Of a DNA stretch of 64,000 nucleotides, positions 1-64,000 are shown piece after piece. The DNA is from a bacterium (GTDB taxonomy: Bacteria; Bacteroidota; Ignavibacteria; Kapaibacteriales; UBA2268): the NCBI GenBank assembly GCA_043804925.1, contig JAZDIP010000106.1, positions 796 to 64,795 of the forward strand. The letters are read 5' to 3'. Within the stretch, counting starts at the first letter, position 1. Each line of letters starts with the position of its first letter. The translations under genes and the position numbers were made by a program. Under the pieces are notes generated by a model that saw nothing but the letters and a program-made list of their open reading frames with translations, ran no database searches and was not told where the DNA came from.

Positions 1-302
1 AAAATAAATTTTTTGCTTTCAGGCAAAAAAAACAATATACAAAAATCGTGAGAATGATAAACAAAAATAATTTTTTAAAATTTTCCTGCTATATTTCTTT
101 AATTTTTGGAACTAAAGAAAGTGTATTTAAGGATAAAATAACTCAAAAATTATTCCAAATCCGATTATGTCCAATGCCGTATAATATACCTAAAAACTAT
201 TGTAAAACGAACATAATTATTTATTTTTGTTTAAAGAACAAATTACTATTTTAAATATAGATAAAATTTTCATAAATGCAAAAATTATGACAATAAATTA
301 AT

Positions 303-665
303 ATGGAATCTCCGGTAGATTTAAATGATAGGATAAAATACATAAGGGAGTTTTACGCTGAAACCTTGGAGGTTTTCTCCAAAAAGTTGAATACAAATAT
401 TTCCGTAATCTCAAGAATTGAAAATAAGAAAGTCTCCAAAATTGATGTTGACTTAATGATAAAAATTTGTAATACTTATCATATTAATCCAATTTGGCTC
501 TTGTTAGGTCAGGGGGACTTCATTCATGTTTTTGATTTTGTTAAACAACCACATATAGAAGAAAGGTTTACTAAAGTTTTAAAACTTTTAAATGAAATTA
601 ATAATGAAATTAATAAAATCAATCACCAATTAAATCTTACTATTTATTTTGATGAAAACAAATAA
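303..665 (+). CDS. XRE/Cro-C1-type helix-turn-helix transcriptional regulator
   Basis: 120-aa ORF. The N-terminal stretch LNDRIKYIREFYAETLEVFSKKLNTNISVISRIENKKVS fits the XRE HTH pattern (a conserved I/V-S-x-hE-xG-like turn). Confidence 0.6.
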   Translation: MESPVDLNDRIKYIREFYAETLEVFSKKLNTNISVISRIENKKVSKIDVDLMIKICNTYHINPIWLLLGQGDFIHVFDFVKQPHIEERFTKVLKLLNEINNEINKINHQLNLTIYFDENK

Positions 666-674
666 CATTTTGTT

Positions 675-702
675 CAACTTGAGTTGAAATACTTTTTAAC
701 CT
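675..702. terminator. Possible bidirectional intrinsic terminator between convergent genes
   Basis: Hairpin ttcaact-tg-agttgaa followed by a T-run (atacttttt). It sits between the stop of the + gene at 665 and the stop of gpmI at 703. Confidence 0.3.
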
Positions 703-2223
703 TTATACTAAGGCCATCCCCGTCATTTCAACAGGTTTTTCCTCACCCATTATTTTGAGTATTGTAGGAGCAACATCCGCTAAAATGCCATTATTAATTT
801 CGCTGTATTCATCGCTGACCAAAATGCAGGGAACAGGATTCATCGAATGAGCCGTATTAGGTGAACCATCCTCATTTTTTGCAAAATCGGCATTGCCATG
901 GTCGGCAATTATCATTACGGTATAATTATTTTTCTTTGCAGTTTCAACCACTTCACGAACACAATTATCTACTGCTTCCACAGCTTTCAAAATAGCCGGA
1001 TATACTCCGGTATGTCCTACCATGTCGGCATTTGCAAAATTCAAAACAATAAAGTCAAACCTCTGACTGTCCAATTCCGTCAATAAAGCATCCTTGATTT
1101 TATAAGCACTCATTTCCGGCTGAAGGTCATAAGTAGCAACATGAGGAGAATCAATCAAAATCCTTTCTTCACGTTTAAATGGGGTTTCACGACCACCGGA
1201 AAAAAAGAAAGTAACATGAGCATACTTTTCGGTTTCGGCAATGCGTAGCTGTCTCTTTTTTAAGTGGGAAAGATATTCCCCGATTGTATTCGATACATGC
1301 TCTTTGTCGTAAATAATATGAACATGTTCGAATGAATCATCATAGCGGGTAATCGTAACATAATATAGATTCATTTTTTTCATGCCGTGTTCAGGTAAGT
1401 CTTTTTGCGTTAAAGCATAAGTGATTTCCCTCAGCCGGTCTGTCCTGAAATTGAAACAGATGAAAACATCTCCTTCTTCCAGCTTAGCCAAAGGTTCTCC
1501 GTTTTCGTCAACGGCAATAATGGGTTTTATAAATTCATCGGTAATATTTTCATCATAAGAATCCTGAACTGCCTTCAAAATGTCAGAAGTAGGTTTTCCT
1601 TTACCTTTGACCAACAAGTCATAACCTTTCTTCACACGTTTCCATCGTTTATCCCTGTCCATTGAATAATATCTGCCGCTAACTGTGGCAACTTGCCCTG
1701 TGGTATTTTTAAGATGCTCGATAAGGTCCCTTAAAAATCCATAACCGCTTCTAGGGTCTGTATCCCTGCCATCCATTAAAGCATGGACAAAGACTTTCTT
1801 CAAACCGAAATCTTTTGCTATTTCGCAAAGTTTATACAAGTGAATATGTGATGAGTGGACACCGCCATCAGAAAGAAGACCGATAAAATGAACATTTTTA
1901 TCATTTTTTTTGGCATAATTGAAAGCATCGACAAGTACTTTTTTTCTCGCAAGACTGCCATCTTCAACATCCAAATTTATCTTTACAAGGTCTTGGTTGA
2001 CTACACGTCCAGAACCGATATTCAAATGCCCGACTTCGGAATTTCCCATTTGCCCTTCAGGTAAACCGACATAATTCCCATGTGCGAACAACCATGAGTG
2101 AGGATATCTTTCAAATAGAGAATCCATATATGCTGTGTTGGCATTGTATATAGCATCAGACACGGATTTATCTCCAAGACCCCAGCCATCGAGTATTATT
2201 AATAAAGCTCTTCTATTTTCCAC
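703..2223 (-). CDS. gpmI: 2,3-bisphosphoglycerate-independent phosphoglycerate mutase
   Basis: 506 aa. N-terminal LIILDGWG, metal-binding ADHGN and a serine phosphotransfer region are typical of iPGM. The apparent start is GTG. Confidence 0.9.
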   Translation of the reverse strand: MENRRALLIILDGWGLGDKSVSDAIYNANTAYMDSLFERYPHSWLFAHGNYVGLPEGQMGNSEVGHLNIGSGRVVNQDLVKINLDVEDGSLARKKVLVDAFNYAKKNDKNVHFIGLLSDGGVHSSHIHLYKLCEIAKDFGLKKVFVHALMDGRDTDPRSGYGFLRDLIEHLKNTTGQVATVSGRYYSMDRDKRWKRVKKGYDLLVKGKGKPTSDILKAVQDSYDENITDEFIKPIIAVDENGEPLAKLEEGDVFICFNFRTDRLREITYALTQKDLPEHGMKKMNLYYVTITRYDDSFEHVHIIYDKEHVSNTIGEYLSHLKKRQLRIAETEKYAHVTFFFSGGRETPFKREERILIDSPHVATYDLQPEMSAYKIKDALLTELDSQRFDFIVLNFANADMVGHTGVYPAILKAVEAVDNCVREVVETAKKNNYTVMIIADHGNADFAKNEDGSPNTAHSMNPVPCILVSDEYSEINNGILADVAPTILKIMGEEKPVEMTGMALV

Positions 2224-2506
2224 TTTGTTTTTTAATAATAATTAATTTCAATTTTATATATCAGATTATAGACGTATAAAATCATTTATCTTTTATCATT
2301 TTTTTGATGAAGAAAGTATCAGTATTAAAAAGAACCGGCATTTTTTTTAAATAAATAATAATAAGATATTAGTAAGAAATACTAAGTCTTTGTAGTACTA
2401 AATACCATTTTTCATTGTTTCGAAAAAAAGATTTGGAAATAATAAAATAATTTAATATAATTATTAAATATGTTTATACTTTTTCACACTATATGTTGGC
2501 GTTCTT

Positions 2507-3931
2507 ATGTATGTGTACGAAGAATACAAAGTAAGATTGAAGATAACTGAAGAACCTGTTCAGGAAAAAAGTAGTACCGGATGCACGTCCTGCCGTAAGA
2601 AAATCGCTCAGGATACTTTCGATATGGTAGCCGGTGGCTCTCAATATTTACCTACAAATGAACCACAACCGGGATATTTCAAAACTGTTGAGGAGTTGTG
2701 TTATCAAAAACGATCGAACATTACTACACAGCATTTGGATAATGCCATTGACCAACTCTATGGTTTCAAATTACCTGAGACTAAGCGTGTGGATGCTATT
2801 GGTGAGTTGTATGGAGAAAAAAAAGAAAAATTCTTGCACTGGAATTATTTATGTGATGATAAAGACAATAATCATAATTTTCCTAATCAATATTATCTTG
2901 AACATTTATTATTTAAATCTTTTTTAAAAATTAATAATAAAAGCATAACATTAAAATTGGTTAAGCACGGTCGTTTTTATAACAAATCAATAAATATAGA
3001 AGATTGCTTATTCGAATTTCAAAAGAAAATTTGGTGTTCAAAGAGTTATCAAGCAGCTAAAAATTGTTATAATCAATTATTAAATTGCATTAGTAATAAT
3101 ATTAATATTCAATTAATAAATTTTTATAAAGGAATGACAGATGATGATATTGAAGAAAATGAAAAAAGAATTAAAGAATGGAAAGATAATTTTCTATCTG
3201 ATTTGATTTTTGATTACGATTATGCACTAAACAATGAACCATTAGATAAACTAATAAATTTAAATGGTAACCGAGATCAAAGTTGCTTTTGTTACGGTGA
3301 AGAACCTGTTTATTGCTGTTATCCGTATGATACGAATCAAAAACCACGTCCTGAATGCTTTTGTCCTGACTATTCACTAAAAAATTTGTGTAAACCTTGT
3401 GATGAAGGAAATACTATTCCAGCAGAAATTTGGGTTGAAACTCAATATTACCCATCTATGTCCGGTCATCCTGATACAAAAGGATGCGGTGGTGTTGGCA
3501 TTAAAGGTAGCAATGAAGGGTTTCTACAATATGCAATATATAGCAGAGAAAATAAACTCTTAAAATACACATCCGATGTATTAGATATTTGGGATATGAC
3601 AGAACAGAAAAATCCTTCTGATATTAAAACTGGTGCACGAAGAAGCTTCACTATGGTACTTCCAAAAGACTACCCTGTGAGGGTTATTGTTTGGATATAT
3701 CTGCCATGTGGTTTATGTTGCAAAGGTTCACCACCACATGAGAAAAGAATAGTATTGAAAAGGGAATTTGATTTCTGGTTTAAGTACGATTATAAATATC
3801 TCGAACAGTTTAATAATTGGGCTGAAAAAGTAATAGAGCATGAAGCTGTTTACTTCAAAGAAGTTATTGGCTGCCTTGAGCTATGTCAGGATCCCTTTGA
3901 GCCACTCCCGATACCACCAAGTTATATTTAG
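2507..3931 (+). CDS. Cysteine-rich hypothetical protein (paralog 1 of a duplicated cassette), no signal peptide
   Basis: 474 aa. The first ~70 aa are about 70% identical to the ORF at 5182. It shares the Cys motifs LNGxxDxxCxCxG...P-x-YCC-x-P...CxC...LCxxC and (L/F)PCxxCC. Confidence 0.7.
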   Translation: MYVYEEYKVRLKITEEPVQEKSSTGCTSCRKKIAQDTFDMVAGGSQYLPTNEPQPGYFKTVEELCYQKRSNITTQHLDNAIDQLYGFKLPETKRVDAIGELYGEKKEKFLHWNYLCDDKDNNHNFPNQYYLEHLLFKSFLKINNKSITLKLVKHGRFYNKSINIEDCLFEFQKKIWCSKSYQAAKNCYNQLLNCISNNINIQLINFYKGMTDDDIEENEKRIKEWKDNFLSDLIFDYDYALNNEPLDKLINLNGNRDQSCFCYGEEPVYCCYPYDTNQKPRPECFCPDYSLKNLCKPCDEGNTIPAEIWVETQYYPSMSGHPDTKGCGGVGIKGSNEGFLQYAIYSRENKLLKYTSDVLDIWDMTEQKNPSDIKTGARRSFTMVLPKDYPVRVIVWIYLPCGLCCKGSPPHEKRIVLKREFDFWFKYDYKYLEQFNNWAEKVIEHEAVYFKEVIGCLELCQDPFEPLPIPPSYI

Positions 3932-3954
3932 TGATTTTTTTCTGATTTTATACA

Positions 3955-5154
3955 ATGCAAAAAGAAATGAATATGTCAAAACAAAGGTATTTTGTGATAA
4001 TCACATTTTTGTTACTATCAATTTATTCCTTTAGTAAAGCTGATCAGTTAAATTATATCGTTCAAGATTACAATGATTTAAAAGATTATGATATTATTAA
4101 TAAAAATGAATGTGTTACATCCGGTAAACATGATGTTGCTAATAATTTGCAAGAACTTGTTGTTGTCGATTCCATAAGTATTGGTAGAATACATCTTCAT
4201 GATTTGGCATGGGACGGTAAAAATTTGTGGATAATCGTGAGTTTCCCGGAAGACCCTGACTCGATATTTAAAGTAGATCCTTCAAACGGTACTGTTTTAG
4301 ATTCATTTAAAATAGATATTGATTCCATGAGATATTCCCAAGGGTTGGCATGGGACCCGGATTCCCCTGGTGGTCCCTTTTTATGGTGTTCATCAGATGC
4401 ACATTATGATAAACCTGAAGAACCGGGAGAAATAGTAAAAATAAGAATCAAGGATTTTAGTGTAGAAGATGTATTTAATAATACGGATAAACATCCGGAT
4501 GGTATTGAATGGGACGGAAATATACTATGGATCAGTGCAAATTTCAAAGATGCTATTATGACACTTAATCCTTATACGAGAGAACTTAAATCTTTGTATT
4601 CCAAGTCAGGTTGGATAGAATATGCTTATCAAATTACTATTTCTAAATATGGAAATGGAAAATCATTACTTTGGATATGTAGTGATGATTATTTTTCTGA
4701 TGTAGATACTGTTTATGTTGTCGATCCACCAACTGGAAATATAATTCAAAAATTTTTAAATTATCAACCATCTAATTCAGGAATATGCTGGGACGATGGT
4801 TCACCCGGAGGTCCATATTTGTGGGTATCTGATTGGAGAACTCATATGATTTATAAAATTCAAGCTCCTGTGATTTTTAATAATAAAGATACGATTAGAA
4901 CAACTTTTTCCATATATCCCAATCCCTTCATTCAAAAAACAACAATTCAATTCTATCTTTATCATCCCGAAAAAATAAATCTAACAATATATAATTTGCT
5001 TGGATATAAATTAGCTGTTTTAGCAGACGAATATCTGAGTGAAGGTAACCATGAATTCACATTCGACGGCTCTGCTTTAGCCAGTGGTACGTATTACTAT
5101 GTACTTCAAGCAAATGGGAAAGTAGAATCAGGTAAACTGATTTTGATTAAGTGA
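3955..5154 (+). CDS. Secreted beta-propeller-repeat protein with T9SS C-terminal sorting domain
   Basis: Signal peptide MSKQRYFVIITFLLLSIYSFSKA. There are four repeats of the (G)xAWD(G)xxLW blade motif (glutaminyl-cyclase/YVTN-like). The C-terminus ...FTFDGSALASGTYYYVLQANGKVESGKLILIK is a type IX secretion CTD. Confidence 0.75.
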   Translation: MQKEMNMSKQRYFVIITFLLLSIYSFSKADQLNYIVQDYNDLKDYDIINKNECVTSGKHDVANNLQELVVVDSISIGRIHLHDLAWDGKNLWIIVSFPEDPDSIFKVDPSNGTVLDSFKIDIDSMRYSQGLAWDPDSPGGPFLWCSSDAHYDKPEEPGEIVKIRIKDFSVEDVFNNTDKHPDGIEWDGNILWISANFKDAIMTLNPYTRELKSLYSKSGWIEYAYQITISKYGNGKSLLWICSDDYFSDVDTVYVVDPPTGNIIQKFLNYQPSNSGICWDDGSPGGPYLWVSDWRTHMIYKIQAPVIFNNKDTIRTTFSIYPNPFIQKTTIQFYLYHPEKINLTIYNLLGYKLAVLADEYLSEGNHEFTFDGSALASGTYYYVLQANGKVESGKLILIK

Positions 5155-5181
5155 ATATTGAATAGTGAAAAATGAAAAATT

Positions 5182-6615
5182 ATGACTCCATACGAAGAAT
5201 ATAAAGCAAGATTGAAAGTTACCAAAGAAGGCACTGAGAGCAAAAACAGCGGCGAATGTACACCCTGCAGATTAAAAATTGCACAGGATACTTTCAATAT
5301 GGTAACCGGTGGTTCCCAGTATTTGCCAACAAATGAACCATTGCCGGGATACTTTAAGACAGTAGAGGAGTTGTGTTATCCATACCACAACAACACTGAC
5401 AACAGGCATCTTGAAAATGCGATTGACAGGTTGTATGGGAGGAAGATGCCGGATTATAATCCGGATGATGTAATTGGGGAGTTATATGGATTTTTTCCAC
5501 ACGGAAGAATTATTGATGATTCTGACAAGCCACAAGGGATTCCAGAACAACCCAGTTCTGAAAAGTTTGGAACTGATGTGCCAATTGATCTACCTTGTTG
5601 GGAAGATGATTATATTGACCATATTTTTTGGTTTTTTAGGCGGCAGGATGTTTTTAATCTTGATTCTGAAGGAAATTTATTTTTAAAATTTCCAAATAGA
5701 ACATTATCATTAAACATTAAAGATATTACATACAAACTAATAAAAGAAATATTTTGCAGAAAAAGCAGAGAATCTACAGGATTTCTATACTGGAACTTTT
5801 TTTTAACATTAATAAAGGATTCAATTGAAAAATTTTTATTAGAAAATGCCACTTTTGATGAAGTTGAATATTATCATAAAATAATAGAAGAAGAAATAGT
5901 CGAAAAAATTTTATATGATGGCTCATTAGCACAAGGAGATGGTGCTCCCTTAATTCAGGGAATACCTGATAGATTTTTAAATCTAAATGGAATTCATGAC
6001 AGAAATTGTCTTTGTGGTGGACCTTATCCAACATATTGTTGTGAGCCTGAAAAAAATCCTGAACTTTGTTATTGTAACGGAGAGATTAGGAATTTATGTG
6101 ATTTTTGCAAAATTGATTTGCCATTACCAAGTGTCTTAAAAATTTGGAGTAAGTCTGATTCAAGCCAAGAAAAATGTGGCTATGAAATCTATAAAGAAGA
6201 AGATATTAATAGTGAAGAAATTGATAGATTATCTTCAATTACTTACCATGTATTAGGTTTAACTTCTTATGGAAGGGCATTTGGAAAATATAATTTCAAT
6301 GATTTAGAATATTGCGATGAATACAATGATCAAAGAAAGTTACCTTTAGAAGTTCCAATTGATGAAGAATGTGATATTTTATTAGTTTTAAGCTTCCCTT
6401 GTAATTGGTGTTGTAATATTAAAATATCTGAAGATCCACCAATTTGGGAGAAAACAAATCGAAGGCGAGATATACAATTTGAACTGAAAAACTTCAATTA
6501 TCAAGAATGGATAAAAAAGAATAAATATGAAAGGGAACATTTCCTAAATTTGGATATAATTTTAGATGGGGAAAGCGGTTCAGAGGAATTTACTAAAGAT
6601 TGTGTTTCTTGCTAA
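5182..6615 (+). CDS. Cysteine-rich hypothetical protein (paralog 2), no signal peptide
   Basis: 477 aa. Paralog of 2507..3931: MTPYEEYKARLKVTKEG...CTPCRLKIAQDTFNMVTGGSQYLPTNEP matches MYVYEEYKVRLKITEEP...CTSCRKKIAQDTFDMVAGGSQYLPTNEP. It has the same Cys-rich modules. Confidence 0.7.
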   Translation: MTPYEEYKARLKVTKEGTESKNSGECTPCRLKIAQDTFNMVTGGSQYLPTNEPLPGYFKTVEELCYPYHNNTDNRHLENAIDRLYGRKMPDYNPDDVIGELYGFFPHGRIIDDSDKPQGIPEQPSSEKFGTDVPIDLPCWEDDYIDHIFWFFRRQDVFNLDSEGNLFLKFPNRTLSLNIKDITYKLIKEIFCRKSRESTGFLYWNFFLTLIKDSIEKFLLENATFDEVEYYHKIIEEEIVEKILYDGSLAQGDGAPLIQGIPDRFLNLNGIHDRNCLCGGPYPTYCCEPEKNPELCYCNGEIRNLCDFCKIDLPLPSVLKIWSKSDSSQEKCGYEIYKEEDINSEEIDRLSSITYHVLGLTSYGRAFGKYNFNDLEYCDEYNDQRKLPLEVPIDEECDILLVLSFPCNWCCNIKISEDPPIWEKTNRRRDIQFELKNFNYQEWIKKNKYEREHFLNLDIILDGESGSEEFTKDCVSC

Positions 6616-6684
6616 TCTATTTGGTCAATACATTCTTCTATTAAATATTGATATTTAAATTTATTAGATATTTTTTTAAAATTT

Positions 6685-7935
6685 ATGAAAAAAATTTATT
6701 TTTTAATATTAATATTTTTTTGTCTCATTTTTTTAACTAATGAGAATTATTTGATATCTTCTACATACTGGGAAAATACTAATTTCAATTACAATATTGA
6801 AATTACATGTATAGGTATAGATAGTTCAAATCATATACGTGTAGGTTCATCAATCGGGTCATATAGTTTTTCTAATAAATGGAGAAAAGACAGAGATGAT
6901 TCATTACTAGTAAATAATATTAAAGTTTTGAGATTTGAAAACTCAGGATTATATTTATGTTATATAATATATAACAATATAATAGATGATAACAGTTTTA
7001 TTTATGAATATTTCGGAAATGGTTATCAAATATTTGGAAGGAGTTTAAAATCAATTATTACATCACTTGTAGCATATAATAAATATTATCCTTTTATTTC
7101 TGTTATTGGAGATTCAATAAAAGGAGGAGTTAATATAATGGATTTTTCTGAGGATAGTGGCTGGCGGCCTTTAAATAATGGTTTACCAGTAGAAAATGAC
7201 AGTATAAAAGCATTAGACATTATTAACAAAAACGATACATTGTTTGTTGCTCTGAGTAATGGGCTGTACTATTCAACAAATGATGGTGAGATATGGCTAC
7301 CGGTCTCATTTTTTAATGGTCTCGAAGTTGACAAATTCGTTTTGAATACAAAGAATGATTTATATTTTATAGTTTCCGGTACTGCTGAAAAAAGCGGTCT
7401 ATACAAAAACAATGTAAAAATATTCGATGATGTTTTGCCACTATCAGCAGTGGCGATCAACAGGAATGATGATGTTTTTGTTTCGTCAAGTATCAGAGGC
7501 AGGGGTGTCTTATGGACAAGCGACAATGGTACTGATTGGCAAGAAATGTACGACGGCTTGGACAGTTGCGAAATAACAGCTTTAATATGTGATTTGGATG
7601 GTTATATATATGCCGGAACAAACGGACAGGGCATTTACAAAAGCTTGAAATCCACAACAAAAGTTGACGAAATCGCCAAAGATGAATTATTCGTATCTCC
7701 CAATCCCTTCTCCGAAAAAACAAGAATTTCGTTTAATCTCGAAAATTCGGCTTATACAAAAATTATTGTTTACAATTCTCTGGGATTTGTAATTGATGTT
7801 TTAACAGATGAATATCTCAGCGAAGGACTGCACGAATTTACATTCGACGGCTCTGCTTTAGCCAGCGGGACGTATTATTACGTTTTGCAGGCAGACGGAA
7901 AAGTAGAAACAGGGAAGCTGGTTTTGATTAAGTGA
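6685..7935 (+). CDS. BNR/Asp-box repeat protein with T9SS C-terminal sorting domain
   Basis: Signal peptide. Asp-box-like motifs YYSTNDGEIW and LWTSDNGTDW. The C-terminal 45 aa are near-identical to the CTD of 3955..5154, at the DNA level as well. Confidence 0.75.
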   Translation: MKKIYFLILIFFCLIFLTNENYLISSTYWENTNFNYNIEITCIGIDSSNHIRVGSSIGSYSFSNKWRKDRDDSLLVNNIKVLRFENSGLYLCYIIYNNIIDDNSFIYEYFGNGYQIFGRSLKSIITSLVAYNKYYPFISVIGDSIKGGVNIMDFSEDSGWRPLNNGLPVENDSIKALDIINKNDTLFVALSNGLYYSTNDGEIWLPVSFFNGLEVDKFVLNTKNDLYFIVSGTAEKSGLYKNNVKIFDDVLPLSAVAINRNDDVFVSSSIRGRGVLWTSDNGTDWQEMYDGLDSCEITALICDLDGYIYAGTNGQGIYKSLKSTTKVDEIAKDELFVSPNPFSEKTRISFNLENSAYTKIIVYNSLGFVIDVLTDEYLSEGLHEFTFDGSALASGTYYYVLQADGKVETGKLVLIK

Positions 7936-8032
7936 AAAACGAATAGTGAAAAATGAAAAAGTCGGGAGAAGGGAAAAGGAGCGGGGACTTTAGAAAATAG
8001 ATGATTGAAATAGATTCCTGCATTCGCAGGAA

Positions 8033-8195
8033 AGACAGTGTTTTAATTTTTTTCGTAGGAATGACAGCGTTTTAAATTTTTTCGCAGGAATGACAGTGTT
8101 TTTATTTTTTTCGCTGGAATGACAGCGTTTTAAATTTTTTCGCAGGAATGACAACTTCTTATATAACAATCGCAGGAATGGCATAAACCTTCTGT
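8033..8195. repeat. Tandem repeat, ~30-bp unit TTCGCAGGAATGACAGCGTTTTAAATTTT x ~5.5, followed by an inverted partial copy (gtcattctgac)
   Basis: Directly visible head-to-tail copies with no unique spacers. It lies in a convergent intergenic region. Confidence 0.8.
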
Positions 8196-8270
8196 CTTTC
8201 TGTGTTTCCGCTTTTCGGTCATTCTGACTTAAGATTTCTCTTTAAATCAATTTTCAGATAATGTAAAAAT

Positions 8271-9230
8271 TTAAATCTGAGATTTCAAAAGCTGATTGAA
8301 TTTTTCTGCTATTGCTTTGGCTTCATTTTTTGTCGAGAATACTGCTCCGTTGAACATCCAATAATGGTCTCCATTTACGTGTTTTGTCATCAAAATCCAC
8401 TGTTTTTTCCTGAATACAACAGGCATGCTCGGTTCGACCAGCCACATTGGGTTTCCTTTGACACTGTCATTTTTCATAAAGACGACTTCTTCGATATAAT
8501 TGGCATCCGGTTGAAAACCTGCAACAGATTTCTTTCGTTTCACCCAAAGCGTGTTTGTTGTCCAGTCAATTCCGCATTTAATCTTCGTTTTAGCCAAAGT
8601 TCTCCATGGGAAAAAAGTGAGAAAACAAATGACAGAAATGAGAAACATAATAGGTGCCATATCAGCATCACGCTTTTCACCCAATATTATCAACCCTATA
8701 AAAGCAAAAAATCCGCCGACTGCAAAGGGTGCTGTATGTGATGCCTCCAGCCATCCTCTGCTTCGCCAGACTGTCTGTTCAAATTGTGGGGATTTTTCGG
8801 ATGTGTCAATCAATTCCTCTTTGATATTATCGATATCTGTTGGCAAAACATGCCGTTTTCTTATTGGGAATGTCCCCTGTGAAGCAAAGTATTCAGCACG
8901 GATTTCCCGTTTGTCAAAAGTAATTTCCTTCCTTGCGATTTTCAATACTTCATCATTTGTTATTTCTTTGCCTGTTTCGGAATATTTAATAGAATTGTTT
9001 TCAATGAAGAAAGCTTCGACATCTTCTCTTCCATATCTGATAACAAAACTAGGAGGACACAAATCCCCTGAAGAATAATCGAGATTATCCCTTATTCCTT
9101 TTAGCTTTTCCAATAATTCCAAAGTTTTATAATCTGATAAATTTTCAAAGTCAATAGTATCAAAACTTCCGCTTGCAGTTGTCAGGTTTTCGTCTATTCC
9201 CTGTACCGATAATGTAAAATACTTTGCCAT
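8271..9230 (-). CDS. Hypothetical membrane protein (two central TM helices)
   Basis: 319-aa ORF with ATG start preceded by AGGAG. It has hydrophobic segments APFAVGGFFAFIGLIILG and IMFLISVICFLTFFPW. No recognisable catalytic motifs. Confidence 0.55.
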   Translation of the reverse strand: MAKYFTLSVQGIDENLTTASGSFDTIDFENLSDYKTLELLEKLKGIRDNLDYSSGDLCPPSFVIRYGREDVEAFFIENNSIKYSETGKEITNDEVLKIARKEITFDKREIRAEYFASQGTFPIRKRHVLPTDIDNIKEELIDTSEKSPQFEQTVWRSRGWLEASHTAPFAVGGFFAFIGLIILGEKRDADMAPIMFLISVICFLTFFPWRTLAKTKIKCGIDWTTNTLWVKRKKSVAGFQPDANYIEEVVFMKNDSVKGNPMWLVEPSMPVVFRKKQWILMTKHVNGDHYWMFNGAVFSTKNEAKAIAEKFNQLLKSQI

Positions 9231-9407
9231 TGTTTTCTCCTTTCATTTTAATAGATATTAAAAGAACTTTGCAATTTAATAATTTTCTGGTTCCATTTAA
9301 AATATTTTAAAATAATAATGGCTTAAATACAAAAATTCAATTTCTTATTGCATTATTATCCCGATTTAGTTAATTTAAAAAATTAGATTATGATAAATGG
9401 AGGTGTA

Positions 9408-10763
9408 ATGAAAAAAAATATATTAATATTGTCTGCAATAACCATTCTTGTTACTGTGAGTTTAACAAGTTTTCCTGAAAACAGCGACCCTCGTTTCGGA
9501 AAATACAAATACGAAGATTTCCAAACACCCGAGTACTGCGGTGCTTCCTGCCATGTAGATTTTTACCGTCAATGGAAACAATCAATGATGTCTCAGGCGT
9601 ACATTCATCATTGGGACGAAATTGAGTATTTCGAACTTGCTGTTCCACATGCAGAAAAAGACCCAAAGGTTGCTGAAGTTAAGGATGGATGCAATGGATG
9701 TCATGCTCCTATGGCTTATCTTGCAGGAAACACACCTCCCCCAAGACCTGAAAAAGGAGACAGAGCAAACGAAGCTGTTGCATGTGATATTTGTCACAGT
9801 ATAACCGGATTTGAAGGGGATATTCCTTACAATTTCAATTATATAATGAAACCCGGAAAAGATAAATTCAGTTCACGAGGCGGCGGCAATCAATCTCCTA
9901 ATCACAACATTGTTGTAAGCGATTTGCATCGTAGCGGAGATTTTTGCGGTATTTGTCACAATGAAAAAAGTCCGTTTGGGATTTGGGTTAAATCAACACA
10001 TCTCGAATGGAAGGAAGGACCATATTATAAAGAAGGCGTTCAATGTCAGGATTGTCACATGCCAAAAGGAAAAAGCTATACGGCTTCTATGGGTAAACTC
10101 TACGATAATTCCAGACAGCATTTGTTTCACGGTGCGCATGACCCGGGAAAAGTAAAAGGGACAATCGAACTTAGAATTCATCCTGATATTATTGAAGCAG
10201 AACCCGGTGAACCTGTTAAGTTTACAATTGCATTATTCAACCAGAAAACCGGACATAAGTTCCCGACCGGTTCAGTTGAAGACAGAATTGTTTGGATGCA
10301 TGTAGAAGCGACAGATGCTAAGGGTAATAAATATCATTTAAAAGTTGATAAAAAAGGATTCGATGGAGAGGAATACACTATTGCTTCTGATGTTCTTGCT
10401 TATCAGGATATGGGTATTGCTAAAAACATTCCTGATTTCAAAGGAGTCCAGCGTGACGGAATACCAATAGGTGACAGAATTTTCCGTATGCCGTACTTTG
10501 ATCCACAGGGCAGGATGACGATACAGCAATGGAATACTTCAAAACTTGGAGTTGATTACAGAATTGGACCAAAGGAAACTAAAATAGAAACATGCACTTT
10601 TACATTACCGAATGATGTTGCTCCCGGAAAAATGAAAGTAACAGCAGTTTTGAATTATCAGAAGCTGATTAAACCTGTTGCTGATTTTCTCAATGTACCT
10701 GACGATGAGGAAGAAATTATTAAAGTAAATGAGCATAGTACTGAGGTTATTATATTGGAATAG
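9408..10763 (+). CDS. Periplasmic multiheme c-type cytochrome (5 CxxCH)
   Basis: Signal peptide MKKNILILSAITILVTVSL. Five CxxCH motifs: CGASCH, CNGCH, CDICH, CGICH, CQDCH. The ATG at 9408 is preceded by GGAGG. Confidence 0.85.
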   Translation: MKKNILILSAITILVTVSLTSFPENSDPRFGKYKYEDFQTPEYCGASCHVDFYRQWKQSMMSQAYIHHWDEIEYFELAVPHAEKDPKVAEVKDGCNGCHAPMAYLAGNTPPPRPEKGDRANEAVACDICHSITGFEGDIPYNFNYIMKPGKDKFSSRGGGNQSPNHNIVVSDLHRSGDFCGICHNEKSPFGIWVKSTHLEWKEGPYYKEGVQCQDCHMPKGKSYTASMGKLYDNSRQHLFHGAHDPGKVKGTIELRIHPDIIEAEPGEPVKFTIALFNQKTGHKFPTGSVEDRIVWMHVEATDAKGNKYHLKVDKKGFDGEEYTIASDVLAYQDMGIAKNIPDFKGVQRDGIPIGDRIFRMPYFDPQGRMTIQQWNTSKLGVDYRIGPKETKIETCTFTLPNDVAPGKMKVTAVLNYQKLIKPVADFLNVPDDEEEIIKVNEHSTEVIILE

Positions 10764-10819
10764 TAAAGCAAGTTTGAAAGAAATATTAAGTTAATAAATA
10801 AATTTCAAGGGGAGTTATT

Positions 10820-12028
10820 ATGAAAAAAATTTTTACACTAATTATTACATTTGTATTATTAGCAATGCTGATGAGTGAAACCTTGCAGGCAATTCCGGCA
10901 TTCGCAAGAAAGTACAACATGTCTTGCCAGACCTGTCATTCACCGGCACCAAGACTTAAGGCATATGGCGATGATTTTGCCGGGAACGGGTTTCGGCTTT
11001 CTGATAAAGATGCACCACGATATACTGTCGAAACAGGTGATGCCGATTTATCATTAATACGAGACTTCCCAATTGCCGCACGATTTGATGCTCATGCAAC
11101 ATATAATAATGCTAATCAGGAGAACAGTGATTTTGGTGTACCCTACATTTTAAAGCTTTTGAGTGGTGGAGAAATTGCCAAAGACTTTGCATATTACTTT
11201 TATTTTTATTTAAGTGAAAGAGGAGAGTTGGTAGGTGTTGAAGATTGCTATATAATGTTCAATGACCTTTTTAATATTGACCTGGATTTATATTTTGGTC
11301 AGTTTCAGGTTTCCGACCCGCTTTTCAAAAGGGAACTGAGATTAACGCTTGAAGATTATCAGCCATATAAAATGAAGCCGGATTTTTCAAAAATGAATCT
11401 CGCTTATGACAGAGGGATAATGCTGACATACGGGATGGATTGGGGAACGGATGTTATTCTCGAAGTTGTGAACGGATGCGGTTTACCCAAAGCTGATGCG
11501 AACAAACTTTTTGATATTGACGGACACAAAACATTAGTCGGTAGGGTATCTCAAGATATAGGAGATTTCTTAAGAATCGGCGGGTTTTTCCTGACCGGAA
11601 AAGAAGATATGGACAACATTATTTCCGACTATGTTACTAACAATGTTCAATCATATGGACCGGATATGACTTTGTCGTTCGGGGAAATGATTGAATTAAA
11701 TCTCCAATATGTTATGAGAAATGATAATTTTGTTTTTTCCACTACTGACTCAGTAGGAACCACTCAGTGGGTAGTTGATTTAAATACGAAGGGTGCAATG
11801 GCTGAATTAATCTTTACTCCACAGGGAGACCAAAGCAAATGGTATGCCGCTTCGGTTTTCAATTGGATTGAATCTGATGACAAATCTTTAAATTACAAAA
11901 CGGCAACATTGCATTTTGGATATTTACTGAAAAGAAATTTGAGGCTGGCTTTGGAAGGAACATATAATTTCTCAGATGCCGACGATCCATATACTCAGTT
12001 CAGTCTGGGAATTGTAACAGCTTTTTAA
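10820..12028 (+). CDS. Cyc2-like fused monoheme cytochrome-porin (outer-membrane beta-barrel with an N-terminal CxxCH)
   Basis: Signal peptide. There is a single CQTCH about 15 aa after the predicted cleavage site, the length is about 400 aa, and the C-terminus ends ...GIVTAF (an aromatic OMP terminus). RBS AAGGGGAG. The assignment to the Cyc2 family rests on architecture only. Confidence 0.6.
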   Translation: MKKIFTLIITFVLLAMLMSETLQAIPAFARKYNMSCQTCHSPAPRLKAYGDDFAGNGFRLSDKDAPRYTVETGDADLSLIRDFPIAARFDAHATYNNANQENSDFGVPYILKLLSGGEIAKDFAYYFYFYLSERGELVGVEDCYIMFNDLFNIDLDLYFGQFQVSDPLFKRELRLTLEDYQPYKMKPDFSKMNLAYDRGIMLTYGMDWGTDVILEVVNGCGLPKADANKLFDIDGHKTLVGRVSQDIGDFLRIGGFFLTGKEDMDNIISDYVTNNVQSYGPDMTLSFGEMIELNLQYVMRNDNFVFSTTDSVGTTQWVVDLNTKGAMAELIFTPQGDQSKWYAASVFNWIESDDKSLNYKTATLHFGYLLKRNLRLALEGTYNFSDADDPYTQFSLGIVTAF

Positions 12029-12040
12029 TTAGGAGGAATC

Positions 12041-12586
12041 ATGTTTTTTAATTATCAAAATATTGAAACAATGCTTACTGAAAAAAATCGCAAGAAGTAT
12101 ATCATTGCCGATTTCCTTGTTGGCAGGGGTTTCATTATATCACCTGTTATTATGGTTTTAGTATTCAGTTTGGTAAATTATTTTTTAGGAGACCCTCTGT
12201 TACCTTTTATCTACTATGCTTATATGTTTTTGGTAGTTTTCACCGTTGGTATCGCTGTATCCGTCATAATGTTTTCGGTAGAAAAGAAAATATTACAGGA
12301 ATTTAAAAATCAAAGTCAAGAGAAAAAGTTTTCGAAGCTTAAAATAATATTGTTTCTCAATGAATCATTTTACATTTTTGGATTTGTTATTGCCATTCAA
12401 ACATACAATACATTTAAGAGAATGTACACAGAAGGAACAAATATGTTCATCATAATTTTTTCTTCATTAATCATGATTTTGTTCTCTGTAATAATCGGTT
12501 TTATTGTTTATAAAAGTAACTTCAAAAAGCTGAAAGCTGAAATCGAAAGAAAAGGACTGTTTGAGAAATTGACAATTGATAATTAG
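12041..12586 (+). CDS. Hypothetical 4-TM membrane protein (paralog a)
   Basis: 181 aa, RBS AGGAGG. It ends ...EIERKGLFEKLTIDN, like its neighbour. Confidence 0.6.
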   Translation: MFFNYQNIETMLTEKNRKKYIIADFLVGRGFIISPVIMVLVFSLVNYFLGDPLLPFIYYAYMFLVVFTVGIAVSVIMFSVEKKILQEFKNQSQEKKFSKLKIILFLNESFYIFGFVIAIQTYNTFKRMYTEGTNMFIIIFSSLIMILFSVIIGFIVYKSNFKKLKAEIERKGLFEKLTIDN

Positions 12587-12594
12587 GATTTAAA

Positions 12595-13128
12595 ATGAAT
12601 TTAAAATACTCGAATATTGAAGCAATGTTAACTGAAGAATTGAATTTCAGATATTTCTGCTATCAGATATTGTGGAAAAGAGAGCTTTTCTTTGGAATGA
12701 TTTTTCTACCGTTATTCAATATCACTTATAGCATGATAAAAGGACAGAATCTCATGCCCTACCAATATGTTCATTTGGTTTTTGTCCCATTTATTTTATT
12801 GCTAATTGCAGGGATTTTAATATTTTTTACAGAGAGAATATTTTTGAGAAGATTATCAACAATTGGTAGATACAAAATATTTCAGAGAATCAAATATATT
12901 AATCAAATATCTGTAACTTTATTTATTATGGCTATTGTTACCGGAATAATAATAACTAAGGGTAAACCTGAAGATTTTTCAATCTTGAATTACCTCCAAA
13001 AAATGGGGATAGCCTTTATTGTTGTTTTCCCCGGAACATGGTTGTTTAAATGGTTCGGCGGTTATAAAACATTATTATCCGAAATCGAAAGAAGAGGACT
13101 GTTAGAAAAACTGACAATTGATAATTGA
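12595..13128 (+). CDS. Hypothetical 4-TM membrane protein (paralog b)
   Basis: 177 aa. Shares the N-terminal (NIEAMLTEE) and C-terminal (EIERRGLLEKLTIDN) motifs with 12041..12586. Confidence 0.6.
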   Translation: MNLKYSNIEAMLTEELNFRYFCYQILWKRELFFGMIFLPLFNITYSMIKGQNLMPYQYVHLVFVPFILLLIAGILIFFTERIFLRRLSTIGRYKIFQRIKYINQISVTLFIMAIVTGIIITKGKPEDFSILNYLQKMGIAFIVVFPGTWLFKWFGGYKTLLSEIERRGLLEKLTIDN

Positions 13129-13161
13129 CAATTATTTTCTGTTGTAATTTATTGAAAAAGG

Positions 13162-13623
13162 ATGGAAATTATGGCAAAGAAAAAAACAAATCTGGTAGCG
13201 GCAACGATAATATGCATCATTATCGGGACAGGATTCATTGCTTTAGGAATCTATCTTTATTTTGACTATTCCGGAAGCAACATTATGAATCCGAAACAGG
13301 CAGACGGTACAATCATCCGCTTGCACGAAACAAAAAGGGACAACCGGAATCCCTTGAGGAAGGATTATCATTCAGTCAATCCTATTGTAGAATTTTCATC
13401 CGAAGAAGGCAAGAAATATGAATTCCTCGAACTCTGGGGTGCCCAATACGATGATGAAGCATTCACAGTCGGACAAAAGGTTTCAGTTATATACAACGAA
13501 TTGAATCCCGAAGAAGCTATGCTCAAACAGGAAAATTCAATTTGGGGAGTACATCTCTTCTTGATTGGTATGGGCTTGTTTTTCTATCTGACTCCATGGC
13601 TGATGAAAATAGCACAGACTTAA
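13162..13623 (+). CDS. DUF3592-like small membrane protein
   Basis: An N-terminal TM segment, then a beta-rich domain, then a C-terminal TM segment. The layout resembles DUF3592. Confidence 0.5.
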   Translation: MEIMAKKKTNLVAATIICIIIGTGFIALGIYLYFDYSGSNIMNPKQADGTIIRLHETKRDNRNPLRKDYHSVNPIVEFSSEEGKKYEFLELWGAQYDDEAFTVGQKVSVIYNELNPEEAMLKQENSIWGVHLFLIGMGLFFYLTPWLMKIAQT

Positions 13624-13690
13624 ATTTATAACTTTTAGACTTTATGACTTTTAAACTTTTAAACTTTATAACTAATGAAGGAGTATTAAT

Positions 13691-14080
13691 ATGAAAAAAT
13701 ATCAACAAAACAAAAGTATTTGCGTAGCCGTATTATCGCTAACCTTTATGTTCGTATTGATTAACTATGTTTTCGCAAAGGATATTCACTCAACAAAAGA
13801 AGGTGGTGAGTGGTGCAAAAACAGCACTTGGATAAGCGGTGAAATACCCGGCAGCAATGACAATGTTACTATAAACGGGAAGGTTTTTGTCAATTGTCCC
13901 GCATTTGCCGATTCCATGCATATTAATTTTGACGGCTTATTGATTATTAATGAAACCGATTCCTTACAATGCCACCTGATAATGCTTGAAGAAGAAGGTG
14001 ACAAAAAAGGTACTATCCAAAATAATGGAATAATTATTGTTACTGATAAACCTGAAATCAAAAAGGAAGAAGAATATTAA
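13691..14080 (+). CDS. Secreted hypothetical protein
   Basis: 129 aa with signal peptide and an acidic C-terminal tail. Confidence 0.5.
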   Translation: MKKYQQNKSICVAVLSLTFMFVLINYVFAKDIHSTKEGGEWCKNSTWISGEIPGSNDNVTINGKVFVNCPAFADSMHINFDGLLIINETDSLQCHLIMLEEEGDKKGTIQNNGIIIVTDKPEIKKEEEY

Positions 14081-14085
14081 TTTTA

Positions 14086-14442
14086 TTGCTATATATTATG
14101 AAAACAGAAAAGACCGGACATAATCAAATAATTGACATCAATAAAATAGTTGCCGGTAATAGAGAAAAGTGGATAAATTTCACATTGACGGAAGTAAATA
14201 ATTCACTGGTCAGATTGGGTATTTTTGAAGGGGAATTCCACTGGCACCATCACGACAATGAAGACGAATATTTTCATGTCCTAAGCGGAAAACTGATACT
14301 CGATGTTGAAGACAAAACTTATGAATTATTACCCGGACAGGGCTTTACTGTTCCACGGGGAATTGAACACCGAACCAGAGCTTATGAAAAAACAATAGTG
14401 ATAATGGTCGAGGGGAATACGGTTAATCCAAAAGGAGATTAA
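14086..14442 (+). CDS. Cupin domain protein
   Basis: Cupin motifs HWHHHDNEDEYFHVLSG and PRGIEHR. Confidence 0.7.
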   Translation: MLYIMKTEKTGHNQIIDINKIVAGNREKWINFTLTEVNNSLVRLGIFEGEFHWHHHDNEDEYFHVLSGKLILDVEDKTYELLPGQGFTVPRGIEHRTRAYEKTIVIMVEGNTVNPKGD

Positions 14443-14470
14443 TTCTTATAAATTTATAAGGAACGAAAAA

Positions 14471-15139
14471 ATGAAAATAATTCTAAGTATCGCAGTTTTT
14501 TTCATAATAAGTTGTTCTGTTGAAGCTAATGAAATAATTGATATAATTTATTTAAAAGACAGCACAATAATAAAAGGAACAATTATCGAACAGATACCTA
14601 ATGAATCTTTAACAATACGTGATTTCAAAAATGAAATCCATAAAATAAAATTTGAAGATGTTTTATCAATTAAAACTTATGACCTTGCTGATATTAGTTT
14701 ATACAGGAAAAATTACTTTGAATTGGGCGGCTCTTTTGGTACCCCGGCAGGTTTTAATTTAAATGCAGCAGGTTGGTATCAGTTTTTGGGAATTGGTATA
14801 AGCGGAATGTATTTGGGGAATGACAGATACGGAATACAGGGAAATTTAAAAATTAAAATTTCAGACAATTATAACAGGTGTCATTCAATTTCATTTTTAT
14901 TATATAAAACATACAGAAGTATTCCAAACACTCAGCCGAAAGCTCCTTATTATATAGATGAAGATATTTCAGATATGCAAGTATATTGTATAACTTACAA
15001 TCTAAATTACAATGGGTTTTGGCTTGAAATTGGTCCGGGAATGAATTTTTGGTATACCAAAAACAACAATGGAATTGCTGATAATTGGTTTCCATTCTTT
15101 GCTTTTCAGATAGGTTATGTTCATAGATTTATTGATTAG
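14471..15139 (+). CDS. Hypothetical secreted/outer-membrane protein
   Basis: Signal peptide with Cys (IISCSV). Aromatic-rich beta-strand-like C-terminal half. Confidence 0.5.
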   Translation: MKIILSIAVFFIISCSVEANEIIDIIYLKDSTIIKGTIIEQIPNESLTIRDFKNEIHKIKFEDVLSIKTYDLADISLYRKNYFELGGSFGTPAGFNLNAAGWYQFLGIGISGMYLGNDRYGIQGNLKIKISDNYNRCHSISFLLYKTYRSIPNTQPKAPYYIDEDISDMQVYCITYNLNYNGFWLEIGPGMNFWYTKNNNGIADNWFPFFAFQIGYVHRFID

Positions 15140-15495
15140 ATATTAAGTTATAAATTATTAAAAGATAATTGTAAGAAGCCATATCGTATTTTTCTTTTTT
15201 TCTTTATTCATAATATTAATATAAATTATTAGTAAATAATCAAAAATTTCCTTAATTTTATAATGCAGCATAGTTTAATCAGTCTGAAATATTTGATAAT
15301 TGGCAGTTTTCCGGGAAAATTGTCTTTATGATATTTGAATTATTTCGGGTAGTTATGTGTGGGTTTTCTTTATTTTTTTAGCATAACTTACCGGAAATGG
15401 AGCTTAATGTCCAAATATTATAAGGACAAAACCGTATAAAAACAAGAACTGATTTAAAAAAATGCTTACTATTGAAAATTAGGAATTCGATATTT

Positions 15496-18400
15496 ATGAG
15501 AAATAGAACGAAACAGTCAATAACTGAATTTTTAAGCATTTGCCTTGTACTGATTTTATTACAACTTGAGGAAGTGTTTCCGCAATTGAACGAAAATCCT
15601 TATGAGTACTGCAGTGAGCAAATTAATGATGTATCTCAGCTTTTTGACAAACTGCTGATTCGAAAGGCAGAACAAAAACTTATAGAAACCATAAAATCAA
15701 ATCCTGATAATTCATCATCCGATAAAGCAGTCATACTATCTGCTAACCTTGATTATCTCACAAAAAATTATAAATTAGCAGATTCAAAGCTGAATGAATT
15801 TATTAAGCAAAGAAGTAATTCACCTTTGAAAACGCTTGCCGCAGTATTGAGGGGATACATAGCATTTGAGCAGAAAAAATACAATAAAGCGACAGAATAT
15901 TTTGCCGAATCCAAAAAAATAGCAGAAACAGATTTTAACCTTCGTTCAGACAGTATTTACCGAAATATTACTCACAATAGCTTATTTTGGGGTGCTGTTT
16001 CACTTTGCCATCAGGGAAAATACCAGGAGGCAAAACCGCTTTTTGAAGAATGCTTCAGGTTTTATCCCGAGCAGGAATATGCCGATGATGCCTTGTATCT
16101 TTTAGGGGTAAGTGAAGAAATTAACCGCAATTTTGAAATTGCTATCAGCTATTATAATACTATCGCAAAAAAATATCCTTACAGAAATACATACATGGCT
16201 TCGAGAATCCGTGAGATTAACAATAAACTGATTTTGAGAGAACCATTTACTGCTTTGGATATTTTAGAAAACGTGAAAAATACGGCTATAAAAATTTCCA
16301 TGCAGAACTCTATTGGGAAACTTTATGAACCTCAAAGCCATATCAACAACGCAGAAGCTGATTTGCAATATTTGAGCGGTGAAGCATTGAACATTGCCGG
16401 CAAATACGAACAGGCATTGATTGAGTTCAAAACATTTTTAGATAATTATTCAAATCCGGAACTCGATGAATATGTCCGTCTCGGTTCGGGTTGGGCATTA
16501 CTGAATTTGGGAAGGAACAAGGAAGCAATCGAATTTTACGATATTATTATCAATACGGAAAAACCATTCAACCAGAAAAATAAAGCTGCAGCTCAGATGT
16601 ATAGGACAATTGCCTTGAAGCGAAGCGGGAATACCGAACAGGCAGCCAAGGAAATATCTGCACTTTCGATTCAACCTGCATACCCGTTTTTGGGGCAGGT
16701 CCTTATGGAATTAGGGCAGATTTATTATGAATCAGGAAAATTCGATGATTGCCGCAGAACTCTTGAAAGAGCTCAAAGAGAAGCTACTGAAGGTATCGTT
16801 TCAGTAAGAATTGCTTTGCTTCTTGGTGCTACTTTTATTGAACAAAGAAACTGGGAAAAATCTGTTATCGAGTATAGCAAAGCAGAGCAAATTGCTTTGA
16901 GAAGTTCTCCGAATTTTATGCCACAGAAGGACTGGTATCTTGCCGAATCTAGATTGAAGAGAGGTATAGCACTTGTTTTAAGCCACCGGAATGCTGAGGC
17001 AATTACGGTTCTAAATACTTTCATCGGCAACAACAAGAATGACAAACGCCTGGATGAGGCATTGTTTTGGCTGGCAGAGGCATATTACCGCTCCGATTTG
17101 CTTAAAAATTCGGCTGAAACCTACACAAACCTTTTGCAACAATACCCGGCAAGTCCCAGAAAGGAAGAAGCTCTCTACGGTCAGGGCTGGTCATACTTTA
17201 GGTTACAGCAATTCAAAAAATCCTCGGAGATTTTCAACAAAATGGCAAAAGATTATCCTCGCTCTAAATATGCTATGGAAGTATTAGCCCGGCAGGCAGA
17301 CGGATATTATATAATGAAAGATTATAAAAATGCTTCAGAGTCATACCGCAAGGCGATGAATTTTTCTCCAAAATCAGACGAAGGACAATATTGTGCATAT
17401 CAACTTAGCCATGCATTATACAGGTTGGGTGAATTTGAACCGGCAATCTCGTCATTGTTGAATTTTGTGAGGAATTATCCACGCTCCGCTTATGCTCCGT
17501 ATTCATTATATTTGATTGGGTGGATACGTTTTCAGCAAAAAGATTATAAAGAAGCCATTGATAACTTTAGATTTTTAATCCAGGCATATTCACAACATGA
17601 CTTAGTAGTTCGGGCATATTATGCAATTGGAGATGCCCATTATAATTCAGGAAATTATGAAGCTGCTATCGAGTCTTACAACAATGTAGTCAGGCAATTC
17701 CCCAGTGATGCACTCGCACCTGAAGCATGGAGAAGTCTGCAGTTTTGCTATATGGCATTAGGCAGAGAGCAGGAAGCCATATTAATTGCCGATTCTGTTA
17801 TTAGCAGTCACCCGAACACTCCTTTTGCGCAGGAATTATTCATTAAAAAAGCAGATATGTTTTTCTCGGGTATGAGATTCAAGGATGCTGTTGACGAATA
17901 CCAGAACTTTATTAAAGCTTATCCTGACAGCAAACGAAATAGTGAAGCACTCTACTGGATGGGAAAGAGTTATATTAATTTGAATGACAACGAAAATGCT
18001 ATTGATGCTTTCAACACCCTGGAGAAAAAATATCCCGACAGCGAGTTTGCTCCTATGGGAATGTTAGAGCATGGTTTGTTAATGAAAAAATTGAACGATA
18101 TAAATAAAGCTGATTCCATATTTAAAAATCTCGAGAAAAAGTATCCTGAAGACCAAAATTCCGCTCAGGCAGGTTTTGAAAGAGCTGTTATAAAGCATGA
18201 GTTGGGGGACACATTAACAGCTATGAAACTATATCGAGAAGTGGCTGAACGTTACAAAGGTATGGAATACGCCGACCAAAGCAGGTACAGGATTGCCGGC
18301 TATTACCGTTCAAAAGGTATGTATGATTCAGCAAGAATTGAATATGGTAAAATAGCATCCAGCATGTCTGATATTGCATTAGCGGCAGAATCACAATTCA

Positions 18401-18651
18401 GGATTGGCGAGATGTGGATGAGGGACACAAGCTGGGTAAATGCCGCAGAAGCTCTCAATATAGTCAGGGATAAGTTTCCAGGTGTGGAAACATGGTATCC
18501 GTTATCTTTATTAAATCTCGGTGAAGTATACGAAAAACTCGGAGAGATTGGCAAAGCAAAAGAAATCTATCAGGCATTATTGACACAAAGACCTGATGAT
18601 GAATATGGTAAGACAGTTAAGTTGAGGTTAAAAAGATTGGAAAAGAAATAG
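15496..18651 (+). CDS. Tetratricopeptide (TPR) repeat protein, secreted or periplasmic
   Basis: About 1050 aa of recurring A/Y/W-rich 34-aa helical repeats (…ALYWLAEAYY…, …AYYAIGDAHY…). The ATG at 15496 is followed by a hydrophobic leader. The ORF-track start at 15472 is a TTG. Confidence 0.8.
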   Translation: MRNRTKQSITEFLSICLVLILLQLEEVFPQLNENPYEYCSEQINDVSQLFDKLLIRKAEQKLIETIKSNPDNSSSDKAVILSANLDYLTKNYKLADSKLNEFIKQRSNSPLKTLAAVLRGYIAFEQKKYNKATEYFAESKKIAETDFNLRSDSIYRNITHNSLFWGAVSLCHQGKYQEAKPLFEECFRFYPEQEYADDALYLLGVSEEINRNFEIAISYYNTIAKKYPYRNTYMASRIREINNKLILREPFTALDILENVKNTAIKISMQNSIGKLYEPQSHINNAEADLQYLSGEALNIAGKYEQALIEFKTFLDNYSNPELDEYVRLGSGWALLNLGRNKEAIEFYDIIINTEKPFNQKNKAAAQMYRTIALKRSGNTEQAAKEISALSIQPAYPFLGQVLMELGQIYYESGKFDDCRRTLERAQREATEGIVSVRIALLLGATFIEQRNWEKSVIEYSKAEQIALRSSPNFMPQKDWYLAESRLKRGIALVLSHRNAEAITVLNTFIGNNKNDKRLDEALFWLAEAYYRSDLLKNSAETYTNLLQQYPASPRKEEALYGQGWSYFRLQQFKKSSEIFNKMAKDYPRSKYAMEVLARQADGYYIMKDYKNASESYRKAMNFSPKSDEGQYCAYQLSHALYRLGEFEPAISSLLNFVRNYPRSAYAPYSLYLIGWIRFQQKDYKEAIDNFRFLIQAYSQHDLVVRAYYAIGDAHYNSGNYEAAIESYNNVVRQFPSDALAPEAWRSLQFCYMALGREQEAILIADSVISSHPNTPFAQELFIKKADMFFSGMRFKDAVDEYQNFIKAYPDSKRNSEALYWMGKSYINLNDNENAIDAFNTLEKKYPDSEFAPMGMLEHGLLMKKLNDINKADSIFKNLEKKYPEDQNSAQAGFERAVIKHELGDTLTAMKLYREVAERYKGMEYADQSRYRIAGYYRSKGMYDSARIEYGKIASSMSDIALAAESQFRIGEMWMRDTSWVNAAEALNIVRDKFPGVETWYPLSLLNLGEVYEKLGEIGKAKEIYQALLTQRPDDEYGKTVKLRLKRLEKK

Positions 18652-18759
18652 GTTTTTAATGGATAATCGTTAATGGACAATTGTTAATGGTTAATGTTTG
18701 AAAATTAATATATTAAAAAATTGATTTTAAATTTTAAATTGAAAATTTTAAATTAAAAA

Positions 18760-20373
18760 ATGATGATGAAATTTTATGTGATATTATTTTTTATGGTGAA
18801 TTTGCTGAATGCCCAGCAAAATCAGCCGACACCGGGTACTTCCTCGAAGCCATTGGAATTACCTAACTTTATTATTGAAGGAAAAGAGCAAGTGGATGTT
18901 CGCTCAGGGATAAAGCAATTTCCTGAAAAACCTTTGGCAATGTCTCAAGACAATTTAGATTCATTGAATTCACTCGAAAAACAACAATCCTTGCTATTAC
19001 CTCCACAACCTTTGCCCAATAAAATTTTGAATTCCGATTATAAGAAAGGTTATGCAATGGTTGGAATCGGAAGATTTGCTTTTGCAAATGTAGAAGCAGG
19101 TTACGAATATGATTATAAGGAATACAGTTTTTTTGCTAATGCAGGACTTGACTATAGTGGTGAGCATGTAGCAAATTCAGGGTACAATAAGTTCCATTTG
19201 AATTTATTTACCGATTACATAGCTCCCGATAAATTCTTCATTTTTGGAGGCAGTAAAACTCGCTCCACCCTTAAAATCAACCAGACAAATTATAATCTTT
19301 ATGCAGTTGAAAATCCCGTTGAACGAAGTATTTTTAATTTGAATCTTGGAATTGAATCCGATGGGAATTATTCCAATTTCAGTTTCTCAACCGGTGCCAA
19401 TTTCCGGACATTACAACTATCTGATTTCTTGACTGATTCGATTGATTCGAAAGCATTCGATAATCTTTTAAGCGGCTACATAATGGTAAAAAATCTCGGA
19501 CACGATTATGAACTGGGTGGCAAAGTTAAAGCAGATTTGGAGTCAGTATGCGGTAACGGTGTTCATTACTTCGAAGCCGGATTATTTGGTAGCTTTAAAA
19601 TCGGAAAAATTACTATTAATCTCGAAAGCGGGCTACAGTTTGGCGGTACTTCTAATGATGTAAGCCGTGGGGGTTTACTGATTAAAGCTATCGCAGATTA
19701 TCAATTAAATGAAAAATTCACTATTAAGGCAAGTGTATTTACCGGATTAAGAAAAGTCATGTATTTTGATATAATCGAAATAAATCCCTTTACCCAAAGG
19801 TCAGCCGGTGTTGATTATATTTATGATACTCCCATGTTAAAAGGGATGCTGTATTATCATCCTTTGGAAAATATCGGCTTGTCTGCAGGTCTGACTGTTT
19901 CTTCTTCCGACAGAACTCCCGTCTTCGATACGTTGACAGTGGATGCATTTACTTTGAAATACGAAAGAGTAAATAAAATTGACCTTTTTAGTGAGGGCTT
20001 TTATAAAATAACAGCTAAGGATAATATTACATATTATGGAGCATTTGATTATTCAACATTATCAAATAATGGAAATATTGCACCGTACAATCCGTTACTA
20101 AAATTATCAATTGATTACAACAGAAAGTTGCTTGAGGATAAACTTGATATTGTTGTAGGATTTAATTATATTGGCAAAAGGTATGCAGACTTTAACAACG
20201 AAATTGCTTTAGATGGTTATATTGATTTAAGATTAAAATTTGCATATAAATTGTTGGAAGATTTTAATATTCAGTTGAGATTGGAAAATTTATTGAACTC
20301 GGATATTTATATCTGGCAGGATTACAAGGAAAGAGGATTGTTCTTTGGATTAGGAGCTTATTATCAGTTTTAA
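18760..20373 (+). CDS. Hypothetical outer-membrane beta-barrel protein
   Basis: Signal peptide. Alternating aromatic/hydrophilic strands. The C-terminus ...GAYYQF is a typical OMP terminal Phe. Confidence 0.6.
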   Translation: MMMKFYVILFFMVNLLNAQQNQPTPGTSSKPLELPNFIIEGKEQVDVRSGIKQFPEKPLAMSQDNLDSLNSLEKQQSLLLPPQPLPNKILNSDYKKGYAMVGIGRFAFANVEAGYEYDYKEYSFFANAGLDYSGEHVANSGYNKFHLNLFTDYIAPDKFFIFGGSKTRSTLKINQTNYNLYAVENPVERSIFNLNLGIESDGNYSNFSFSTGANFRTLQLSDFLTDSIDSKAFDNLLSGYIMVKNLGHDYELGGKVKADLESVCGNGVHYFEAGLFGSFKIGKITINLESGLQFGGTSNDVSRGGLLIKAIADYQLNEKFTIKASVFTGLRKVMYFDIIEINPFTQRSAGVDYIYDTPMLKGMLYYHPLENIGLSAGLTVSSSDRTPVFDTLTVDAFTLKYERVNKIDLFSEGFYKITAKDNITYYGAFDYSTLSNNGNIAPYNPLLKLSIDYNRKLLEDKLDIVVGFNYIGKRYADFNNEIALDGYIDLRLKFAYKLLEDFNIQLRLENLLNSDIYIWQDYKERGLFFGLGAYYQF

Positions 20374-20522
20374 GTTTTAAGCTCTTTATTTATTTCTTTA
20401 AAATATTTTTAGTTTGGTTTTACTATCTTCTATTTTCTAACTTCAAATATCTATTTGTCGAAGGATGATGGAGTAAATCAATTATAGAAAAAATTTTGTT
20501 AATTTTATAGTTTCTTAGGTCT

Positions 20523-21374
20523 ATGGATAATGATATTAAAAACAGCAAAATACCTGAATTCGAAGATGAATCGTTTCGTCTCGATGATATGGATGAATAT
20601 CCCGGAGAAATCCCGGGTGATAGTCAACCGTCGTCAGCTAGCAGTCGACAGTCAACAGTCAACAGTCAACAGTCAATTGACAGCAGACAACAATCCGTAA
20701 GAAGTGGAAAAGGACTACTTTTAGCGTTGCTATTCATTGCAGGACTTGCTTTGATTATTATGTTTTGTGCTTTGATTTATGATTGGGGAGTAAATCGTGG
20801 TGGCTTTGATGATATTGCAAACATATTCGGTTCTGAAAAAAAGGAAATCGTTAAAGGCAAAGAAGTCATTGTCGAAAAAGACTTGCCGGAGTATGAAGAG
20901 TATATGGAATCAAAGAAATCTGAAATGGAAGAAGGTAATGAAGTATATGAGGAAGAAACTGTTGAGCAACCTGAAGCATTCGAAATACCGGATAATATGC
21001 TCAGCAATCCTGATAGACAAAAGCCAAAAGTTACTAAGCCTGCGACTGCAAAACAGACTCAGGATTCAAAGGTAGATTTGGAAGATGTTCCTTATCCTGA
21101 CAATGTAAATAACAGAATTCGAAAATCTCCTGTAAAAGAAGCAGACTATCTTTTTACCGTGCAGGTTTATGCTTCTCCTTCTCAGGATGATGCTGAAGCA
21201 TGGAAAGAAAAGCTGTTGAAACAAAATATTAGTGACGTTAGCATTACAACACAGAAAATCAAGAATAGAGATTGGTTCAGAGTCAGATTCGGAACTTTTA
21301 ATTCTGCCGGCGAAGCCCGAAAAGCAGCAATTAAATCCGGTTTTGCTAATGCATGGGTAGACAGGGTAAAGTAA
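20523..21374 (+). CDS. SPOR domain-containing membrane protein
   Basis: A TM helix (LLLALLFIAGLALIIMF), an acidic linker, and a C-terminal SPOR-like domain (YTVQVYASPSQDDAEAWKEKL...WFRVRFGTFNSAGEARKAA). It contains a heptanucleotide CAGTCAA x5 coding repeat at 20642-20676. Confidence 0.75.
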   Translation: MDNDIKNSKIPEFEDESFRLDDMDEYPGEIPGDSQPSSASSRQSTVNSQQSIDSRQQSVRSGKGLLLALLFIAGLALIIMFCALIYDWGVNRGGFDDIANIFGSEKKEIVKGKEVIVEKDLPEYEEYMESKKSEMEEGNEVYEEETVEQPEAFEIPDNMLSNPDRQKPKVTKPATAKQTQDSKVDLEDVPYPDNVNNRIRKSPVKEADYLFTVQVYASPSQDDAEAWKEKLLKQNISDVSITTQKIKNRDWFRVRFGTFNSAGEARKAAIKSGFANAWVDRVK

Positions 21375-21403
21375 TTACTAATTATGAATTATGAAATACG
21401 AAT

Positions 21404-21500
21404 TGATTGAAAATTGTAAAATTGAAAATTGTGATTTGATTGAAAATTGTAAAATTGAAAATTGTGATTTGATTGAAAATTGTAAAATTGAAAATTGAAA
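21404..21500. repeat. 33-bp tandem repeat x ~2.9 (TGATTGAAAATTGTAAAATTGAAAATTGTGATT) immediately upstream of tonB-like gene
   Basis: Direct visual tandem copies. Each contains an internal 11-mer sub-repeat GAAAATTGTRA. Confidence 0.75.
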
Positions 21501-21507
21501 ATTTAAT

Positions 21508-22284
21508 ATGTATGTTCCGTTAAGAGATGAAAGCCAGCCATTGCAGATAAAAATCCCATGGGATAAAAATACTGCCCGTGGTTTTTTTGCAGCTTTGGTT
21601 ATTACTTTTATTTTGCTTTGGGCATCTCCAATTTGGGATTACTTATCTCCCCCAATTCCTGTAACAAACCAAATTAATACAATTCCACTTGAGTTAATTA
21701 ACTTCGGTGAAGGAGACGGAACAGGACTAAGTAAAGGTAATCTTGCTGACGAAGGAAGGGCTCATAAAGGGCAGGAACCCATGTCTGATATGCATGATGC
21801 CGAAGTTGCCGCTAAAACAAAATACAATCAGAATGCTGTCTCTGCCAATCCTGAAGATGCAAGTGATTTTGTTCCAAAAAGCGAATTATCTTCAGACAGG
21901 AAAAATGAAAAGGATGCCGGTTCGGGTACTCGTGATGTAGGAACAAAAGATGGAACTGCCGATGGAACCGGACTTGGCGAAAAAGGTTTTGGACCCGGCT
22001 TAGGTCCGGGCATCGGACCTATTGACTGGGGTGGTGGAGGAAATAGAACAGTACTGTACAAAAAACTTCCACAATATCCCAGCGGAGTAAATACTTCCGC
22101 AGAAATAAAAATCAGGTTTACAGTTTCTCGTGATGGAATAGTGATTAGCATGGTTCCTTTGCAAAAGGGAGACCCCGCTCTCGAGCAGGCGGCAATGAAA
22201 GCTTTGAAGCAATGGCGATTCAATCCTTTAAAGGATGATAAAACTATGTACGGAATAATTACTTTCACTTTCAGGTTGAGTTAA
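21508..22284 (+). CDS. TonB family energy transducer
   Basis: N-terminal TM anchor, a Gly/Pro-rich spacer (GFGPGLGPGIGPIDWGGGGN), and a C-terminal TonB-C fold motif (RFTVSRDGIV...ALKQWRFNP). Confidence 0.8.
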   Translation: MYVPLRDESQPLQIKIPWDKNTARGFFAALVITFILLWASPIWDYLSPPIPVTNQINTIPLELINFGEGDGTGLSKGNLADEGRAHKGQEPMSDMHDAEVAAKTKYNQNAVSANPEDASDFVPKSELSSDRKNEKDAGSGTRDVGTKDGTADGTGLGEKGFGPGLGPGIGPIDWGGGGNRTVLYKKLPQYPSGVNTSAEIKIRFTVSRDGIVISMVPLQKGDPALEQAAMKALKQWRFNPLKDDKTMYGIITFTFRLS

Positions 22285-22286
22285 AT

Positions 22287-22445
22287 ATGTTTGAATCAAT
22301 AATAAATTTCTTTAATGGATTGCCGCTTTATGCACAAATAGCGGTTGTGATACTTCTTTTGATGTTAATTATTTCTATCACAAAGAAATTCATCAAACTC
22401 GCAATTTTCATTGTGATTTTGATTGTGTTGGCTGTGATGATATTT
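22287..22445 (+). CDS. Possible small 2-TM membrane peptide (52 aa)
   Basis: ATG 3 bp after the tonB stop. The ORF is entirely hydrophobic. It is not in the ORF track (<60 aa). Confidence 0.3.
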
Positions 22446-22721
22446 TGAATTTGAAAACATGGAATATTAATTTTCATGTTATTTATTAACTGGCTAAATA
22501 AAATAGATTAAATACAAGTGCACAACTTTTAGACAAATATTTTACTTGCGGTGACACAAAGGAATAAGAGATATTAAATACTTGAGAAACGATTATTTGT
22601 TATATTGAGAGATTGGAATGAGTGAATAAAAAATATGTTAATGGATAATAAATAAATTTAGTTGTAATTAAATTAACTATTTATTTATATTTAACATTAA
22701 TAATTTAGCTAAATTTGTAGT

Positions 22722-23630
22722 ATGGAAAAAATGAAAAATATGATTGTTGAAAGAAAATATTTGCCAGCCTTAAGTAAGCTCTTTTCGGCAATTGTGATGA
22801 ATAGTATTGAACAAAAAGGAACTTCTAAATATATGATAGAAGTTTGTAAAAATAGTGGAATGGATAAGTATCTTGATCCTTCAATAAAGATATCTCAAGT
22901 GTTTGATCTTGTTTATAACTTAATCATTAAAGATTATAGAAATGAGTATATATATAAAAATATTATTGTTCAAAAATTACTTCTTGGTAAACACTCGCTT
23001 AATACAACACAACTATTGACAGAGTTTAGAATAGGAAAAAATAAAGCAGATGTAATATTATTAAACGGTACTTCCTATGTTTACGAAATTAAATCCGAGT
23101 ATGACTCCTTAAAACGGTTGGAAATTCAATTGCGTTCTTATTTAGATGCTTTTGATTTTATAAATGTTATTACATATCCATCCTTAGTTAACAAGATTCT
23201 ACCAGTTATTTCAGATAAAATTGGTGTTTTAGTTTTGACGAATAAAAATACCATATCAACAATTCGCCGACCAAAATCAAATAGAAAAAATATTAATCCT
23301 TTGGTTTTATTTGATTCTCTTAGAAAAGACGAATATTTAAATATAATCAATAAATATTATAGATATATTCCAGATGTACCAAATACAAAAATAAATAAAT
23401 ACTGTAAAGAATTATTTTCAAAAATACCTCCAAATGAAGCACATGATTTGGTTATTAATGTATTAAAAGAAAGAAATCATTCAAATATACTCAAAGAATT
23501 TATCAACAAAGCACCTAAATCTACTTTTGCCTATGCTTTAAGTATTGGTGATAAAAAAAAGAAGTTAGAAAGACTTATTGAGATATTTGATTCAAAGATT
23601 GAGTATAAGAGTTTTTCAAAAGTAAATTAG
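22722..23630 (+). CDS. PD-(D/E)xK-type nuclease-fold protein, sce7726-like (recalled from memory)
   Basis: 302 aa. A candidate catalytic core ADVILLNGTSYVYEIKSE (D ... E-x-K). The coding sequence is AT-rich compared with its neighbours. Confidence 0.55.
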   Translation: MEKMKNMIVERKYLPALSKLFSAIVMNSIEQKGTSKYMIEVCKNSGMDKYLDPSIKISQVFDLVYNLIIKDYRNEYIYKNIIVQKLLLGKHSLNTTQLLTEFRIGKNKADVILLNGTSYVYEIKSEYDSLKRLEIQLRSYLDAFDFINVITYPSLVNKILPVISDKIGVLVLTNKNTISTIRRPKSNRKNINPLVLFDSLRKDEYLNIINKYYRYIPDVPNTKINKYCKELFSKIPPNEAHDLVINVLKERNHSNILKEFINKAPKSTFAYALSIGDKKKKLERLIEIFDSKIEYKSFSKVN

Positions 23631-23640
23631 AGGTTAAAAT

Positions 23641-24579
23641 ATGTATTATCCATATTTAAGGGGAAAACAATTTGAATTAATTTTACTGAGAGATAACGCC
23701 GAATTTATTTCAAAGAATAATATATATCCGATTATAGAACCAGTGAAAACTGATTATAATGCACTACTGCGTGCTATAAAAATATTAAATGAAAATAACG
23801 TAGATTTTGTTTTAGTTGTTAATCCACAAGTTGGTGAAAAACCTATTGATTTTAAAAATTTTTTACAAACTCTTGAATCAGGGAATTTTCTAAAAAACTC
23901 AAAATTATCAATAGGATATATTCTCAATTCAAAATCAAAAATAAAAGAGATTGAATTTCTATTTAACAAATATATACATAACAGTTTTTCAATCATTCAT
24001 TATGGAAGTTCATTTGATAAAGAAATAATAAATATTTTAAAAGAACAAAAAAACATTAATAGACATATTTTTATTGATGGTTTTGCTGGAAAATTATATC
24101 AAAGACAATTCAAGGGTGATGGAATAGCCAGAGCTTTAATTAGAAATGGGTTTAAAGCAAAAAAGAAAAATTCAGATTACCCCTATAATGAGCATTTCTC
24201 TGATTTACATGTTACATATGACGATGAAGGAATGGAAGGATTTGGAGATTTTTTAATCGTTGGAGATGATTATTCAGAAACAGGGGGACCAGCTTATGCA
24301 GTTGCTATTCATTTAACATATATTGATAATGAAGATATGTTTATTTATCATTTTATCTCTGATAGAACTGACTCCCCAACTGATCCTGGAGGTAAATTTT
24401 TTGAAGCACTAGAAAAACTTGTCTCAGAGGTAAATAAACCAAATTCACTTATTTTTAGGTCAAAAGCTTGCCATGAATATTTGAATCTATTTAAAAGAAA
24501 GCATTATCCTGGACTTGGATTTATTAAAAAATTGTCAATGCAACATCATATCGAACTAATGGCTGATTTTTTAAAATAA
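23641..24579 (+). CDS. sce7725-like hypothetical protein (recalled from memory), partner of the upstream gene
   Basis: 312 aa. The N-terminus MYYPYLRGKQFELILLRDN resembles the sce7725 family start. It starts 10 bp after the previous stop, with a GAGGT RBS. Confidence 0.5.
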   Translation: MYYPYLRGKQFELILLRDNAEFISKNNIYPIIEPVKTDYNALLRAIKILNENNVDFVLVVNPQVGEKPIDFKNFLQTLESGNFLKNSKLSIGYILNSKSKIKEIEFLFNKYIHNSFSIIHYGSSFDKEIINILKEQKNINRHIFIDGFAGKLYQRQFKGDGIARALIRNGFKAKKKNSDYPYNEHFSDLHVTYDDEGMEGFGDFLIVGDDYSETGGPAYAVAIHLTYIDNEDMFIYHFISDRTDSPTDPGGKFFEALEKLVSEVNKPNSLIFRSKACHEYLNLFKRKHYPGLGFIKKLSMQHHIELMADFLK

Positions 24580-24592
24580 AAGAAATAATATT

Positions 24593-25609
24593 ATGCTTTA
24601 TTGCTGCCCAAATTGTTTTACAGATATTTTTTTACAAAATCAAATACGAGCTCTTAGTAAGAAACAGGGTAATTGCTCATTTTGTAAAACAAAAAATACC
24701 AAATTAATTAAACCAATAGAATTAATTGATCGATTTGAGCCTTTGTTAAATCTATATGAAAAAGATAATAATGGATTATATCTCAACGAATTAATACAAT
24801 CTGACTGGAAGGTTTTTCAATTCAAAAACTCATCAAGCCAAAAAAAATTATTAAATGCACTTTCGGATGATTTTACTGATTATAGTAAAAAATATAGACC
24901 AATTTTATCAAAGGAACGCAAAAATATTGAGCAATGGGAAAGTTTTAGAGAAGAGTTGAAGCATCATAACAGATTTTTCCCGAAAAACGCAATCAATCTT
25001 AATCAATTGGAGCCATTTGGCAAATATCTCGGATTAATACTTAAGCCAGGTTCACAAAAGTTCTACCGAGCTAGATTGAATACAACAGGCAAACCTATTG
25101 TATTATCGAAAATGGGTAAACCACCTAATAATATTGTTTCAAATGGGAGGGCTAATCCACTTGGAATTTCTTATTTATATGTTGCATCTACCATTGATAC
25201 TGCAATTGCAGAAATTAGAGGACAAAAAGGTGAATTAATTACTGTTGCTGAATTCGAATTAAAAAAAAATTTGGAATTAGCAGATTTACGAGATCCTATT
25301 AAAACAATTAGCCCATTTGATTTTAACTCTAATGATGAATTAGAATTGATATATAAAAATATGCCTTTTCTGATTTTACTCGGTAATGAACTATCAAAAC
25401 CCGTTATGCCAAGGGAGGCAAATTTAGAATATCTTCCGAGCCAATACCTTTCTGAATTATTTAAACATATTGGTTTCCACGGAATAATATATAGAAGCTC
25501 TATTTCAGATGGAAATAATTACGTAATTTTTGAAGATAAAAGATTAAAACCTTATAATACATATCAGTTTATAATTAAAGACGTACAAACTTTTCATGAA
25601 AAAATTTAA
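24593..25609 (+). CDS. Zinc-ribbon + RES-domain protein (putative NAD+-targeting effector)
   Basis: N-terminal C4 zinc ribbon: CCPNCF...(22 aa)...CSFCKT. RES-domain hallmarks: GRANPLGISYLYVASTIDTAIAEI (Arg/Glu) and GIIYRSSISDGNNYVIF (Ser). Confidence 0.65.
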   Translation: MLYCCPNCFTDIFLQNQIRALSKKQGNCSFCKTKNTKLIKPIELIDRFEPLLNLYEKDNNGLYLNELIQSDWKVFQFKNSSSQKKLLNALSDDFTDYSKKYRPILSKERKNIEQWESFREELKHHNRFFPKNAINLNQLEPFGKYLGLILKPGSQKFYRARLNTTGKPIVLSKMGKPPNNIVSNGRANPLGISYLYVASTIDTAIAEIRGQKGELITVAEFELKKNLELADLRDPIKTISPFDFNSNDELELIYKNMPFLILLGNELSKPVMPREANLEYLPSQYLSELFKHIGFHGIIYRSSISDGNNYVIFEDKRLKPYNTYQFIIKDVQTFHEKI

Positions 25610-25634
25610 TTATTGTTAAGATGTTTTTAACACA

Positions 25635-26240
25635 TCACTTAAAAACTCCTGACAAGTCCACTGCTGAATAAACAAGCAATAAGCATAGTATAAAATTTAT
25701 TATATTTATAATTCTTTCATTTCGCAAATGCTTTTTTAATCCTGCTCCGAACAATGCCCATAGTGTTACTGAAATCAGAGCAATGAAAGAAAACAATATT
25801 GAAAAACCAATTAACAGCAATAAATCTTGTGTTATTGGCAACAAAAATGTGGAATACAATGTTAATCCGAAGATTATACCTTTTGGATTTACAAACTGAA
25901 GAATAATTCCTTTAAAAAATGATTTCGATGCTGAACTTTCATCTTCCATATCATATTTTGCCCTGAATAAACCTATTGCCAGCCATAGAATATATATGGC
26001 TCCAATACATCTGAAAGTCGAATGATATAATTGAAAAAAATTATTAAGCGATGATGACAGCCCTGCAGAGATAAGCTGAATAATAAGGAAACCTGTAGCA
26101 ACACCAAATGTAAAACCAATTGCTCTTTTATACCCGTCTTGAATCCCAATAGCAGCACTTGTTAAATTATTGGGTCCCGGTGTAAAAGTTGTAATAATCA
26201 CAAACGTGAAAAGCGACAACCAGTTAATATCCATAATCAT
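25635..26240 (-). CDS. LysE/RhtB family amino-acid exporter
   Basis: About 200 aa, 6 TM helices, N-terminal FTPGPNNL motif. Confidence 0.8.
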   Translation of the reverse strand: MIMDINWLSLFTFVIITTFTPGPNNLTSAAIGIQDGYKRAIGFTFGVATGFLIIQLISAGLSSSLNNFFQLYHSTFRCIGAIYILWLAIGLFRAKYDMEDESSASKSFFKGIILQFVNPKGIIFGLTLYSTFLLPITQDLLLLIGFSILFSFIALISVTLWALFGAGLKKHLRNERIINIINFILCLLLVYSAVDLSGVFK

Positions 26241-26322
26241 TTTAATTTAAAAAAATGAGGAATCCGTTTAAATATCATACGAATTCCTCATAACCTAAAA
26301 ACCTAATTGCCTAATCCCCTAA

Positions 26323-29300
26323 CTACCTAACCTTAATAAACGGCATCGTATAAGTCTTCATACCGCTTGTGATTCGAATGTAATATGCTCCCGATGTCAG
26401 TGATGATACTTCAAAAGATACATTTTCCGCATTGCTATCAAATGACATTCTTTCATATCCGAGATTATCCAAAATTGTAATCGTACTATTGAAAATATTT
26501 GCCTGTTTAAATGAAATATTAATTATACTTCCGACTGGATTCGGATATAAAGATATAATCTTTTCTGCATCCTCATCAACCGAACTGCCGAAGGAATAAT
26601 ATAACATTATATCAACGTATGATGGTTCACTTTGAGTTAATGTAATTGTTCTTTCTGCATTAATATCAGCCAAACCGACTTTTTCTGCGGCTATTTTCCA
26701 TTGGTTCAATCCTAAATTGGATAAAGAATAATATCCATTTTGAGAATCGTAAGTATATGTATATTTACAAATTTTGCCTGCCTGGTCGGAAGCAAATACA
26801 GTAACACCAAGAGGTAACATTTGTGTATATGAAACACTCATCATATTAAAAATAATCATTTCCACAGTACCGCTAATTTTCCCGGCACCACTGGTAGGAG
26901 TGACTTTTTCAGTTTTAATATATATATCTTCTATCAAACCGCCGGAAGCTTCAATAATATTAGTTTTACGCCATGAATAAACAGGTTCAGCTTCTTCTGA
27001 ATAATATGCAGGATAATAATTCAAATCTGCAGGATATGCCCTGACAATATAATTACTACTAATCGGTACAACAAGATTATAATTTCCATCTGTTGCTACA
27101 GTCGAATTTACATAATCAACAGAATATTTCAATGCATCCGAACCTTCGGCTTCTTCAATTTTGTATGCAACAACAACAGCAGGAATTGGCAAGGCACTTT
27201 CGTCTAATATTGCCCCCTCTATATTAACGGTACTTTTTGGCAGTTGTTCCAATTCAAAATCAAAGTCATTTTTGTTGATGTTTTTCATTAGAGGTGCTTC
27301 GGCAAAATCATATAAAGAAGGATAGAACTGTGCAGAGTATTGACCATCTTTTACTGCGAATGCCCTGAAAGCAGTATCTTTTCCTATCTCGAAAGAGAAA
27401 TTACCATCTGCATCCGTAAATACCGTCCTGATTTCACCTGTTTCCAAAATGAAATGGACACTTGCATCTTCTATTGTAGCAGAATTGTCATTTGTAACCA
27501 CACCACTGATTTTATATTTAATGATTTTATCAGTAACCATTGCCGTAATATCCAAAGTATCTCCTGCAGTTAATGAAAGCTTCTCGGCATCGGCAAAATC
27601 AGTTTTGTTATTGTACCAGCAATCCTGAAATAATTCTCCCATTAGGTGCAAATAATAATCTCCGCCCGGGACTGCAAACAGAGCTTTAGCTTCGGCATCA
27701 GTTGACAAAGTAAATGTCGAACTGAAATCCGTGGGGTATAAGTTTAAGGTTGCATCAGGATAAATTACTGAACCTTGCTTAACCAGAACCGATAAATACG
27801 CAGTACCGGAACCTTCCAAGACATCTATTTTCCATGACTGCTGTATATTAACAGCCGGATTATTTTTTAAGTATGCTTCCAGTGTTACTGAAAAAGTCCC
27901 TGAACTTTCGGGAGTCCAATTTATCAATCCCGATGATTTGCCAACTATCATACCAACAGGTGCTTCTGCTAATTCGAACAATACAGTATCTATGCTATTT
28001 GTGATGGCTTCTGCATCATAAGAATAAAGTTGTCCAACATTTGCTTTGGTTGTTGGAGTTGATTTAAAGCTGATTGTAGGATTAGTGTGTGAATGTCTAT
28101 CAAGATATATCGCAACTACTTTTGTCCTATCTATTTCATTCACATAAACATCGTCGGAAGTATAATACTGATATCCGATTTTATCAACCTTTATTGTATA
28201 ATGGTCGGATGCTATATCACGAAAACTAAAACCGCCGTGTTGGTTCGTCGTTTGTATTGAAACAATTGCATTTTTACTATTTAAAAGATAAACAACCGCT
28301 CCCTGAATACTTTCATCTGCCTGAGTCTTTTCATTTTTCAAATCAATAACATTATTATTAATAAAAACTCCACCGTAAATATTGTACTCACCGTCAGGAT
28401 ATGTTGTTGCTCTCACAACCATCAGATGATTAATAAACTCAGTGTTCTCATCAACATTAATTAATGTTGCATCAAACCAATGCGGTACAACTTCTTCAGT
28501 TATATGATAGAAACCGGATGTATAGTTACCATAAGGAATGGCTCTAACGATATATTTCCCGGATTCAAGATTCCTGAAAGTAAAATTCCCATTATCATCG
28601 CTTTCAATAGTTCTTACACCGGATGTTTCCTGATGCTTGTATAGAATTAGCATTGCCTTAACTCCGGTACCCATATTATCCCTGACCTTTCCGTTTATAG
28701 CATTTAATGATACCGGATATTCTTTGAGTACAAAATTAAGATTTTCGATATCTTCATTTTCAATAACTAAATATTCTGATTCAAGATAATCGTATGAATT
28801 ATTATAATACATTGGAATAAATTTTTTGGGATTATAATCATCATAAGCGATTATTTTATAATGATAACGATTATTTAATTCAATCGAATAAAAACCATCA
28901 TTTGCAGTTGAAACCGTATAAATGTTATTAATTTTATTCAAATATAGTTCAATAACTTCAACAGTACCAGGATACACAGGATAACCTGTGCTTTCTTCAC
29001 TTATATAACCACTGACAGTATGAAGTTCATATGTTTCAACATCAATTTCGATATTTTGAGTTTGTCCGCAAGCTATCTCAACTATATTTGCGTCAAATTC
29101 GAAATCCTGATTGGCATACCATTCAGAAATTAAGTTATCTCCTGATACATAAACTACATAAGCCCCTTCAAGAACTTCAATACTAAAATATCCTGTTTCA
29201 TCAGTTGTCGCATAATAATAAACAGTTGTATCTATTGGAAACAAAGATTTAACTGTGATATTTGCACCGGAAACAGGTTCATCATTTTGATTATTAACAT

Positions 29301-29991
29301 AACCGTTTAAATATGTAAGCTGTTCACAACTTCTAACAAGAATCTCCCAGTTTTGAGTTTCCTGTACAATAGGATAATCAACATGCCGGGCAATTACAGT
29401 TACGTTATATAATCCTATATTTGCCGGTGTCCATGTAAGTGTCCCGCTGCTTGCTTCGATTGACATACCCGGGACAGAAGGTTCCATTAATGAAAAAGTA
29501 ACTGAACCTGCATCTGAGGCAACAGCATCAACGTCATAGCTGTATAATGCGGAAACTATACCATTTAATTCTGTTTCACCGGGAGTGGTTGTAAAAGTTA
29601 TCGTCGGTCCTGCGAGAAAATGCATGTATTCCGAAGCAGGTCCCTCTCCTATTATATTTTGCCCGGTAACGTAAACAGAATAATTATCAACAACTGTAAA
29701 TGTGTGAGAATAACTGTAAACAGTCATTTCGTCACCATCACGAGTTATGGTACTGCTCAAAGAAAAATCTCCGGTGTCTTCGGTATTTCCGGTAGCAAGA
29801 TAGATATTAAACTTGTCGGTCAAAGCGAAGTCAGAATCATTTTGCCATGTAAGAAGAAGAACATAGTTACTGCCATCATAGTTGATAACAGTATTCAGGT
29901 TTATTGGTGCCGTTGGCAATTGCGACCACAAATTAGCTGAACAAAAAAATGCACTCAAGAAAACAATTCCTAAAAGTAAATTCTTAGCCAT
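26323..29991 (-). CDS. Large secreted surface protein with carboxypeptidase-regulatory-like beta-sandwich repeats and T9SS C-terminal sorting domain
   Basis: 1222 aa with signal peptide. Multiple about 80-aa repeats of the type G-x-V-x-D...P-x-x-A-x-V...D-x-x-G-x-F. C-terminal ...LTSGAYYIRITSGMKTYTMPFIKVR. Confidence 0.8.
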   Translation of the reverse strand: MAKNLLLGIVFLSAFFCSANLWSQLPTAPINLNTVINYDGSNYVLLLTWQNDSDFALTDKFNIYLATGNTEDTGDFSLSSTITRDGDEMTVYSYSHTFTVVDNYSVYVTGQNIIGEGPASEYMHFLAGPTITFTTTPGETELNGIVSALYSYDVDAVASDAGSVTFSLMEPSVPGMSIEASSGTLTWTPANIGLYNVTVIARHVDYPIVQETQNWEILVRSCEQLTYLNGYVNNQNDEPVSGANITVKSLFPIDTTVYYYATTDETGYFSIEVLEGAYVVYVSGDNLISEWYANQDFEFDANIVEIACGQTQNIEIDVETYELHTVSGYISEESTGYPVYPGTVEVIELYLNKINNIYTVSTANDGFYSIELNNRYHYKIIAYDDYNPKKFIPMYYNNSYDYLESEYLVIENEDIENLNFVLKEYPVSLNAINGKVRDNMGTGVKAMLILYKHQETSGVRTIESDDNGNFTFRNLESGKYIVRAIPYGNYTSGFYHITEEVVPHWFDATLINVDENTEFINHLMVVRATTYPDGEYNIYGGVFINNNVIDLKNEKTQADESIQGAVVYLLNSKNAIVSIQTTNQHGGFSFRDIASDHYTIKVDKIGYQYYTSDDVYVNEIDRTKVVAIYLDRHSHTNPTISFKSTPTTKANVGQLYSYDAEAITNSIDTVLFELAEAPVGMIVGKSSGLINWTPESSGTFSVTLEAYLKNNPAVNIQQSWKIDVLEGSGTAYLSVLVKQGSVIYPDATLNLYPTDFSSTFTLSTDAEAKALFAVPGGDYYLHLMGELFQDCWYNNKTDFADAEKLSLTAGDTLDITAMVTDKIIKYKISGVVTNDNSATIEDASVHFILETGEIRTVFTDADGNFSFEIGKDTAFRAFAVKDGQYSAQFYPSLYDFAEAPLMKNINKNDFDFELEQLPKSTVNIEGAILDESALPIPAVVVAYKIEEAEGSDALKYSVDYVNSTVATDGNYNLVVPISSNYIVRAYPADLNYYPAYYSEEAEPVYSWRKTNIIEASGGLIEDIYIKTEKVTPTSGAGKISGTVEMIIFNMMSVSYTQMLPLGVTVFASDQAGKICKYTYTYDSQNGYYSLSNLGLNQWKIAAEKVGLADINAERTITLTQSEPSYVDIMLYYSFGSSVDEDAEKIISLYPNPVGSIINISFKQANIFNSTITILDNLGYERMSFDSNAENVSFEVSSLTSGAYYIRITSGMKTYTMPFIKVR

Positions 29992-30283
29992 TTTTAAACT
30001 CCTTAATTTATATTATTCAAATTATTAGCAAATAGATTATCCGAACAATAACTAATTTAATGAAGTTTTTCCATTTAAAAAAGTTTCCTTTAGTTTTTGT
30101 ATTATTTTTTATAATTTATTGTTTAAAAAGAAAAATAATTTTAACAATTCATTTTAAATAAGCTATATACTGAAAAGATATTCGTTTTGTCAATTTTTAA
30201 TATTTCTAAAATCATTTTATTTATTAAATTTTAATTTTTTAATTTGTTTTTTAAAATTATGAAAAATATTAAAAATTTTTACT

Positions 30284-31405
30284 ATGAACGTAAACGGACA
30301 TCATTACAGGACAATTTGGGAAGAAGACAATAATCAACTTGAGCTTCGCATTATTGACCAGAGACTACTACCTCACAAATTTGAAACGGTTTTGCTATCA
30401 AATCCCGAAATGTTTATTACTGCAATTAAAGATATGTGGGTAAGAGGTGCTCCCCTTATTGGTGTAACAGCTGCTTACGCTATGTATCAGGCATCTATTG
30501 AAACTCCAAATGTTAAGGACTTCAGAAATTATATTCTTGGGTTTGCACAAAAACTAAAAAACGCAAGACCAACTGCTGTTAATCTCGAATGGGCAGTTAA
30601 CATACAAATGAATATCATTGAAAAACACATAGACACCGATGAATGCAGTAAACAGTTATTAATCTCAGCAAGAAAAATCGCTGAAGATGATGTTCATAAT
30701 TGCAGGAAAATTGGGGAATTTGGTTTTCAAATAATCAAAGAAATTGCAGACAAAAAAGCTAAGAGTGAAGAAGACAAAACAGTCAATATTCTTACTCATT
30801 GCAATGCCGGATGGCTGGCAACGGTTGATTGGGGAACAGCAACAGCTCCAATCTATTTTGCTCACAAAGAAGGAATTAAAATTCATGTTTGGGTGGACGA
30901 AACACGACCGAGAAATCAGGGGGCTAAGCTTACATCATGGGAGTTAAACAACGAAGGAATTCCAAATACCATTATTGTTGATAATGCCGGCGGGCACCTT
31001 ATGCAGAAGGGTCTTGTTGACTTGGTCATTGTAGGTAGTGACCGAACAACTTTTACAGGAGATGTTGCAAATAAAATTGGTACTTATCTAAAGGCACTTG
31101 CAGCAAAAGATAATAATGTTCCTTTTTATGTGGCATTACCTTCTTCAACGATTGATTTTGAAATCGAGAATGGTATAAACGAAATATTAATAGAGGAGAG
31201 AAATCCTGATGAAGTTCTTTTTATTGACGGTTTGTGTGATGGAGAAATTAAGAATGTTTTAATTCCACCCGTTGACAGCAAAGCTTCGAACTTTGCTTTT
31301 GACATAACACCGGCACGTCTCGTTACAGGTTTGATTACCGAAAGAGGAATTTGCAAAGCAGACAAAAAGAGTATCCTGAATTTATTTCCTGAAAGAAAAA
31401 AATGA
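30284..31405 (+). CDS. mtnA: S-methyl-5-thioribose-1-phosphate isomerase
   Basis: 373 aa, eIF-2B/MtnA family (GAPLIGVTAAYAMY, the HCNAG...region, VGSDR). Confidence 0.9.
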   Translation: MNVNGHHYRTIWEEDNNQLELRIIDQRLLPHKFETVLLSNPEMFITAIKDMWVRGAPLIGVTAAYAMYQASIETPNVKDFRNYILGFAQKLKNARPTAVNLEWAVNIQMNIIEKHIDTDECSKQLLISARKIAEDDVHNCRKIGEFGFQIIKEIADKKAKSEEDKTVNILTHCNAGWLATVDWGTATAPIYFAHKEGIKIHVWVDETRPRNQGAKLTSWELNNEGIPNTIIVDNAGGHLMQKGLVDLVIVGSDRTTFTGDVANKIGTYLKALAAKDNNVPFYVALPSSTIDFEIENGINEILIEERNPDEVLFIDGLCDGEIKNVLIPPVDSKASNFAFDITPARLVTGLITERGICKADKKSILNLFPERKK

Positions 31406-32091
31406 GCAGAAATAAAAATAGTAATCCTGTTCCTGAAGAAGTCAGTCATCCTGAGCTTGTCGATGGATGTAATCCCGCCGAAGGATATACAAAATTCAGT
31501 TGCCATTTCATTGAAAGAGATTGCATTGATAATGCGGAAATTGAAGAATTGATTTATTGGAGGAAAAAGCTCCATGTTCATGGTTTTATCGGCATGGGAA
31601 AAGATAATATATCATTTGGGAATATTAGTAAAAGAATAAGTGAACGGGAATTCATCATAAGCGGTACCAATACTGGAAAACCAAGAATTACGAATAAGGA
31701 ACATTATTCTAAAGTTAGGGGCTGGAATATCTTAGAAAATTTTGTTGCATGTACGGGTTTAATTCCTGCTTCTTCTGAAACATTATCTCATGCGGCTATC
31801 TACGAAAAACTGGATTTTATTAATGCCGTAATTCATTTACACGACAATTTAATATGGGAAAAATACCGTCATTTACTTCCTACAACAGCCGATAATGCAG
31901 CTTATGGCACTGTCAAAATAGCGATTGAAATCAAAAAAATATTGTCAAACGAAACAGCATCGAAAAAAGGAATAATTATTCTTGGAGGCCATCGTGATGG
32001 AATTCTTGTGTTTGGACAATCTCTCGAAGAAGCATATAATATTCTCACATCTATTTTTAATGATAACAAATTATTGCGGAAAAGTATATGA
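31402..32091 (+). CDS. mtnB: Class II aldolase/adducin family protein, probable methylthioribulose-1-phosphate dehydratase
   Basis: ATGA overlap with the mtnA stop. Class II aldolase motifs (SGTNTG, PASSETLSHAAIY, HLHD). An N-terminal extension contains a REP-like palindrome, so the true start is uncertain. Confidence 0.7.
   Translation: MSRNKNSNPVPEEVSHPELVDGCNPAEGYTKFSCHFIERDCIDNAEIEELIYWRKKLHVHGFIGMGKDNISFGNISKRISEREFIISGTNTGKPRITNKEHYSKVRGWNILENFVACTGLIPASSETLSHAAIYEKLDFINAVIHLHDNLIWEKYRHLLPTTADNAAYGTVKIAIEIKKILSNETASKKGIIILGGHRDGILVFGQSLEEAYNILTSIFNDNKLLRKSI
31441..31466. repeat. REP-like palindromic element copy (TCATCCTGAGCTTGTCGATGGATG) embedded in 5' end of mtnB-like ORF
   Basis: Same core as the copies at 42361 and 43163. 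Confidence 0.5.
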
Positions 32092-32843
32092 AAAAAATTA
32101 AGATTAAAATTAAAGGAATAGACAGAGACTTAGCGGCACAACTTGATGTTCCTGATTCAATGGAATTCGAATCAACAGCCATATTTGCACATTGCTTTAC
32201 CTGTACAAAGGATTTAAAATCAATAACCAATATAAGTGAAGGATTAAACTCAGGAAGGATTGCAGTTTTAAGGTTCGATTTCACAGGACTGGGAGGTAGT
32301 ACAGGCGATTTTTCAAAATCAAGTTTCGCAACTAATATTGAGGATTTAATCCATGCATCAAAATTTCTTGAGGAAAACTACCAAGCAACGGAACTGCTAA
32401 TCGGTCATTCCCTTGGTGGTGCGGCAGTAATTCAAGTAGCAGATAAAATTTCTTCAGTAAAAGCTGTAGCAACTATTGCGGCTCCGTATTATCCTGAACA
32501 TCTGGAAAATATTATAAATATATCTAAAAGAAAATCCAAAGGAAACGAAAAAGTTAAGGTCACTATAGCAGGAAGACAATTCGAAATTTCAAATGAATTT
32601 TATCATGATTTGGATGAAAAAACAATGAAGCAAAAAATACAAAATTTAAACAAACCGCTTTGTATTTTGCACTCACCTCTCGATGAAATTGTTGGGATAG
32701 AGCATGCAACAAAAATCTTCGTTACCGCAAAACATCCAAAAAGTTTTATATCGCTGAACAAAGCAGACCACTTATTGCTTAATCCGGATGATTCAAAATA
32801 TGCAGGCAGAGTTATTGCAGAATGGGCTTCACTATATATTTGA
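32088..32843 (+). CDS. Alpha/beta-fold hydrolase
   Basis: GHSLGG nucleophile elbow with Asp and His downstream. ATGA overlap with the previous gene puts it in the mtnA operon. Confidence 0.75.
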   Translation: MKKIKIKIKGIDRDLAAQLDVPDSMEFESTAIFAHCFTCTKDLKSITNISEGLNSGRIAVLRFDFTGLGGSTGDFSKSSFATNIEDLIHASKFLEENYQATELLIGHSLGGAAVIQVADKISSVKAVATIAAPYYPEHLENIINISKRKSKGNEKVKVTIAGRQFEISNEFYHDLDEKTMKQKIQNLNKPLCILHSPLDEIVGIEHATKIFVTAKHPKSFISLNKADHLLLNPDDSKYAGRVIAEWASLYI

Positions 32844-32941
32844 TTAAAAGCTAAATCTCGAAATGAAGAAAACCGCCTTTGACTGATTCTACGGAACTCC
32901 CGGTTCGGCACTTTTTGAACTCTCTCTTATTATAGCAATAT

Positions 32942-34051
32942 TTATTTCAGTTTTCTTGTCATATTATAAAATATTTGTTCGTCTTCGTTAAAATCAAACA
33001 TTCTTGGAGATTTATCATTAGGATTTAGTTCTTTTAGGTCAATATACCTGATATCTAAATTATCATAAGTTCGATAATAGAATATACTATTTGTCAAATC
33101 TTTAAAAGTAGACCATTGTGTTGTCTCATCCGCGGATTCTCCGGCACCTTCAGGTTTAGAATCAGTTATCATACCTTTAAATATATCGAAATCATTAGTA
33201 ATATGTAAGGCAAGATTCAATGCAGCTTTTGCATTTTTTGGCTTATGAGCGTATTGAGTAAAAAAAACAAGTCTTACAAATCTACTTGGAGGAGAAAAAT
33301 CTCCCGGTAATCCGAACATTCCGGAACCATTACCGGTTGTCCCAAAGTCAATTCCACTGAATTTTTTCTCATCTAATTTATTTGGACTTATTCCAATATA
33401 CTGTCGTAGGTTAGTTATATGCCATGGGAAATTCGGTGAGTTTGTAAAAACTCCAAGTGGATTATCATATATATTTTTAATTCCATTTTCAACTTCTATG
33501 ACAATACAACCTCCTTTTTTGTCATAAACAATGTAATGAAATGGTGGAACGAAACCTAATTCGGGTATAAAATCACCATATATGGTCATGTTTTTTATTG
33601 CATTTTTGACCTCTTCTACGTTGGAAAAATTTCCTAGTAGCCAGCTTACTAAGTAAGCATGTCCAATTGATTTGGGAGTATCGTTTTTTTCAACTAATTG
33701 GTACTTGTTGTTTTTTTCAAACCATAAGGCACTGACTGCAAGTCCGGCTTCGTTCATCCCCTCATTTAATGCTTCAAACTGGTTGAATGAATTAACACCA
33801 ACATAGCAATATTTTGTTTTCCATTTTAGACTTTCGGTATTATCGGATTTATAACTAATGATTTCATAGTTCCGTGGGATATAAACGATATTAAAGTCTA
33901 AATCGAGACGGAATTCCATGGTTCGTCCAACGATTATACAACCATCTTCTGCAGCTATTCTGAACGACATACAACTCTTAACTTCAACATTGATAATCAA
34001 CAAAAGGGCTGATAGTAGCAATAAAACAGATAAGAATTTTTTAGTTTTCAT
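32942..34051 (-). CDS. Choloylglycine hydrolase/penicillin V acylase family (Ntn) linear amide C-N hydrolase
   Basis: Signal peptide followed directly by Cys (…VKSC-MSFRI) as the N-terminal nucleophile. The length and NEAGL/beta-sandwich pattern are typical of the family. Confidence 0.6.
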   Translation of the reverse strand: MKTKKFLSVLLLLSALLLIINVEVKSCMSFRIAAEDGCIIVGRTMEFRLDLDFNIVYIPRNYEIISYKSDNTESLKWKTKYCYVGVNSFNQFEALNEGMNEAGLAVSALWFEKNNKYQLVEKNDTPKSIGHAYLVSWLLGNFSNVEEVKNAIKNMTIYGDFIPELGFVPPFHYIVYDKKGGCIVIEVENGIKNIYDNPLGVFTNSPNFPWHITNLRQYIGISPNKLDEKKFSGIDFGTTGNGSGMFGLPGDFSPPSRFVRLVFFTQYAHKPKNAKAALNLALHITNDFDIFKGMITDSKPEGAGESADETTQWSTFKDLTNSIFYYRTYDNLDIRYIDLKELNPNDKSPRMFDFNEDEQIFYNMTRKLK

Positions 34052-34263
34052 GATATATCCCTTTATTTTTAAATAAAAATCTTCAAATCAAAATATTAAA
34101 ATACATAATAATATGAAGTTCTTTAGATAATAATATCTTTCATGTTAATTTACAAAATATTCAATAGAAATTAATTTGTAAATTAATAAATTTAAAAAAC
34201 TCACATCCCATATCAATTATGAAATGCAAGATTTTAATAACAATATAACTTTTAATATAATGA

Positions 34264-35469
34264 TTACCTTCCGGTAATAGTTTTATTCCATGTTTTACTG
34301 ACTGCTTGCAAGCAACTTGCATCTAATGTAACAGAAAATCTAATTGAAGGATTTATGTCATCTAATGTTCCAATATTTGAAACTTTACTAATATCAACAT
34401 GACCATTTGCTGACCAGGGCCAAAGAGTATATACATTTAAAAATGTTACCCCTGCTTCTGAAATGAAATCTCCTTTCGGATCATCATGTTTACAGTTATG
34501 ATGGCCTTCAATTTTAAAAGAAATATCGACTAGATGTATAGTATATATATCCGTCAGGAGCCATCTATATTTTTTTGTAGAAAAACTTTTACATGAGTAA
34601 TAATTAGCCCAGTCTTTATCAGTTTTAAGGAGAACACTTGTAGATGTATTTTTTGTTTTTGTTTCCGGTTTATTAAACGACAATATAGCCCATACAGCTC
34701 TAGTTAGATACAATAAGGGATTAGCCTGGATTTTTTCATTATTTTTCTTATTTATTACTCCACCGGTTTGAATGAAGAAATCATTAATAGTCAAACCATC
34801 CATTTCAACAATTTGATAATATAACTCATATAGATCTTTAAAGCTTATATTGTTTTTGCCAATATTAGTGAAGTAAGTATATCTTGTAATACCCGAGTTA
34901 TCTAAGGCAATAAGAAACTCATCAAAATTCATTTCTATTTTTTCCAGGAAATGATAAAACTCATATACTTCTTGATTATCCTCGATTACATTATCAACAG
35001 AGACTCTGATTAATTCAATAAATTCCATAAACTCGGAAATAGTCATATTTGATTGTTGGAAAAGTTGAAGAAAAATATGTGCGTTTATACCATATTTATC
35101 TAAAATATAAATATATTCTTTACCATTAACTCCTTCCTCTTCGACACCATCAATATATGAATCCCACGTTTCCTGAAGAAATGATCTAACATCATTTTCT
35201 TTAGCATATTCAATTTCTTCAATTTCATCGCTGTATACTTTAAACGATTTATTGACTAATATTGGAATAGGTTCAATCGTTGTTCCAATATTTATGACTG
35301 TATCTATTGATTGAGACAATAGAATGTCATCATAATACTGACTGGAAATATAGCCATTCCCTACAGTAAGCTGGCGAGGCTGTGATTTACCATTTGTATT
35401 ATTATTTGTAGTGTCTTCATTACACGAAAAGATAAACACTAAAGTGAAAAGAAAATATAAATATTTCAT
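34264..35469 (-). CDS. Hypothetical lipoprotein
   Basis: Lipobox LVFIFSC. No recognised domains. Confidence 0.55.
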   Translation of the reverse strand: MKYLYFLFTLVFIFSCNEDTTNNNTNGKSQPRQLTVGNGYISSQYYDDILLSQSIDTVINIGTTIEPIPILVNKSFKVYSDEIEEIEYAKENDVRSFLQETWDSYIDGVEEEGVNGKEYIYILDKYGINAHIFLQLFQQSNMTISEFMEFIELIRVSVDNVIEDNQEVYEFYHFLEKIEMNFDEFLIALDNSGITRYTYFTNIGKNNISFKDLYELYYQIVEMDGLTINDFFIQTGGVINKKNNEKIQANPLLYLTRAVWAILSFNKPETKTKNTSTSVLLKTDKDWANYYSCKSFSTKKYRWLLTDIYTIHLVDISFKIEGHHNCKHDDPKGDFISEAGVTFLNVYTLWPWSANGHVDISKVSNIGTLDDINPSIRFSVTLDASCLQAVSKTWNKTITGR

Positions 35470-35610
35470 AAAACTCCTTTTTGAAACAATGAAAAAAATT
35501 TATTTATTTTGTAAATATTCTTATTTGTCATTATTTTGTTTGGCAAATTACAAAATTTATTAAAAAAAATATTATATTTTCTTCAAGTTATGTACTACAT
35601 ACTATTTTGA

Positions 35611-35820
35611 CTTAGAATTTTGGATTTGGTAACTAAATATAGATTGCTTTTTTTTTTGATAAGTTAGTGGTGCAGTTTTGAACATTTGCATCTTACATTG
35701 ATATATAGCGTTAGGATGTATGCTATACTTTTCAGCAAGTCGCCTACTGATTGATGATTCTCTAAATGTTCCCGTAGAATAATAGTTTTTTCCTAAAACG
35801 AATATCTCTTTTTTCTCATT
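35611..35820 (-). pseudogene. IS3-family transposase orfA (HTH) remnant, frameshifted
   Basis: Minus-strand ATG encodes MRKKRYS, then stops. The adjacent frame encodes ...FRESSISRRLAEKYSIHPNAIYQCKMQ (an IHPN-LY-W/CK-Q HTH_Tnp_1-like motif). No orfB is present. Confidence 0.45.
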
Positions 35821-35892
35821 ATTTGTAAACCTTCAAAATAATTTAAATTAATCATTATTTTTTCCGGTTCTATCTGGTTCATTATAAAACAA

Positions 35893-36921
35893 TTAACAAT
35901 TACCCAGCATCTTCTCTACTTCTTCAATAACCATTGCCTTTGCTTCTTCCATTGGCATATTAAACAGTCTGGCACCTGCCGCATGCTGGTGACCTCCGCC
36001 ATTAAATTTGACAGCTACATCTCTTATATTGATATCTCCTTTTGAACGGAAGGATATACGGATTTCCTCACTTTCGAGCATTTGTGAAAACAAAATACCA
36101 ACTTGGGTACCCTGAATAGTTAATGATTGTTCCACAATATCTTCAACATCTTCGTTAGATGCACCTGCTCTGTTAAAATGCTCTTTTGTCAAAGTCATAA
36201 CACACAATTTACCATCAAGTAACATTTCAAGCCCGGCAAATGCTTCACCTAATAGTTTTATTACTCTTGGCGGACGAGTGCTGTAAATCTTTTCGAAAAG
36301 CATTACCGGGTCGGCTCCGCAATCAATCAAATCGGCAATTATACGATGAATATTTCCATCCGTTCTCGGAAATCTGAATGTCCCGGTATCTGTCATTATT
36401 GCCGAATACAAACATTCGGAAATCGTTTTATCTAATTGAAATTCATTATTGGATTTTATAAGATAATATACAAGTTCACCGGCAGAAGTAGCGTTATCAT
36501 CAACCAAATAAATATCTGCAAATTCTTTGGGATTAATATGATGGTCAATAACAATCTTCCTGGCTTTTGATTTCTTAATAATCTCAGCCGGGCTTTTAGT
36601 TCTGTCAATATCATTCAAATCAATAACAAAAATTGCATCAGATGCTAAAATATAATCTTCTGATAAATTCTGATTATTATCAAATGTTTGAATATTATCC
36701 GCATTAGATAGAAACTGAAAATTATATGGTACAGAACTATGAATAATAATCCGGCATTCTTTGCCAAGCGAACAAAGATAGTGATAAAATGCCAGGGTAG
36801 AACCAATTGCATCGCCGTCAGGATTTACATGTGTCGTTATTGTTATTCGTTTCGCTTCATCAACAACATGGTGAATTTGCTCGAATAATTTCTTTGTATT
36901 TTCAGTAATATTTACACTCAT
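35893..36921 (-). CDS. nrnA: Bifunctional oligoribonuclease/pAp phosphatase NrnA (DHH-DHHA1)
   Basis: DHH motifs (HVNPDGDAIGS, IVIDHH) and a C-terminal DHHA1 domain (GGGHQHAAG). Confidence 0.85.
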   Translation of the reverse strand: MSVNITENTKKLFEQIHHVVDEAKRITITTHVNPDGDAIGSTLAFYHYLCSLGKECRIIIHSSVPYNFQFLSNADNIQTFDNNQNLSEDYILASDAIFVIDLNDIDRTKSPAEIIKKSKARKIVIDHHINPKEFADIYLVDDNATSAGELVYYLIKSNNEFQLDKTISECLYSAIMTDTGTFRFPRTDGNIHRIIADLIDCGADPVMLFEKIYSTRPPRVIKLLGEAFAGLEMLLDGKLCVMTLTKEHFNRAGASNEDVEDIVEQSLTIQGTQVGILFSQMLESEEIRISFRSKGDINIRDVAVKFNGGGHQHAAGARLFNMPMEEAKAMVIEEVEKMLGNC

Positions 36922-37147
36922 TGTATTTCAAATTTAATTTTCACAAAACAATAAACTACAAATATACCTATTATTTTCTATCTGATTAGTGCTGGAAATA
37001 AAAGGTTTAAAGCTGAGGTTTTTAATTATTTGTATTTTTTTTAATACTTTAGATTGGTTATTCGATAGTTGTCAGCCAAGTCCTTTATACTTTAAAATTT
37101 TATTCTTAATTTTGTAGAAAGATAAGTGATATTTATTTTCTGATAGT

Positions 37148-37948
37148 ATGTATCGAATTTTAATTTTTATATATTTATTAATTCTCAACTTTTTAATAAG
37201 TTGTGAAAACAACAGCGAACCGATTGATGATTCGGAAAATAAGTTTTTCCCCCTCAAAATTGGCAACTATTGGATATACAACAGCTATGAAAAAGACTTT
37301 AATAATAATATAATCAGTTCCACTCAAACTGAAGATTCTGTTGTAATAGAATTTTCCGAAAATATCCTTGGTGAGATTGCTTTCTACTTTGTCAAATACA
37401 GGAACGGAAAAGTCAACGACACATTGATTTTTGCATACAGCGGGCAGAATATTTACCGGTTATTCGATTCAAACTCGATACCAATACCAAATATGATTCG
37501 TACATGGTTTCCGGTAATAAATTTTCAAACCGCTAAAAACATAACATACAATGTCTATAAAAAACTGATAAATAATTACCTCTATTTTGAAGATAATATA
37601 GTATATACAGCTAACTACTGGCATACAATCAACGGAGAATACACTTATAATGATTCTATTGATTTTGAAAACAGCAAGCTGGCTACTAAGAAATTCTCAA
37701 ACAAATATGACAGTAAGCTGGAATACAAAAAAGTCAGGAAACTAACTGAAACCAGCTATGACACTCTTTTGGTTAACCGGCTGATGAAGTATTACGACAA
37801 ATACCAGTTGGTTGAAGGAATAGGATTATTCAAATTACAAAGAGATTCCTATACTATCAACACAATGACCGAACCCTCATCAACATTCGAAAAAGTTGAA
37901 TATGTCAAAGGATTTGAGAGTTTGCTTAAAAGATATAAGTTGAAATAA
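37148..37948 (+). CDS. Hypothetical lipoprotein
   Basis: Lipobox LNFLISC. No recognised domains. Confidence 0.5.
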   Translation: MYRILIFIYLLILNFLISCENNSEPIDDSENKFFPLKIGNYWIYNSYEKDFNNNIISSTQTEDSVVIEFSENILGEIAFYFVKYRNGKVNDTLIFAYSGQNIYRLFDSNSIPIPNMIRTWFPVINFQTAKNITYNVYKKLINNYLYFEDNIVYTANYWHTINGEYTYNDSIDFENSKLATKKFSNKYDSKLEYKKVRKLTETSYDTLLVNRLMKYYDKYQLVEGIGLFKLQRDSYTINTMTEPSSTFEKVEYVKGFESLLKRYKLK

Positions 37949-37964
37949 AATAATTTGCATCCAA

Positions 37965-40499
37965 TTATTTTCTTTGCAAAACCACCTTTGTGGTTTCCGT
38001 TCTGTTGCCTATTTGTATTTGACATACATATAAACCGGAACTGACTAATTGTGATTTTTCGTCAATACCTTCCCATTTTATTGTGAAATTACCTGACTGA
38101 ACCGGATTTTCAATAATAGTCTTGATTATAGTCCCTTCAGTATTATATATTGATGCTTTTAAGATTTCTCCTGTCAAATTTGCCGGAATATTGAAACTGA
38201 TATATACAATTTCCGAAAAAGGATTAGGATATGCAGATAATTTTACTGTTTCCCGATATTTTTGTTCTTTTACGGAAACTACTTCAACCGGAAGAGACAT
38301 AGGATTATCATTTCTCGGATTCCCGTTTTTATCAGCTAAATATAAATCAACAAATTCAGGTCTGAAAGATTGATTCCCTTTAATGACTTCATTATTATAA
38401 AAACTTATCCACTCGTAATCATTCATTCTTTTAAAATCGTTTGTTGTATATTCATGAAAACTCATAACCGGTCCTACGAAAGCTGTTGCATGACCTTCGT
38501 AATTTTCAGCTATGAAAACACCGAGGTCAACTAATCCTGTAGCAACATGTTTTACCCAACCTACTTGATTACCTCCTGCATCAAAAGGTGATGTATGTAT
38601 ATCCGCTATCAAATTCCAATACATTTTTTGAACGTCCGGTATTAACCTTTCACCAATATATAATTGCCCAATCCATCCTCTTGGAAAAACAGCCCCACAG
38701 CCACCACCCCAATCAAATGCTCCACAAAGAAAATTTAAATCATTTTCATCGAGTTTAATATTTCCGGCTTCTTTTGAAGCTATTGTGTATAACTTTTCTG
38801 ATATGGAATCAAGGTTATTTAAATATTTGTCAATGTAGAAATCATTAAATTTCGAACAAATTTCCTTTGATTTCTTTGCTAAATTTGACATTGCTTTATA
38901 AAAGTCGGGTATTGGTTCTATATAAACATAAGGATATGCACAACTTGGTCCACCTGTATAAGATTGTTTCCCATATAATATATTATCATGCCGTAATTGT
39001 GCCCATGAAGATAGCTGGGTATTCATTTTTTCCTGCCACCATGCTGCTGTTTGCATAAATCCGGGAAGAGTTTTTCTTGTTGCGTCATCCGGTGCATTTA
39101 AAGTTCTTATAACTTTCAACCACGAATTATAAATTGAATTATCCCAGTAGGATTCATCGTAAGAATCAAACAGCAGTCTTAATGCCGCAAGTTGTTTCTG
39201 GTAAGAATATCTTTCTAATTCAGTTTGTAGAAATTCCAAAGAAGAATTGTTTCCGAGTGAAAATAATACATCATTAACAGACGGCAGCATTCGTTTGATT
39301 TTTTGTCCATCAACAACAATTTTGTCATAAACAAGATTACCGCAAATATACGAATCCGCTAAAAATCTTTGCCCTAAAAGTAAAAATGCAGAAGCAGGTT
39401 TAATTTGCTCTTTGCTGAATGGGGACATTAATATTTGTGATAAAATCCTTTGCTCTGCATATTCCTTGGTTGATAATAAATTTTGAAATTCATGTACTTT
39501 ATCAAGATTTTTGAATTCATTTATATCACTTATATTCATTTCTTGCAACAGTTCTGTTAAATGTTCCAATTGAACATTATCAGATATTCCTACCATTGAT
39601 TCTATAATATCATCAACTGAATTAAAATTTTCGAGCTGTTCTGAATCATTAATAAGTTTATGTAATAAAAATGCATCAATTATTTGTCTTTGAATATCTT
39701 CTTCTGTTTGCTTTGGTTCATTATCACTTTCTAAAGGTGGAATAAGATAAAACTCAGTTCTTCCCAACCACATCATACATTTAAAATATCCCATCAATCC
39801 ATCTGATAAAGTATAGTGACCTCTGACAGTAAATTGGCTGAAATCAATTTTTCTCGATGTACTTGAAAATAAAGGATAAGTTTGAAATTGCTCCGAATTT
39901 ATCATACCAATAATTTTGTTTATTTCATTTTGATTTTCAGAAAATTTTGGCGAAGACGAACCGGACAAACAAGCTTTTGCAACTGTTAAGTAGATATCTA
40001 TATCATTAACGTTTTGTTCCAATCCCGGTATCTTTTCCAAACTATTTTGCATTCTGCCTAATAATTTGGATAGATTTGAAATTAAAATTTCCTCCTCTAT
40101 TGTCCTCAAAATTGCATCGTATGAAATATGAAAAGCATCAAGTATAAAATCCGTCGTTATCATAACAGGCAAATCTTTATTGTAGATATCTCCTAATGCT
40201 CTCCAAAAAGTATAATAGGAATTTCTTTCTGTTACCATAAACCCATGCTTATCAATTAGTTCGGCTTCGTATGAAGTTAAGCCGTATGCTTTTTTTATAT
40301 TATCTAAATATAAAATGGAGTCTTGAGTTGGGGACACAAGTCCTTTGTACATACCGACAGGATGCTCATTGAAAAGCTGATTAATATTATAATTGGGATT
40401 ATTTTCGATAAATTCCCAGTATTTATCTACTTTTGTTTGAGATAAAGCAGTAAATGAAATCGCACAAATCAGCGCCAAAATTTGTAATATTTTTTTCAT
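37965..40499 (-). CDS. Large secreted hypothetical protein with T9SS C-terminal sorting domain
   Basis: An internal Met start (MKKILQILALICAISFTALSQ) gives a signal peptide. C-terminal ...KLSAYPNPFSEIVYISFNIPAN...GLYVCQIQIGNRTETTKVVLQRK. Confidence 0.7.
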   Translation of the reverse strand: MKKILQILALICAISFTALSQTKVDKYWEFIENNPNYNINQLFNEHPVGMYKGLVSPTQDSILYLDNIKKAYGLTSYEAELIDKHGFMVTERNSYYTFWRALGDIYNKDLPVMITTDFILDAFHISYDAILRTIEEEILISNLSKLLGRMQNSLEKIPGLEQNVNDIDIYLTVAKACLSGSSSPKFSENQNEINKIIGMINSEQFQTYPLFSSTSRKIDFSQFTVRGHYTLSDGLMGYFKCMMWLGRTEFYLIPPLESDNEPKQTEEDIQRQIIDAFLLHKLINDSEQLENFNSVDDIIESMVGISDNVQLEHLTELLQEMNISDINEFKNLDKVHEFQNLLSTKEYAEQRILSQILMSPFSKEQIKPASAFLLLGQRFLADSYICGNLVYDKIVVDGQKIKRMLPSVNDVLFSLGNNSSLEFLQTELERYSYQKQLAALRLLFDSYDESYWDNSIYNSWLKVIRTLNAPDDATRKTLPGFMQTAAWWQEKMNTQLSSWAQLRHDNILYGKQSYTGGPSCAYPYVYIEPIPDFYKAMSNLAKKSKEICSKFNDFYIDKYLNNLDSISEKLYTIASKEAGNIKLDENDLNFLCGAFDWGGGCGAVFPRGWIGQLYIGERLIPDVQKMYWNLIADIHTSPFDAGGNQVGWVKHVATGLVDLGVFIAENYEGHATAFVGPVMSFHEYTTNDFKRMNDYEWISFYNNEVIKGNQSFRPEFVDLYLADKNGNPRNDNPMSLPVEVVSVKEQKYRETVKLSAYPNPFSEIVYISFNIPANLTGEILKASIYNTEGTIIKTIIENPVQSGNFTIKWEGIDEKSQLVSSGLYVCQIQIGNRTETTKVVLQRK

Positions 40500-40627
40500 A
40501 ACAACACCTTTTTTAAGAATTGCAACAATCTTTATTATAAGACACAAAAAATACCGAAATGTTACACTTTTTTTTGAAAATAAATAAAATAAATTTTCTT
40601 TCATCCAAAAAAACCTCATTTTCATTA

Positions 40628-40662
40628 AAAAAAGGACTGCCTCATTATGAGACAGCCCTTTT
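40628..40662 (-). terminator. Rho-independent terminator downstream of the gltB-like/nuoEF-like operon
   Basis: On the minus strand: hairpin ggctgtctcataatgaggcagtcc followed by TTTTTTT. Confidence 0.5.
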
Positions 40663-40703
40663 CTGAACTTTCTACTTTATAAACTTTATAAACTTTCTAC
40701 TGG

Positions 40704-42293
40704 CTAATAATTCTTGAACATCTCCTCAACTTTTTCACTTTCATATTCAGTTATGAATTGAATTCCGCTTCTGTCTGCCGCATCTCTTGTCAGAGCCGCA
40801 ATGTCATTTCTTGATATGTATTCAAGATTGAACTTCCTTGCACCTGTCATAAGCTGACGCAATCCCTGAGCCAATCTCTCGTAATAAGTATAAAGACCTA
40901 TTGCACCTGTCGGAATTTTTTCGAATTCCTTATCGCCTAATTCCTTGCGTAAGTCTTTAGATGTAACGAATACTTCATCAATAGTATTACCAAATCTTTC
41001 GACATAAACAGGTAGTTGATTGTCTTCGATTGTTCTTCCGATTGTTTTGCCGACCATAGCGGCGGCAATTGGAGAACGAGCCATACCAATCATCTTGACA
41101 TAAGGAGCTCCGATAGCCAAGCCCTTGAATATCTGGTCTTCGAATGTGAAACCACCTGCAAAAATCAGCGGTGGAACATATTTACCTTCATTTTCCAATC
41201 GTTTGGCGTAATTGTAAGCCATTGAATGTAACTCAACAGGAGGAACTCCCCACTCGTTCATCATTCTCCATGGACTCATACCTGTTCCGCCACCTGCTCC
41301 GTCAATTGTCAGATAATCAATTTTATATTTAGATGCATAAATGATTGCCCTTGCCATATCGGAAGGAACATAAGCACCTGTTTTCAGTGTAACATATTTT
41401 GCCCCTGCTTTCCTCAACTCATCAACTCTTTGAGCAAAGCCCTCTTCGGTAACCATCCCGATTCTCGAATGTCTTTCAAATTCTTTGAATGCACCATGCT
41501 CATAAGCTTTGATGATATGAGGGTCGGTTGGGTTTGGCAGAACAATATATCCACGTTCGAAAAGTTTTTGGGCTTTTTTCAGGTCGGTGATTTTTACTTC
41601 ACCGCCTATGTTCTTTGCACCTTGTCCCCATTTCAACTCGCAAACCTCTACACCAAGCTTGTCAATGGCATATTCCTGAACACCTAATCTGGTATCTTCC
41701 ACATTTGCCTGTACAATGATTGCACCGTATCCGTCCCTCTGATAATCCTGATAAAGTTTAACTCTTCTTTTCAAATCTACTGTATCAACAATTTTGCCGT
41801 TCTCGATTGCAGCTTCCATATCCATAGCACCGACATTTTCACCAATCGTAAGACCGGTACCTGCCAAAGCAGAACCAATGGCAAGACCTTCCCAATTATT
41901 TTTAGCCACATTTGTTGAACCGATACCTGGAATAATCCACGGCAATTTAAATTTTAGCCCTTTGTCATGTCCTAATCTAACCTCTAAATTGACATTAGGA
42001 AATAATGCTTTGTCGCTGTCGGGTTCAATACCCTGAGCACCTTCGACACCACCCATGATGTTGAAATCGGAATAATCAACAGGATATTTTTTCTCTGATG
42101 CAGCTGTTATCACTCCGAATGGTTGCGGATAAATTACCTCATGTCCCCTGTAAGCGGACTTACCAATTTCGCACATACCAACACAACCGTCAACACATGT
42201 AACGCACATACCGGAGGCAGGATTAATAGAATCTTCGGTACGATTCTTCGTCAGTGTTGCGGCTGATGAATTAACTCTTGAAAACATATTCAC
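40704..42293 (-). CDS. FMN-binding glutamate synthase (GltB domain 2-like) family protein with N-terminal Cys cluster
   Basis: GltS FMN-domain signatures (GxGSTNVAKNNWEGLAIGS..., GGTG). N-terminal CVTCVDGCVGMC. Confidence 0.8.
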   Translation of the reverse strand: MNMFSRVNSSAATLTKNRTEDSINPASGMCVTCVDGCVGMCEIGKSAYRGHEVIYPQPFGVITAASEKKYPVDYSDFNIMGGVEGAQGIEPDSDKALFPNVNLEVRLGHDKGLKFKLPWIIPGIGSTNVAKNNWEGLAIGSALAGTGLTIGENVGAMDMEAAIENGKIVDTVDLKRRVKLYQDYQRDGYGAIIVQANVEDTRLGVQEYAIDKLGVEVCELKWGQGAKNIGGEVKITDLKKAQKLFERGYIVLPNPTDPHIIKAYEHGAFKEFERHSRIGMVTEEGFAQRVDELRKAGAKYVTLKTGAYVPSDMARAIIYASKYKIDYLTIDGAGGGTGMSPWRMMNEWGVPPVELHSMAYNYAKRLENEGKYVPPLIFAGGFTFEDQIFKGLAIGAPYVKMIGMARSPIAAAMVGKTIGRTIEDNQLPVYVERFGNTIDEVFVTSKDLRKELGDKEFEKIPTGAIGLYTYYERLAQGLRQLMTGARKFNLEYISRNDIAALTRDAADRSGIQFITEYESEKVEEMFKNY

Positions 42294-42356
42294 GTAAAAT
42301 CTCCTTATATTATTATTAAATTTAATTTATATTTTTCATTTTATCCCTTCTCCCTT

Positions 42357-42400
42357 CTCCGGTCATCCTGAGCTTGTCGAAGGATGTCATTAACAATTAA
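42357..42400. repeat. REP-like palindromic element + TAACAAT heptad tract
   Basis: GGTCATCCTGAGCTTGTCGAAGGATGTCAT followed by taacaattaacaatt. Confidence 0.5.
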
Positions 42401-42403
42401 CAA

Positions 42404-43081
42404 TTACCTATCCACAATCTCACAAGCAACACATGGGTCCATGTAGCACATTAAATCATGAAACTGGTCTTTATCAACACATGGAGCGCTAATATTTACA
42501 CAGCCGTTACATATAGCATTATCTTTGTCTGTATATGTACAACGCAACTGGCATGCAGGACAAATATAAATACACCCTCCACAAAGCCGGCATACTTCGG
42601 ATTTAATATCGAATGGAGTACCGATACTTCGGTTCTCACCTCGTCCCCTGAATCCGATTGCCTTTGCCATCATTTGCTCCTCGCACATCCTTACACAAAG
42701 ACCGCAAAGAATGCAATCTTCCCATTCCTGTTTGAATCTTTGCCGGTGTACATCAAACTTTGATGCCAAATCCTGAATGGTTTTAGATTGAGGACATGTT
42801 GCCAGAAGCAATTCCAAAATCATCTTTCTTGCTTTCATTACCCTTTCGGAACCTGTACGAACTTTTAAGCCCTCCTGTGCAGGATAAGTACAAGAAGTTA
42901 CTAACTTGGCATTAGCACCCTCACCAATTTCAACGACACAGAGCCGGCAGGCACCATAAGGGCTAAGCCCTTCCATGTGGCATAATGTAGGTATGGGAAA
43001 TCCTAAAAACTGTGCCGCTTCCAGCAGAGTTGTACCTTCATCTACTTGTAATTGGATACCATTTATAATAATGTTAATCAT
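42404..43081 (-). CDS. 2Fe-2S plus 4Fe-4S ferredoxin-type iron-sulfur protein (NuoG N-terminal-like)
   Basis: Cys patterns CHMEG...CRLC, CILCGLCVRMC, CRLCGGCIYICP. Confidence 0.8.
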   Translation of the reverse strand: MINIIINGIQLQVDEGTTLLEAAQFLGFPIPTLCHMEGLSPYGACRLCVVEIGEGANAKLVTSCTYPAQEGLKVRTGSERVMKARKMILELLLATCPQSKTIQDLASKFDVHRQRFKQEWEDCILCGLCVRMCEEQMMAKAIGFRGRGENRSIGTPFDIKSEVCRLCGGCIYICPACQLRCTYTDKDNAICNGCVNISAPCVDKDQFHDLMCYMDPCVACEIVDR

Positions 43082-43149
43082 AAACTACCTCGCTTTCAAA
43101 CAATATTTGTCTAATAAATGAGTTACCCTGATGGGTTGCTTGACACTGA

Positions 43150-43212
43150 ACCCCCTGAAATCCATCATCCTGAGACTGTCGAAGGATTTCATTAACCATT
43201 AACCATTGACAA
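43150..43212. repeat. REP-like palindromic element + CCATTAA heptad tract
   Basis: CATCATCCTGAGACTGTCGAAGGATTTCAT followed by taaccattaaccattgacaattaaccattaac. Confidence 0.5.
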
Positions 43213-46200
43213 TTAACCATTAACGACCGCTCCTTCCTTTTCAGAAAATTCAATCTCAATTTCTTTTACTCTTTCCTGTAATTTATAGGTAAAATCCAAG
43301 TCGCATCTCAAACAACGCAGTGCCTCTTTCTTTGCATCGGCTTCGGTCAATGTTGTTTCAACCTCATCCAGAGTAGTGATACGTTGCTTAACAGGTATAA
43401 CCGGCAGTTTGATTCTTTGTGCCTCCAAATCCGTTTCCTCTCCGGTTTCAATAGGAGGAATATAATCCTTAGGGAATTGCTTTGGAACGGGTTGATTCAA
43501 ATCCTGTCCGTTGATATACCTGTCAATCATAATCGCAACTCTTTTACCTGCCGCAATTGCATCAACGACTGTGTTAGGTCCTGTTACGACATCGCCACCG
43601 GCAAAGACACCCATCCTGTTTGTTGTTAAGGTATCTTCATTTACAACAAGACTACCCCATTTATTTGTTTCAATTCCCATATATGAAATATATCCGACAT
43701 CAGGAGTATCCCCAATTGTAATTATCAAAGTATCGAATTGAAATACTTCTTCGGAATCCGGAACCGGTACAGGTGTTCTTCTACCGCTTTCGTCAACTTC
43801 ACCTAATTTATTTCTGATAAATTCCACACCTGCTATTTTCCCCTTTTCCGACTTAATGCTTAAAGGAGTCATTAATGTTTCGAGCCGGACACCTTCTTCT
43901 ATTGCGGCATCAACTTCATGAGATAAGGCAGGCATTTCCTGACGTGTCCGCCGGTAAAGAACCGTAACACTTTCTACACCCTTCTGGCGAAGCGACACTC
44001 TCGCCGCATCAATAGCAGAGTCGCCGCCACCGATAACACCAACTTTACCCTTGGCTAAATTTTTACCTTCCAGATTAAATGATTTCAAAAACTGAATTGC
44101 AGGGTATACGCCTTCGAGTTCTTCACCTTCGATATTTAAAAGTTTGCTCTTATGTGCCCCCATTGCTAAAAATACTGCTTTGTAACCGCTATTTAACAAA
44201 TAATCTATTGTTATATCCCTGCCTAATGCAGTATTGCAAACCAACTCGATATTGTCGTCAATTAAGCAATCTATTTCTTTTCTTATTACGTCTCTTGGTA
44301 ATCTGTAAGCAGGGATACCGCTAATTAACATACCTCCCGCTTCAGAATCCTTTTCAAATACAGTAACTTTATATCCTTGCAGGGACAATTTATGAGCGGC
44401 TGTTAAACCGGCGGGTCCGGAACCAATAATTGCAATTTGCGATTTTCTGTTGCTATTAGTGCCGTTTCTCTTTGGCTTATATATTGCCGGGTCAATTCTA
44501 TCCGTAATAAATCGTTTTAATGCACGAATTGCTATTGGCTGACCTGTGTAGTCACCTGCTCGGCACATTTTTTCACAAGGATGGTTGCATACTCTTGCAC
44601 AAACCGAAGGGAATGGATTTGCTTCACGGATTGTAAGATATGCTTGTTCGTACTCCCCTCTGGCAATATGTGCAATGTACTTCCATGCTTCGGTTCCTAT
44701 CGGACAGGTTGCATGGCACGGTGCGCCAACAAGCTCTTTACATACTCCCGCCTTGCAACGTTTATTTTTAATATGGTCAATATATTCATGTCTGAAGTAT
44801 TTCAAAGTTGATAGAACCGGATTAGCCGCAGTTTGTCCAAGACCGCACATTGTAGTGTCTTTCACAACATAAGCGAGGTCTTCAAGCAATTGGAGTTTTT
44901 CCATGCTCCCGTGACCTTTTGTAATGTCATCGAGCAATTCCCACATACGTTGAGTTCCCTTACGGCATGTAAAGCATTTTCCACAGGATTCATCCTTGAG
45001 AAAATTCATAAAGAATTTTGCTACATCAACCATACATGTCCGTTCATCCATAACAATCATACCACCGGAACCCATCATTGAACCGGCTTCAGCAAGAGAA
45101 TCATAATCAATGGGTATATTGAATTTGCTCACCGGAATGCAACCGCCTGATGGACCGCCTGTTTGAACGGCTTTGATTTTGGTGTCAGCAGATGAACCTC
45201 CTCCAATATCATAAACAATCTCTTTTATTGTTATTCCCATTGGAACTTCAACAAGTCCGGTATTCTTGATTTTTCCTACCAGACTAAATATTTTTGTGCC
45301 GGTACTCTTTTCTGTTCCGACTTTAGCATATTCACTTCCACCTTTTAATATAATAGAAGGTATATTTGCCCATGTTTCTACATTGTTGATAGCTGTAGGT
45401 TTTCCAAATATTCCCTTTTCAACAGGGAATGGGGGTCTTTGTCGGGGTTCACCCATGTGACCTTCAACCGATTTCATTAATGCAGTTTCTTCACCGCAAA
45501 CAAATGCACCGGCTCCACGGACAATGCGGATATTAAAAGAAAATTTCGTTCCTAATATTTTTTTACCTAACAATCCTAAATCTTCTGCTTGCCTTAGAGC
45601 AATGATTAAGTGTTTTATCGCAAGAGGATATTCATCTCTAACATAAACAATACCTTCAGTTGCACCTGTAGCATAAGCACCAATAATCATTCCCTCGATA
45701 ATACTATGTGGATTTCCTTCAAGAACGCTTCTATCCATATAAGCCCCGGGGTCTCCTTCATCGGCGTTACAAACAAGATATTTTCCCTTTTTGTTTGGTT
45801 GTTTTGCTAATAATTCCCATTTTTTCCCTGTTGGGAATCCAGCTCCACCTCTACCTCGAATTTTGGATTCTTGAACTTCTTTAATTACATCAGCAGGTTT
45901 CATTTTAGTTAAAACATTTGCTAAAGCCAAATAACCTGAATTTGCAAAATAGTCATAAATCCTGATAGGGTCTATTCTTTCATTTTTACTAAGAATATCA
46001 CGTCTTTGATTTTTAAAGAAAGGTATCTCGTCTTGTCTATGGAATACTTCATCAGTTTTCGGGTCTCTGTATAGTAGAGATTCTTCATAGTAATTTCCAA
46101 TAACAGCATCAATAATTTTTGATACATTGTCGGTAGTAACTTTGTGATAAAAAGCACCTTGTGGTCTTGTTAAAATAAACGGACCCATTTCACAAAAGCC

Positions 46201-46434
46201 ATGGCATCCGGTTATTTTTAAAGCTATTTTATTCTGTAGTTGTTTATTGAAGATATATTTCTTAATACTTCTAATGATATCTTTTGATTTGCTTGCATGA
46301 CATGCAGTACCTGCACAAATGACAATTTGAGGTACTTTACCATTTGAATTTTTTACAATTTCTTCTTGTAGTTCTGTCAGTTCAGCAATAGAATTTAAAG
46401 GTTTAAGCTCTTTAAAATATAATGAATTTGGCAT
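43213..46434 (-). CDS. Fusion protein: NuoE-like [2Fe-2S] + NuoF-like NADH-binding/FMN/4Fe-4S + 2x[4Fe-4S] + GltD-like NAD(P)H-dependent FAD oxidoreductase
   Basis: NuoF signature GRGGAGFPTGKKW. CGKCFTCRKG. Ferredoxin CxxCxxCxxxCP motifs. Two Rossmann GxGxxG/A motifs (IIGSGPAGL, VIGGGDSAID). Confidence 0.85.
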   Translation of the reverse strand: MPNSLYFKELKPLNSIAELTELQEEIVKNSNGKVPQIVICAGTACHASKSKDIIRSIKKYIFNKQLQNKIALKITGCHGFCEMGPFILTRPQGAFYHKVTTDNVSKIIDAVIGNYYEESLLYRDPKTDEVFHRQDEIPFFKNQRRDILSKNERIDPIRIYDYFANSGYLALANVLTKMKPADVIKEVQESKIRGRGGAGFPTGKKWELLAKQPNKKGKYLVCNADEGDPGAYMDRSVLEGNPHSIIEGMIIGAYATGATEGIVYVRDEYPLAIKHLIIALRQAEDLGLLGKKILGTKFSFNIRIVRGAGAFVCGEETALMKSVEGHMGEPRQRPPFPVEKGIFGKPTAINNVETWANIPSIILKGGSEYAKVGTEKSTGTKIFSLVGKIKNTGLVEVPMGITIKEIVYDIGGGSSADTKIKAVQTGGPSGGCIPVSKFNIPIDYDSLAEAGSMMGSGGMIVMDERTCMVDVAKFFMNFLKDESCGKCFTCRKGTQRMWELLDDITKGHGSMEKLQLLEDLAYVVKDTTMCGLGQTAANPVLSTLKYFRHEYIDHIKNKRCKAGVCKELVGAPCHATCPIGTEAWKYIAHIARGEYEQAYLTIREANPFPSVCARVCNHPCEKMCRAGDYTGQPIAIRALKRFITDRIDPAIYKPKRNGTNSNRKSQIAIIGSGPAGLTAAHKLSLQGYKVTVFEKDSEAGGMLISGIPAYRLPRDVIRKEIDCLIDDNIELVCNTALGRDITIDYLLNSGYKAVFLAMGAHKSKLLNIEGEELEGVYPAIQFLKSFNLEGKNLAKGKVGVIGGGDSAIDAARVSLRQKGVESVTVLYRRTRQEMPALSHEVDAAIEEGVRLETLMTPLSIKSEKGKIAGVEFIRNKLGEVDESGRRTPVPVPDSEEVFQFDTLIITIGDTPDVGYISYMGIETNKWGSLVVNEDTLTTNRMGVFAGGDVVTGPNTVVDAIAAGKRVAIMIDRYINGQDLNQPVPKQFPKDYIPPIETGEETDLEAQRIKLPVIPVKQRITTLDEVETTLTEADAKKEALRCLRCDLDFTYKLQERVKEIEIEFSEKEGAVVNG

Positions 46435-46475
46435 TTAGCAACTCCTTGAATAGATTTGTTAATTTTTTAGATTAT

Positions 46476-47318
46476 TCATTTATTAAATTCTAAATCCAGC
46501 AAATGTCCGGGACACCCTTTTTTGGGACAAATCTGAATAATACCACCGTCTTTTACTTTCATCGGTACCATTGTTTCTCCGCAATCAGGACAATTTAATC
46601 CATGGGTTAATTCAACATGACAATGAGGACAGAATATATTTACTATATAATCCTCGGGAATCTTATGTTCTGATTTAATATTATGGCTTCCGTAGATGGG
46701 AGAAAGCCAAAGTGAACCGTGCCTTCGTTTGAAAGAAGCTGTGAGTCTGATAGAAGGTTGACCATCTATCAAAACTTCCGGATCCATCAAATCATGGTTA
46801 CATGCTTTACAGCTAACATTTAGAGAAAATGATTCCTGAGATATTGTCGTATCTTTAGTAAATCCAATCTCAGCATCATACAGTATTTTTTTAATGTCAG
46901 TAGTTTTAACCTTTGAAATATAATGCCCGTCGCAAACAACAACAGGACCTAATGCACATGCTCCAAGACAAGTAACTGTCTCATAAGAAAATTTCTTGTC
47001 GGGAGTAGTTTTTCCCGGAGCTATTCCAAGGTGCTTTTGGACATGTTCTGCTATGGTTTGACCACCTCTAACATGACAGGCAGTACCAAGGCATACCGTT
47101 ATGTGATGCTTTCCCTTAGGTTCAAATGTGAAAGATTTGTAAAAAGTAGCAACTCCATAAATATCAACAAGTGATTTATTTGTTTCCTTCGCAACCTGCA
47201 TGAGTGCTTCCTGTGGTAGATAGCTGTATTTTGATTGAATGTCCTGAAGGATAGAAATAATGCCGTTGCCATTATTTTTATGGTTTTTGATTATAGAATC
47301 AACATTAACATTCGCCAT
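46476..47318 (-). CDS. NuoE-like thioredoxin-fold [2Fe-2S] subunit with C-terminal Cys-rich extension
   Basis: CLGTACHVRG...CLGACALGPV motifs. C-terminal CPHCH...CPDCG. Confidence 0.8.
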   Translation of the reverse strand: MANVNVDSIIKNHKNNGNGIISILQDIQSKYSYLPQEALMQVAKETNKSLVDIYGVATFYKSFTFEPKGKHHITVCLGTACHVRGGQTIAEHVQKHLGIAPGKTTPDKKFSYETVTCLGACALGPVVVCDGHYISKVKTTDIKKILYDAEIGFTKDTTISQESFSLNVSCKACNHDLMDPEVLIDGQPSIRLTASFKRRHGSLWLSPIYGSHNIKSEHKIPEDYIVNIFCPHCHVELTHGLNCPDCGETMVPMKVKDGGIIQICPKKGCPGHLLDLEFNK

Positions 47319-47584
47319 ACAATATTCCTATTAATTACAAAATAAATTTTTATTATTATTTTTTATTTGCAAAAAAATTGAAGTTTAAATAGCACAAAAA
47401 ATTTTAAATACAAAAATATTTTTTTAATTTATAAACAATATGTTGTTTTTAAAAAGTTGTTTAGGAGTGGCTAAATTGGTATAACCCATATAAATATTAT
47501 CAGTTTTTTTTGAATTCGAGAGCTATTCTCAGAAAATAAATAAATTTAGTGCCTTCCTTTAAAATAATTTTTTCTTTCAGTTAT

Positions 47585-48442
47585 TTAATGACACCCTCTG
47601 ACAACTCTTGGGATATTGTTAAAATCATTGAAAAACGTTAAGGTAACAACTTGTCCTGAAAAAATATTTTCAATGTGTTGTCTTTGATTATAACCCATTT
47701 CGCAATAGAATCTGCCTTCTTTTTTGAGTAATTCCGGAAATATGCGGCTGAACCGCCTATAATATGTTAAGCCATCGGAACCATCTGTCAAAGCTTCTTT
47801 CGGTTCGTGATTTTTTATTTCATCATCAAGTTGATTATATTCATCGAGAGGGATATATGGCGGATTTGATACTATAATATCAAATTTTTCATTAGTCGGA
47901 ATTTCTTTTAAAATATCACATTGATTGAAACTGATATTCCTGATAGCAAGATTAGTCCCATTATTTTTCGCTGTCAATAAAGCAAAATAAGAACTGTCAA
48001 TAGCTAAAACATCAGACTGTTGAAAATTTTTTGCCAGATTCAAAGCTATACAACCTGAACCGGTACCAATATCCAAAATTTTTATTTTTTTGTACTTATT
48101 TGGATAATCATTCAAAACACAATTCACCAACAATTCGGTTTCAGGCCTTGGTATCATTACAGTATCGTTTACCATTATTTCTGTATCGAGGAAAGTAGTT
48201 TTTCCGAGAACATATTGCAATGGTTCACCTGATACTCTTTTTAAAACCATATTGCGGATGTTTTTCAGTTCCAAATCGTTCAATGGTTTGTCATGCTTAG
48301 TATAAATATCAATTCTTGAAATATTAAGAACTGAACAAAGTATCAACTCAATATTCAATCTCGCAGATTCAATACCCTTTTCTGTAAAATATCCGCTTGT
48401 CCATTTCAGGACATCTATAATAGTCCAATTCTTTTTTTCCAA
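47585..48442 (-). CDS. prmC: Release factor glutamine N5-methyltransferase PrmC/HemK
   Basis: SAM-MTase motif DIGTGSG and the substrate motif NPPYIP. Confidence 0.85.
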   Translation of the reverse strand: MEKKNWTIIDVLKWTSGYFTEKGIESARLNIELILCSVLNISRIDIYTKHDKPLNDLELKNIRNMVLKRVSGEPLQYVLGKTTFLDTEIMVNDTVMIPRPETELLVNCVLNDYPNKYKKIKILDIGTGSGCIALNLAKNFQQSDVLAIDSSYFALLTAKNNGTNLAIRNISFNQCDILKEIPTNEKFDIIVSNPPYIPLDEYNQLDDEIKNHEPKEALTDGSDGLTYYRRFSRIFPELLKKEGRFYCEMGYNQRQHIENIFSGQVVTLTFFNDFNNIPRVVRGCH

Positions 48443-48516
48443 TACAATACCATTGAATTAGTTTTCTTTTCTCAGATAATTTTATTCCACCATGAACCGC
48501 CTGATTCATGATTATC

Positions 48517-49443
48517 TTAGTGCTTTAGACTATTGGCTAACAAAGACAACAAAGCCATCCGGATAAAAACGCCATGAGTTACTTGAGTTTGAATTAAGAC
48601 ATTCGGATAAGAACTCAATTCATAATCGAGTTCGATACCGTAATTGACCGGACCCGGATGCATAAGCACCAAACCGGGTTTACTGCTGAAAAGCTGGAAA
48701 GTAACGCCATAATATTTGGTATATTCCCTAATCGAAGGAAGAATACCCGATTCCATTCTCTCCCTTTGTAAACGAAGCAAGATAACAGTATCTGCCCACT
48801 CAACGGATTCTTCGATAGTGTCGAAAAGTTTCACGTCCCAGATGTCCCTGGCTCTTGGCACTAAAGTTCCGGGACTGCAAAATCCCACTTCAGCTCCTAA
48901 TATCTTTAACATAGCAACATTTGACCTTGCGACTCTGCTGTGCAAAATATCGCCGATAATACATACTTTCAAACCTTCGAGTTTTCCGAAATGCCGGTAA
49001 AGCGTAAATGTATCTAAAAGTGCCTGTGTCGGGTGTTCATGCTTGCCATCGCCTGCATTGACAATAATGCCATTGGTATTTGCCTGCAAAAACTGAGATG
49101 CACCCGAACAGTTATGCCTGACGACATAAATATCCACTCCCATGGCTTCTATTGTACGCAATGTATCAATAAGTGATTCCCCTTTTGACAAACTGCTTGT
49201 CGAGGTTTGAAAATTTATTATCTCGGCAGACAACCTTTTCGCCGCTAAGTCAAAAGATAATTTTGTTCTGGTTGAGTTTTCGAAAAAGGCAAGAGCAACT
49301 GTAATACCTTTTAAGTCGTCAAATTTCATTCCGGGTTTGAAATTTTCCAAAAAATATTTAGCTCTGTCGTATATTTTATAAATATCACCATAAGTCAAAT
49401 CTTCGACTTGTAAAAGATAAGGATGAGTTAATCTATCAGTCAT
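48517..49443 (-). CDS. pyrB: Aspartate carbamoyltransferase catalytic subunit
   Basis: STRTKLSF (carbamoyl-phosphate binding) and HPTQALLD motifs. Confidence 0.9.
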   Translation of the reverse strand: MTDRLTHPYLLQVEDLTYGDIYKIYDRAKYFLENFKPGMKFDDLKGITVALAFFENSTRTKLSFDLAAKRLSAEIINFQTSTSSLSKGESLIDTLRTIEAMGVDIYVVRHNCSGASQFLQANTNGIIVNAGDGKHEHPTQALLDTFTLYRHFGKLEGLKVCIIGDILHSRVARSNVAMLKILGAEVGFCSPGTLVPRARDIWDVKLFDTIEESVEWADTVILLRLQRERMESGILPSIREYTKYYGVTFQLFSSKPGLVLMHPGPVNYGIELDYELSSYPNVLIQTQVTHGVFIRMALLSLLANSLKH

Positions 49444-49493
49444 TTAAATCACTATTCACATATAATACAAATTAATTAATGCAAATTAAAAAA

Positions 49494-49524
49494 AAAGCCA
49501 TTCATAATGAATGGCTTTTTTGAT
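49494..49524 (-). terminator. Rho-independent (bidirectional) terminator downstream of hup
   Basis: Perfect 8-bp stem gccattca/tgaatggc with a 3-nt loop, flanked by an A8 run on one side and a T6 run on the other. Confidence 0.7.
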
Positions 49525-49542
49525 TTGTGCAAAAAATGCGAA

Positions 49543-49839
49543 TTACTTCTTAGCTGCTTTTTTGCCAACAGCATCTGTAAGAGCTTTGCCTGCTTTGAAT
49601 TTTGGAACTTTCTTAGCGGCAATTTTCAGTGTTTCCCCGGTTCTTGGATTTTTACCTTTCCTAGCTTTTCTGTTATAAACAGAAAATGTTCCGAAACCGA
49701 TTAATGTTACATTTGTTCCTTTTTTCAACGATTTTGAAATCGCATCAAAAGTACTTCTTACTGCCTTGTCTGCATCAACCTTGGTTAGACCGGTTTCTTT
49801 TGCAACTTCAGCAATCAGTTGTGCTTTGTTTAAGCCCAT
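49543..49839 (-). CDS. hup: HU family DNA-binding protein with Lys/Ala-rich C-terminal tail
   Basis: 98 aa. MGLNKAQLIAEVAKETGLTK...GFGTFSV...RNPRTGE, a classic HU/IHF fold. Confidence 0.9.
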   Translation of the reverse strand: MGLNKAQLIAEVAKETGLTKVDADKAVRSTFDAISKSLKKGTNVTLIGFGTFSVYNRKARKGKNPRTGETLKIAAKKVPKFKAGKALTDAVGKKAAKK

Positions 49840-50099
49840 TTAAACCCCCTTTTTATTTTGTAGTAAAATAAATTAATTGGAAGAAAAAAAAATTAACTAC
49901 AGTGCAAAACTATAGCATTTAATCAAGCTTTGCAAGTTTTTTTTTTTAAAAAATACTGATTTTTACTACTTTTTTAATAATTTATTTGTAAATATTACAA
50001 CTTTTGCCCTATTCATCAGGGTTTTCAGTGATTTTCAAATAATTACCATATTTTTTCAGATTTATGAAAAGTTTATTTTAGCAAGTAATAATCAGGATT

Positions 50100-50705
50100 T
50101 TAAGTTTTTAATTCTTCTTTTGGTGAGTTATTTGGTAAAAAGTATTCTATTCCTGTCCATACCGATAAAATTACTATTAATAACATAGCGAAATATATTA
50201 TGTCCGAAAAAAGTAAAGTTTCAATTTTGTCTGCTGTCGTTCCCAAAACCTTTTCAGTGAATGTTACTGTTTCTTTCAGTAAAAGCAACAGAAGAATGAA
50301 AGCAATAAATATCATTTGTAATGTCGTTTTCCATTTTGCAGCTAAAGAAGTTTTAAACGTTTTACCCTTATTATCAAAATAAATCCTTAATAATGTCGTA
50401 CCGAAATCACGGAATACTATTATTAAAACCATCCAAAGTTCTACAATTCCCAAAAGTACGAAAGCTATGAATGCGGCAGTTGTCAAAATCTTGTCAGCCA
50501 AAGGGTCTAAAAACTTTCCAAAATTGCTCACTTCTCCATATTTTCTTGCAACCCAACCGTCAAAAAAATCAGATGCAGAGGCAAAAAAGTAAAGAATACA
50601 TGCAATTTCAACTGAACCCTTATCACCCCATACCAACAGATAGAAAAAAAAAGGTACAATTAATATTCTAATCCAGCTAATTATATTTGGAATGTTAAAT
50701 TTCAT
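50100..50705 (-). CDS. pgsA: CDP-diacylglycerol--glycerol-3-phosphate 3-phosphatidyltransferase
   Basis: CDP-alcohol phosphatidyltransferase motif DGWVARK...G...LDPLADK. Confidence 0.85.
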   Translation of the reverse strand: MKFNIPNIISWIRILIVPFFFYLLVWGDKGSVEIACILYFFASASDFFDGWVARKYGEVSNFGKFLDPLADKILTTAAFIAFVLLGIVELWMVLIIVFRDFGTTLLRIYFDNKGKTFKTSLAAKWKTTLQMIFIAFILLLLLLKETVTFTEKVLGTTADKIETLLFSDIIYFAMLLIVILSVWTGIEYFLPNNSPKEELKT

Positions 50706-50814
50706 ATAATTTTTAAAATAATTTACCTGCCGCTAAGTTTCTTGATTTTTTTGATAAATATAGTGCCGTCTTTAATTTTTAGCTGAAATTAAAACAGGGT
50801 TATTTAATATAAAT

Positions 50815-51231
50815 TTAAAGATTTTTATATTCTTTAAACATGCATTTATCCTGAATAAATTCTATTCCATGGGATTCTGCAAGCTTTTTTGCTTCATCAT
50901 TCATTATGCCTTCCTGAAGCCAAATAAGGTCAATATCCCCTCTTTGCTTTTTTCTTTCTACTGCTTCTTCTACTATTTCCAGAACCTGACCCGATGGTCT
51001 GAATACATTTAAAATATCTATATCATCTTCTATATCTAAAATATTTTTATATGATTTCTGTCCGGCTATCTCTTTTGCTCCGGGATTAACAGGAATGATA
51101 TTGTATCCTTGGCTTAACAGAAAGGCAGGCACATAATGTGATGGCTTTACATCATTGGTTGACATCCCAAAAACTGCAATTGTCTTGTACTTTTCAAAAA
51201 TTTCACTTATCGTCATTTTGCTTCCTTTCAA
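50815..51231 (-). CDS. CoA-binding domain protein (YccU-like)
   Basis: IAVFGMS...PVNP, a Rossmann-like CoA-binding signature. About 135 aa. Confidence 0.7.
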   Translation of the reverse strand: MKGSKMTISEIFEKYKTIAVFGMSTNDVKPSHYVPAFLLSQGYNIIPVNPGAKEIAGQKSYKNILDIEDDIDILNVFRPSGQVLEIVEEAVERKKQRGDIDLIWLQEGIMNDEAKKLAESHGIEFIQDKCMFKEYKNL

Positions 51232-51425
51232 TTAAAAAATTCACTATTACTCTCAATTTAAAAAATTTTATTCTAAACATTAAGTTTTATCGTCAAAAGC
51301 AAATTTAATAAATTAAAAATACTTTGCTATAAAAATCTTTATGCTTAATATTCAGCACATGTTAAGATAGAATCATTCGAGGTAAAATTTTTACAAACAA
51401 TCAATCCAAATTGGAATATTTTTTA

Positions 51426-52040
51426 TCACTTTAATTTGTACGAGACAAGAGTACAAGTCCAATTCTTACGAGGACCAAGAATACCAGAAACCAAACCAAC
51501 TCCTTTACAGTAATAACTGTCAGAATAATAATTTTCCGGCATATTTGAATATCTGATACATGCGAAAGTTCCGGCTGATGTTTTTATTGTTTTACTGCCT
51601 GAGCAAATCAGTTGGTCATATGTACTAGTGTCAACCCAGCCAATCTTGAAATAATTTGAATATTTACGGATGTAAATACCGGAATCATTTTCACACTGTG
51701 CAACCAAAACAATCCCATCCTTCTCTTTGATATAACCATGAAAGGTAGTATCAATATAAGTGCCATCAGTTGAGGTTGCTATAGCCCGCGTAATAAAAAC
51801 ATCAGAAATTTTAACAGAAGAATCCGGAAAAAGCACGGGTATTGATTTTTTTTGGGTTATTAACAAGTCCCAACGGAAATCACCGCTGTCATTTTTTACT
51901 TTGTAATTCCAGGTATTTCCTACGTCTAAAGGAATGATGTCCCCGTTATTAGTGTCTTTCAGCTTGTTATCATCTGAATTTTTCCCACAACCAAGCATTG
52001 TGAAAATTAGTGCAAGAACAATTATCGAAATGTTTTTCAT
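51426..52040 (-). CDS. Hypothetical lipoprotein
   Basis: Lipobox TMLGC. No known domains. Confidence 0.5.
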   Translation of the reverse strand: MKNISIIVLALIFTMLGCGKNSDDNKLKDTNNGDIIPLDVGNTWNYKVKNDSGDFRWDLLITQKKSIPVLFPDSSVKISDVFITRAIATSTDGTYIDTTFHGYIKEKDGIVLVAQCENDSGIYIRKYSNYFKIGWVDTSTYDQLICSGSKTIKTSAGTFACIRYSNMPENYYSDSYYCKGVGLVSGILGPRKNWTCTLVSYKLK

Positions 52041-52223
52041 AATCATCTCCTCATTTAAACAAATAAAATCATTATTAAGTTTATATTATTTTGTAACTTA
52101 ATAAATAAAATATTTTAAAGCAAATTAATGATTCATTTATTTGTTTTAAAGATAAGAAGTTGGATTATCTACAATAATACATTCTTCATTTTACATTCTT
52201 CATTTTACATTTTACATTCTACA

Positions 52224-53117
52224 TTAAAAACGGCTAAACTCCAAATGAATATTCGATCCCTTTACGCTGTGAGTTAAAGCTCCTGATGAAATAGCATTTA
52301 CCCCTGTTTTAACGTATTCTCCGAGATTACTCAGATTTATTCCTCCTGATGCTTCGATAAAAACATCTTCTCCTGCATTATCTCTAATGTATTCTACCAT
52401 CTTAGATATAGTTGAAGGACTCATATTGTCGAGTAAAAAGCCATCTACTCCTATTTCCAATGCTTCATTAATTTCTTCTTTATTTTCAACTTCAATTTCG
52501 ATTTTTAAATTTTTTGGATTATTATTTCTAAGCATCTCAATTGCTTGTTTTATACCACCTGCCGCTTTAATATGATTATCCTTAATTAATATACCGGAAG
52601 ACAAATCCAGACGGTGATTGAAACCACCTCCGACAGTTACGGCATACTTTTCAAATAATCTCAGTCCGGGAGTGGTTTTCCTCGTATCAAGAATCTTGAC
52701 ATTATAGGGCTTTGCTATCTCAGCATATTTATTTGTCAATGTCGCTATTCCGCAAAGCCGTTGCAGTAAATTAAGCATTACCCTTTCGTGAGAGAGGATA
52801 ATATCTGTTCTGCCTTTTATCACTGCAATTATTTCACCATTTTTAACCTTGTCCCCGTCTTTGAATTTCAGGTCAATTTGACTATTCCCGTCAAAGAAAT
52901 ACTCTAATGTTTGCTCTCCTGCAAAAATTAAATCTTCTTCTGCCTGCAAAAAAGCAGTTATGGAGTTATGAGTTGTGGGTTGAGGGTTGTTTAATGTATT
53001 TGAAAAAATCGCATTAGTTGTTGCATCACCATCGGGCATATCCTCGGCAAGAAATTCATTAATCTTTTTGATAATGTATTCCTCAGGCAGTTTCTTTATT
53101 TGTTCATATTCTATCAT
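52224..53117 (-). CDS. nadC: Nicotinate-nucleotide pyrophosphorylase (quinolinate phosphoribosyltransferase)
   Basis: QAPRTase motifs (ILDTRKTTPGLR, KDNH). 4-bp overlap with nadA. Confidence 0.9.
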   Translation of the reverse strand: MIEYEQIKKLPEEYIIKKINEFLAEDMPDGDATTNAIFSNTLNNPQPTTHNSITAFLQAEEDLIFAGEQTLEYFFDGNSQIDLKFKDGDKVKNGEIIAVIKGRTDIILSHERVMLNLLQRLCGIATLTNKYAEIAKPYNVKILDTRKTTPGLRLFEKYAVTVGGGFNHRLDLSSGILIKDNHIKAAGGIKQAIEMLRNNNPKNLKIEIEVENKEEINEALEIGVDGFLLDNMSPSTISKMVEYIRDNAGEDVFIEASGGINLSNLGEYVKTGVNAISSGALTHSVKGSNIHLEFSRF

Positions 53118-54034
53118 GAAAGCTCCAGCATCCTCTCAATTGGTTTTAATGCTCTTAATCTCAAATTTTCTTCAATATGAATTTGCGGTTCCATTTTCTC
53201 AAGTGCAGATATAATTTTATCAACTGTATTCAGCTTCATATAAGGGCAGTTATTACAACTGCATCCATCGAGATTTGGTACTGTATAAAAAGATTTGCCT
53301 TCTGTCTTTAACTCTAATTGATGAATTATTCCGGGTTCAGTTAGTATGATAAATTCCTTAGAATTTGAATTAACTGCTTGTTTTATTATTCCTGAAGTTG
53401 AACCAATAAAATCTGCATACGCCAAAATATTTTCGGGACATTCAGGATGTGCAAGGACTTTTGCATCAGGATATTTGTTCATCAGATTAATCAGTTCAAG
53501 TTCCGAAAAAACAGTATGAACTTCGCATGACCCATCCCACAAAACCATATCCCTTCCGGTTTTTTTAATTACATGTTTCCCTAAATATTTGTCAGGAGCA
53601 AATAAAATCTTTTCGTCTTTTGGGAGAGAATTTACTATTTTTTCAGCATTGGAAGAAGTACAGATAATATCAGACATCGCCTTGACCTGTGTGGAGCAGT
53701 TAATGTATGATATGACAGTATGACCGGGATGTGCATCAATCCATTCTTTAAATTTGTCGGCAGGAGTATTGTCAGCAAGCGAACATCCGGCATTCATATC
53801 AGGCAGCAAAACTACTTTTGTAGGATTTAAAATCTTTGCAGTCTCAGCCATAAAATGTACACCCGCAAAAACAATGACATCTGCTTCTGTCTTTTTAGCC
53901 GCTTGTGCAAGAGCAAGTGAATCACCCAAAAAATCCGCTATGTCCTGTATTTCCGATTCCTGATAATAATGAGCAAGAATTATAGCATTCTTCTCTTTTT
54001 TCAATCTATTTATTTTATCGATTTTTGATTCCAT
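53114..54034 (-). CDS. nadA: Quinolinate synthase A
   Basis: ILAHYYQ, three Cys ligands for the 4Fe-4S cluster (CS...C...C), about 305 aa. Confidence 0.9.
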   Translation of the reverse strand: MESKIDKINRLKKEKNAIILAHYYQESEIQDIADFLGDSLALAQAAKKTEADVIVFAGVHFMAETAKILNPTKVVLLPDMNAGCSLADNTPADKFKEWIDAHPGHTVISYINCSTQVKAMSDIICTSSNAEKIVNSLPKDEKILFAPDKYLGKHVIKKTGRDMVLWDGSCEVHTVFSELELINLMNKYPDAKVLAHPECPENILAYADFIGSTSGIIKQAVNSNSKEFIILTEPGIIHQLELKTEGKSFYTVPNLDGCSCNNCPYMKLNTVDKIISALEKMEPQIHIEENLRLRALKPIERMLELS

Positions 54035-54140
54035 GTTTCAAATATATTACTCTTTTAATTATTTATCAATTAATTAACGAATGATAATATCAATAATTAT
54101 TCATAATTCGTAATTCATAATTAGTAATTAGTAATTGTTT

Positions 54141-54357
54141 TAAACCCACTCCCTCGTCAACTCATCTATTTTTTCCATTGTCTTGATTGTATAATCCAAA
54201 ACATTAACAACATTAATAAAATGGTTAACATCAAAAGTTGATAATGCTATTTCATGCTTTTTGCGTTCTTTCAGCCATTTGTCCAATACCTGATAGCCGC
54301 CTCCCAAATTGGTGATGGTAATCTTTTTGAATGCTGTTAAAGTATTCCTGAAACATA
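54141..54357 (-). pseudogene. Orphan gene fragment (about 72 aa open frame without start codon)
   Basis: Minus-strand frame ...NTLTAFKKITITNLGGGYQVLDKWLKERKKHEIALSTFDVNHFINVVNVLDYTIKTMEKIDELTREWV* with no in-frame ATG/GTG/TTG. It sits at the left edge of the AT-rich island. Confidence 0.25.
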
Positions 54358-54659
54358 AAACAACCTGATAATGATTAAATACTTACATAATACAAAAATA
54401 GGAAATAATTATCTTTGTTTAAATATAATTAACCACAAATATTTGAAGTGTAAAAGTGTAAAAGGGATTAGGGTAATTTTTACGGTTACAGTATCTGATT
54501 TATTCGTAGAGTTTGCATTGAACTTTTTTTTGAATAAATAACAAAGAGCATTATATCTGATTATTATATTTAAAATCAATAATTCATAATAATTATAACA
54601 ATTTTTTTTGTAAATTGTTTTTAAAAATATTGTTAACACAAAACAGTCATGTTAAATAT

Positions 54660-55379
54660 ATGAAAAGTACTGAAATAAAATTACCTAAAAAAATAACACC
54701 GTGTCCAATTATAGATGCGTTGTTGGAGATTAGGTTTTCAATTAATACTGATCCAAATGCTGTATTTGGACAATTATATTCATATTTCAAAGAATCATTT
54801 TCAAAGCCAGAATCTTTACCAATTTTACAAGTACCTGAATATATAAGAAAAGTTGACCCGAATTTTCAATTCAAACCTCATTATCGACTTGAAAAGGATG
54901 GGTTTATTCTACAAATTGGTTCAGATGTTTTAACGATTAGTTCTTTTCCAGAATATATTGGATGGAATAATTTCTCTGAAATGATTTATGAAATATTAAA
55001 AAAAGTGAAAACTTCTGATATAATTGATAGAATTTCAAGGCTTGGTTTGAGATATGTTAATTTTTTTGAATTGAATATTTTCGACCATATAAATTTAGAT
55101 GTTCATATGACTGGAAATTCTATTACAGAAAAAAATATTATAATAAAAACTGAAATAAATGGTGATGATTTTAAGCAAACATTACAAATTTCAAATCATG
55201 CACAAAGTGGTGAAAAATTTGGTTCAATAATTGATATTGATACTTTTAAAGATATTGAATTAGAAGATTTTTTTAATAATCAAGAAAAGTTGATAGAATT
55301 TGTACATTTACAAGAAAAACACTTATTTTTTAGTTTATTAAAAGATGAATTTTTGCAAAATTTTAATCCGGAGTATTAG
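54660..55379 (+). CDS. Hypothetical protein, TIGR04255-like (recalled N-terminal P-I-x-E/D-A-x-x-E-I-R-F motif)
   Basis: MKSTEIKLPKKITPCPIIDALLEIRFS... Very AT-rich. First gene of a 3-gene operon. Confidence 0.5.
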   Translation: MKSTEIKLPKKITPCPIIDALLEIRFSINTDPNAVFGQLYSYFKESFSKPESLPILQVPEYIRKVDPNFQFKPHYRLEKDGFILQIGSDVLTISSFPEYIGWNNFSEMIYEILKKVKTSDIIDRISRLGLRYVNFFELNIFDHINLDVHMTGNSITEKNIIIKTEINGDDFKQTLQISNHAQSGEKFGSIIDIDTFKDIELEDFFNNQEKLIEFVHLQEKHLFFSLLKDEFLQNFNPEY

Positions 55380-55381
55380 AA

Positions 55382-55705
55382 ATGTCTACTGTAACAAATA
55401 CAACAACTTCAACCGCAATTTTATTTTTCGCATTAACATCAATTAATCCGACAATGTATAGTAATCCTTATTACTCTACTGATAATTTGATTCCTTTAAA
55501 AAATCATTCTTATCGTGTCAATAAAGATTTAGTTTATTTGAAAAATATAGAATTTGATGAATCAAAAAGTTACATGTTGATTACTAATGAAAATGAAATA
55601 TTTAATGTTTTATCGAATTTCTCAAATAAAATATTACATCACTTAGTTGATATTGAACCTGAATATTCTGATATATTAAATAAGCATTTTTGGGAATTAA
55701 TATGA
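55382..55705 (+). CDS. Hypothetical protein
   Basis: 107 aa. Starts 3 bp after the previous stop. Confidence 0.45.
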   Translation: MSTVTNTTTSTAILFFALTSINPTMYSNPYYSTDNLIPLKNHSYRVNKDLVYLKNIEFDESKSYMLITNENEIFNVLSNFSNKILHHLVDIEPEYSDILNKHFWELI

Positions 55706-56319
55706 AAATTGAAGATATTGATCTTTATTTACCAAAATTTCTGTCAGCGGAATCCTATAGAATATTAATAAAAGGACTTAATGACTTTCCTGAAAATATT
55801 GATACAAGGTTATATACTACCTATTTAAATCAAAAAAATTTAATTTATCAAGGAGATGGAATTCAAGACTTATTAGTAATTAATCTACCTAAAAGCGAAA
55901 TTAATAAAGTTCCATGTATGATATTGTCAAATACATGTGATATTGATTTGCATAATAAACGAAAATTACCAACAAAAATAGTTTATACCCCTATATTTAA
56001 TCTTGAAAAATTTTATAAAAAGTTAAAATCAGAATCAAAGGATAAAGAAGGCATACTTTCCTTTATTAAATCTGTAAAAAGACAGGAAGTATCACAGATA
56101 TTTTATTTACCAAAATTAAATGAAAAAATTGATGAATCTATAATATTTTTTGATTTTATCTGTAGCTGCGATAATGGATTTATTGATAGAGAAAATTTAA
56201 AAACTCAGAGATTATTTACTTTAAGTGATTATGGATCGTACTTGTTCATATTTAAATTATCAATTCATTTTACAAGAATTCAAGACAAAGTTGAAAGAAG
56301 AAGTATTATCGATGAATAA
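55702..56319 (+). CDS. Hypothetical protein
   Basis: ATGA overlap with the previous gene. 205 aa with several Cys (CMILSNTCD, FICSCDNG). Confidence 0.5.
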   Translation: MKIEDIDLYLPKFLSAESYRILIKGLNDFPENIDTRLYTTYLNQKNLIYQGDGIQDLLVINLPKSEINKVPCMILSNTCDIDLHNKRKLPTKIVYTPIFNLEKFYKKLKSESKDKEGILSFIKSVKRQEVSQIFYLPKLNEKIDESIIFFDFICSCDNGFIDRENLKTQRLFTLSDYGSYLFIFKLSIHFTRIQDKVERRSIIDE

Positions 56320-56606
56320 TTTTTGAGGGTGTAAACTAAGGTTTTCTTAAGTATGTCTTATTGATTATCTACTCTCTTAGCCATTATATCATGAACTTAA
56401 ATTTGGAGTTCCCCCAATATTATGGACAAAAAATTAAGATAGTTTCTTCCTTTCATAGTCAATAAGAGTATGGTGAAAACCATTTCAAAATCATTTCGAA
56501 ACTAATATAAAACTATTAGTTTTATATTAGTTTTATAATAGTTTTCTTGCATTTAGTTTTCGGCGATATATATTCGCATTGAGTTTAAAATTATTTTTAT
56601 GAATCA

Positions 56607-57230
56607 ATGCGAAGGTGCTTAATGAACAACGAAATCACAACCACAGAAAAAAAACCCTGGGAACAGCTCAAAGGCGAAAAATCCAGGCAATTTTTAGCTT
56701 TTTGCCAATACCTCGAGCTTGGCAACAGGCGTAAATTCAGCAATATCGCATCCTATACCAATGTATCTCCGGGTTGTATTCACAATTGGGCTCAAAAATG
56801 GAATTGGGAAGAAAGAGCTTCGGCTTTCGACAGGCATTCTATAGAAATGAATAAAAAGGAAAAAAGGGAGCAATACGAAAAAGTTAAAAATATTCACTCA
56901 AAAAGTATGAATAATATGTCGCTTCTTATCTACAAACTCATTGATTTAATCAATAAAAAAACCCGCTCTGAGCTTAACAAAATGTCGGATATGGAGCTTA
57001 CGGATTTTTATAAAGCCCTTAAATTATTAACTAATATCCTGCCTTCCCTTTCGGATATCGCTTCTGCCAATTTGAGTCAGTCCAAACCTCTGTGGCAGGA
57101 AGAAGAAACTCCTTTGGATTTTATGACTATTTACGATAAACACCCAGAATTGATTGATGATGTTAACGACTTACTTGGCAAAATAATCAATGCGGAAACT
57201 AATGATGCTCCTTTATTTAATCGAATATAG
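56607..57230 (+). CDS. Putative phage terminase small subunit (by position and predicted HTH)
   Basis: About 200 aa directly upstream of terL. Its N-terminal third has a helix-turn-helix-like segment (FSNIASYTNVSPGCIHNWAQKW). Confidence 0.4.
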   Translation: MRRCLMNNEITTTEKKPWEQLKGEKSRQFLAFCQYLELGNRRKFSNIASYTNVSPGCIHNWAQKWNWEERASAFDRHSIEMNKKEKREQYEKVKNIHSKSMNNMSLLIYKLIDLINKKTRSELNKMSDMELTDFYKALKLLTNILPSLSDIASANLSQSKPLWQEEETPLDFMTIYDKHPELIDDVNDLLGKIINAETNDAPLFNRI

Positions 57231-57261
57231 AAAAATTATTAGGATAAAAAAAAATAAAAAA

Positions 57262-57388
57262 GATAAAAAACGATAAAAAAGATAAAAAACGATAAAAAAG
57301 ATAAAAAACGATAAAAAAGATAAAAAACGATAAAAAAGATAAAAAACGATAAAAAAGATAAAAAACGATAAAAAAGATAAAAAACGAT
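57262..57388. repeat. 19-bp tandem repeat GATAAAAAACGATAAAAAA x ~6.7 (A6 tracts phased every 9-10 bp)
   Basis: Directly visible. It ends 4 bp before the terL ATG. Confidence 0.85.
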
Positions 57389-57392
57389 AAAA

Positions 57393-58901
57393 ATGAATAA
57401 AATTCTTTTAGATAATGACATAAATATAACAAACTTCAGAAATGCCTCTCCCGCATCCTTGGCTTATATTATAAGTAAAGGCAGGTTTGAATTTCCTGAC
57501 CATATCAAACTGTTAGACAATTTGCTCGTTAAATTATCCCGTAGAGAATTCAATAAACTAATAATCAATATGCCACCGAGACATGGCAAATCCGAACTTA
57601 TTTCGAGATATTTTCCCTGTTGGTATTTGGGCACTTACCCTTCTCACAGAATTATATTGACCTGTTACGGTTCGTCACTGGCAGAATCATTTGGAAGAAA
57701 AGTTAAAAATATCATTTCCGAATTTGGAAATAACTTTTTCAATTTATGCTTAAGTCCTCATTCAAAATCAGCAAAACGTTTTGATATAGAAGGTAATTCA
57801 GGCGGGATGGATTTTGTCGGTGCAGGAGGTGCCATTACCGGAAAAGGTGCGGACCTGCTGATAATAGACGACCCGATAAAAAACAGTGCTGAAGCCGCTT
57901 CTTTAAATATGAGGGAAGTTCTTTGGGATTGGTTTAATTCTACCGCAATGACCCGGCTTGAATCCGATGGTGTCGTTGTGGTTGTTATGACACGTTGGCA
58001 TGAAGATGATTTGTGCGGTAGAATTATCGCAAATAATACAATTATCACTCCCGATGATTATTTTAAGAAAAATATTTCGCTTTTAGATGATTCATGGATA
58101 TTAGCAAAGCTACCGGCTATAGCTACTGAAGGTGATTGTATTGGCAGAAGCCCGGGTGAAGCTTTGTGGAGTAGTAGATTTCCAATTAAAAATTTAAAAA
58201 ATGCAGAGAAAAGAATGGGCTCTTATTTGTTCTCGGCTCTTTACCAGCAATCACCTTCTCCGGCAAGTGGAAATATTTATCAACGAAAACATTTCAGGTA
58301 CTTCACCGAAAATGATGAGTTCTATTTTCTCGAAGCAATGGGGCAGGATTATGACACTAAAAAGACTATAGCAAAACAATACTGTTCCACATTTATTGTT
58401 GTTGACCTCGCAGTTACACTAAAGCAGTCTTCAGATTTCACAGTACTTCTTGTTTTTAAAACAACACCGCAAAACGATATATTGGTTGTTGATATTGAAC
58501 GGCAGAAATGCGAAGGAGCAAACCACAAAAATATTATCAAAAGAATGAATGATAAGTGGACACCTTTAATGATAGGTATTGAGTCCAATCAGTATCAGAC
58601 TGCATTAATTCAGGAATTGCAAAAAGAAGGATTTTCCATCAAATCATTAAGAGCTGATAAGGAAAAAAAGATTCGTGCATTACCCATGCAGGCAAGATTG
58701 GAAGCAGGAACGGTATTCTTCCCTTTAAAAGCAAGCTGGCTTCATGACTTTGAAGAAGAACTTCTGATGTTCCCGAATGCCACCCACGACGACCAGGTTG
58801 ATGCCTTTGCATATATCTCATACATGGTCAGTGATTTCTCAAAAGAGAATCCGAAGAGTGCAGGTATCAGAAAAAAAGAAAAAATAGCATCGAAATTTTG
58901 A
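57393..58901 (+). CDS. terL: Phage terminase large subunit
   Basis: Walker A PPRHGKSE, Walker B LLIIDDP, and coupling motif TRWHEDDL. The C-terminal RNaseH-like nuclease has conserved Asp residues (VVDLAV, ATHDDQVDAF). Confidence 0.85.
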   Translation: MNKILLDNDINITNFRNASPASLAYIISKGRFEFPDHIKLLDNLLVKLSRREFNKLIINMPPRHGKSELISRYFPCWYLGTYPSHRIILTCYGSSLAESFGRKVKNIISEFGNNFFNLCLSPHSKSAKRFDIEGNSGGMDFVGAGGAITGKGADLLIIDDPIKNSAEAASLNMREVLWDWFNSTAMTRLESDGVVVVVMTRWHEDDLCGRIIANNTIITPDDYFKKNISLLDDSWILAKLPAIATEGDCIGRSPGEALWSSRFPIKNLKNAEKRMGSYLFSALYQQSPSPASGNIYQRKHFRYFTENDEFYFLEAMGQDYDTKKTIAKQYCSTFIVVDLAVTLKQSSDFTVLLVFKTTPQNDILVVDIERQKCEGANHKNIIKRMNDKWTPLMIGIESNQYQTALIQELQKEGFSIKSLRADKEKKIRALPMQARLEAGTVFFPLKASWLHDFEEELLMFPNATHDDQVDAFAYISYMVSDFSKENPKSAGIRKKEKIASKF

Positions 58902-59039
58902 CATATATTCTTGTTTGATTTTAGATTATATATTTTATATTTGTAATTAAGTGGATTGCTGTAACAAATTTTGAAAGATAATGACATGAGTAATCAATTC
59001 CTGACATCTGATTTTCTAAATATTCTTTCTTGTATCAAA

Positions 59040-59160
59040 TTTAGAAAAATCCTGTCTGCCGTCTGCTGTCTGCCGTCTCCTGCTTTATTTATTCCTTCAT
59101 TCTTTCGTTTCACATTTCACGTTTCACGTTTCACCATTTTCCTGTCTGCCGTCTGCGATA
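59040..59160. repeat. Cluster of short tandem repeats: TGTCTGCCGTC x2, GTTTCAC x4, and a 17-bp direct repeat CCTGTCTGCCGTCTGC at 59050 and 59141
   Basis: Directly visible. It lies between the terL stop and the truncated T9SS cargo gene. Confidence 0.6.
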
Positions 59161-59265
59161 TTACATTCACAAGAGAGTCCCATTGTCTTCACCAGCGGAT
59201 TTGAAGAAGGCAATAAATCAATCTGGGATGACAGGGACCCGAATCCTGATTCAACAAATCTTCTT

Positions 59266-60228
59266 ATGGAAGACCCCGGACCATTCAACAAAGCAGGAAA
59301 TCATGTAATGCGATTGCGTGTTCCTCCCGGAAGAGGAGGAGCAGATTTGGTTAAGATATTACCCGGAACTTACGATAAGCTCTATGCAAGATGGTACATG
59401 ATGTGGGAACCGGGATATGATTTCTCGGCACGAAACCACGGAGGTGGTCTTCATGCAGGTAACCGGAACAATCTTGGGAGGTCCGGTAACCGACCAATCG
59501 GTAACGACTGGTTTTCTACGTGGATTGAACCTGCAGACACCCACCTGAATCTTTACACTTACTATCGGGGAATGTACATGGATTGTGCAAATCCCCAAGG
59601 ACAATGCTGGGGTGACCATTTTCCATGCTGGTTCGACGAAGGTGAGCATATTTGCGACAAGCCGGAGCATAGGGAAACAATTATGCCGCCAATGATGGAA
59701 ACCGGCAGATGGTATTGCATTGAAATAATGTTGGATGCAGGTACTCCCGTTCAAAGTGATGCAAAAGCAGACGGTGTGGCAAACTTTTGGATTGACGGGA
59801 TTGAATACGGTCCATTTCGTCATCTTTGGTTGCGAACAACTGCTGAATTGAAAATTAACATTCTTTGGCTTAGCTTATTTCATCATGGGGAGCACAGTGT
59901 CGAAGGGATTATGCTTGATGAGGTAATCGTTTCAACAGACAGAATCGGCTGTGGCGAGCCACAGAAAATATTAAATGAATCCGATGAAAATTATTTTACC
60001 ATAATCCCTGATTATGATAATAAGACAATATCTGTTTTTTCCAACAAATCTCAGATATTTGATATAACCATATATAATATCTTTGGCGAACGAGTATATT
60101 TCCAAAATAACATTATCGAAGCAAGAAATTATTATGAAATCAGCTTTAACGCTTTACCGACAGGAATTTATTTTGTGCAGATAAAATCAAACACAAGTAT
60201 CAAAAATCACAAAATATTGCTATGGTAA
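59266..60228 (+). CDS. T9SS C-terminal sorting-domain protein lacking a signal peptide (probable 5'-truncated gene)
   Basis: C-terminal ...ITIYNIFGERVYFQ...GIYFVQIKSNTSIKNHKILLW. The in-frame upstream sequence back to 59020 encodes plausible mature-protein sequence (ESPIVFTSGFEEGNKSIWDD...) but has no start and no leader. Confidence 0.55.
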   Translation: MEDPGPFNKAGNHVMRLRVPPGRGGADLVKILPGTYDKLYARWYMMWEPGYDFSARNHGGGLHAGNRNNLGRSGNRPIGNDWFSTWIEPADTHLNLYTYYRGMYMDCANPQGQCWGDHFPCWFDEGEHICDKPEHRETIMPPMMETGRWYCIEIMLDAGTPVQSDAKADGVANFWIDGIEYGPFRHLWLRTTAELKINILWLSLFHHGEHSVEGIMLDEVIVSTDRIGCGEPQKILNESDENYFTIIPDYDNKTISVFSNKSQIFDITIYNIFGERVYFQNNIIEARNYYEISFNALPTGIYFVQIKSNTSIKNHKILLW

Positions 60229-60280
60229 AAAAAACCGTATCATTCAGGATGCGGTTTTTATGTTATGAAAATAATATTCA

Positions 60281-62404
60281 TCAGGGCCAGCTACCCTCCA
60301 TAGTTAATATTATTCCTGAACCAATATATCCCGATTGTGGAGGATCTGATTCCTTATCAACCATTCCCAGAAAAATTGATACCTGTGCAGATACAAAATT
60401 CATTTTACTTTTATTTTTTATAGAGAAAGTCCATGTTGGGTTCATTGAAGCAGAAGGTCCATAAATAACTTTTCTTGGATTTTTTCCATTAGCATCTGTG
60501 ATATCTACCCAGATAGAATCTATTTGAGGTTGCCATCTTGGTTCAGGATTCATAACTGACCTGTTAAAAGAAAGAGATGATATATCAAGAGATAAATTAT
60601 AAGAATGAGTAACTCCTTCAGGAATTTCCTGCATAGTGAATCTTATCATTCGCAATTCGCCAAAGGGATTAACATCCTGAGTAATTTTAAATCCATTAGT
60701 TGAATTCATTAAAAATGCCAAGTTTGCATTTACACCCTTATTATAAATTTGAGTTTCCCAATTAGAACTATAATTTTGTATATATTTATCAGTATCTATT
60801 ACAAGGTCTTCAATTTTTATTTCGTTATTAGTCGGTTCGTTCCAATCTATTGATAGAGGAAAATCCATTGAATCTTTATAATCATTATAAAATACCCTAA
60901 GTATAGATTCACCGGGGAATAAACGATAAATTTTGAATTCACCATCCTTACCTGTTTTAAAAGATTGAATAAGCCGGTAGCCATATTCATCTTCTCCGGT
61001 TTGTGAAATATTGTGAACTACTGCGCCTTCTAAAGGATTACCTTTGGAATCTACTACTTTACCCCTCCCATTGTATGACCATCCTATTGGCTCGAGCATA
61101 GCCGGTAATTTGAATTTATGTTCATTGCCTAATTCATCCAAGTAATCCTGGATATGAGTTCTTGCTTCGTCAACCGTTCTTGGGCCTCTCAAAATCAAAT
61201 TCATTATGTTATTAACGGTTGCATTTATAACCGGAACTTTGCTTTTTGTTCTCGCACCTTGTTTTGACTCAAAATTATGAATCTCATTTGCGCTTCTTAT
61301 TAGAGCGACCCAAAGGGCTGTCGGAAAACTTTCGTATGAAGGAAAGTCATTTGCACTTGGCTCAGAGCCAATAATATCACACATATTGTTAATTGCTCTA
61401 ACATTAGACAAATCATAGCCATTTGGGTAACCATTGAAATAACCAGTAACTAAGTATTCCGAAAAATATGCATAATCTTCAAGCAAACCGTCATTTCTTG
61501 TTCCGTATAAACCCGGCTCATGGTCTCTGCCTGTTCTAAAAAGTGTTTGCAGTTCATCATATCTGTTAAAACCCAACAATACATGAGTCATATAATGTCC
61601 GACTTCGTGGGCTATTACATTCAATTCAACATTGTTTCTGAAATAAAAATTTGCATTACTCCAAAGAATACTATTATTCCCATTGTAAGCACACGAACCT
61701 GATAAACTGATTGTATAAGATAAAGTACTCTTAATATTGTTTCTCGCAGTTTGAGCAACATCTTCAGGAAGATATTGAAGCCAAAGGTCAATCACCTGAG
61801 TTAAATTCTTTCTTATAGAATCCAATATTGTACGATTTGGAGAATTTTCAGGTAAATTAACAATGGCAAAGTAATTCGATGCAGGTGGTCTATTAACCTG
61901 GATTTTATTTTTGGATTGAATATGTTTCCCGGCATTAACAGTAAAAACTTTTTTATTATCTTCGATAGTGTATTCACTAACGGGCCACCAGTCGGTACTT
62001 TTCTTATTAATCTCGATTTCATGTTCTACCGCTCGATATGAATATAGCATATTATACTCATTATCATTATGAGGAAGCAAGACCTCAACATCTTGTTGTC
62101 CACTATATTCCATATAAAACTGTTCAGATGGCAGGCACATTTCAGGTGAAGTTGTTATTTTAGCAATAGTCAGTTTTCCTTCGCCACCATCAGGAAAAAT
62201 AAATGTTAAACCTGAAACCTCATCTTCGATTTCAACTTTTTCTCCTCCTGAAACATTATATTCCTTTTTTTCACCAATTTTCCAAACAGCACCACCATCG
62301 GGTTTCACCGGATTATCGTCGGCACAGGATGCAAATAAGACAAAAGCGATGAGAATCAATATCTTTTTGTTAAAGATTGATTGAATTAGATTATTTGATT
62401 TCAT
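60281..62404 (-). CDS. Secreted zinc metalloprotease-like lipoprotein (HExxH)
   Basis: Lipobox LFASC. VIAHEVGHYMTHV zincin motif. The C-terminal about 110 aa domain is shared with the downstream paralog. Confidence 0.7.
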   Translation of the reverse strand: MKSNNLIQSIFNKKILILIAFVLFASCADDNPVKPDGGAVWKIGEKKEYNVSGGEKVEIEDEVSGLTFIFPDGGEGKLTIAKITTSPEMCLPSEQFYMEYSGQQDVEVLLPHNDNEYNMLYSYRAVEHEIEINKKSTDWWPVSEYTIEDNKKVFTVNAGKHIQSKNKIQVNRPPASNYFAIVNLPENSPNRTILDSIRKNLTQVIDLWLQYLPEDVAQTARNNIKSTLSYTISLSGSCAYNGNNSILWSNANFYFRNNVELNVIAHEVGHYMTHVLLGFNRYDELQTLFRTGRDHEPGLYGTRNDGLLEDYAYFSEYLVTGYFNGYPNGYDLSNVRAINNMCDIIGSEPSANDFPSYESFPTALWVALIRSANEIHNFESKQGARTKSKVPVINATVNNIMNLILRGPRTVDEARTHIQDYLDELGNEHKFKLPAMLEPIGWSYNGRGKVVDSKGNPLEGAVVHNISQTGEDEYGYRLIQSFKTGKDGEFKIYRLFPGESILRVFYNDYKDSMDFPLSIDWNEPTNNEIKIEDLVIDTDKYIQNYSSNWETQIYNKGVNANLAFLMNSTNGFKITQDVNPFGELRMIRFTMQEIPEGVTHSYNLSLDISSLSFNRSVMNPEPRWQPQIDSIWVDITDANGKNPRKVIYGPSASMNPTWTFSIKNKSKMNFVSAQVSIFLGMVDKESDPPQSGYIGSGIILTMEGSWP

Positions 62405-62543
62405 AATAGCACCTCTAAGTTTCTTATATTTAATTACCAAAATTTAATAGACTACTTCTTCTGAAATTCTATAATGAGCAGCTTTAATTATTTCAAAATT
62501 GATATTTTTCAAAATATCTATCATAAAAATCTTTTAAATAATA

Positions 62544-64000
62544 CTATTCAATTAATTTGAAGTTGATTTCAAAATTACTAAAATGGTGTTCTTCGTTATC
62601 TTCCTCAATTAATTCTCCCCCATCAGTATAATTTTTTATTTTACATTTATACTTTGTATCTATTGATATTTTCCAAATTTTTTTATTCCTAAAATCAAAA
62701 TCAAATGGAAGAAAAGGTATTTTTATTGACAAAGTACCATCGTTATTATCCTTAATTGAATAGTTTTTATTAAAAGAATTATTCTCCGAAATTAAATAGA
62801 TTGGATTTTTCTCGAAAGTGTTTATATAGTAAGTATAACTATCATACTTTATTTGTATAGAATATTTGTTTAAAATAGATGTTAAAACCAGATCAAGAAA
62901 TAAAGTATCCGAATAGTTATCATTGGACTTTATATTAATGTTCAGCCCTATATTTCCATCACCATTATTAAAGAATTCACATGTATTATTTATTGAGCAA
63001 TCCAATTTTCCAGCTAAACAAATTTTCGATTTAACAGTATCTTTATCAATTGAGCCATATATTGAATTACTTGCTTCTAAATCATTGTTTAAATTAACAA
63101 TTTGATTTCCTTTTTTACCAATTTTAAGTGTTCCCAAATCCAATTGAACATTTGTCGGTTTTGTCCAATCTACCGTTAATGGGAAATCTGCTGAATCCAA
63201 AAATTTCCCCGATTGATAATTATAAAATACCCTTAGAATTTGTGAACCGGGGTATATCCTTGGGACAATGCATTCTCCTTTGCTGTCTGTTTTGAAGCTT
63301 GATACTGTCCAAAAATCCCGTGTACTGCTTCCTGTCTGCATTACAGGCAATACCTCGGCATTTGGGACAAGATTTCCTTTACTGTCAACAATTTTAACTT
63401 TACCATAATAAGACCATCCAATCGCTTCAGCCCTGACTAAGAATTTCGGTAGCTTATCAGGACTATGCGTAGAAAAATAATCAAGTGTATATTTCATTAT
63501 GTCATTAACTGTTAGTGGATTTCTTAATAAAATATTACAGAATACATCCTGGGTACTGATATTTAACACTGGTGCAGGAGTTCTCAAAATACGTTTATAA
63601 TATACAGCAGCATTAACACAATCAAAGGTGTACATTTGAGTATTGTTCGCAGTAAGCTGATGGACTAATGCAGCAGCAAAACCCTCTATCGCCGGGAAAT
63701 CAATATATTGAGGATGAGCAGTATATTTAACTTTTGAATCATTTTGCCGGGCTTTTACTTTATCCCATATCCCTGTTGTTTTTGCTGTCAAATCCGTATA
63801 TAATGAATTTTCATCGGCAATATAATTTTCGATAATATAAGCCATATCTTCCTGAAGACCCTGCTCCCTTCCATTTGTTAAAGGAGTAAATGCAATATGC
63901 TCGATATCACCGAATCTTGACCAGAGTGCTTCATAATTCACAACTCCCCAAAGCAAATAATTTATCATATGTCCGGCTTCATGATGGATTACTGCTGTTT
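62544..64000 (-). CDS. Paralogous HExxH zinc metalloprotease-like protein (N-terminus beyond window)
   Basis: The in-frame extension to the window edge reads ...TAVIHHEAGHMINYLLWG (HExxH). The C-terminal domain is homologous to that of 60281..62404 (AIGWSY...ILRVFYN...DFPL). Confidence 0.65.
   Translation of the reverse strand, partial: TAVIHHEAGHMINYLLWGVVNYEALWSRFGDIEHIAFTPLTNGREQGLQEDMAYIIENYIADENSLYTDLTAKTTGIWDKVKARQNDSKVKYTAHPQYIDFPAIEGFAAALVHQLTANNTQMYTFDCVNAAVYYKRILRTPAPVLNISTQDVFCNILLRNPLTVNDIMKYTLDYFSTHSPDKLPKFLVRAEAIGWSYYGKVKIVDSKGNLVPNAEVLPVMQTGSSTRDFWTVSSFKTDSKGECIVPRIYPGSQILRVFYNYQSGKFLDSADFPLTVDWTKPTNVQLDLGTLKIGKKGNQIVNLNNDLEASNSIYGSIDKDTVKSKICLAGKLDCSINNTCEFFNNGDGNIGLNINIKSNDNYSDTLFLDLVLTSILNKYSIQIKYDSYTYYINTFEKNPIYLISENNSFNKNYSIKDNNDGTLSIKIPFLPFDFDFRNKKIWKISIDTKYKCKIKNYTDGGELIEEDNEEHHFSNFEINFKLIE

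What the first reader, a model, noticed from the sequence alone, without database searches (positions are those of the whole stretch)
2507..7935. Tandemly duplicated two-gene cassette: novel Cys-rich cytoplasmic protein + T9SS-secreted beta-propeller
Genes 2507..3931 and 5182..6615 are paralogs. Their N-terminal 70 aa are about 70% identical, and they share Cys modules. Each is followed by a secreted repeat protein with a T9SS CTD. The two CTDs, plus about 25 bp past the stop codon (TGAATAGTGAAAAATGAAAAA), are near-identical at the DNA level while the rest has diverged. That indicates segmental duplication with gene conversion, or a very recent duplication of the 3' end. The Cys-rich proteins lack signal peptides and match no family that I recognise.
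Basis: seen in the sequence. Interest (0 to 1): 0.6.

Follow-up and report, generated by a model that had tools for sequence, protein, structure and literature searches.

The report
Novel Cys-rich proteins paired with T9SS propellers
Four co-oriented genes alternate between a very rare, uncharacterised cysteine-rich protein with no export signal and a beta-propeller exported by the type IX secretion system; the pairing recurs in related uncultured bacteria, but the duplication is ancient, not recent.

Summary
CysA (2507-3931) and CysB (5182-6615) are paralogs: 32% identity overall (E 2e-54) and 70% over the first 70 aa. Each is followed by a protein with a Sec signal and a T9SS type-A CTD. The "recent duplication / gene conversion" reading fails. 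Synonymous sites are saturated (dS about 1.0 in the CTD, about 1.5 in the Cys N-terminus). The two propeller bodies are unrelated even by profile comparison: PropA has a glutaminyl-cyclase-like five-bladed fold, and PropB looks BNR/Sortilin-like.

The Cys-rich family is extremely rare: 5 proteins among 5.8 billion, and 24 representatives among 1.84 billion. It matches nothing in Pfam, NCBIfam, PHROGs, PADLOC or PDB. It has no signal peptide or TM helix. It is modular: a conserved N-terminal region of about 100 aa, a helical domain plus Cys-knot core, and a swappable C-terminal domain.

A T9SS propeller gene follows the Cys gene in all six complete pairs seen (two in the window, four in other loci). 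A seventh locus holds a decayed remnant in the same arrangement. The reverse does not hold, because the propellers also occur alone.

My best guess (about 0.35) is a polymorphic effector-plus-cognate-partner module linked to T9SS. The function remains unproven.

The parts
2392..2506 (+). Conserved upstream region of CysA, probably the promoter and 5' leader of the four-gene unit
   Evidence: About 82-85% identical to the region upstream of the homologous gene in L003, from a different sample. Synonymous sites in the adjacent coding sequence differ at pS 0.78. A sigma-70-like match, TTGGAA-17-TATAAT, lies at 2433-2461.
2507..3931 (+). CysA: 474 aa, 22 Cys, no signal peptide. Member of the new Cys-rich family, with a GCx3C-type C-terminal tail.
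   Evidence: No family hits.
3955..5154 (+). PropA: 399 aa. Sec signal-like N-terminus, five-bladed beta-propeller with a glutaminyl-cyclase-like fold, and a T9SS type-A CTD encoded at 4912-5151.
   Evidence: PF18962 37.7 bits and TIGR04183 41.7 bits. AF2 pLDDT 75 with about 20 strands over residues 69-303. Best Foldseek match 2iwa, E 1.5e-9, TMt 0.72. Hydrophobic N-terminus.
5160..5179 (+). 20-nt A/G-rich element between the PropA stop and the CysB start (copy 1)
   Evidence: Identical to 7941-7960, and these are the only exact copies in the window. Part of a 14-nt imperfect tandem repeat that overlaps the stop codon.
5182..6615 (+). CysB: 477 aa, 21 Cys, no signal peptide. Typical family member with a terminal CxxC.
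   Evidence: AF2 pLDDT 70: residues 1-140 disordered, helical domain 144-260, Cys knot about 270-310, beta-sandwich 310-440. No fold match at E<=0.001.
6685..7935 (+). PropB: 416 aa. Sec signal-like N-terminus, BNR/Sortilin-Vps10-like propeller, and a T9SS type-A CTD encoded at 7693-7932.
   Evidence: PF18962 31.9 bits and TIGR04183 33.7 bits. PF15902 hit is weak, E 0.005. Homologs carry precomputed PF15902, PF02012 and PF15899. 65% identical to the gene downstream of the Cys gene in L001.
7941..7960 (+). 20-nt A/G-rich element after the PropB stop (copy 2). No Cys gene follows it.

Best explanation
What is shown (confidence about 0.9):
- The locus is probably one operon of two old, strongly diverged modules.
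- Each module pairs a member of a new, very rare Cys-framework protein family with a T9SS-exported beta-propeller.
- The Cys-rich protein has no Sec, Tat or lipoprotein signal. It has a conserved N-terminal region of about 100 aa, a helical domain, a 9-Cys knot (SCxCGGxxPTxCCxP...CxC...NLCxxC) and a variable C-terminal domain.

What is inferred:
- The modules behave like polymorphic cassettes. The constant parts are the N-terminal region of the Cys protein and the CTD of the propeller, both of which are trafficking or recognition parts.
- The variable centre is the C-terminal domain of the Cys protein plus the propeller body. These two change together as a cognate pair.
- I propose that the Cys protein is a fast-evolving effector or ligand with a fixed Cys framework. 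Its conserved N-terminal region would direct a Sec-independent export or processing step.
- The T9SS-displayed propeller would be its dedicated partner at the cell surface or in the periplasm, acting as binder, neutraliser or carrier.
For: Association:
- The Cys gene is followed within 20-70 nt by a T9SS CTD propeller gene in the window (twice), L001, L004, L005 (partner cut by the contig end, so its CTD is not seen) and L009.
- L002 shows a PropA-like gene followed by a Cys gene.
- L019 keeps a remnant of a Cys C-terminus directly upstream of a PropB-like gene.
- Only about 10% of the window's ORFs of at least 150 aa carry a CTD.
- The association holds across three different propeller types: QC-like, BNR-like and Reg_prop.

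Polymorphic pattern:
- CysA and CysB are 74% identical over residues 1-66 and 22-28% elsewhere.
- In GCA_964509335, two paralogs share a 5' stretch of 850 nt at 91% identity, then carry unrelated C-terminal domains and different downstream propellers. The CTDs flanking the Cys gene there are 91% identical.
- Family members carry alternative C-terminal domains, and some consist of the leader plus beta-sandwich only.
- Orphan C-terminal fragments exist (P0018; L019).

Co-variation of the Cys C-terminal type with the propeller type:
- CxxC-tailed beta-sandwich with PropB-like: 4 of 4.
- CysA-type tail with PropA.
- Alternative alpha/beta domain with Reg_prop.

Fast evolution on a fixed Cys framework:
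- Between the window and L001, dN is 0.75 for the Cys body and 0.32 for the neighbouring PropB ortholog.
- About 20 Cys columns stay conserved.
- Cys columns 411 and 450 are lost together as a pair, which is what a disulfide would predict.

Precedent: TANFOR polymorphic toxins of Bacteroidetes are encoded next to T9SS substrates (PMC7073777).
Against: - No export route is known for a protein without a signal peptide in these bacteria.
- There is no PCAT, T6SS or eCIS gene in the 64-kb window or in the flanks of L004 and L009.
- No known toxin domain was detected in any of the 24 family members.
- Beta-propellers have not been found among polymorphic-toxin immunity proteins (PMC3482391, section 'Immunity proteins').
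- The four CxxC-type motifs could equally be cytoplasmic Zn sites.
- PropA and PropB homologs exist without any Cys gene (L018, L020), so the propellers do not need the Cys protein.
- All evidence is genomic, from about 7 related loci that are not independent.
- The AF2 model rests on a 24-sequence alignment, and its coordinates could not be inspected.
Confidence: 0.35

Rival explanations
1. The Cys-rich protein stays in the cytoplasm as a multi-zinc or Fe-S protein. It serves its cognate propeller from the inside, for example as a dedicated pre-export chaperone or targeting factor that keeps a fast-folding propeller Sec-competent, or as a regulator of the operon.
For: - No signal peptide or TM segment in any of the 24 members.
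- There are four CxxC-type motifs, including one at each end of the protein, and regularly spaced CxC/CC/CxC/CxxC motifs that could form Zn knuckles.
- Tight operon linkage, and co-variation with the propeller type.
Against: - Close PropA and PropB homologs are encoded without it.
- The body evolves more than twice as fast as the propeller, which is unusual for a chaperone.
- Cys positions are lost in pairs rather than in sets of four.
- Adjacent CC motifs and about 20 conserved Cys are more typical of disulfide frameworks.
- Swapping of C-terminal domains among paralogs is not expected of a housekeeping accessory protein.
Confidence: 0.25
2. The pair forms a non-antagonistic extracellular or surface complex, for example an adhesin or surface-layer component. 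It would vary under phage or grazer pressure, with the Cys protein released by a non-classical route or by lysis.
For: It shares the same synteny and variability data as the best explanation. The propellers carry type-A CTDs, which usually lead to surface attachment or secretion. No toxin domain was detected.
Against: It has the same export problem. The C-terminal swapping with orphan fragments is more typical of conflict systems. There is no direct evidence for a complex.
Confidence: 0.15
3. One reading: a recent tandem duplication of a two-gene cassette, with the CTD and 3' flank homogenised by gene conversion.
For: - Direct repeats at 2505-2705 / 5180-5380 and at 4906-5179 / 7687-7960.
- A 20/20-nt identical stretch after both stop codons.
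- In another genome (L004/L005), the equivalent segments really are 91% identical at the DNA level.
Against: - In the window, dS is about 1.0-1.7 in exactly the segments said to be converted.
- The propeller bodies show no homology, even profile to profile.
- The same CTD subtype is equally conserved in other genomes.
- The PropA-then-Cys and Cys-then-PropB junctions are both seen with distant homologs.
Confidence: 0.04
4. The adjacency is inherited synteny without any functional coupling. The Cys-rich gene would be an unrelated fast-evolving orphan that happens to sit beside T9SS cargo genes, which are abundant in these genomes.
For: T9SS cargo genes make up about 10% of the larger ORFs here. 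All loci come from a narrow group of related uncultured bacteria.
Against: - The adjacency persists at 24-35% identity between the Cys proteins and with three unrelated propeller types.
- Intergenic distances are 23-69 nt on the same strand.
- The C-terminal domain and the propeller are swapped together.
- The remnant in L019 sits at the same position.
Confidence: 0.1

Closest known systems
TANFOR-domain polymorphic toxins of Bacteroidetes (Jana, Salomon and Bosis 2020, PMC7073777)
   Same: A conserved N-terminal domain with variable C-terminal domains. The genes are encoded next to T9SS substrates that carry a CTD. The same broad lineage (FCB group).
   Different: No TANFOR domain (TIGR02542) was found in CysA or CysB at E<=1. 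According to that paper, most TANFOR proteins have a signal peptide, whereas the Cys family has none. TANFOR proteins carry recognisable toxin domains and small immunity genes; here there is no known toxin domain, and the downstream gene is a T9SS propeller.
Polymorphic toxin systems in general (Zhang et al. 2012, PMC3482391)
   Same: A constant N-terminal part. C-terminal domain replacement between paralogs, with a sharp breakpoint. The partner gene lies immediately downstream and changes together with the C-terminal domain. Orphan C-terminal fragments are present.
   Different: There is no known trafficking domain, no known toxin domain, and no repeats (RHS or filamentous). The partner is a secreted beta-propeller, a fold that the paper says has not been found among immunity proteins.
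T9SS type-A CTD cargo proteins (TIGR04183 / PF18962)
   Same: PropA and PropB have a signal-like N-terminus and a C-terminal CTD above the curated thresholds.
   Different: Nothing unusual in the cargo proteins themselves. Their CTDs form a rare, strongly conserved subtype, 55-72% identical in only about 9 other clusters. This subtype is only 25-30% identical to the other CTDs in the window.
Plant/bacterial-type glutaminyl cyclotransferase, a five-bladed beta-propeller (PDB 2iwa; PF05096)
   Same: The PropA model's best structural match: E 1.5e-9, TM 0.72 relative to the target. A distant homolog, P0041, carries a precomputed PF05096 hit.
   Different: PropA itself has no PF05096 hit at E<=1. 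Sequence identity to 2iwa is 15%. Catalytic residues were not examined. The match is at fold level only.
Venom-peptide gene superfamilies such as conotoxins (analogy from general knowledge, not tested)
   Same: A strongly conserved N-terminal pre/pro region, followed by a hypervariable mature part that keeps a fixed Cys framework.
   Different: Those are small eukaryotic Sec-secreted peptides. Here the proteins are about 470 aa, bacterial, and have no signal peptide.
T9SS cargo plus cognate accessory gene pairs, such as SprB/SprF and type-B CTD proteins with PorP/SprF-like partners (general knowledge)
   Same: A cargo gene and a cargo-specific partner gene are encoded side by side and diversify together.
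   Different: Those partners are outer-membrane beta-barrels with signal peptides, and they serve type-B CTDs. The Cys proteins are soluble and signal-less, and the cargos here have type-A CTDs.

Membership tests
T9SS type-A CTD cargo (PropA, PropB) | C-terminal sorting domain matching TIGR04183 / PF18962 above the curated cut-off, located at the extreme C-terminus | tested here: met
   PF18962 scores 37.7 and 31.9 bits (cut-off 27). TIGR04183 scores 41.7 and 33.7 bits (cut-off 23). The matches cover residues 320-396 of 399 and 338-413 of 416.
T9SS type-A CTD cargo (PropA, PropB) | N-terminal Sec signal peptide for the first export step | tested here: met
   The maximum Kyte-Doolittle score (12-aa window) in the first 40 aa is 2.66 and 3.53, against below 0 for CysA and CysB. 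AF2 places a helix at residues 7-24 of PropA. No dedicated signal-peptide predictor was available.
T9SS type-A CTD cargo (PropA, PropB) | T9SS machinery present in the same genome | not testable with these tools
   Only 64 kb of the genome is available. Three further CTD proteins in the window make a T9SS likely.
Glutaminyl cyclotransferase PF05096 (PropA) | Five-bladed beta-propeller fold like papaya QC | tested here: met
   Foldseek match to 2iwa: E 1.5e-9, TMt 0.72, rmsd 4.5 over 268 columns.
Glutaminyl cyclotransferase PF05096 (PropA) | Sequence match to the family profile | tested here: not met
   No PF05096 hit at E<=1. Only a distant homolog, P0041, carries it.
Glutaminyl cyclotransferase PF05096 (PropA) | Catalytic residues conserved | not tested
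   No residue-level superposition was available.
BNR / Sortilin-Vps10-type propeller (PropB) | Profile match above the gathering score | tested here: inconclusive
   PF15902 gives E 0.0052 and 16.1 bits against a cut-off of 33. Homologs P0032, P0033 and P0036 carry precomputed PF15902, PF02012 or PF15899. No structure was predicted for PropB.
Polymorphic toxin system (CysA/CysB plus partner) | Conserved N-terminal part with C-terminal domains replaced between paralogs | tested here: met
   In the window, 74% identity over residues 1-66 and 22% over 301-474. In L004/L005, 91% nt identity over 850 nt, followed by unrelated C-termini.
Polymorphic toxin system (CysA/CysB plus partner) | Recognised toxin domain at the C-terminus | tested here: not met
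   No Pfam hit at E<=0.1 that is shared by the family members. No PDB sequence or fold match.
Polymorphic toxin system (CysA/CysB plus partner) | Recognised trafficking domain or secretion-system marker (PAAR, VgrG, TPS, LXG, TANFOR and similar) | tested here: not met
   No Pfam or NCBIfam hit, TIGR02542 included. No secretion-system genes other than T9SS cargos in the window.
Polymorphic toxin system (CysA/CysB plus partner) | Cognate immunity gene immediately downstream | tested here: inconclusive
   A partner gene is always immediately downstream and co-varies with the C-terminal type. However, it is a T9SS-exported propeller, which is not a known immunity fold (PMC3482391). Protection was not tested.
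Double-glycine leader / PCAT substrate (CysA/CysB N-terminus) | Leader helix ending in GG, with hydrophobic residues at -4, -7 and -12 | tested here: inconclusive
   CysA, CysB, P0002, P0004 and P0009 have ...KIAQDTFxMVxGG|S, with V/F/I at -4/-7/-12, and AF2 places a helix at residues 29-42. The GG is not kept in P0005, P0007, P0010 or the L009 protein.
Double-glycine leader / PCAT substrate (CysA/CysB N-terminus) | C39-peptidase ABC exporter encoded nearby | tested here: not met
   None in the window or in the L004 and L009 flanks. The rest of the genome was not available.
Anti-phage defence systems (PADLOC) and phage protein families (PHROGs) | Profile match | tested here: not met
   No PADLOC hit at E<=1. 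The only PHROG hits are sub-significant, with the best at E 0.013. No tblastn match in phage or plasmid records.

The most novel reading that the evidence does not exclude
The conserved, apparently disordered N-terminal region of about 100 aa (GCxSCRxKIAQxTFxM..GGSxYLPTNEP...LYGRKMPxY repeats) is a previously unknown trafficking signal. It would take a Sec-independent, disulfide-framework effector out of the cell. There the effector would pair with a cognate beta-propeller displayed by T9SS. That would make this a new class of T9SS-linked polymorphic effector/partner system, with a propeller acting as receptor, carrier or immunity protein.
Probability: 0.15. Interest if true: 0.8.

Novelty: new variant of a known kind. 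Interest (0 to 1): 0.5.

Why it matters
T9SS is understood as a two-step, Sec-dependent pathway whose cargos are recognised by their CTD. It is an open question whether T9SS takes part in interbacterial conflict, and whether proteins without a CTD or signal peptide can be functionally tied to it. The question was raised for TANFOR toxins (PMC7073777).

This locus offers a compact and testable case. A signal-less, Cys-framework protein family with no known fold is strictly coupled to T9SS propeller cargos, and its variable domain is exchanged together with the propeller. If the two proteins bind each other, the system would give three things:
- a new trafficking signal;
- a new Cys-rich fold;
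- the first propeller-type cognate partner in a polymorphic system.

If the Cys protein turns out to be a cytoplasmic zinc protein, it would instead point to a cargo-specific step before export.

The family is confined to a few uncultured FCB-group bacteria, which limits its immediate reach.

Tried and rejected
1. Recent duplication or gene conversion: rejected by Nei-Gojobori counts, with dS about 1.0-1.7.
2. Common origin of the two propeller bodies: BLASTP and hhalign align only the CTD.
3. The Cys protein's C-terminal beta-sandwich as a cryptic T9SS CTD: hhalign probability 0.07.
4. Further paralogs in the window, including the equally long ORF at 62544-63968: none found.
5. Known families: Pfam, NCBIfam, PHROGs and PADLOC on the window proteins, and Pfam on all 24 members, gave nothing. 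The PDB sequence profile search gave 0 hits at E<=10.
7. Phage or plasmid origin: no tblastn hits. One viral-contig pattern match, L017, was a chance hit.
8. Read-through fusion of PropA to CysB: same frame in the window, but a second in-frame TGA intervenes, and the L002 spacer of 13 nt is out of frame.
9. Phospholipase-A2-like or Wnt/lipocone-like helical Cys domain, prompted by CCxxHD in P0025 and by PMC12419801: the HD is absent from the window proteins and from most members, and no profile was available for a test. The idea was dropped.
10. RNA element: no Rfam match in 1-12000 at E<=0.1.
11. More loci: the genome-contig scan found only the ChocPot contig again. The first metagenome scan found nothing. 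A degenerate Cys-knot DNA pattern found L009 and the fragment L016; the other 8 loci showed no tblastn similarity to the family.
12. P0015, a eukaryote-like repeat protein, is treated as a short-motif false positive.

Full report
**The observation**

The window holds four co-oriented ORFs exactly as described: CysA 2507-3931, PropA 3955-5154, CysB 5182-6615 and PropB 6685-7935. The gaps between them are 23, 27 and 69 nt.

CysA and CysB are clear paralogs: BLASTP gives 152/472 identical residues, E 2e-54. Similarity is very uneven along the proteins:

| Residues | Identity |
|---|---|
| 1-66 | 74% |
| 1-70 | 70.0% |
| 105-255 | 28% |
| 256-300 (Cys-dense stretch) | 38% |
| 301-474 | 22% |

The two proteins have 22 and 21 Cys, and 15 of these align, including CxxC, CxC, CC, CxC, CxxC and CxxCC motifs. 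Neither has a hydrophobic N-terminus or a TM-like segment. In-frame stops lie 14 and 3 codons upstream of the start codons, so no hidden signal peptide is possible.

PropA and PropB both have strongly hydrophobic N-termini. Both carry a C-terminal T9SS type-A sorting domain above the curated thresholds.

**Where the description is overstated**

The two CTD-coding segments are 74% identical over 274 nt. They are about 81% identical over the last 45 codons. That is not near-identical.

Only the 20 nt GAATAGTGAAAAATGAAAAA, starting 5 nt after each stop codon, are identical. They occur nowhere else in the window. They are part of a 14-nt imperfect tandem repeat that overlaps the stop codon.

Outside the CTD, PropA and PropB share nothing detectable, either by BLASTP or by profile-profile comparison of their two families.

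**Age of the duplication**

Nei-Gojobori counts between the window's own copies show saturated synonymous sites in the very segments said to be homogenised:

| Segment | pS | dS | dN |
|---|---|---|---|
| Last 45 CTD codons | 0.57 | 1.08 | 0.077 |
| First 66 Cys codons | 0.65 | 1.52 | 0.19 |

The same CTD subtype (...EYLSxGxHEFTFDGSALASGTYYYVLQAxGKVETGKLVLIK) is equally conserved in orthologs from other genomes, again with dS about 1. The similarity is therefore maintained by purifying selection on the protein. It does not come from recent duplication or conversion.

Both junction types are also old. A PropA-like gene followed by a Cys gene occurs in L002, with a Cys protein only 24-28% identical to the window's. 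A Cys gene followed by a PropB-like gene occurs in L001 and L009.

Concerted evolution does happen in this system elsewhere. In assembly GCA_964509335, two Cys paralogs share 850 nt at 91% identity, and the CTDs flanking one of them are 91% identical.

**The Cys-rich family**

The family is extremely rare:
- The word-indexed search of 5.77 billion clusters found 5 proteins, two of which are the window's own.
- An exhaustive HMM search of 1.84 billion representatives found 24 at E<=0.001. One of these, P0015, is a probable short-motif false positive.

None of the members has a Pfam hit shared by the family. CysA and CysB also have no NCBIfam, PHROG or PADLOC match and no PDB sequence match.

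An AF2 model of CysB, built on a 24-sequence alignment, has mean pLDDT 70 and shows four regions:
- residues 1-140 at low confidence, with short helices;
- a helical domain at 144-260;
- a compact Cys-dense region at about 270-310;
- a beta-sandwich at 310-440.

Foldseek found no match at E<=0.001 in PDB or BFVD. The only weak matches were generic Ig-like sandwiches.

The family alignment shows a modular build:
- an N-terminal region with GCxxC and, in the close relatives, KIAQDTFxMVxGGSQYLPTNEPLPGYFKTVEELCY followed by 2-3 LYGRKMPxY repeats;
- a helical-plus-knot core with the signature SCxCGGxxPTxCCxP...CxC...NLCxxC;
- alternative C-terminal domains: a beta-sandwich with CxxCC and a terminal CxxC; an unrelated alpha/beta domain in P0009 and P0014; or a short Cys tail in P0016, P0022 and P0025.

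P0021 and P0023 consist of the leader plus the sandwich only.

**The propellers**

The PropA model (pLDDT 75) has about 20 strands over residues 69-303, followed by the CTD sandwich. Its best PDB match is papaya glutaminyl cyclotransferase, a five-bladed propeller (2iwa; E 1.5e-9, TM 0.72 relative to the target). PropA does not match the PF05096 profile itself, so I claim only the fold.

PropB has weak Sortilin-Vps10/BNR-type matches, and its homologs carry those domains.

**Synteny elsewhere**

| Locus | Arrangement |
|---|---|
| L001 (ChocPot_Mid MAG) | 124-aa ORF, Cys gene, PropB ortholog (65% identical) |
| L009 (48.7-kb contig) | same small ORF, Cys gene, PropB-like, among housekeeping genes |
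| L005 | small ORF, Cys gene, PropB-like (cut by contig end) |
| L004 | CTD protein, Cys gene (alternative C-terminal domain), Reg_prop propeller with CTD |
| L002 | PropA-like with CTD, then Cys gene |
| L019 | remnant of a Cys C-terminus fused to a CTD fragment, directly upstream of a PropB-like gene |

By contrast, the closest PropA homolog (52% identity, L018) and another PropB-like gene (L020) have no Cys gene nearby. The link is one-directional: the Cys family has only been seen beside T9SS propeller cargo, while the propellers also occur alone.

About 10% of the window's larger ORFs carry a CTD. Repeated adjacency across three propeller types is therefore unlikely to be chance. The loci are related by descent, however, and are not independent.

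**Interpretation**

Several features fit a polymorphic-cassette layout:
- The constant parts are the Cys N-terminus and the propeller's CTD.
- The variable centre is the Cys C-terminal domain plus the propeller body.
- The variable parts change together. The CxxC-tailed sandwich goes with PropB-like in 4 of 4 cases. The CysA-type tail goes with PropA. The alternative domain goes with Reg_prop.
- In L004/L005 the breakpoint lies right after the Cys knot.

The Cys body evolves more than twice as fast as the neighbouring propeller. Between the window and L001, dN is 0.75 for the Cys body and 0.32 for PropB. About 20 Cys columns nevertheless stay fixed. Columns 411 and 450 are lost together in CysB, P0004 and P0007 and in P0016 and P0019, while neighbouring Cys remain. 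That behaviour fits a disulfide pair better than a four-ligand metal site.

My best-supported model, at about 0.35, is as follows. The Cys protein is a fast-evolving effector or ligand with a conserved N-terminal trafficking or processing region. The T9SS-displayed propeller is its cognate partner.

What is shown: the gene structure, the paralogy, the rarity, the modularity, the synteny, and the old age of the duplication.

What is inferred: export of the Cys protein, disulfide bonding, and physical pairing with the propeller.

**Main weaknesses**

- No export route is evident.
- No PCAT, T6SS or eCIS genes lie in the window or in the longer flanks.
- No toxin domain was detected.
- Propellers are not known as immunity proteins (PMC3482391).
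- The CxxC motifs could be cytoplasmic Zn sites.

The main rival, at about 0.25, is a cytoplasmic metal-binding accessory protein for the cognate cargo.

**Comparison with what is known**

The closest described situation is the TANFOR class of Bacteroidetes polymorphic toxins. Their genes are enriched next to T9SS substrates, and their link to T9SS is still a hypothesis (PMC7073777). The Cys family is not a TANFOR member. It lacks the signal peptide that most TANFOR proteins have, and it lacks any known toxin domain.

PropA and PropB are ordinary members of the T9SS type-A cargo class.

The Cys family itself is new at both the sequence level and, as far as the available libraries show, the fold level.

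**Regulatory notes**

About 115 nt upstream of CysA are roughly 82-85% identical to the region upstream of the homolog in L003, although synonymous sites there differ at pS 0.78. A sigma-70-like match sits at 2433-2461. This points to a conserved promoter or leader.

The consensus scan reports no terminator-like site in any of the three intergenic gaps. Its few weak stem-loops lie inside the coding sequences. Terminator-like hairpins lie in the 29-nt repeat array downstream of PropB. The four genes are therefore probably one operon.

**Verdict**

The evolutionary interpretation (recent duplication or gene conversion) is wrong for this window. The functional reading remains open.

The locus is a genuine and very rare gene pairing of moderate interest. 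It is worth an experimental look, mainly for what it could reveal about T9SS-linked conflict or cargo-specific accessory functions.

Noticed in passing
window 8023-8183: A 29-nt tandem repeat with 5-6 copies and the core TTCGCAGGAATGACA. It lies in the gap between the convergent genes PropB and ORF 8271-9230(-). It is unique in the window and absent from all 20 fetched loci. It contains terminator-like hairpins, and its function is unknown.
   Followed up: partly
window 5160-5179 and 7941-7960: An identical 20-nt A/G-rich element lies just after both propeller stop codons, even though nearby synonymous sites are saturated. Upstream of CysB it is the translation-initiation region. After PropB nothing follows it. 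Purine-rich spacers of a similar kind precede the Cys genes in L002 and L004.
   Followed up: partly
window 5060-5085 and 7841-7866; L001 about 3038-3063: A 26-nt patch within the CTD coding sequence, ACATTCGACGGCTCTGCTTTAGCCAG. It is identical in PropA and PropB and 25/26 identical in the ChocPot ortholog, and it includes G+C-rich synonymous codons in an AT-rich genome where dS is about 1. It could be chance, codon preference or a nucleotide-level constraint.
   Followed up: partly
L001 53-427; L005 3-212; L009 just upstream of 9740 (minus strand): A conserved small ORF of about 124 aa lies directly upstream of the Cys gene in three loci. It has no Pfam hit and no signal peptide, and it ends ...FEMRCxILNADIV. 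It is absent from the window by tblastn. It may be a third component.
   Followed up: partly
L019 7590-7997: A decayed remnant. The last 70 aa or so of a Cys-family protein (CNWCC...FLEKYF...) run into a T9SS CTD-like fragment, directly upstream of a PropB-like gene and next to ftsH.
   Followed up: partly
L004 331-1181 vs L005 204-1051; L004 66-308 vs about 2885-3127: In assembly GCA_964509335, two Cys paralogs share 850 nt at 91% identity, then carry unrelated C-terminal domains. The CTDs on either side of one of them are 91% identical.
   Followed up: yes
window 22722-25609: A RES-domain protein with a HEPN/RES N-terminal domain (24593-25609) follows two ORFs that have no Pfam hit. The stretch is low in G+C (0.27-0.29). 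It may be a toxin or defence islet.
   Followed up: no
window 54000-58901: A T4-type terminase large subunit (57393-58901) lies beside a stretch of G+C 0.24 and several ORFs without Pfam hits. It is probably a prophage remnant.
   Followed up: no
window 26323-29991, 37965-40625, 59266-60228: Three further T9SS type-A CTD proteins: a 1222-aa CarboxypepD_reg repeat protein, a DUF3160 protein and a 320-aa protein. For the first two, tblastn found CTDs only about 25-30% identical to those of PropA and PropB; the third gave no tblastn match to them.
   Followed up: partly
window 9390-12028: A multihaem c-type cytochrome (9390-10763) is followed by a 402-aa signal-bearing protein that has a CxxCH motif near its N-terminus. 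A NrfA-like cytochrome also lies near the Cys locus in L004. This is probably coincidence.
   Followed up: no
protein P0015 (representative library): A 1557-aa eukaryote-like Cys-rich repeat protein matches the short N-terminal motif PGYFKTVEELC 13 times (CPEPLYFDTVEKICK). I treated it as a short-motif coincidence and did not test it further.
   Followed up: no

Follow-up and report, generated by a model that had tools for sequence, protein, structure and literature searches.

The locus considered here, part of a window of 64,000 nucleotides (the whole stretch of DNA that was analysed), raises the question of whether five consecutive genes form an extracellular electron-transfer operon, as the original prediction proposed, or whether a smaller unit carries the function, and in which direction its electrons would flow. 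All five open reading frames are real and lie on the plus strand at the following positions, together with the sites discussed below.

9399 to 9403, plus strand: ribosome-binding site GGAGG of the pentahaem gene, 4 nt 5' of the ATG, read in the sequence
9408 to 10763, plus strand: pentahaem c-type cytochrome gene (gene 1), open reading frame of 451 aa
9537 to 9554, plus strand: haem site 1, CGASCH (CX3CH variant)
9690 to 9704, plus strand: haem site 2, CNGCH, invariant in alignments
9783 to 9797, plus strand: haem site 3, CDICH, invariant in alignments
9945 to 9959, plus strand: haem site 4, CGICH, invariant in alignments
10044 to 10058, plus strand: haem site 5, CQDCH, invariant in alignments
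10807 to 10814, plus strand: ribosome-binding site AAGGGGAG of the Cyc2-like gene, 5 nt 5' of the ATG, read in the sequence
10820 to 12028, plus strand: predicted Cyc2-family monohaem cytochrome-porin gene (gene 2), open reading frame of 402 aa
10889 to 10957, plus strand: Cyc2 signature AIPAFARKY-NMS-CQTCH-SPA-PRL, with the haem motif itself at 10925 to 10939
12041 to 12586, plus strand: 4-TM membrane protein a, open reading frame of 181 aa with four hydrophobic segments
12595 to 13128, plus strand: 4-TM membrane protein b, 177 aa, tandem paralog of a with four hydrophobic segments
13162 to 13623, plus strand: DUF3592-family membrane protein, 153 aa (Pfam PF12158)

Regarding gene 1, position 9408 is the best start because of the GGAGG at 9399 to 9403, and the frame contains no in-frame stop. 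The product had been described as carrying five CXXCH motifs; the number of haem motifs is correct, whereas only four are CXXCH and the first is CX3CH (C-GAS-CH). This first motif occupies the alignment column of the CXXCH of other orthologs and aligns with the first CXXCH of the PDB 5ZE8 sequence, and CX3CH is found at this site in 52 orthologs and CXXCH in 15. A signal peptide is followed by an N-terminal five-haem domain and a C-terminal Ig-like beta-sandwich. The top sequence match is 5ZE8 (E 1.4e-5 in the sequence search and 3e-8 in the profile search), which also ranks top in a Foldseek search with the predicted model (E 1.9e-13, 459 columns). Block-mean pLDDT in the C-terminal half of this model is mostly 72-95, though lower around residues 281-290 and 361-390, while it is below 50 over much of the haem domain (residues 21-244), which is so poorly modelled that haem ligation and an open catalytic site are unreadable from it. 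The family, with 2550 homologs of the gene 1 product, is very strongly conserved (mean column identity of 77%), and more so than its Cyc2 partner. Its alignment contains ten invariant haem cysteines, which are the only conserved ones, five proximal histidines, and six further invariant histidines, enough for the bis-His ligation of all five haems; invariant motifs outside the haem sites, such as HLFHGAHDPG and KTGHKFPTGSVEDR, lie within or near the beta-sandwich. The gene 1 product is a soluble periplasmic pentahaem cytochrome of the PHC fold class (PMC11976967), which combines a five-haem helical cap with an Ig-like beta-sandwich.

Gene 2 begins 56 nt after gene 1 and is preceded by its own ribosome-binding site, as had been predicted. 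Its product was expected to be a protein of roughly 400 aa with a signal peptide, a single haem motif, and an aromatic C-terminus, and this description holds: residues 1-24 form a signal peptide with predicted cleavage at LQA|IP, the single CQTCH follows at residues 36-40 in a cytochrome domain of about residues 24-60, a 16-strand beta-barrel is predicted for about residues 86-402, and the protein ends in ...TAF, with a terminal Phe. The published Cyc2 signature is AXPXFAR[Q/K][T/Y] ... CXXCH ... PXL (PMC8406198), and the signal peptide, AXPXFAR[K]Y, CXXCH, PXL, and length place gene 2 within that definition. The AlphaFold model (pLDDT 76, pTM 0.73) has 16 long strands, in agreement with the beta-barrel expected for 10820 to 12028, and its Foldseek matches are the 16-strand porins Omp32 (1e54), OmpT (5oyk), and OprO (4rjw), with E of about 1e-11; OprO/OprP is also the template reported for Cyc2 (PMC8406198). 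The best structural matches are thus general porins, and no Pfam or NCBIfam model matches the family, both of which would suit an ordinary diffusion porin with an incidental CXXCH and a meaningless cytochrome neighbour. However, P26, C36, C39, H40, P44, and L46 are invariant among homologs down to 26% identity, so that the closest homologs of this protein, among more than 5000, are not ordinary haem-less porins or OmpA proteins. Moreover, the cytochrome domain is homologous to that of an accepted Cyc2 homolog from a Ralstonia megaplasmid (hhalign probability 98%, E 2e-13), whose gene is followed by one for a dihaem c4-type cytochrome. On its sequence and model, the gene 2 product is a Cyc2-type fused monohaem cytochrome-porin, predicted to reside in the outer membrane, as originally proposed.

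The linkage of the two genes across genomes also contradicts the ordinary-porin reading, which we regard as scarcely credible. A pentahaem gene lies upstream of the Cyc2-like gene in 72/72 informative genome loci, immediately upstream and on the same strand in 69 of them and about 550 nt upstream in the other three; conversely, a Cyc2-like gene lies immediately downstream in 75/75 informative metagenome loci, which were picked by the pentahaem protein. The expectation that a cytochrome gene would adjoin in orthologous loci is therefore borne out in every informative case, for a multihaem cytochrome. The gap between the two reading frames is mostly less than 20 nt in the genome loci. Linkage is still present in a homolog checked at 40% Cyc2 identity and absent in the sampled homologs at 38% and below. 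Carriers span several phyla and include Ignavibacteria, Kapabacteria, Bacteroidales, and Aminicenantes, with Melioribacter, Rosettibacter, Tangfeifania, and Marinilabilia among the named ones. None of the alignments shows variation in the haem Cys and His residues, and homologs of either protein number in the thousands, which indicates that the locus is not a product of chance.

A separate issue is whether the three downstream genes belong to this unit as inner-membrane partners of the cytochromes. They follow gene 2 on the same strand with gaps of 12, 8, and 33 nt, each with the ribosome-binding site that had been noted, and the intergenic DNA contains no terminator-like site before 15302-15324; all three are probably transcribed together with the pair in this genome. 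The two 4-TM proteins are indeed paralogs (29% identity, E 2e-12), with DNA-level repeats at both ends of their genes, and the assignment of the last protein to DUF3592 is upheld by its PF12158 score (31.9 bits; cut-off 25.3). In the closest relative (L089), the pair is likewise followed by genes of these three types, of which the DUF3592 ortholog is 44% identical and the 4-TM gene is single-copy, being matched in tblastn by copy b and missed by copy a. Nevertheless, among 170 loci fetched and searched for downstream genes, about 150 of which have the pair, these genes were found beside it in L089 only. The 4-TM proteins match none of the families in Pfam, NCBIfam, PADLOC, or PHROGs, and with no His or Cys in copy a and one of each in copy b, they are unable to hold a b- or c-type haem and lack ligands for Fe-S clusters, which makes the proposed role of redox partners unlikely. 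Their shared tails, EIERKGLFEKLTIDN and EIERRGLLEKLTIDN, are present as described, but the L089 ortholog has a different ending, so that they are a feature of this genome and not a general one. Synteny thus largely refutes a five-gene electron-transfer operon, which we consider very unlikely, and the three genes are local, lineage-specific additions that lack sites for redox cofactors. What functions as a unit is the module of two genes, for the pentahaem cytochrome and Cyc2, strictly conserved across phyla, whereas the flanking genes vary between loci and include no conserved inner-membrane gene among the loci compared.

A role of this module in Fe(II) oxidation or extracellular electron transfer is suggested by family membership. 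We infer that the two proteins interact physically and act on iron, and somewhat favour, at little better than even probability, a dedicated electron relay between the outer membrane and the periplasm that works on dissolved iron, with a slight preference for inward flow. By analogy with modelled Cyc2, the N-terminal haem domain of about 35 residues would lie where the barrel opens into the periplasm. The pore would admit a small soluble redox species, Fe2+ being the most probable, which would exchange one electron with the Cyc2 haem. The electron would pass to the chain of five haems in the periplasmic partner, which may act as a relay and store that feeds the general respiratory chain. The module itself encodes no inner-membrane component. 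The slight lean towards inward flow, namely Fe(II) oxidation, comes from the narrow 16-strand pore, about 3.5 Å in barrels modelled on phosphate porins, which is better suited to Fe2+ than to bulky chelates of Fe(III); Fe(II) oxidation is also what all three Cyc2 proteins with biochemical tests carry out. Thermochromatium c552, the only close structural relative with biochemistry, is "low-potential" by the title of its paper, which would make the pentahaem partner a poor acceptor for a Cyc2 haem that lies at about +200 mV. For Cyc2 of cluster 3, the FeGenie authors give the annotation 'probable oxidation, possible reduction'.

The low potential named in that title would suit the opposite direction, in which quinol electrons pass through the pentahaem cytochrome and leave by way of the Cyc2 haem, reducing a soluble acceptor outside the cell. 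As far as is known, most carriers of the pair are organoheterotrophs from sediments and aquifers with an anaerobic or facultative metabolism, for which such a conduit would be an electron sink under fermentative or anaerobic growth. Melioribacter, Rosettibacter, Tangfeifania, and Marinilabilia are organoheterotrophs and are not known as Fe(II) oxidisers, which speaks against an iron-oxidation relay. Furthermore, Ignavibacteria have been called iron reducers in a published paper, taxa that reduce Fe(III), among them Ignavibacteriaceae, Geobacter, and Rhodoferax, are reported to have Cyc2 homologs, and the closest named pentahaem homolog is from the iron-rich Chocolate Pots hot spring. However, Fe(III) is either insoluble at neutral pH or complexed by bulky chelators, which the pore would hardly admit, and the tested Cyc2 proteins argue for oxidation; we regard outward flow as possible, but clearly less probable than the relay with inward flow.

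A further reading, which we consider unlikely, is that the pentahaem protein is an enzyme reducing a small periplasmic substrate at one haem, as in the polysulfide reductase MccSep/ExtKL, with the Cyc2-like protein providing either electrons (from Fe2+) or passage for the substrate through the outer membrane. In that case the two proteins would make up an oxidoreductase that is complete without an inner-membrane partner, in line with the variable flanks described above. MccSep, a relative in fold class, is catalytic, Geobacter extKL is clustered with the porin gene extI, and the conservation of the pentahaem protein extends beyond its haem sites and exceeds that of its partner. Against this, the catalytic residues of MccSep (the haem-ligating Cys and the Sec/Cys) are missing, and the invariant histidines suffice to ligate all five haems. 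Returning to the preferred relay, Cyc2 is a popular marker gene for iron oxidation, and since the pair is kept in hundreds of sediment bacteria not known as iron oxidisers, the marker may signal another function in them.

We found no paper describing this pairing of the known Cyc2 family with the known PHC fold class. Among the closest known systems is Cyc2 itself, as studied in A. ferrooxidans (Cyc2), Leptospirillum (Cyt572), and Mariprofundus (Cyc2PV-1) (Keffer et al., 2021, PMC8406198), with which the gene 2 product shares a signal peptide, a single N-terminal CXXCH, a length of about 400 aa, the conserved residues before and after the haem motif, a 16-strand porin like OprO/OprP, and a cytochrome domain that is better conserved than the barrel. 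The systems differ in the partner gene, which is always of the pentahaem PHC type here and encodes a dihaem c4-type cytochrome in the Burkholderiaceae plasmid loci examined, accompanied in the Caballeronia locus by a HiPIP. Acidithiobacillus cyc2 is accompanied by rusticyanin or Cyc1, and the hosts of the present pair are, as far as is known, Ignavibacteria, Kapabacteria, Bacteroidales, and Aminicenantes heterotrophs rather than lithotrophic iron oxidisers.

The low-potential pentahaem cytochrome c552 of Thermochromatium tepidum (PDB 5ZE8), to which, according to a paper on cable bacteria, a function in sulfur metabolism has been tentatively ascribed, is the best full-length sequence and fold match to gene 1 and has five haem motifs in the same order and the C-terminal Ig-like beta-sandwich, but is only about 18% identical and lacks the one-residue insertion in the first haem site. 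ExtKL/MccSep, the pentahaem selenoprotein polysulfide reductase of the Geobacter ExtHIJKL cluster (bioRxiv 10.1101/2025.11.18.688581), is likewise periplasmic with a five-haem cap and an Ig-like stem, and its gene also adjoins one for an outer-membrane beta-barrel. The NCBIfam ExtKL model matches the gene 1 product weakly (E 1.9e-8, 33 bits against a cut-off of 250), this product has neither the Sec/Cys at the catalytic position nor the haem-ligating Cys, and in contrast to the Geobacter cluster, this window shows no rhodanese-like gene next to the pair; ExtI is described only as an outer-membrane porin, whereas the barrel beside gene 1 is a predicted haem-carrying 16-strand Cyc2. MtrCAB, MtoAB, PioAB, and Geobacter OmbB-OmaB-OmcB also have a barrel gene adjoining a periplasmic multihaem cytochrome gene and a presumed electron path across the outer membrane; however, their barrels have 20-26 or more strands, are haem-free, and sheathe a cytochrome of 8-10 haems, whereas the predicted Cyc2-like barrel, with 16 strands and a haem of its own, would be too small to admit its five-haem partner.

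ORF calling confirmed the five open reading frames that had been described on the forward strand, which are arranged as follows:

9408-10763, forward strand, pentahaem cytochrome (gene 1), 451 aa
10820-12028, forward strand, Cyc2-like fused monohaem cytochrome-porin (gene 2), 402 aa
12041-12586, forward strand, four-segment membrane protein (4-TM-a)
12595-13128, forward strand, tandem paralog of the preceding gene (4-TM-b)
13162-13623, forward strand, DUF3592 protein

Regarding gene 1, the start at 9408 was preferred because GGAGG is located 4 nt upstream, and the protein of 451 aa read from this position has a predicted signal peptide. Gene 2 starts 56 nt past the stop of gene 1 behind AAGGGGAG, in agreement with the gap and ribosome-binding site of the original prediction, and the intergenic gaps before 4-TM-a, 4-TM-b, and the DUF3592 gene are 12, 8, and 33 nt, respectively. 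The signal peptides of the pair contain no lipobox.

The Cyc2-type architecture proposed for gene 2 was upheld: the protein of 402 aa has a single CQTCH (residues 36-40), and its C-terminus reads ...TAF. Cyc2 has been defined by a signal peptide, one CXXCH, the motif AXPXFAR[Q/K][T/Y] just upstream of it, PXL four residues downstream of it, a minimum length of 365 aa, and a 16-strand OprO/OprP-like porin, and AXPXFAR[Q/K][T/Y] was called unique to Cyc2 (Keffer et al., PMC8406198). The signal peptide of gene 2 is predicted to be cleaved between MKKIFTLIITFVLLAMLMSETLQA and IP, with a basic N-terminus, a hydrophobic core, and an AXA-like site, and residues 2-23 form a single helix in the AlphaFold model. 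The signature reads A24-I-P-A-F-A-R-K-Y32, followed by NMS and CQTCH, and PXL is present as H40-S-P-A-P44-R-L46; the length exceeds the 365-aa threshold of Keffer et al. (PMC8406198) as well as that of 375 used in FeGenie. CQTCH, the sole CXXCH of the protein, is unchanged in all of 40 close and 30 distant homologs, and P26, C36, C39, H40, P44, and L46 do not vary among homologs down to 26% identity. The AlphaFold model (pLDDT 76, pTM 0.73) has 16 long strands, and its best fold matches in the PDB are 16-strand porins, among which OprO (4rjw) ranks third (E 7e-11). No model in Pfam or NCBIfam matched gene 2, and its homologs are “hypothetical proteins” in the sources that name them. Among residues of the Cyc2-like family, there is no invariant His or Met besides H40 to serve as the sixth haem ligand, and the invariant barrel residues are G160, N218, G219, K237, G254, G280, and D302. 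The motif GQFQVSDPLFKRELRLT, which lies within residues 160-176 and was modelled with low confidence, hardly varies in the PHC-linked clade, PHC being the pentahaem fold class of c552 and ExtKL.

The tie between gene 2 and accepted Cyc2 proteins runs through homologs on Ralstonia and Caballeronia plasmids, not through the reference sequences of iron oxidisers. A plasmid tblastn search with gene 2 gave weak N-terminal matches in replicons of Ralstonia, Caballeronia, and Paraburkholderia, and Ralstonia is among the genera named as Cyc2 carriers (PMC8406198). The homolog on the Ralstonia solanacearum megaplasmid (L088) has a full ORF of 446 aa that reads AVPAFARQT-GMA-CMACH-VSF-PEL, with the motif spacing of gene 2. 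The gene 2 family profile aligned with the cytochrome domain of this homolog over 57 columns in hhalign (probability 98%, E 2e-13), and BLASTP gave E 3e-8. The two barrels were not alignable, as has been reported for Cyc2 proteins in the Cyc2 literature. A chain search from the most distant family member (P0262) toward the canonical Cyc2 of iron oxidisers returned six matches. Based on the published definition, the fold of the model, and the homology of the cytochrome domain, gene 2 encodes a Cyc2-family cytochrome-porin. A dihaem c4-type cytochrome gene lies 3' of the Ralstonia homolog, and the Caballeronia locus (pSBC1_3, L087) contains a HiPIP gene too. Both plasmid-borne homologs are annotated as “cytochrome C” or carry no annotation, and the annotated start of the Caballeronia homolog cuts off the signal peptide and the signature motif, which are included in a longer ORF starting upstream.

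Gene 1 had been described as carrying five CxxCH motifs. Five haem-binding motifs are present, four of which are CXXCH and one, the first, is of the CX3CH type (C-GAS-CH); all five are invariant among orthologs. This CX3CH is regarded as a real haem site because it (9537-9554) aligned with the first CXXCH of c552 from Thermochromatium tepidum (PDB 5ZE8), because its column holds either CX3CH or CXXCH in 68 aligned orthologs, and because the motif counts agree: among 69 ORFs upstream of Cyc2-like genes, 52 have four CXXCH and one CX3CH, and 15 have five CXXCH. The CXXCH form was mostly observed in loci titled Bacteroidales or Bacteroidota among the fetched homologous loci L001-L084. Six further His residues (67, 81, 166, 238, 244, and 283) are invariant in the ortholog alignment and, judging from the sequence, could permit the bis-His ligation of all five haems.

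The sole significant relative of gene 1 in the PDB is 5ZE8 (phmmer 1.4e-5, profile 3e-8), which was also the sole full-length fold match in Foldseek (E 1.9e-13, TM 0.47/0.54, 459 columns); subsequent matches covered the C-terminal Ig-like sandwich alone. The strands of this beta-sandwich lie at residues 253-449 and were modelled with a block-mean pLDDT of mostly 72-95, with dips near residues 281-290 and 361-390, and the N-terminal haem domain was poorly modelled by AlphaFold. With its motifs, Ig-like sandwich, and full-length similarity to 5ZE8, gene 1 encodes a PHC-type pentahaem cytochrome, a family described as comprising c552, Geobacter ExtKL and GSU2801, and the cable-bacteria cytochromes sPHC and lPHC (PMC11976967). 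The conserved Cys residues are the ten of the haem motifs only; one other, C396, occurs in 19% of orthologs. Mean column identity reaches 77%, and some motifs away from the haem sites are invariant too; such very strong conservation is consistent with the possibility that the pentahaem partner is an enzyme.

Cyc2-like relatives were confirmed in at least 589 stretches of species-representative genomes, of which the best 80 were examined as genome loci; these loci are all at least 50% identical because the closer alignment seeded the genome scan, the diverse one being too divergent. They originate from Melioribacteraceae, Ignavibacteriaceae, Kapabacteria, Prolixibacteraceae, Marinilabiliaceae, Aminicenantes, Zixibacteria, and others, and the cultured carriers among them are Rosettibacter primus, Tangfeifania diversioriginum, and Marinilabilia salmonicolor; the pair is also present in a MAG assigned to Melioribacter roseus. 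A multihaem ORF of approximately 450 aa was located directly upstream on the same strand in 69 of the 72 genome loci with enough upstream DNA, and approximately 550 nt upstream of the Cyc2-like gene in the remaining three. In the reverse test on 80 metagenome loci picked by the pentahaem protein, the Cyc2-like gene came next on the same strand in every locus whose downstream DNA extended for 400 nt or more (75/75), the samples being biased toward relatives with at least 50% (Cyc2) or at least 68% (PHC) identity. The linkage was kept in a homolog checked at 40% Cyc2 identity and was not found in those checked at 38%, 32%, 29%, and 26%; in the last of these, the second gene downstream encodes a monohaem cytochrome c instead. 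The genes flanking the pair vary among loci, and the conserved unit is the pair of gene 1 and gene 2, which lie next to each other with short gaps. Five bins titled Hyphomicrobiales, Alphaproteobacteria, and Eubacteriales (L006, L007, L046, L048, and L077) carry a Cyc2-like gene that is 51-62% identical to that of the window, with a pentahaem gene upstream wherever the contig extends far enough, which may reflect mislabelling or horizontal transfer.

Regarding the small genes beside the pair, 4-TM-a and 4-TM-b are paralogs with four hydrophobic segments each (29% identity, E 2e-12), and the DUF3592 gene scored 31.9 bits against PF12158, a family without a known function, at residues 48-123 (cut-off 25.3). 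The 4-TM and DUF3592 genes are probably co-transcribed with the pair; the intergenic DNA contains no terminator-like site before 15302-15324. Homologs of the 4-TM genes, the DUF3592 gene, and a divergent gene on the reverse strand at 8271-9230 were found in none of the fetched loci other than that of the closest relative with a long contig (L089), which has one 4-TM copy with the tail ...EIDRKELLENI. The divergent gene encodes 319 aa with hydrophobic segments, matched no family, and has a counterpart of 60% identity at the same position in L089. The 4-TM and DUF3592 genes are local passengers, and nothing beyond probable co-transcription ties them to electron transfer. The 4-TM proteins matched no model for families (Pfam, NCBIfam), defence (PADLOC), or phages (PHROGs), and an origin of the three small genes in a defence system or phage was discarded on the lack of matches in PADLOC and PHROGs. 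4-TM-a contains no His and no Cys, and 4-TM-b contains one of each; a role as quinol dehydrogenases was rejected since these proteins lack haem ligands and the pair is conserved without them. Rfam searches of the region with E values of up to 1 detected neither a riboswitch nor any other known RNA.

The ends of the two 4-TM genes are alike at the DNA level, with 72% identity over 60 nt at the 5' junctions (12026-12085 and 12580-12639) and 91% over 46 nt at the 3' ends (12539-12584 and 13081-13126), which is far above the 29% identity of the proteins and could reflect gene conversion of the ends or a constraint at the DNA or RNA level. In this region, the sequence that best resembles a sigma-70 promoter (TTGACA-16-TAAAAT, 12569-12596) falls within the first 3' repeat. 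Three further genes follow on the same strand with short gaps, and may share the transcript of the cytochrome pair because the first same-strand intergenic terminator-like site is that at 15302-15324:

within 13691-15139, forward strand, secreted protein, 129 aa, weak G8-domain match
within 13691-15139, forward strand, cupin (Cupin_2, E 2e-13)
within 13691-15139, forward strand, secreted protein, 222 aa, no match

Elsewhere in the window, the products of a cluster on the reverse strand (40704-47318) are NuoE-like and NuoF-like proteins in fusion with a pyridine-nucleotide-disulfide oxidoreductase (1073 aa), a ferredoxin-like protein of the 2Fe-2S/4Fe-4S type, and one that contains a glutamate-synthase domain; the cluster resembles an anaerobe's soluble oxidoreductase complex of the NAD(P)H/ferredoxin type. 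A toxin-like protein that combines a HEPN/RES domain at its N-terminus with a RES domain is encoded at 24593-25609, preceded by two ORFs of approximately 300 aa without a family match. The GC content of the window is lowest (0.24) at 54-56 kb, and a T4-type large terminase gene (57393-58901) comes after this stretch; the stretch from 54000 to 58901 is probably a prophage or phage remnant. Large secreted proteins at 3955-7935, 26323-29991, and 37965-40625 end in Por_Secre_tail, a sorting domain for type IX secretion, and the organism therefore belongs to the Bacteroidota/FCB group.

Concerning the mechanism, by analogy the haem domain of the Cyc2 protein would be located at the periplasmic opening of a barrel that is too narrow for the partner to enter, and its haem would exchange electrons with small dissolved species inside the pore; the pentahaem protein would then dock and ferry charge to or from the respiratory chain. 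Inward flow through the pair may represent Fe(II) oxidation, which agrees with every biochemical precedent for Cyc2 and with the size of the pore. Outward flow may provide an electron sink, and the lifestyle of the hosts, reports of cyc2 from iron reducers, and the label “low-potential” given to c552 all point in this direction. We consider it possible, with low confidence, that the pair in the very large PHC-locked cyc2 clade, which covers Ignavibacteria, Kapabacteria, Bacteroidales, Aminicenantes, Zixibacteria, and others, is not a lithotrophic Fe(II) oxidase and instead functions as an outward electron sink or feeds, through the Cyc2 haem, a periplasmic pentahaem enzyme, a self-contained arrangement that would need no inner-membrane partner. 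A link to the Fe(0) corrosion of Prolixibacter was dropped because the relevant paper credits that corrosion to nitrite.

No marker gene of microbial iron oxidation is used more widely than cyc2. The authors of the Cyc2 work stated that its function in organisms not known as iron oxidisers has yet to be verified and could be a different one. In earlier surveys, cyc2 was recorded in Ignavibacteriaceae, Bacteroidetes, and Aminicenantes. The window belongs to a large cyc2 clade in bacteria not known as iron oxidisers, in which the pentahaem partner is present in all informative sampled loci. The relatives of this partner include a polysulfide-reducing selenoenzyme and a low-potential cytochrome without a known role. 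An invariant coupling of a PHC-type pentahaem cytochrome with this cyc2 clade was not found in the searchable literature, an absence that is not proof of novelty, and nothing relevant to the pairing was found on Cyc2 together with pentaheme, ExtKL, Melioribacter, or Ignavibacteria. From the sequence comparisons, the barrel protein belongs to a known family, and its pairing with a PHC pentahaem cytochrome is what appears to be new. If the doubtful reading that the clade does not oxidise Fe(II) proves true, the use of cyc2 as a marker of iron oxidation, as in FeGenie, would mis-assign the metabolism of a major group in sediments and aquifers. The pair is a concrete two-protein system that bears on metagenomic claims of iron oxidation for Ignavibacteria, Aminicenantes, and related groups, and a test of it would also define a redox partner for the PHC family for the first time.

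Among known systems, ExtKL of Geobacter has now been reported as MccSep, a selenoprotein of the periplasm that acts as a polysulfide reductase, with a Cys-ligated haem 2 (C239, strictly conserved) and a catalytic Sec/Cys (U325) (bioRxiv 10.1101/2025.11.18.688581). In contrast to MccSep, gene 1 lacks the Cys that ligates haem 2 and the catalytic Sec/Cys, and its ORF contains no in-frame TGA. Since it has no conserved Cys outside the haem motifs and scored 33.3 bits against the NCBIfam model for ExtKL (NF040886), which has a cut-off of 250, gene 1 is a relative of MccSep and not a member; membership was ruled out by the absence of the catalytic Cys and Sec. The Mtr/Mto/Pio and Omb-Oma-Omc systems consist of a haem-free barrel of 20 or more strands around a periplasmic cytochrome with 8-10 haems, whereas the present pair has a barrel of 16 strands with its own haem and a partner with five haems. 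An Mtr/Pcc-type complex was excluded because the gene 2 barrel is too small and bears its own haem, and the decahaem models of NCBIfam scored far below their cut-offs at this locus. The present locus also differs from the cyc2 loci examined on Burkholderiaceae plasmids, in which the neighbours are c4 and HiPIP genes, whereas the neighbour of cyc2 in the window is a PHC-type pentahaem cytochrome gene.

Follow-up and report, generated by a model that had tools for sequence, protein, structure and literature searches.

Organization and composition of the locus

The locus lies within the window, that is, the entire stretch of 64,000 nucleotides that was analyzed, and consists of three genes on the forward strand: g1 (22722..23630; 302 aa), g2 (23641..24579; 312 aa), and g3 (24593..25609; 338 aa). 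The first belongs to the sce7726/P4 cII family, with a predicted PD-(D/E)xK nuclease fold, the second to the sce7725 family, with a predicted TIM-barrel-like fold, and the third is an aRES-type protein that combines a zinc ribbon, a HEPN/RES-NTD1 region, and a RES domain. The gaps are 10 nt between g1 and g2 and 13 nt between g2 and g3, so that the ORF coordinates reproduce exactly the layout described in the original prediction, namely, three co-directional genes 10-13 bp apart with tonB upstream and a convergent lysE downstream. The NCBI call for g1 is 299 aa, with an implied start at 22731, 9 nt downstream of that of the 302-aa call. On the upstream side, the gene for a TonB_C protein (21508-22284; Pfam, 7e-8) comes first, then a hydrophobic ORF of 53 aa, and finally a 273-nt spacer (22449..22721, forward strand; 20.5% GC); on the downstream side, 25 nt separate the end of g3 from the convergent LysE-family gene (25635-26240; Pfam, 7e-18). 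The cassette is thus flanked here by housekeeping genes and lies outside any defense island.

The spacer is the sole sizeable non-coding gap ahead of the three genes and is the presumed promoter region of the operon. A sigma-70 consensus scan yielded 29 promoter-like sites against 25.3 expected from shuffles, which is not above expectation, and therefore no promoter is assigned within it. The regulatory-signal scan found no intrinsic terminator, and no Rfam elements were found in the window, the borders of the triad included. Because these borders are devoid of tRNA genes and att-like repeats, with AT-rich repeats occurring only at chance level, a mobile-element boundary is not called.

The GC content of the triad is 26.9%, compared with a window mean of 33.3% (s.d. 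3.2% for windows of the same size), which places it in the lowest 3.4%, and its genes have GC3 values of 0.14-0.20 as opposed to 0.30-0.44 for the neighboring genes. The AT-richness relative to the flanks, which had been noticed from the outset, is therefore genuine, at about 2 s.d., but it is not unique, given that the segment at 53.6-57.4 kb of the window is equally AT-rich.

Protein families of the three components

Both NCBIfam assignments anticipated in the original prediction, sce7726-like for g1 and sce7725 for g2, are supported by matches above the respective cut-offs. In the case of g1, the match to NF033832 (sce7726) reaches 6e-58 (195.8 bits; cut-off 70). The cII protein of satellite phage P4, which itself bears the RefSeq name 'sce7726 family', is recovered by BLASTP at 5e-17, and PF26915 (Phage_P4_cII) is a precomputed match for P0121, a protein identical to g1; the local copy of Pfam gave no match for g1. 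The nuclease core (22938..23267, forward strand; residues ~73-182) includes E75, K79, E101, D110, E122-I-K124, D128, R132, and Q136, all invariant among 46 sequences including P4 cII, and the cII proteins encoded at Beta-type loci keep them as well, so that the D…E-x-K core originally spotted in g1 extends across the family. The AlphaFold model matches PD-(D/E)xK nucleases and displays the alpha-beta-beta-beta-alpha-beta core with E…D…(D/E)xK metal-binding residues that mark this superfamily. Judging from the alignment and the model, g1 has the fold of a PD-(D/E)xK nuclease, and its predicted catalytic motif is intact; to call it a 'sensor' is a guess.

The match of g2 to NF033831 (sce7725) covers residues 2-311 of 312 (6e-96; 321.7 bits; cut-off 60). 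In the AlphaFold model, g2 adopts a TIM-barrel-like fold, with conserved polar residues located at the C-terminal ends of the barrel strands, and about 30 residues are conserved in at least 93% of the sce7725 sequences. Confidence in the AlphaFold models is moderate (pLDDT 70 and 79), and residues 171-219, the most conserved stretch of g2, are poorly modelled.

The connection between g2 and P4 Beta comes from profile comparison. With a deep profile of 211 sequences, hhalign gives 89.1% (E 2.3e-6; 118 columns), against 1.7% for the reversed control, in a default local alignment that spans only the N-terminal ~120 residues; with single-sequence or shallower profiles, the value is only 1-34%, the shallower profiles accounting for 4-34%. 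BLASTP of g2 against P4 Beta yields no match. Likewise, g2 does not match Pfam PF14350 (Beta_protein) at E <= 0.1, although P4 Beta itself matches this model at 4e-56; a PF14350 scan of diverse sce7725 proteins, with one match in 32 (E 0.19), is essentially negative, and the Beta model of PADLOC 2.0 is not reached by g2. A BFVD structure search did not return P4 Beta and matched only an uncharacterised protein of Gordonia phage Powerball (E 1e-5), for which tblastn found no tie to Beta, and a scan of viral_contigs with P4 Beta recovered only near-identical P4 copies. Taking these comparisons together, we consider g2 likely to be a remote homolog of P4 Beta at the superfamily level.

The original prediction hinged on g3 matching the RES model, and it does so at 52.3 bits against a threshold of 23.2 (PF08808; 9e-14), over residues 182-314 (25136..25534, forward strand); HEPN_RES_NTD1 (PF18870) is matched as well (4e-8; 34 bits; threshold 27.4). 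The C4 zinc ribbon, the other half of the predicted fusion, is found at the N-terminus (24602..24685, forward strand; C5-x2-C8 … C28-x2-C31), where conservation is complete for C28 and C31 and 90% or more for C5 and C8. Within the RES domain, R186, Y196, E207, and S302 are invariant in 47 triad-type sequences and remain so when standalone aRES-like proteins are aligned with them, and NCBI names the g3 homologs 'RES family NAD+ phosphorylase'. Sequence and profile searches of g3 against solved structures gave no RES match and did not reach the solved RES toxins, and hence the equivalence of the putative active site rests on the Pfam match and the conserved residues. BLASTP of g3 against Gop, the toxin of P4, found nothing. 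A sub-threshold match to TIGR04402 'mobilome CxxC…CxxC' gave rise to the idea that Gop is a relative of the g3 zinc ribbon; this is rejected, because Gop has only one cysteine, along with two hydrophobic helices, and the hhalign value is 0.2%.

PADLOC, one of the checks named in the original prediction, recognizes the cassette in part: the 'cll' model matches g1 (1.3e-22), and no PADLOC 2.0 model matches g2 or g3.

Distribution, mobility, and conservation as a unit

The pattern scan identified 434 relatives among 185,579 species genomes, and the family comprises 1379 clusters at 50% identity, so that the triad represents a sizeable aRES-type clade. We fetched 80 species-genome loci with sce7725 identity of 43-68%, of which 78 are full triads and 2 are cut by contig ends; these loci span many phyla, bacterial and archaeal, including one Nanoarchaeota MAG. 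Culturable mesophiles with a triad include Pseudomonas cichorii LCYJ23, Cupriavidus basilensis KF708, Pseudoalteromonas sp. RW-H-Ap-1, Moraxella osloensis (on pYHS1), and Pseudomonas aeruginosa PA_HN002 (on a mobilizable element). The distribution is patchy and cross-domain, with high identity between phyla. Genes for restriction-modification and toxin-antitoxin systems abound in the neighborhoods, as do IS genes: at one locus (L001), the triad adjoins type I restriction-modification, HicAB, and RadC genes, and among 140 immediate neighbors in 35 loci, restriction-modification subunits are the commonest families. The expectation that the triad would sit in defense islands in other genomes is therefore borne out to the extent that restriction-modification neighbors are frequent elsewhere, but they are not universal.

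The triad is also cargo of a Pseudomonas aeruginosa integrative mobilizable element (PMC9394441), and its presence on such an element and on conjugative or mobilizable plasmids would fit a three-component toxin-antitoxin or addiction module, in which a RES toxin, a Beta-like antitoxin (sce7725), and a regulator or accessory nuclease (sce7726) stabilize carrier plasmids, mobilizable elements, and islands, with phage defense absent or incidental. RES domains are, after all, classical toxins of toxin-antitoxin systems, Gop and Beta act as a toxin-antitoxin pair, and the close translational coupling between g2 and g3, with a median distance of 1 nt from the g2 stop to the g3 start across the triad loci, agrees with the stoichiometric control that is typical of such pairs. 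We nevertheless regard this explanation as improbable. There is neither an Xre/DUF2384-type antitoxin nor a small labile partner in the operon, the candidate antitoxin g2 being a highly conserved, enzyme-like barrel of 312 aa; most of the fetched loci are chromosomal, some of them with housekeeping flanks; and the closest characterised relatives of both halves of the cassette have been validated as anti-phage. Furthermore, toxin-antitoxin behavior and abortive-infection defense are not mutually exclusive.

The order sce7726→sce7725→RES is found in 78 of the 78 assessable species-genome loci, that is, the three genes co-occur as a unit elsewhere, as the original prediction required, and the same order recurs, at identities as low as 32-35%, in plasmids of Shinella, Pseudorhizobium, and Moraxella and in a phage-like contig of faecal origin. 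In addition, the three proteins co-diverge, with Mantel correlations of 0.79-0.89 between their pairwise identities, values that none of 500 permutations reached. This identity of order, along with the short median g2-g3 spacing and the co-divergence, makes it very unlikely that g3 is an ordinary standalone aRES gene that happens to adjoin a separate two-gene system, g1-g2, as a consequence of the clustering of defense genes. Such independence might have been suspected, considering that aRES proteins are reported as standalone, without operonic association, and active alone (bioRxiv 10.64898/2026.01.28.702374), that standalone homologs of g3 are found on Klebsiella, Salmonella, and Bacillus plasmids, and that in one sce7725 variant of Enterococcus faecium, the next gene encodes a GNAT protein, not a RES protein. 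However, the triad-type RES proteins are distinct from the standalone plasmid homologs: they are shorter (~335-340 aa vs 365-457 aa), and the identity between the two groups is only 23-28%.

A role outside defense, in DNA repair or recombination or in NAD/ADP-ribose metabolism on mobile DNA, with the TIM barrel acting as a metabolic enzyme and RES supplying ADPR-1''P as a substrate or signal, is the least probable of the explanations considered, despite the resemblance of g1 to the repair and excision nucleases NucS and XisH, in view of the patchy, cross-phylum spread, the composition atypical for the host, the gene content of the neighborhoods, in which no metabolic genes conserved beside the cassette were found among those examined, and the defensive character of the homologous P4 and aRES systems.

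Proposed mechanism

The explanation that we favor, and consider probable if by no means certain, is that g1-g2-g3 form a single horizontally mobile operon that encodes a tripartite anti-phage system, probably of the abortive-infection type, with g3 as the effector and g1 and g2 in control. The proposal of a candidate anti-phage system made in the original prediction gains strength from the validated relatives, P4 gop-beta-cII and aRES, and the function put forward here is drawn by analogy with them. Once activated, the RES domain of g3 would phosphorolyse NAD+, yielding nicotinamide and ADP-ribose-1''-phosphate, and the loss of NAD+ would arrest the growth of the infected cell. The control module would consist of g1 and g2, the putative counterparts of P4 cII and Beta. 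Most likely, g2 would hold the RES enzyme silent, similarly to the way in which Beta neutralises Gop in P4, and g1 might add the sensing of the invader, via DNA or a phage protein, or else a second, nucleolytic activity. An NAD+ phosphorylase would, in effect, have replaced Gop, the membrane toxin of P4. These role assignments for g1 and g2 are modelled on Beta and Gop, the latter of which is unrelated to RES.

A broader, more tentative possibility, and one that we consider less likely than not, is that cII-type and Beta/sce7725-type proteins constitute a portable sensing and restraining chassis for unrelated effectors, and that sce7725 is a true enzyme. The candidate effectors would then include Gop in P4, the aRES-type NAD+ phosphorylase in the triad, the GNAT acetyltransferase in Enterococcus, and M78 peptidases or other proteins encoded beside plasmid Beta/cII pairs, and the conserved residues of sce7725 might make, destroy, or bind a small-molecule or nucleic-acid ligand that couples infection to the release of the effector. 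If true, this would account both for the way in which aRES-type enzymes are switched on and for the functions of cII and Beta in P4.

Returning to the tripartite operon with a RES effector, its parts are already known, the protection by gop-beta-cII having been reported in 2022 and aRES in 2026, and it is the combination of a cII/Beta-type pair with an aRES-type effector that is undescribed in the literature searched. The claim that this triad had not been described therefore holds for the combination, but the families of all three parts have been described, and to that extent, the novelty was overstated. If the proposed function is correct, the cassette represents a new subtype rather than a new principle of immunity. 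Its interest lies in linking two experimentally validated, mechanistically opaque anti-phage systems. On the P4 side, homologs of cII and probable homologs of Beta appear as conserved partners of a different, biochemically tractable effector, the predicted output of which (NAD+ loss and ADPR-1''P) is easy to measure and could serve as a read-out for cII/Beta-type sensing and toxin restraint. On the aRES side, a widely transferred clade of these proteins comes with operon partners instead of standing alone. This clade matters for annotation because the current PADLOC models recognize only the cII component, and it also bears on the prediction of applicable phage counter-measures, such as the NARP1-AP phosphatase and aRad1.

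Comparison with known systems

Among the systems with a RES catalytic domain, the RES-Xre toxin-antitoxin modules (ResTA, MbcTA, NatRT) share with the triad this domain and, presumably, the chemistry of NAD+ phosphorolysis, which for g3 is extrapolated from the characterized enzymes. The triad differs in having no Xre/DUF2384 antitoxin: g1 and g2 contain no HTH or Xre domain, and the operon has no such small ORF. Instead, g3 is accompanied by one protein with a nuclease fold and another with a TIM-barrel-like fold, and g3 itself has an additional region of ~180 aa, with the zinc ribbon and NTD1.

The likeness to aRES is closer. The aRES system (Osterman, …, Sorek, January 2026; bioRxiv 10.64898/2026.01.28.702374) protects Escherichia coli through the depletion of NAD+ to ADPR-1''P and growth arrest. 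The published detection rule combines the RES Pfam domain, for which the paper prints the accession PF00808, taken here to mean PF08808, with PF18870 (HEPN_RES_NTD1) and a protein length of 300-600 aa (bioRxiv 10.64898/2026.01.28.702374), and g3, at 338 aa and with both domains above threshold, falls under this rule. The CxxC…CxxC ribbon and the R/Y/E/S active-site residues are common to g3 and the standalone enterobacterial homologs, the ribbon cysteines being present in both Klebsiella and Salmonella aRES-like proteins, and the same reaction products and growth arrest would be expected of g3 by analogy. The difference is that aRES is a single-gene system, whereas the RES protein of the triad is, in all the assessable loci and on the plasmids, the product of the third gene of a conserved operon. 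Given that the published aRES works alone, RES activation does not, as a rule, depend on partners.

The other relative, gop-beta-cII, with Ghisotti et al. 1990 as its source as cited in PMC9122126 and 'gop_beta_cll' as its name in DefenseFinder and PADLOC, guards against phages lambda and P1, and its Gop component becomes toxic when Beta is absent (Rousset et al. 2022, PMC9122126); the cell-death activity of the system is triggered by a phage accessory gene, orf184 (bioRxiv 10.1101/2023.04.06.535777). Both systems consist of three genes, encoding a cII-type nuclease-fold protein, which in the triad is g1, a Beta-type protein of ~310-355 aa, with g2 as its probable counterpart in the triad, and a third component that is toxic in P4 and, by analogy, would be so in the triad. 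However, g3 is a cytoplasmic RES enzyme unrelated to Gop, a protein of 133 aa that combines a coiled coil with two transmembrane helices, and no Gop-like ORF with two transmembrane helices is found in the triad operon. The gene arrangements differ as well: P4 and six plasmid Beta loci have the organization X→Beta→←cII, with cII convergent, as opposed to cII→sce7725→RES on one strand in the triad, and the cII proteins of the triad have an extra N-terminal helical region of ~70 aa. With a relative of P4 cII and a probable relative of Beta joined to an aRES-type RES enzyme, the triad is very probably a hybrid variant of two known anti-phage systems.

A compositionally atypical three-gene cassette

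The three co-directional genes of the cassette, called as ORFs on the forward strand, encode a sce7726/cII-type protein (g1, 22722-23630), a sce7725 protein (g2, 23641-24579) and a RES protein (g3, 24593-25609). They are separated by gaps of 10 and 13 nt and lie, as originally noted, between tonB and a convergent lysE: upstream, a 273-nt spacer separates g1 from a 53-aa hydrophobic ORF, which is preceded by a TonB_C gene (21508-22284) and a SPOR-domain gene, and downstream, 25 nt from g3, is the LysE-family gene. The coding sequence is indeed more AT-rich than the flanks, with a GC content of 26.9% where the window averages 33.3% (sd 3.2% among same-size windows, of which it falls in the lowest 3.4%) and GC3 of 0.14-0.20 compared with 0.30-0.44 in neighbouring genes. 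A search of the cassette borders for tRNA genes, att-like repeats and Rfam elements found none, and scans for consensus promoters and terminators were uninformative. The 53-aa ORF (22287-22448, forward strand), strongly hydrophobic and without a family match, begins 3 nt past the tonB stop; it possibly encodes a small membrane component of the tonB operon and lies outside the conserved triad.

The g1 protein matches NCBIfam sce7726 (6e-58), the PADLOC component 'cll' (1.3e-22; the spelling with lowercase L's obscures the link to cII) and phrog_984. The cII protein of phage P4 is itself named 'sce7726 family protein' in RefSeq, and BLASTP aligns it with g1 over 150 residues (5e-17), with the D…E-I-K motif inside the alignment. 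The precomputed Pfam family of the close homologs of g1, including an identical protein, is PF26915 (Phage_P4_cII); the Pfam-A copy that we scanned yielded no family for either g1 or P4 cII and, given this annotation of the identical protein, appears to lack PF26915. Judging from sequence comparison, g1 is a cII-type PD-(D/E)xK protein with a predicted metal-binding motif that is intact, in line with the restriction-endonuclease-like D…E-x-K core initially attributed to it. The initial identification of g2 as a member of the sce7725 family proved correct over the full length of the protein (NCBIfam, 6e-96); it also matches phrog_34524, with no match in Pfam or PADLOC. Likewise, the predicted fusion of a zinc ribbon to a RES domain in g3 is evident from a CxxC…CxxC ribbon at the N-terminus and matches to Pfam RES (9e-14) and HEPN_RES_NTD1 (4e-8). 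The homologs of g3 are named 'RES family NAD+ phosphorylase' by NCBI, and C28, C31, R159, R161, R186, Y196, E207 and S302 are invariant. By its sequence, g3 is an aRES-type enzyme (aRES being antiphage RES-domain proteins) with its putative catalytic residues intact.

Conservation and horizontal spread of the triad

A scan with the sce7725 alignment across 185,579 species, each represented by one genome, recovered 434 relatives, and the best 80 of these 434 loci (43-68% identity) were examined. The suggestion that the triad is conserved elsewhere as a unit was corroborated: sce7726, sce7725 and RES follow one another on one strand in all of the best 80 loci, 78 of them full triads and two interrupted by contig ends. 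Among the groups represented are Pseudomonadota, Bacteroidota, Desulfobacterota, Nitrospirota, Planctomycetota, Spirochaetota, Campylobacterota, Actinomycetota, Verrucomicrobiota and, on the archaeal side, a Nanoarchaeota MAG. The triad is also found on metagenome contigs, Shinella and Pseudorhizobium plasmids (g3 identity 36-38%), a Moraxella plasmid (sce7725 identity 35%) and a 7.8-kb faecal 'Bacteriophage sp.' contig (identity 32%). The pairwise-identity matrices of the three proteins are correlated (r = 0.79-0.89; 0/500 permutations as high), and the first g3 start lies a median of 1 nt from the g2 stop, which indicates that the three genes are inherited, and probably translated, together; identities of 60-70% between phyla, along with the atypical composition, indicate horizontal spread. 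The cassette is thus a single inherited unit that has spread horizontally. In a decayed triad on a plasmid of Arthrobacter sp. FW306-05-C (L102, 3106-5660), sce7726 remains whole, an IS3-family transposase cuts sce7725 short after ~156 aa, and the RES gene is absent downstream.

Genomic context

The idea that the triad resides in defence islands held only in part. In one locus, L001, a type I restriction-modification operon precedes the cassette and RadC, a nucleotidyltransferase and HicAB follow it, and among 140 immediate neighbours at 35 loci the top families, with 5-8 members each, are MADS-like and type I/II methyltransferases, type I specificity subunits and type IIG enzymes, followed by helicases, RadC and integrases; the flanks in the window and in a Nitrospirota locus, however, are housekeeping genes. 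A RES protein, sce7725 and sce7726 are mentioned in passing among the 8 genes of a Pseudomonas aeruginosa integrative mobilizable element (PMC9394441), as is a sce7726/sce7725 pair within a low-GC, strain-specific island of Leptospira interrogans Hardjo (PMC12457778). The cassette is therefore often, but not always, found in defence or mobile regions.

Elsewhere in the window, a second AT-rich block (~25.6-26% GC over 53.6-57.4 kb) includes four ORFs without a Pfam match (54615-55379, 55382-55705, 55690-56319 and 56607-57230), and after them a terminase large subunit is encoded at 57393-58901 (Terminase_6N and Terminase_6C, both ~1e-11); 54615-58901 probably represents the margin of a prophage or of some phage-like element. 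Adjoining it on the reverse strand (52224-54034) are two genes for making NAD+ de novo, nadC (quinolinate phosphoribosyltransferase, 2.5e-60) and nadA (quinolinate synthase, 3e-121), whose proximity to the NAD+-degrading RES gene, ~27 kb away, is probably coincidental. A 1222-aa protein (26323-29991, reverse strand) combines repeated CarboxypepD_reg domains and He_PIG Ig domains with a C-terminal Por_Secre_tail, a type IX secretion sorting signal that suggests a Bacteroidota/FCB-group host.

A remote relationship between sce7725 and Beta

In phage P4, gop (133 aa) and beta (355 aa, PF14350) are accompanied by a convergent cII. BLASTP detects no similarity between g2 and P4 Beta, and PF14350 does not match sce7725. 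The N-termini of the two families share the pattern Y-Y-P-x-L-R…E…L…(I/L)-P-(I/L)-I, and the hhalign signal grew as the sce7725 profile deepened, from a probability of 4% with 46 sequences (A1) through 34% with 83 sequences from the loci to 89% with 211 sequences (Neff 5; E 2.3e-6, 118 columns), compared with 1.7% for the last profile against reversed Beta. Remote homology of sce7725 and Beta is therefore likely, albeit not proven; g2 is a barrel-like protein, probably related to Beta, whose putative active face is conserved. The sce7725 family comprises 1379 clusters (50% identity, E <= 1e-3) of uniform, single-domain proteins of ~310-320 aa, and g2 is better conserved than either partner, homologs having a median identity of 52% to the window copy, versus 40% for g1 and 43% for g3. 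In BFVD, the g2 model has a single significant structural match among viral proteins, A0A5J6TRS2, an uncharacterised 379-aa protein of Gordonia phage Powerball (Foldseek E 1e-5, prob 1.00, TM 0.35-0.40), which tblastn does not link to P4 Beta.

All six plasmid Beta loci (L089-L094) have a convergent cII/sce7726 gene (E 1e-8 to 1e-27) with an abutting or overlapping 3' end, so that the partner of cII can be Beta or sce7725. The upstream genes vary, including M78/ImmA-IrrE peptidases (L090 and L094, with one nearby in L092), a reverse transcriptase two genes upstream of Beta (L089) and unannotated proteins of ~340-350 aa (L091, L093), which suggests an 'X-Beta-cII' family wider than the lone P4 example. 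In an Enterococcus plasmid variant (L101, E. faecium plasmid p114-2, 3108-5513; L104, 6532-8937), a PD-(D/E)xK-like protein (D…E-L-K), not recognised by the sce7726 model, precedes sce7725 (31% identity, NCBIfam 3e-101) and a GNAT acetyltransferase occupies the RES slot; this single gene arrangement in two records hints at further effector swapping. The 10.5-kb UNVERIFIED_ORG record 'Listeria phage LM 4-14-1' has a matching series of ORF lengths around sce7725 and may be a copy of this part of the Enterococcus plasmid, not a Listeria phage.

Proposed function and relationship to known systems

We infer that the cassette is an abortive-infection-type defence system. As the effector, the RES protein would turn NAD+ into nicotinamide and ADPR-1''P and halt growth; g2 might restrain it, as Beta does Gop, or act as a signal transducer; and g1 could detect a phage protein or the DNA of the invader, or contribute nucleolytic damage. 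A toxin-antitoxin or addiction module serving mobile elements is an unlikely reading, although not one that excludes defence. With RES-Xre toxin-antitoxin systems the triad has only the catalytic domain in common, and it lacks an Xre-type antitoxin. That these are two independent systems that simply lie clustered is highly improbable in the face of synteny, co-divergence and coupling, and a non-defence role, in repair or metabolism, is the least probable of all.

The original reading of the triad as a candidate anti-phage system is strengthened by two related systems, aRES and gop-beta-cII, both validated experimentally. The aRES proteins, defined in January 2026 by a length of 300-600 aa and the presence of both a RES and a PF18870 domain, respond to infection with NAD+ depletion yielding ADPR-1''-phosphate and growth arrest; three enterobacterial examples protect E. 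coli, and phages counter them with a NARP1-associated phosphatase or aRad1 inhibitors (Osterman et al., bioRxiv 10.64898/2026.01.28.702374). Unlike g3, aRES-like plasmid relatives from Klebsiella (413 aa), Salmonella (457 aa) and B. thuringiensis (365 aa), with 23-28% identity to g3, stand alone without sce7725/sce7726 neighbours, and the triad RES proteins are shorter. The P4 locus protects against lambda and P1 (Rousset et al., PMC9122126), Gop is toxic without Beta (Ghisotti et al., as cited by Rousset et al., PMC9122126), and the phage accessory gene orf184 triggers the cell-death activity of the locus (bioRxiv 10.1101/2023.04.06.535777). Gop, a small coiled-coil protein with two transmembrane helices, is unrelated to g3 but takes the corresponding place in P4 beside cII and Beta, the probable counterparts of g1 and g2, which, together with the shortness of the triad RES proteins, is compatible with regulation outsourced to g1 and g2. 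The claim of novelty stands in part: all three families are catalogued and the related systems are known, and we found no description of the triad as a system in the literature searched. What is apparently undescribed is a widespread aRES-type clade tied firmly to a homolog of P4 cII and a likely relative of Beta; the triad would on this view be a hybrid of aRES and gop-beta-cII.
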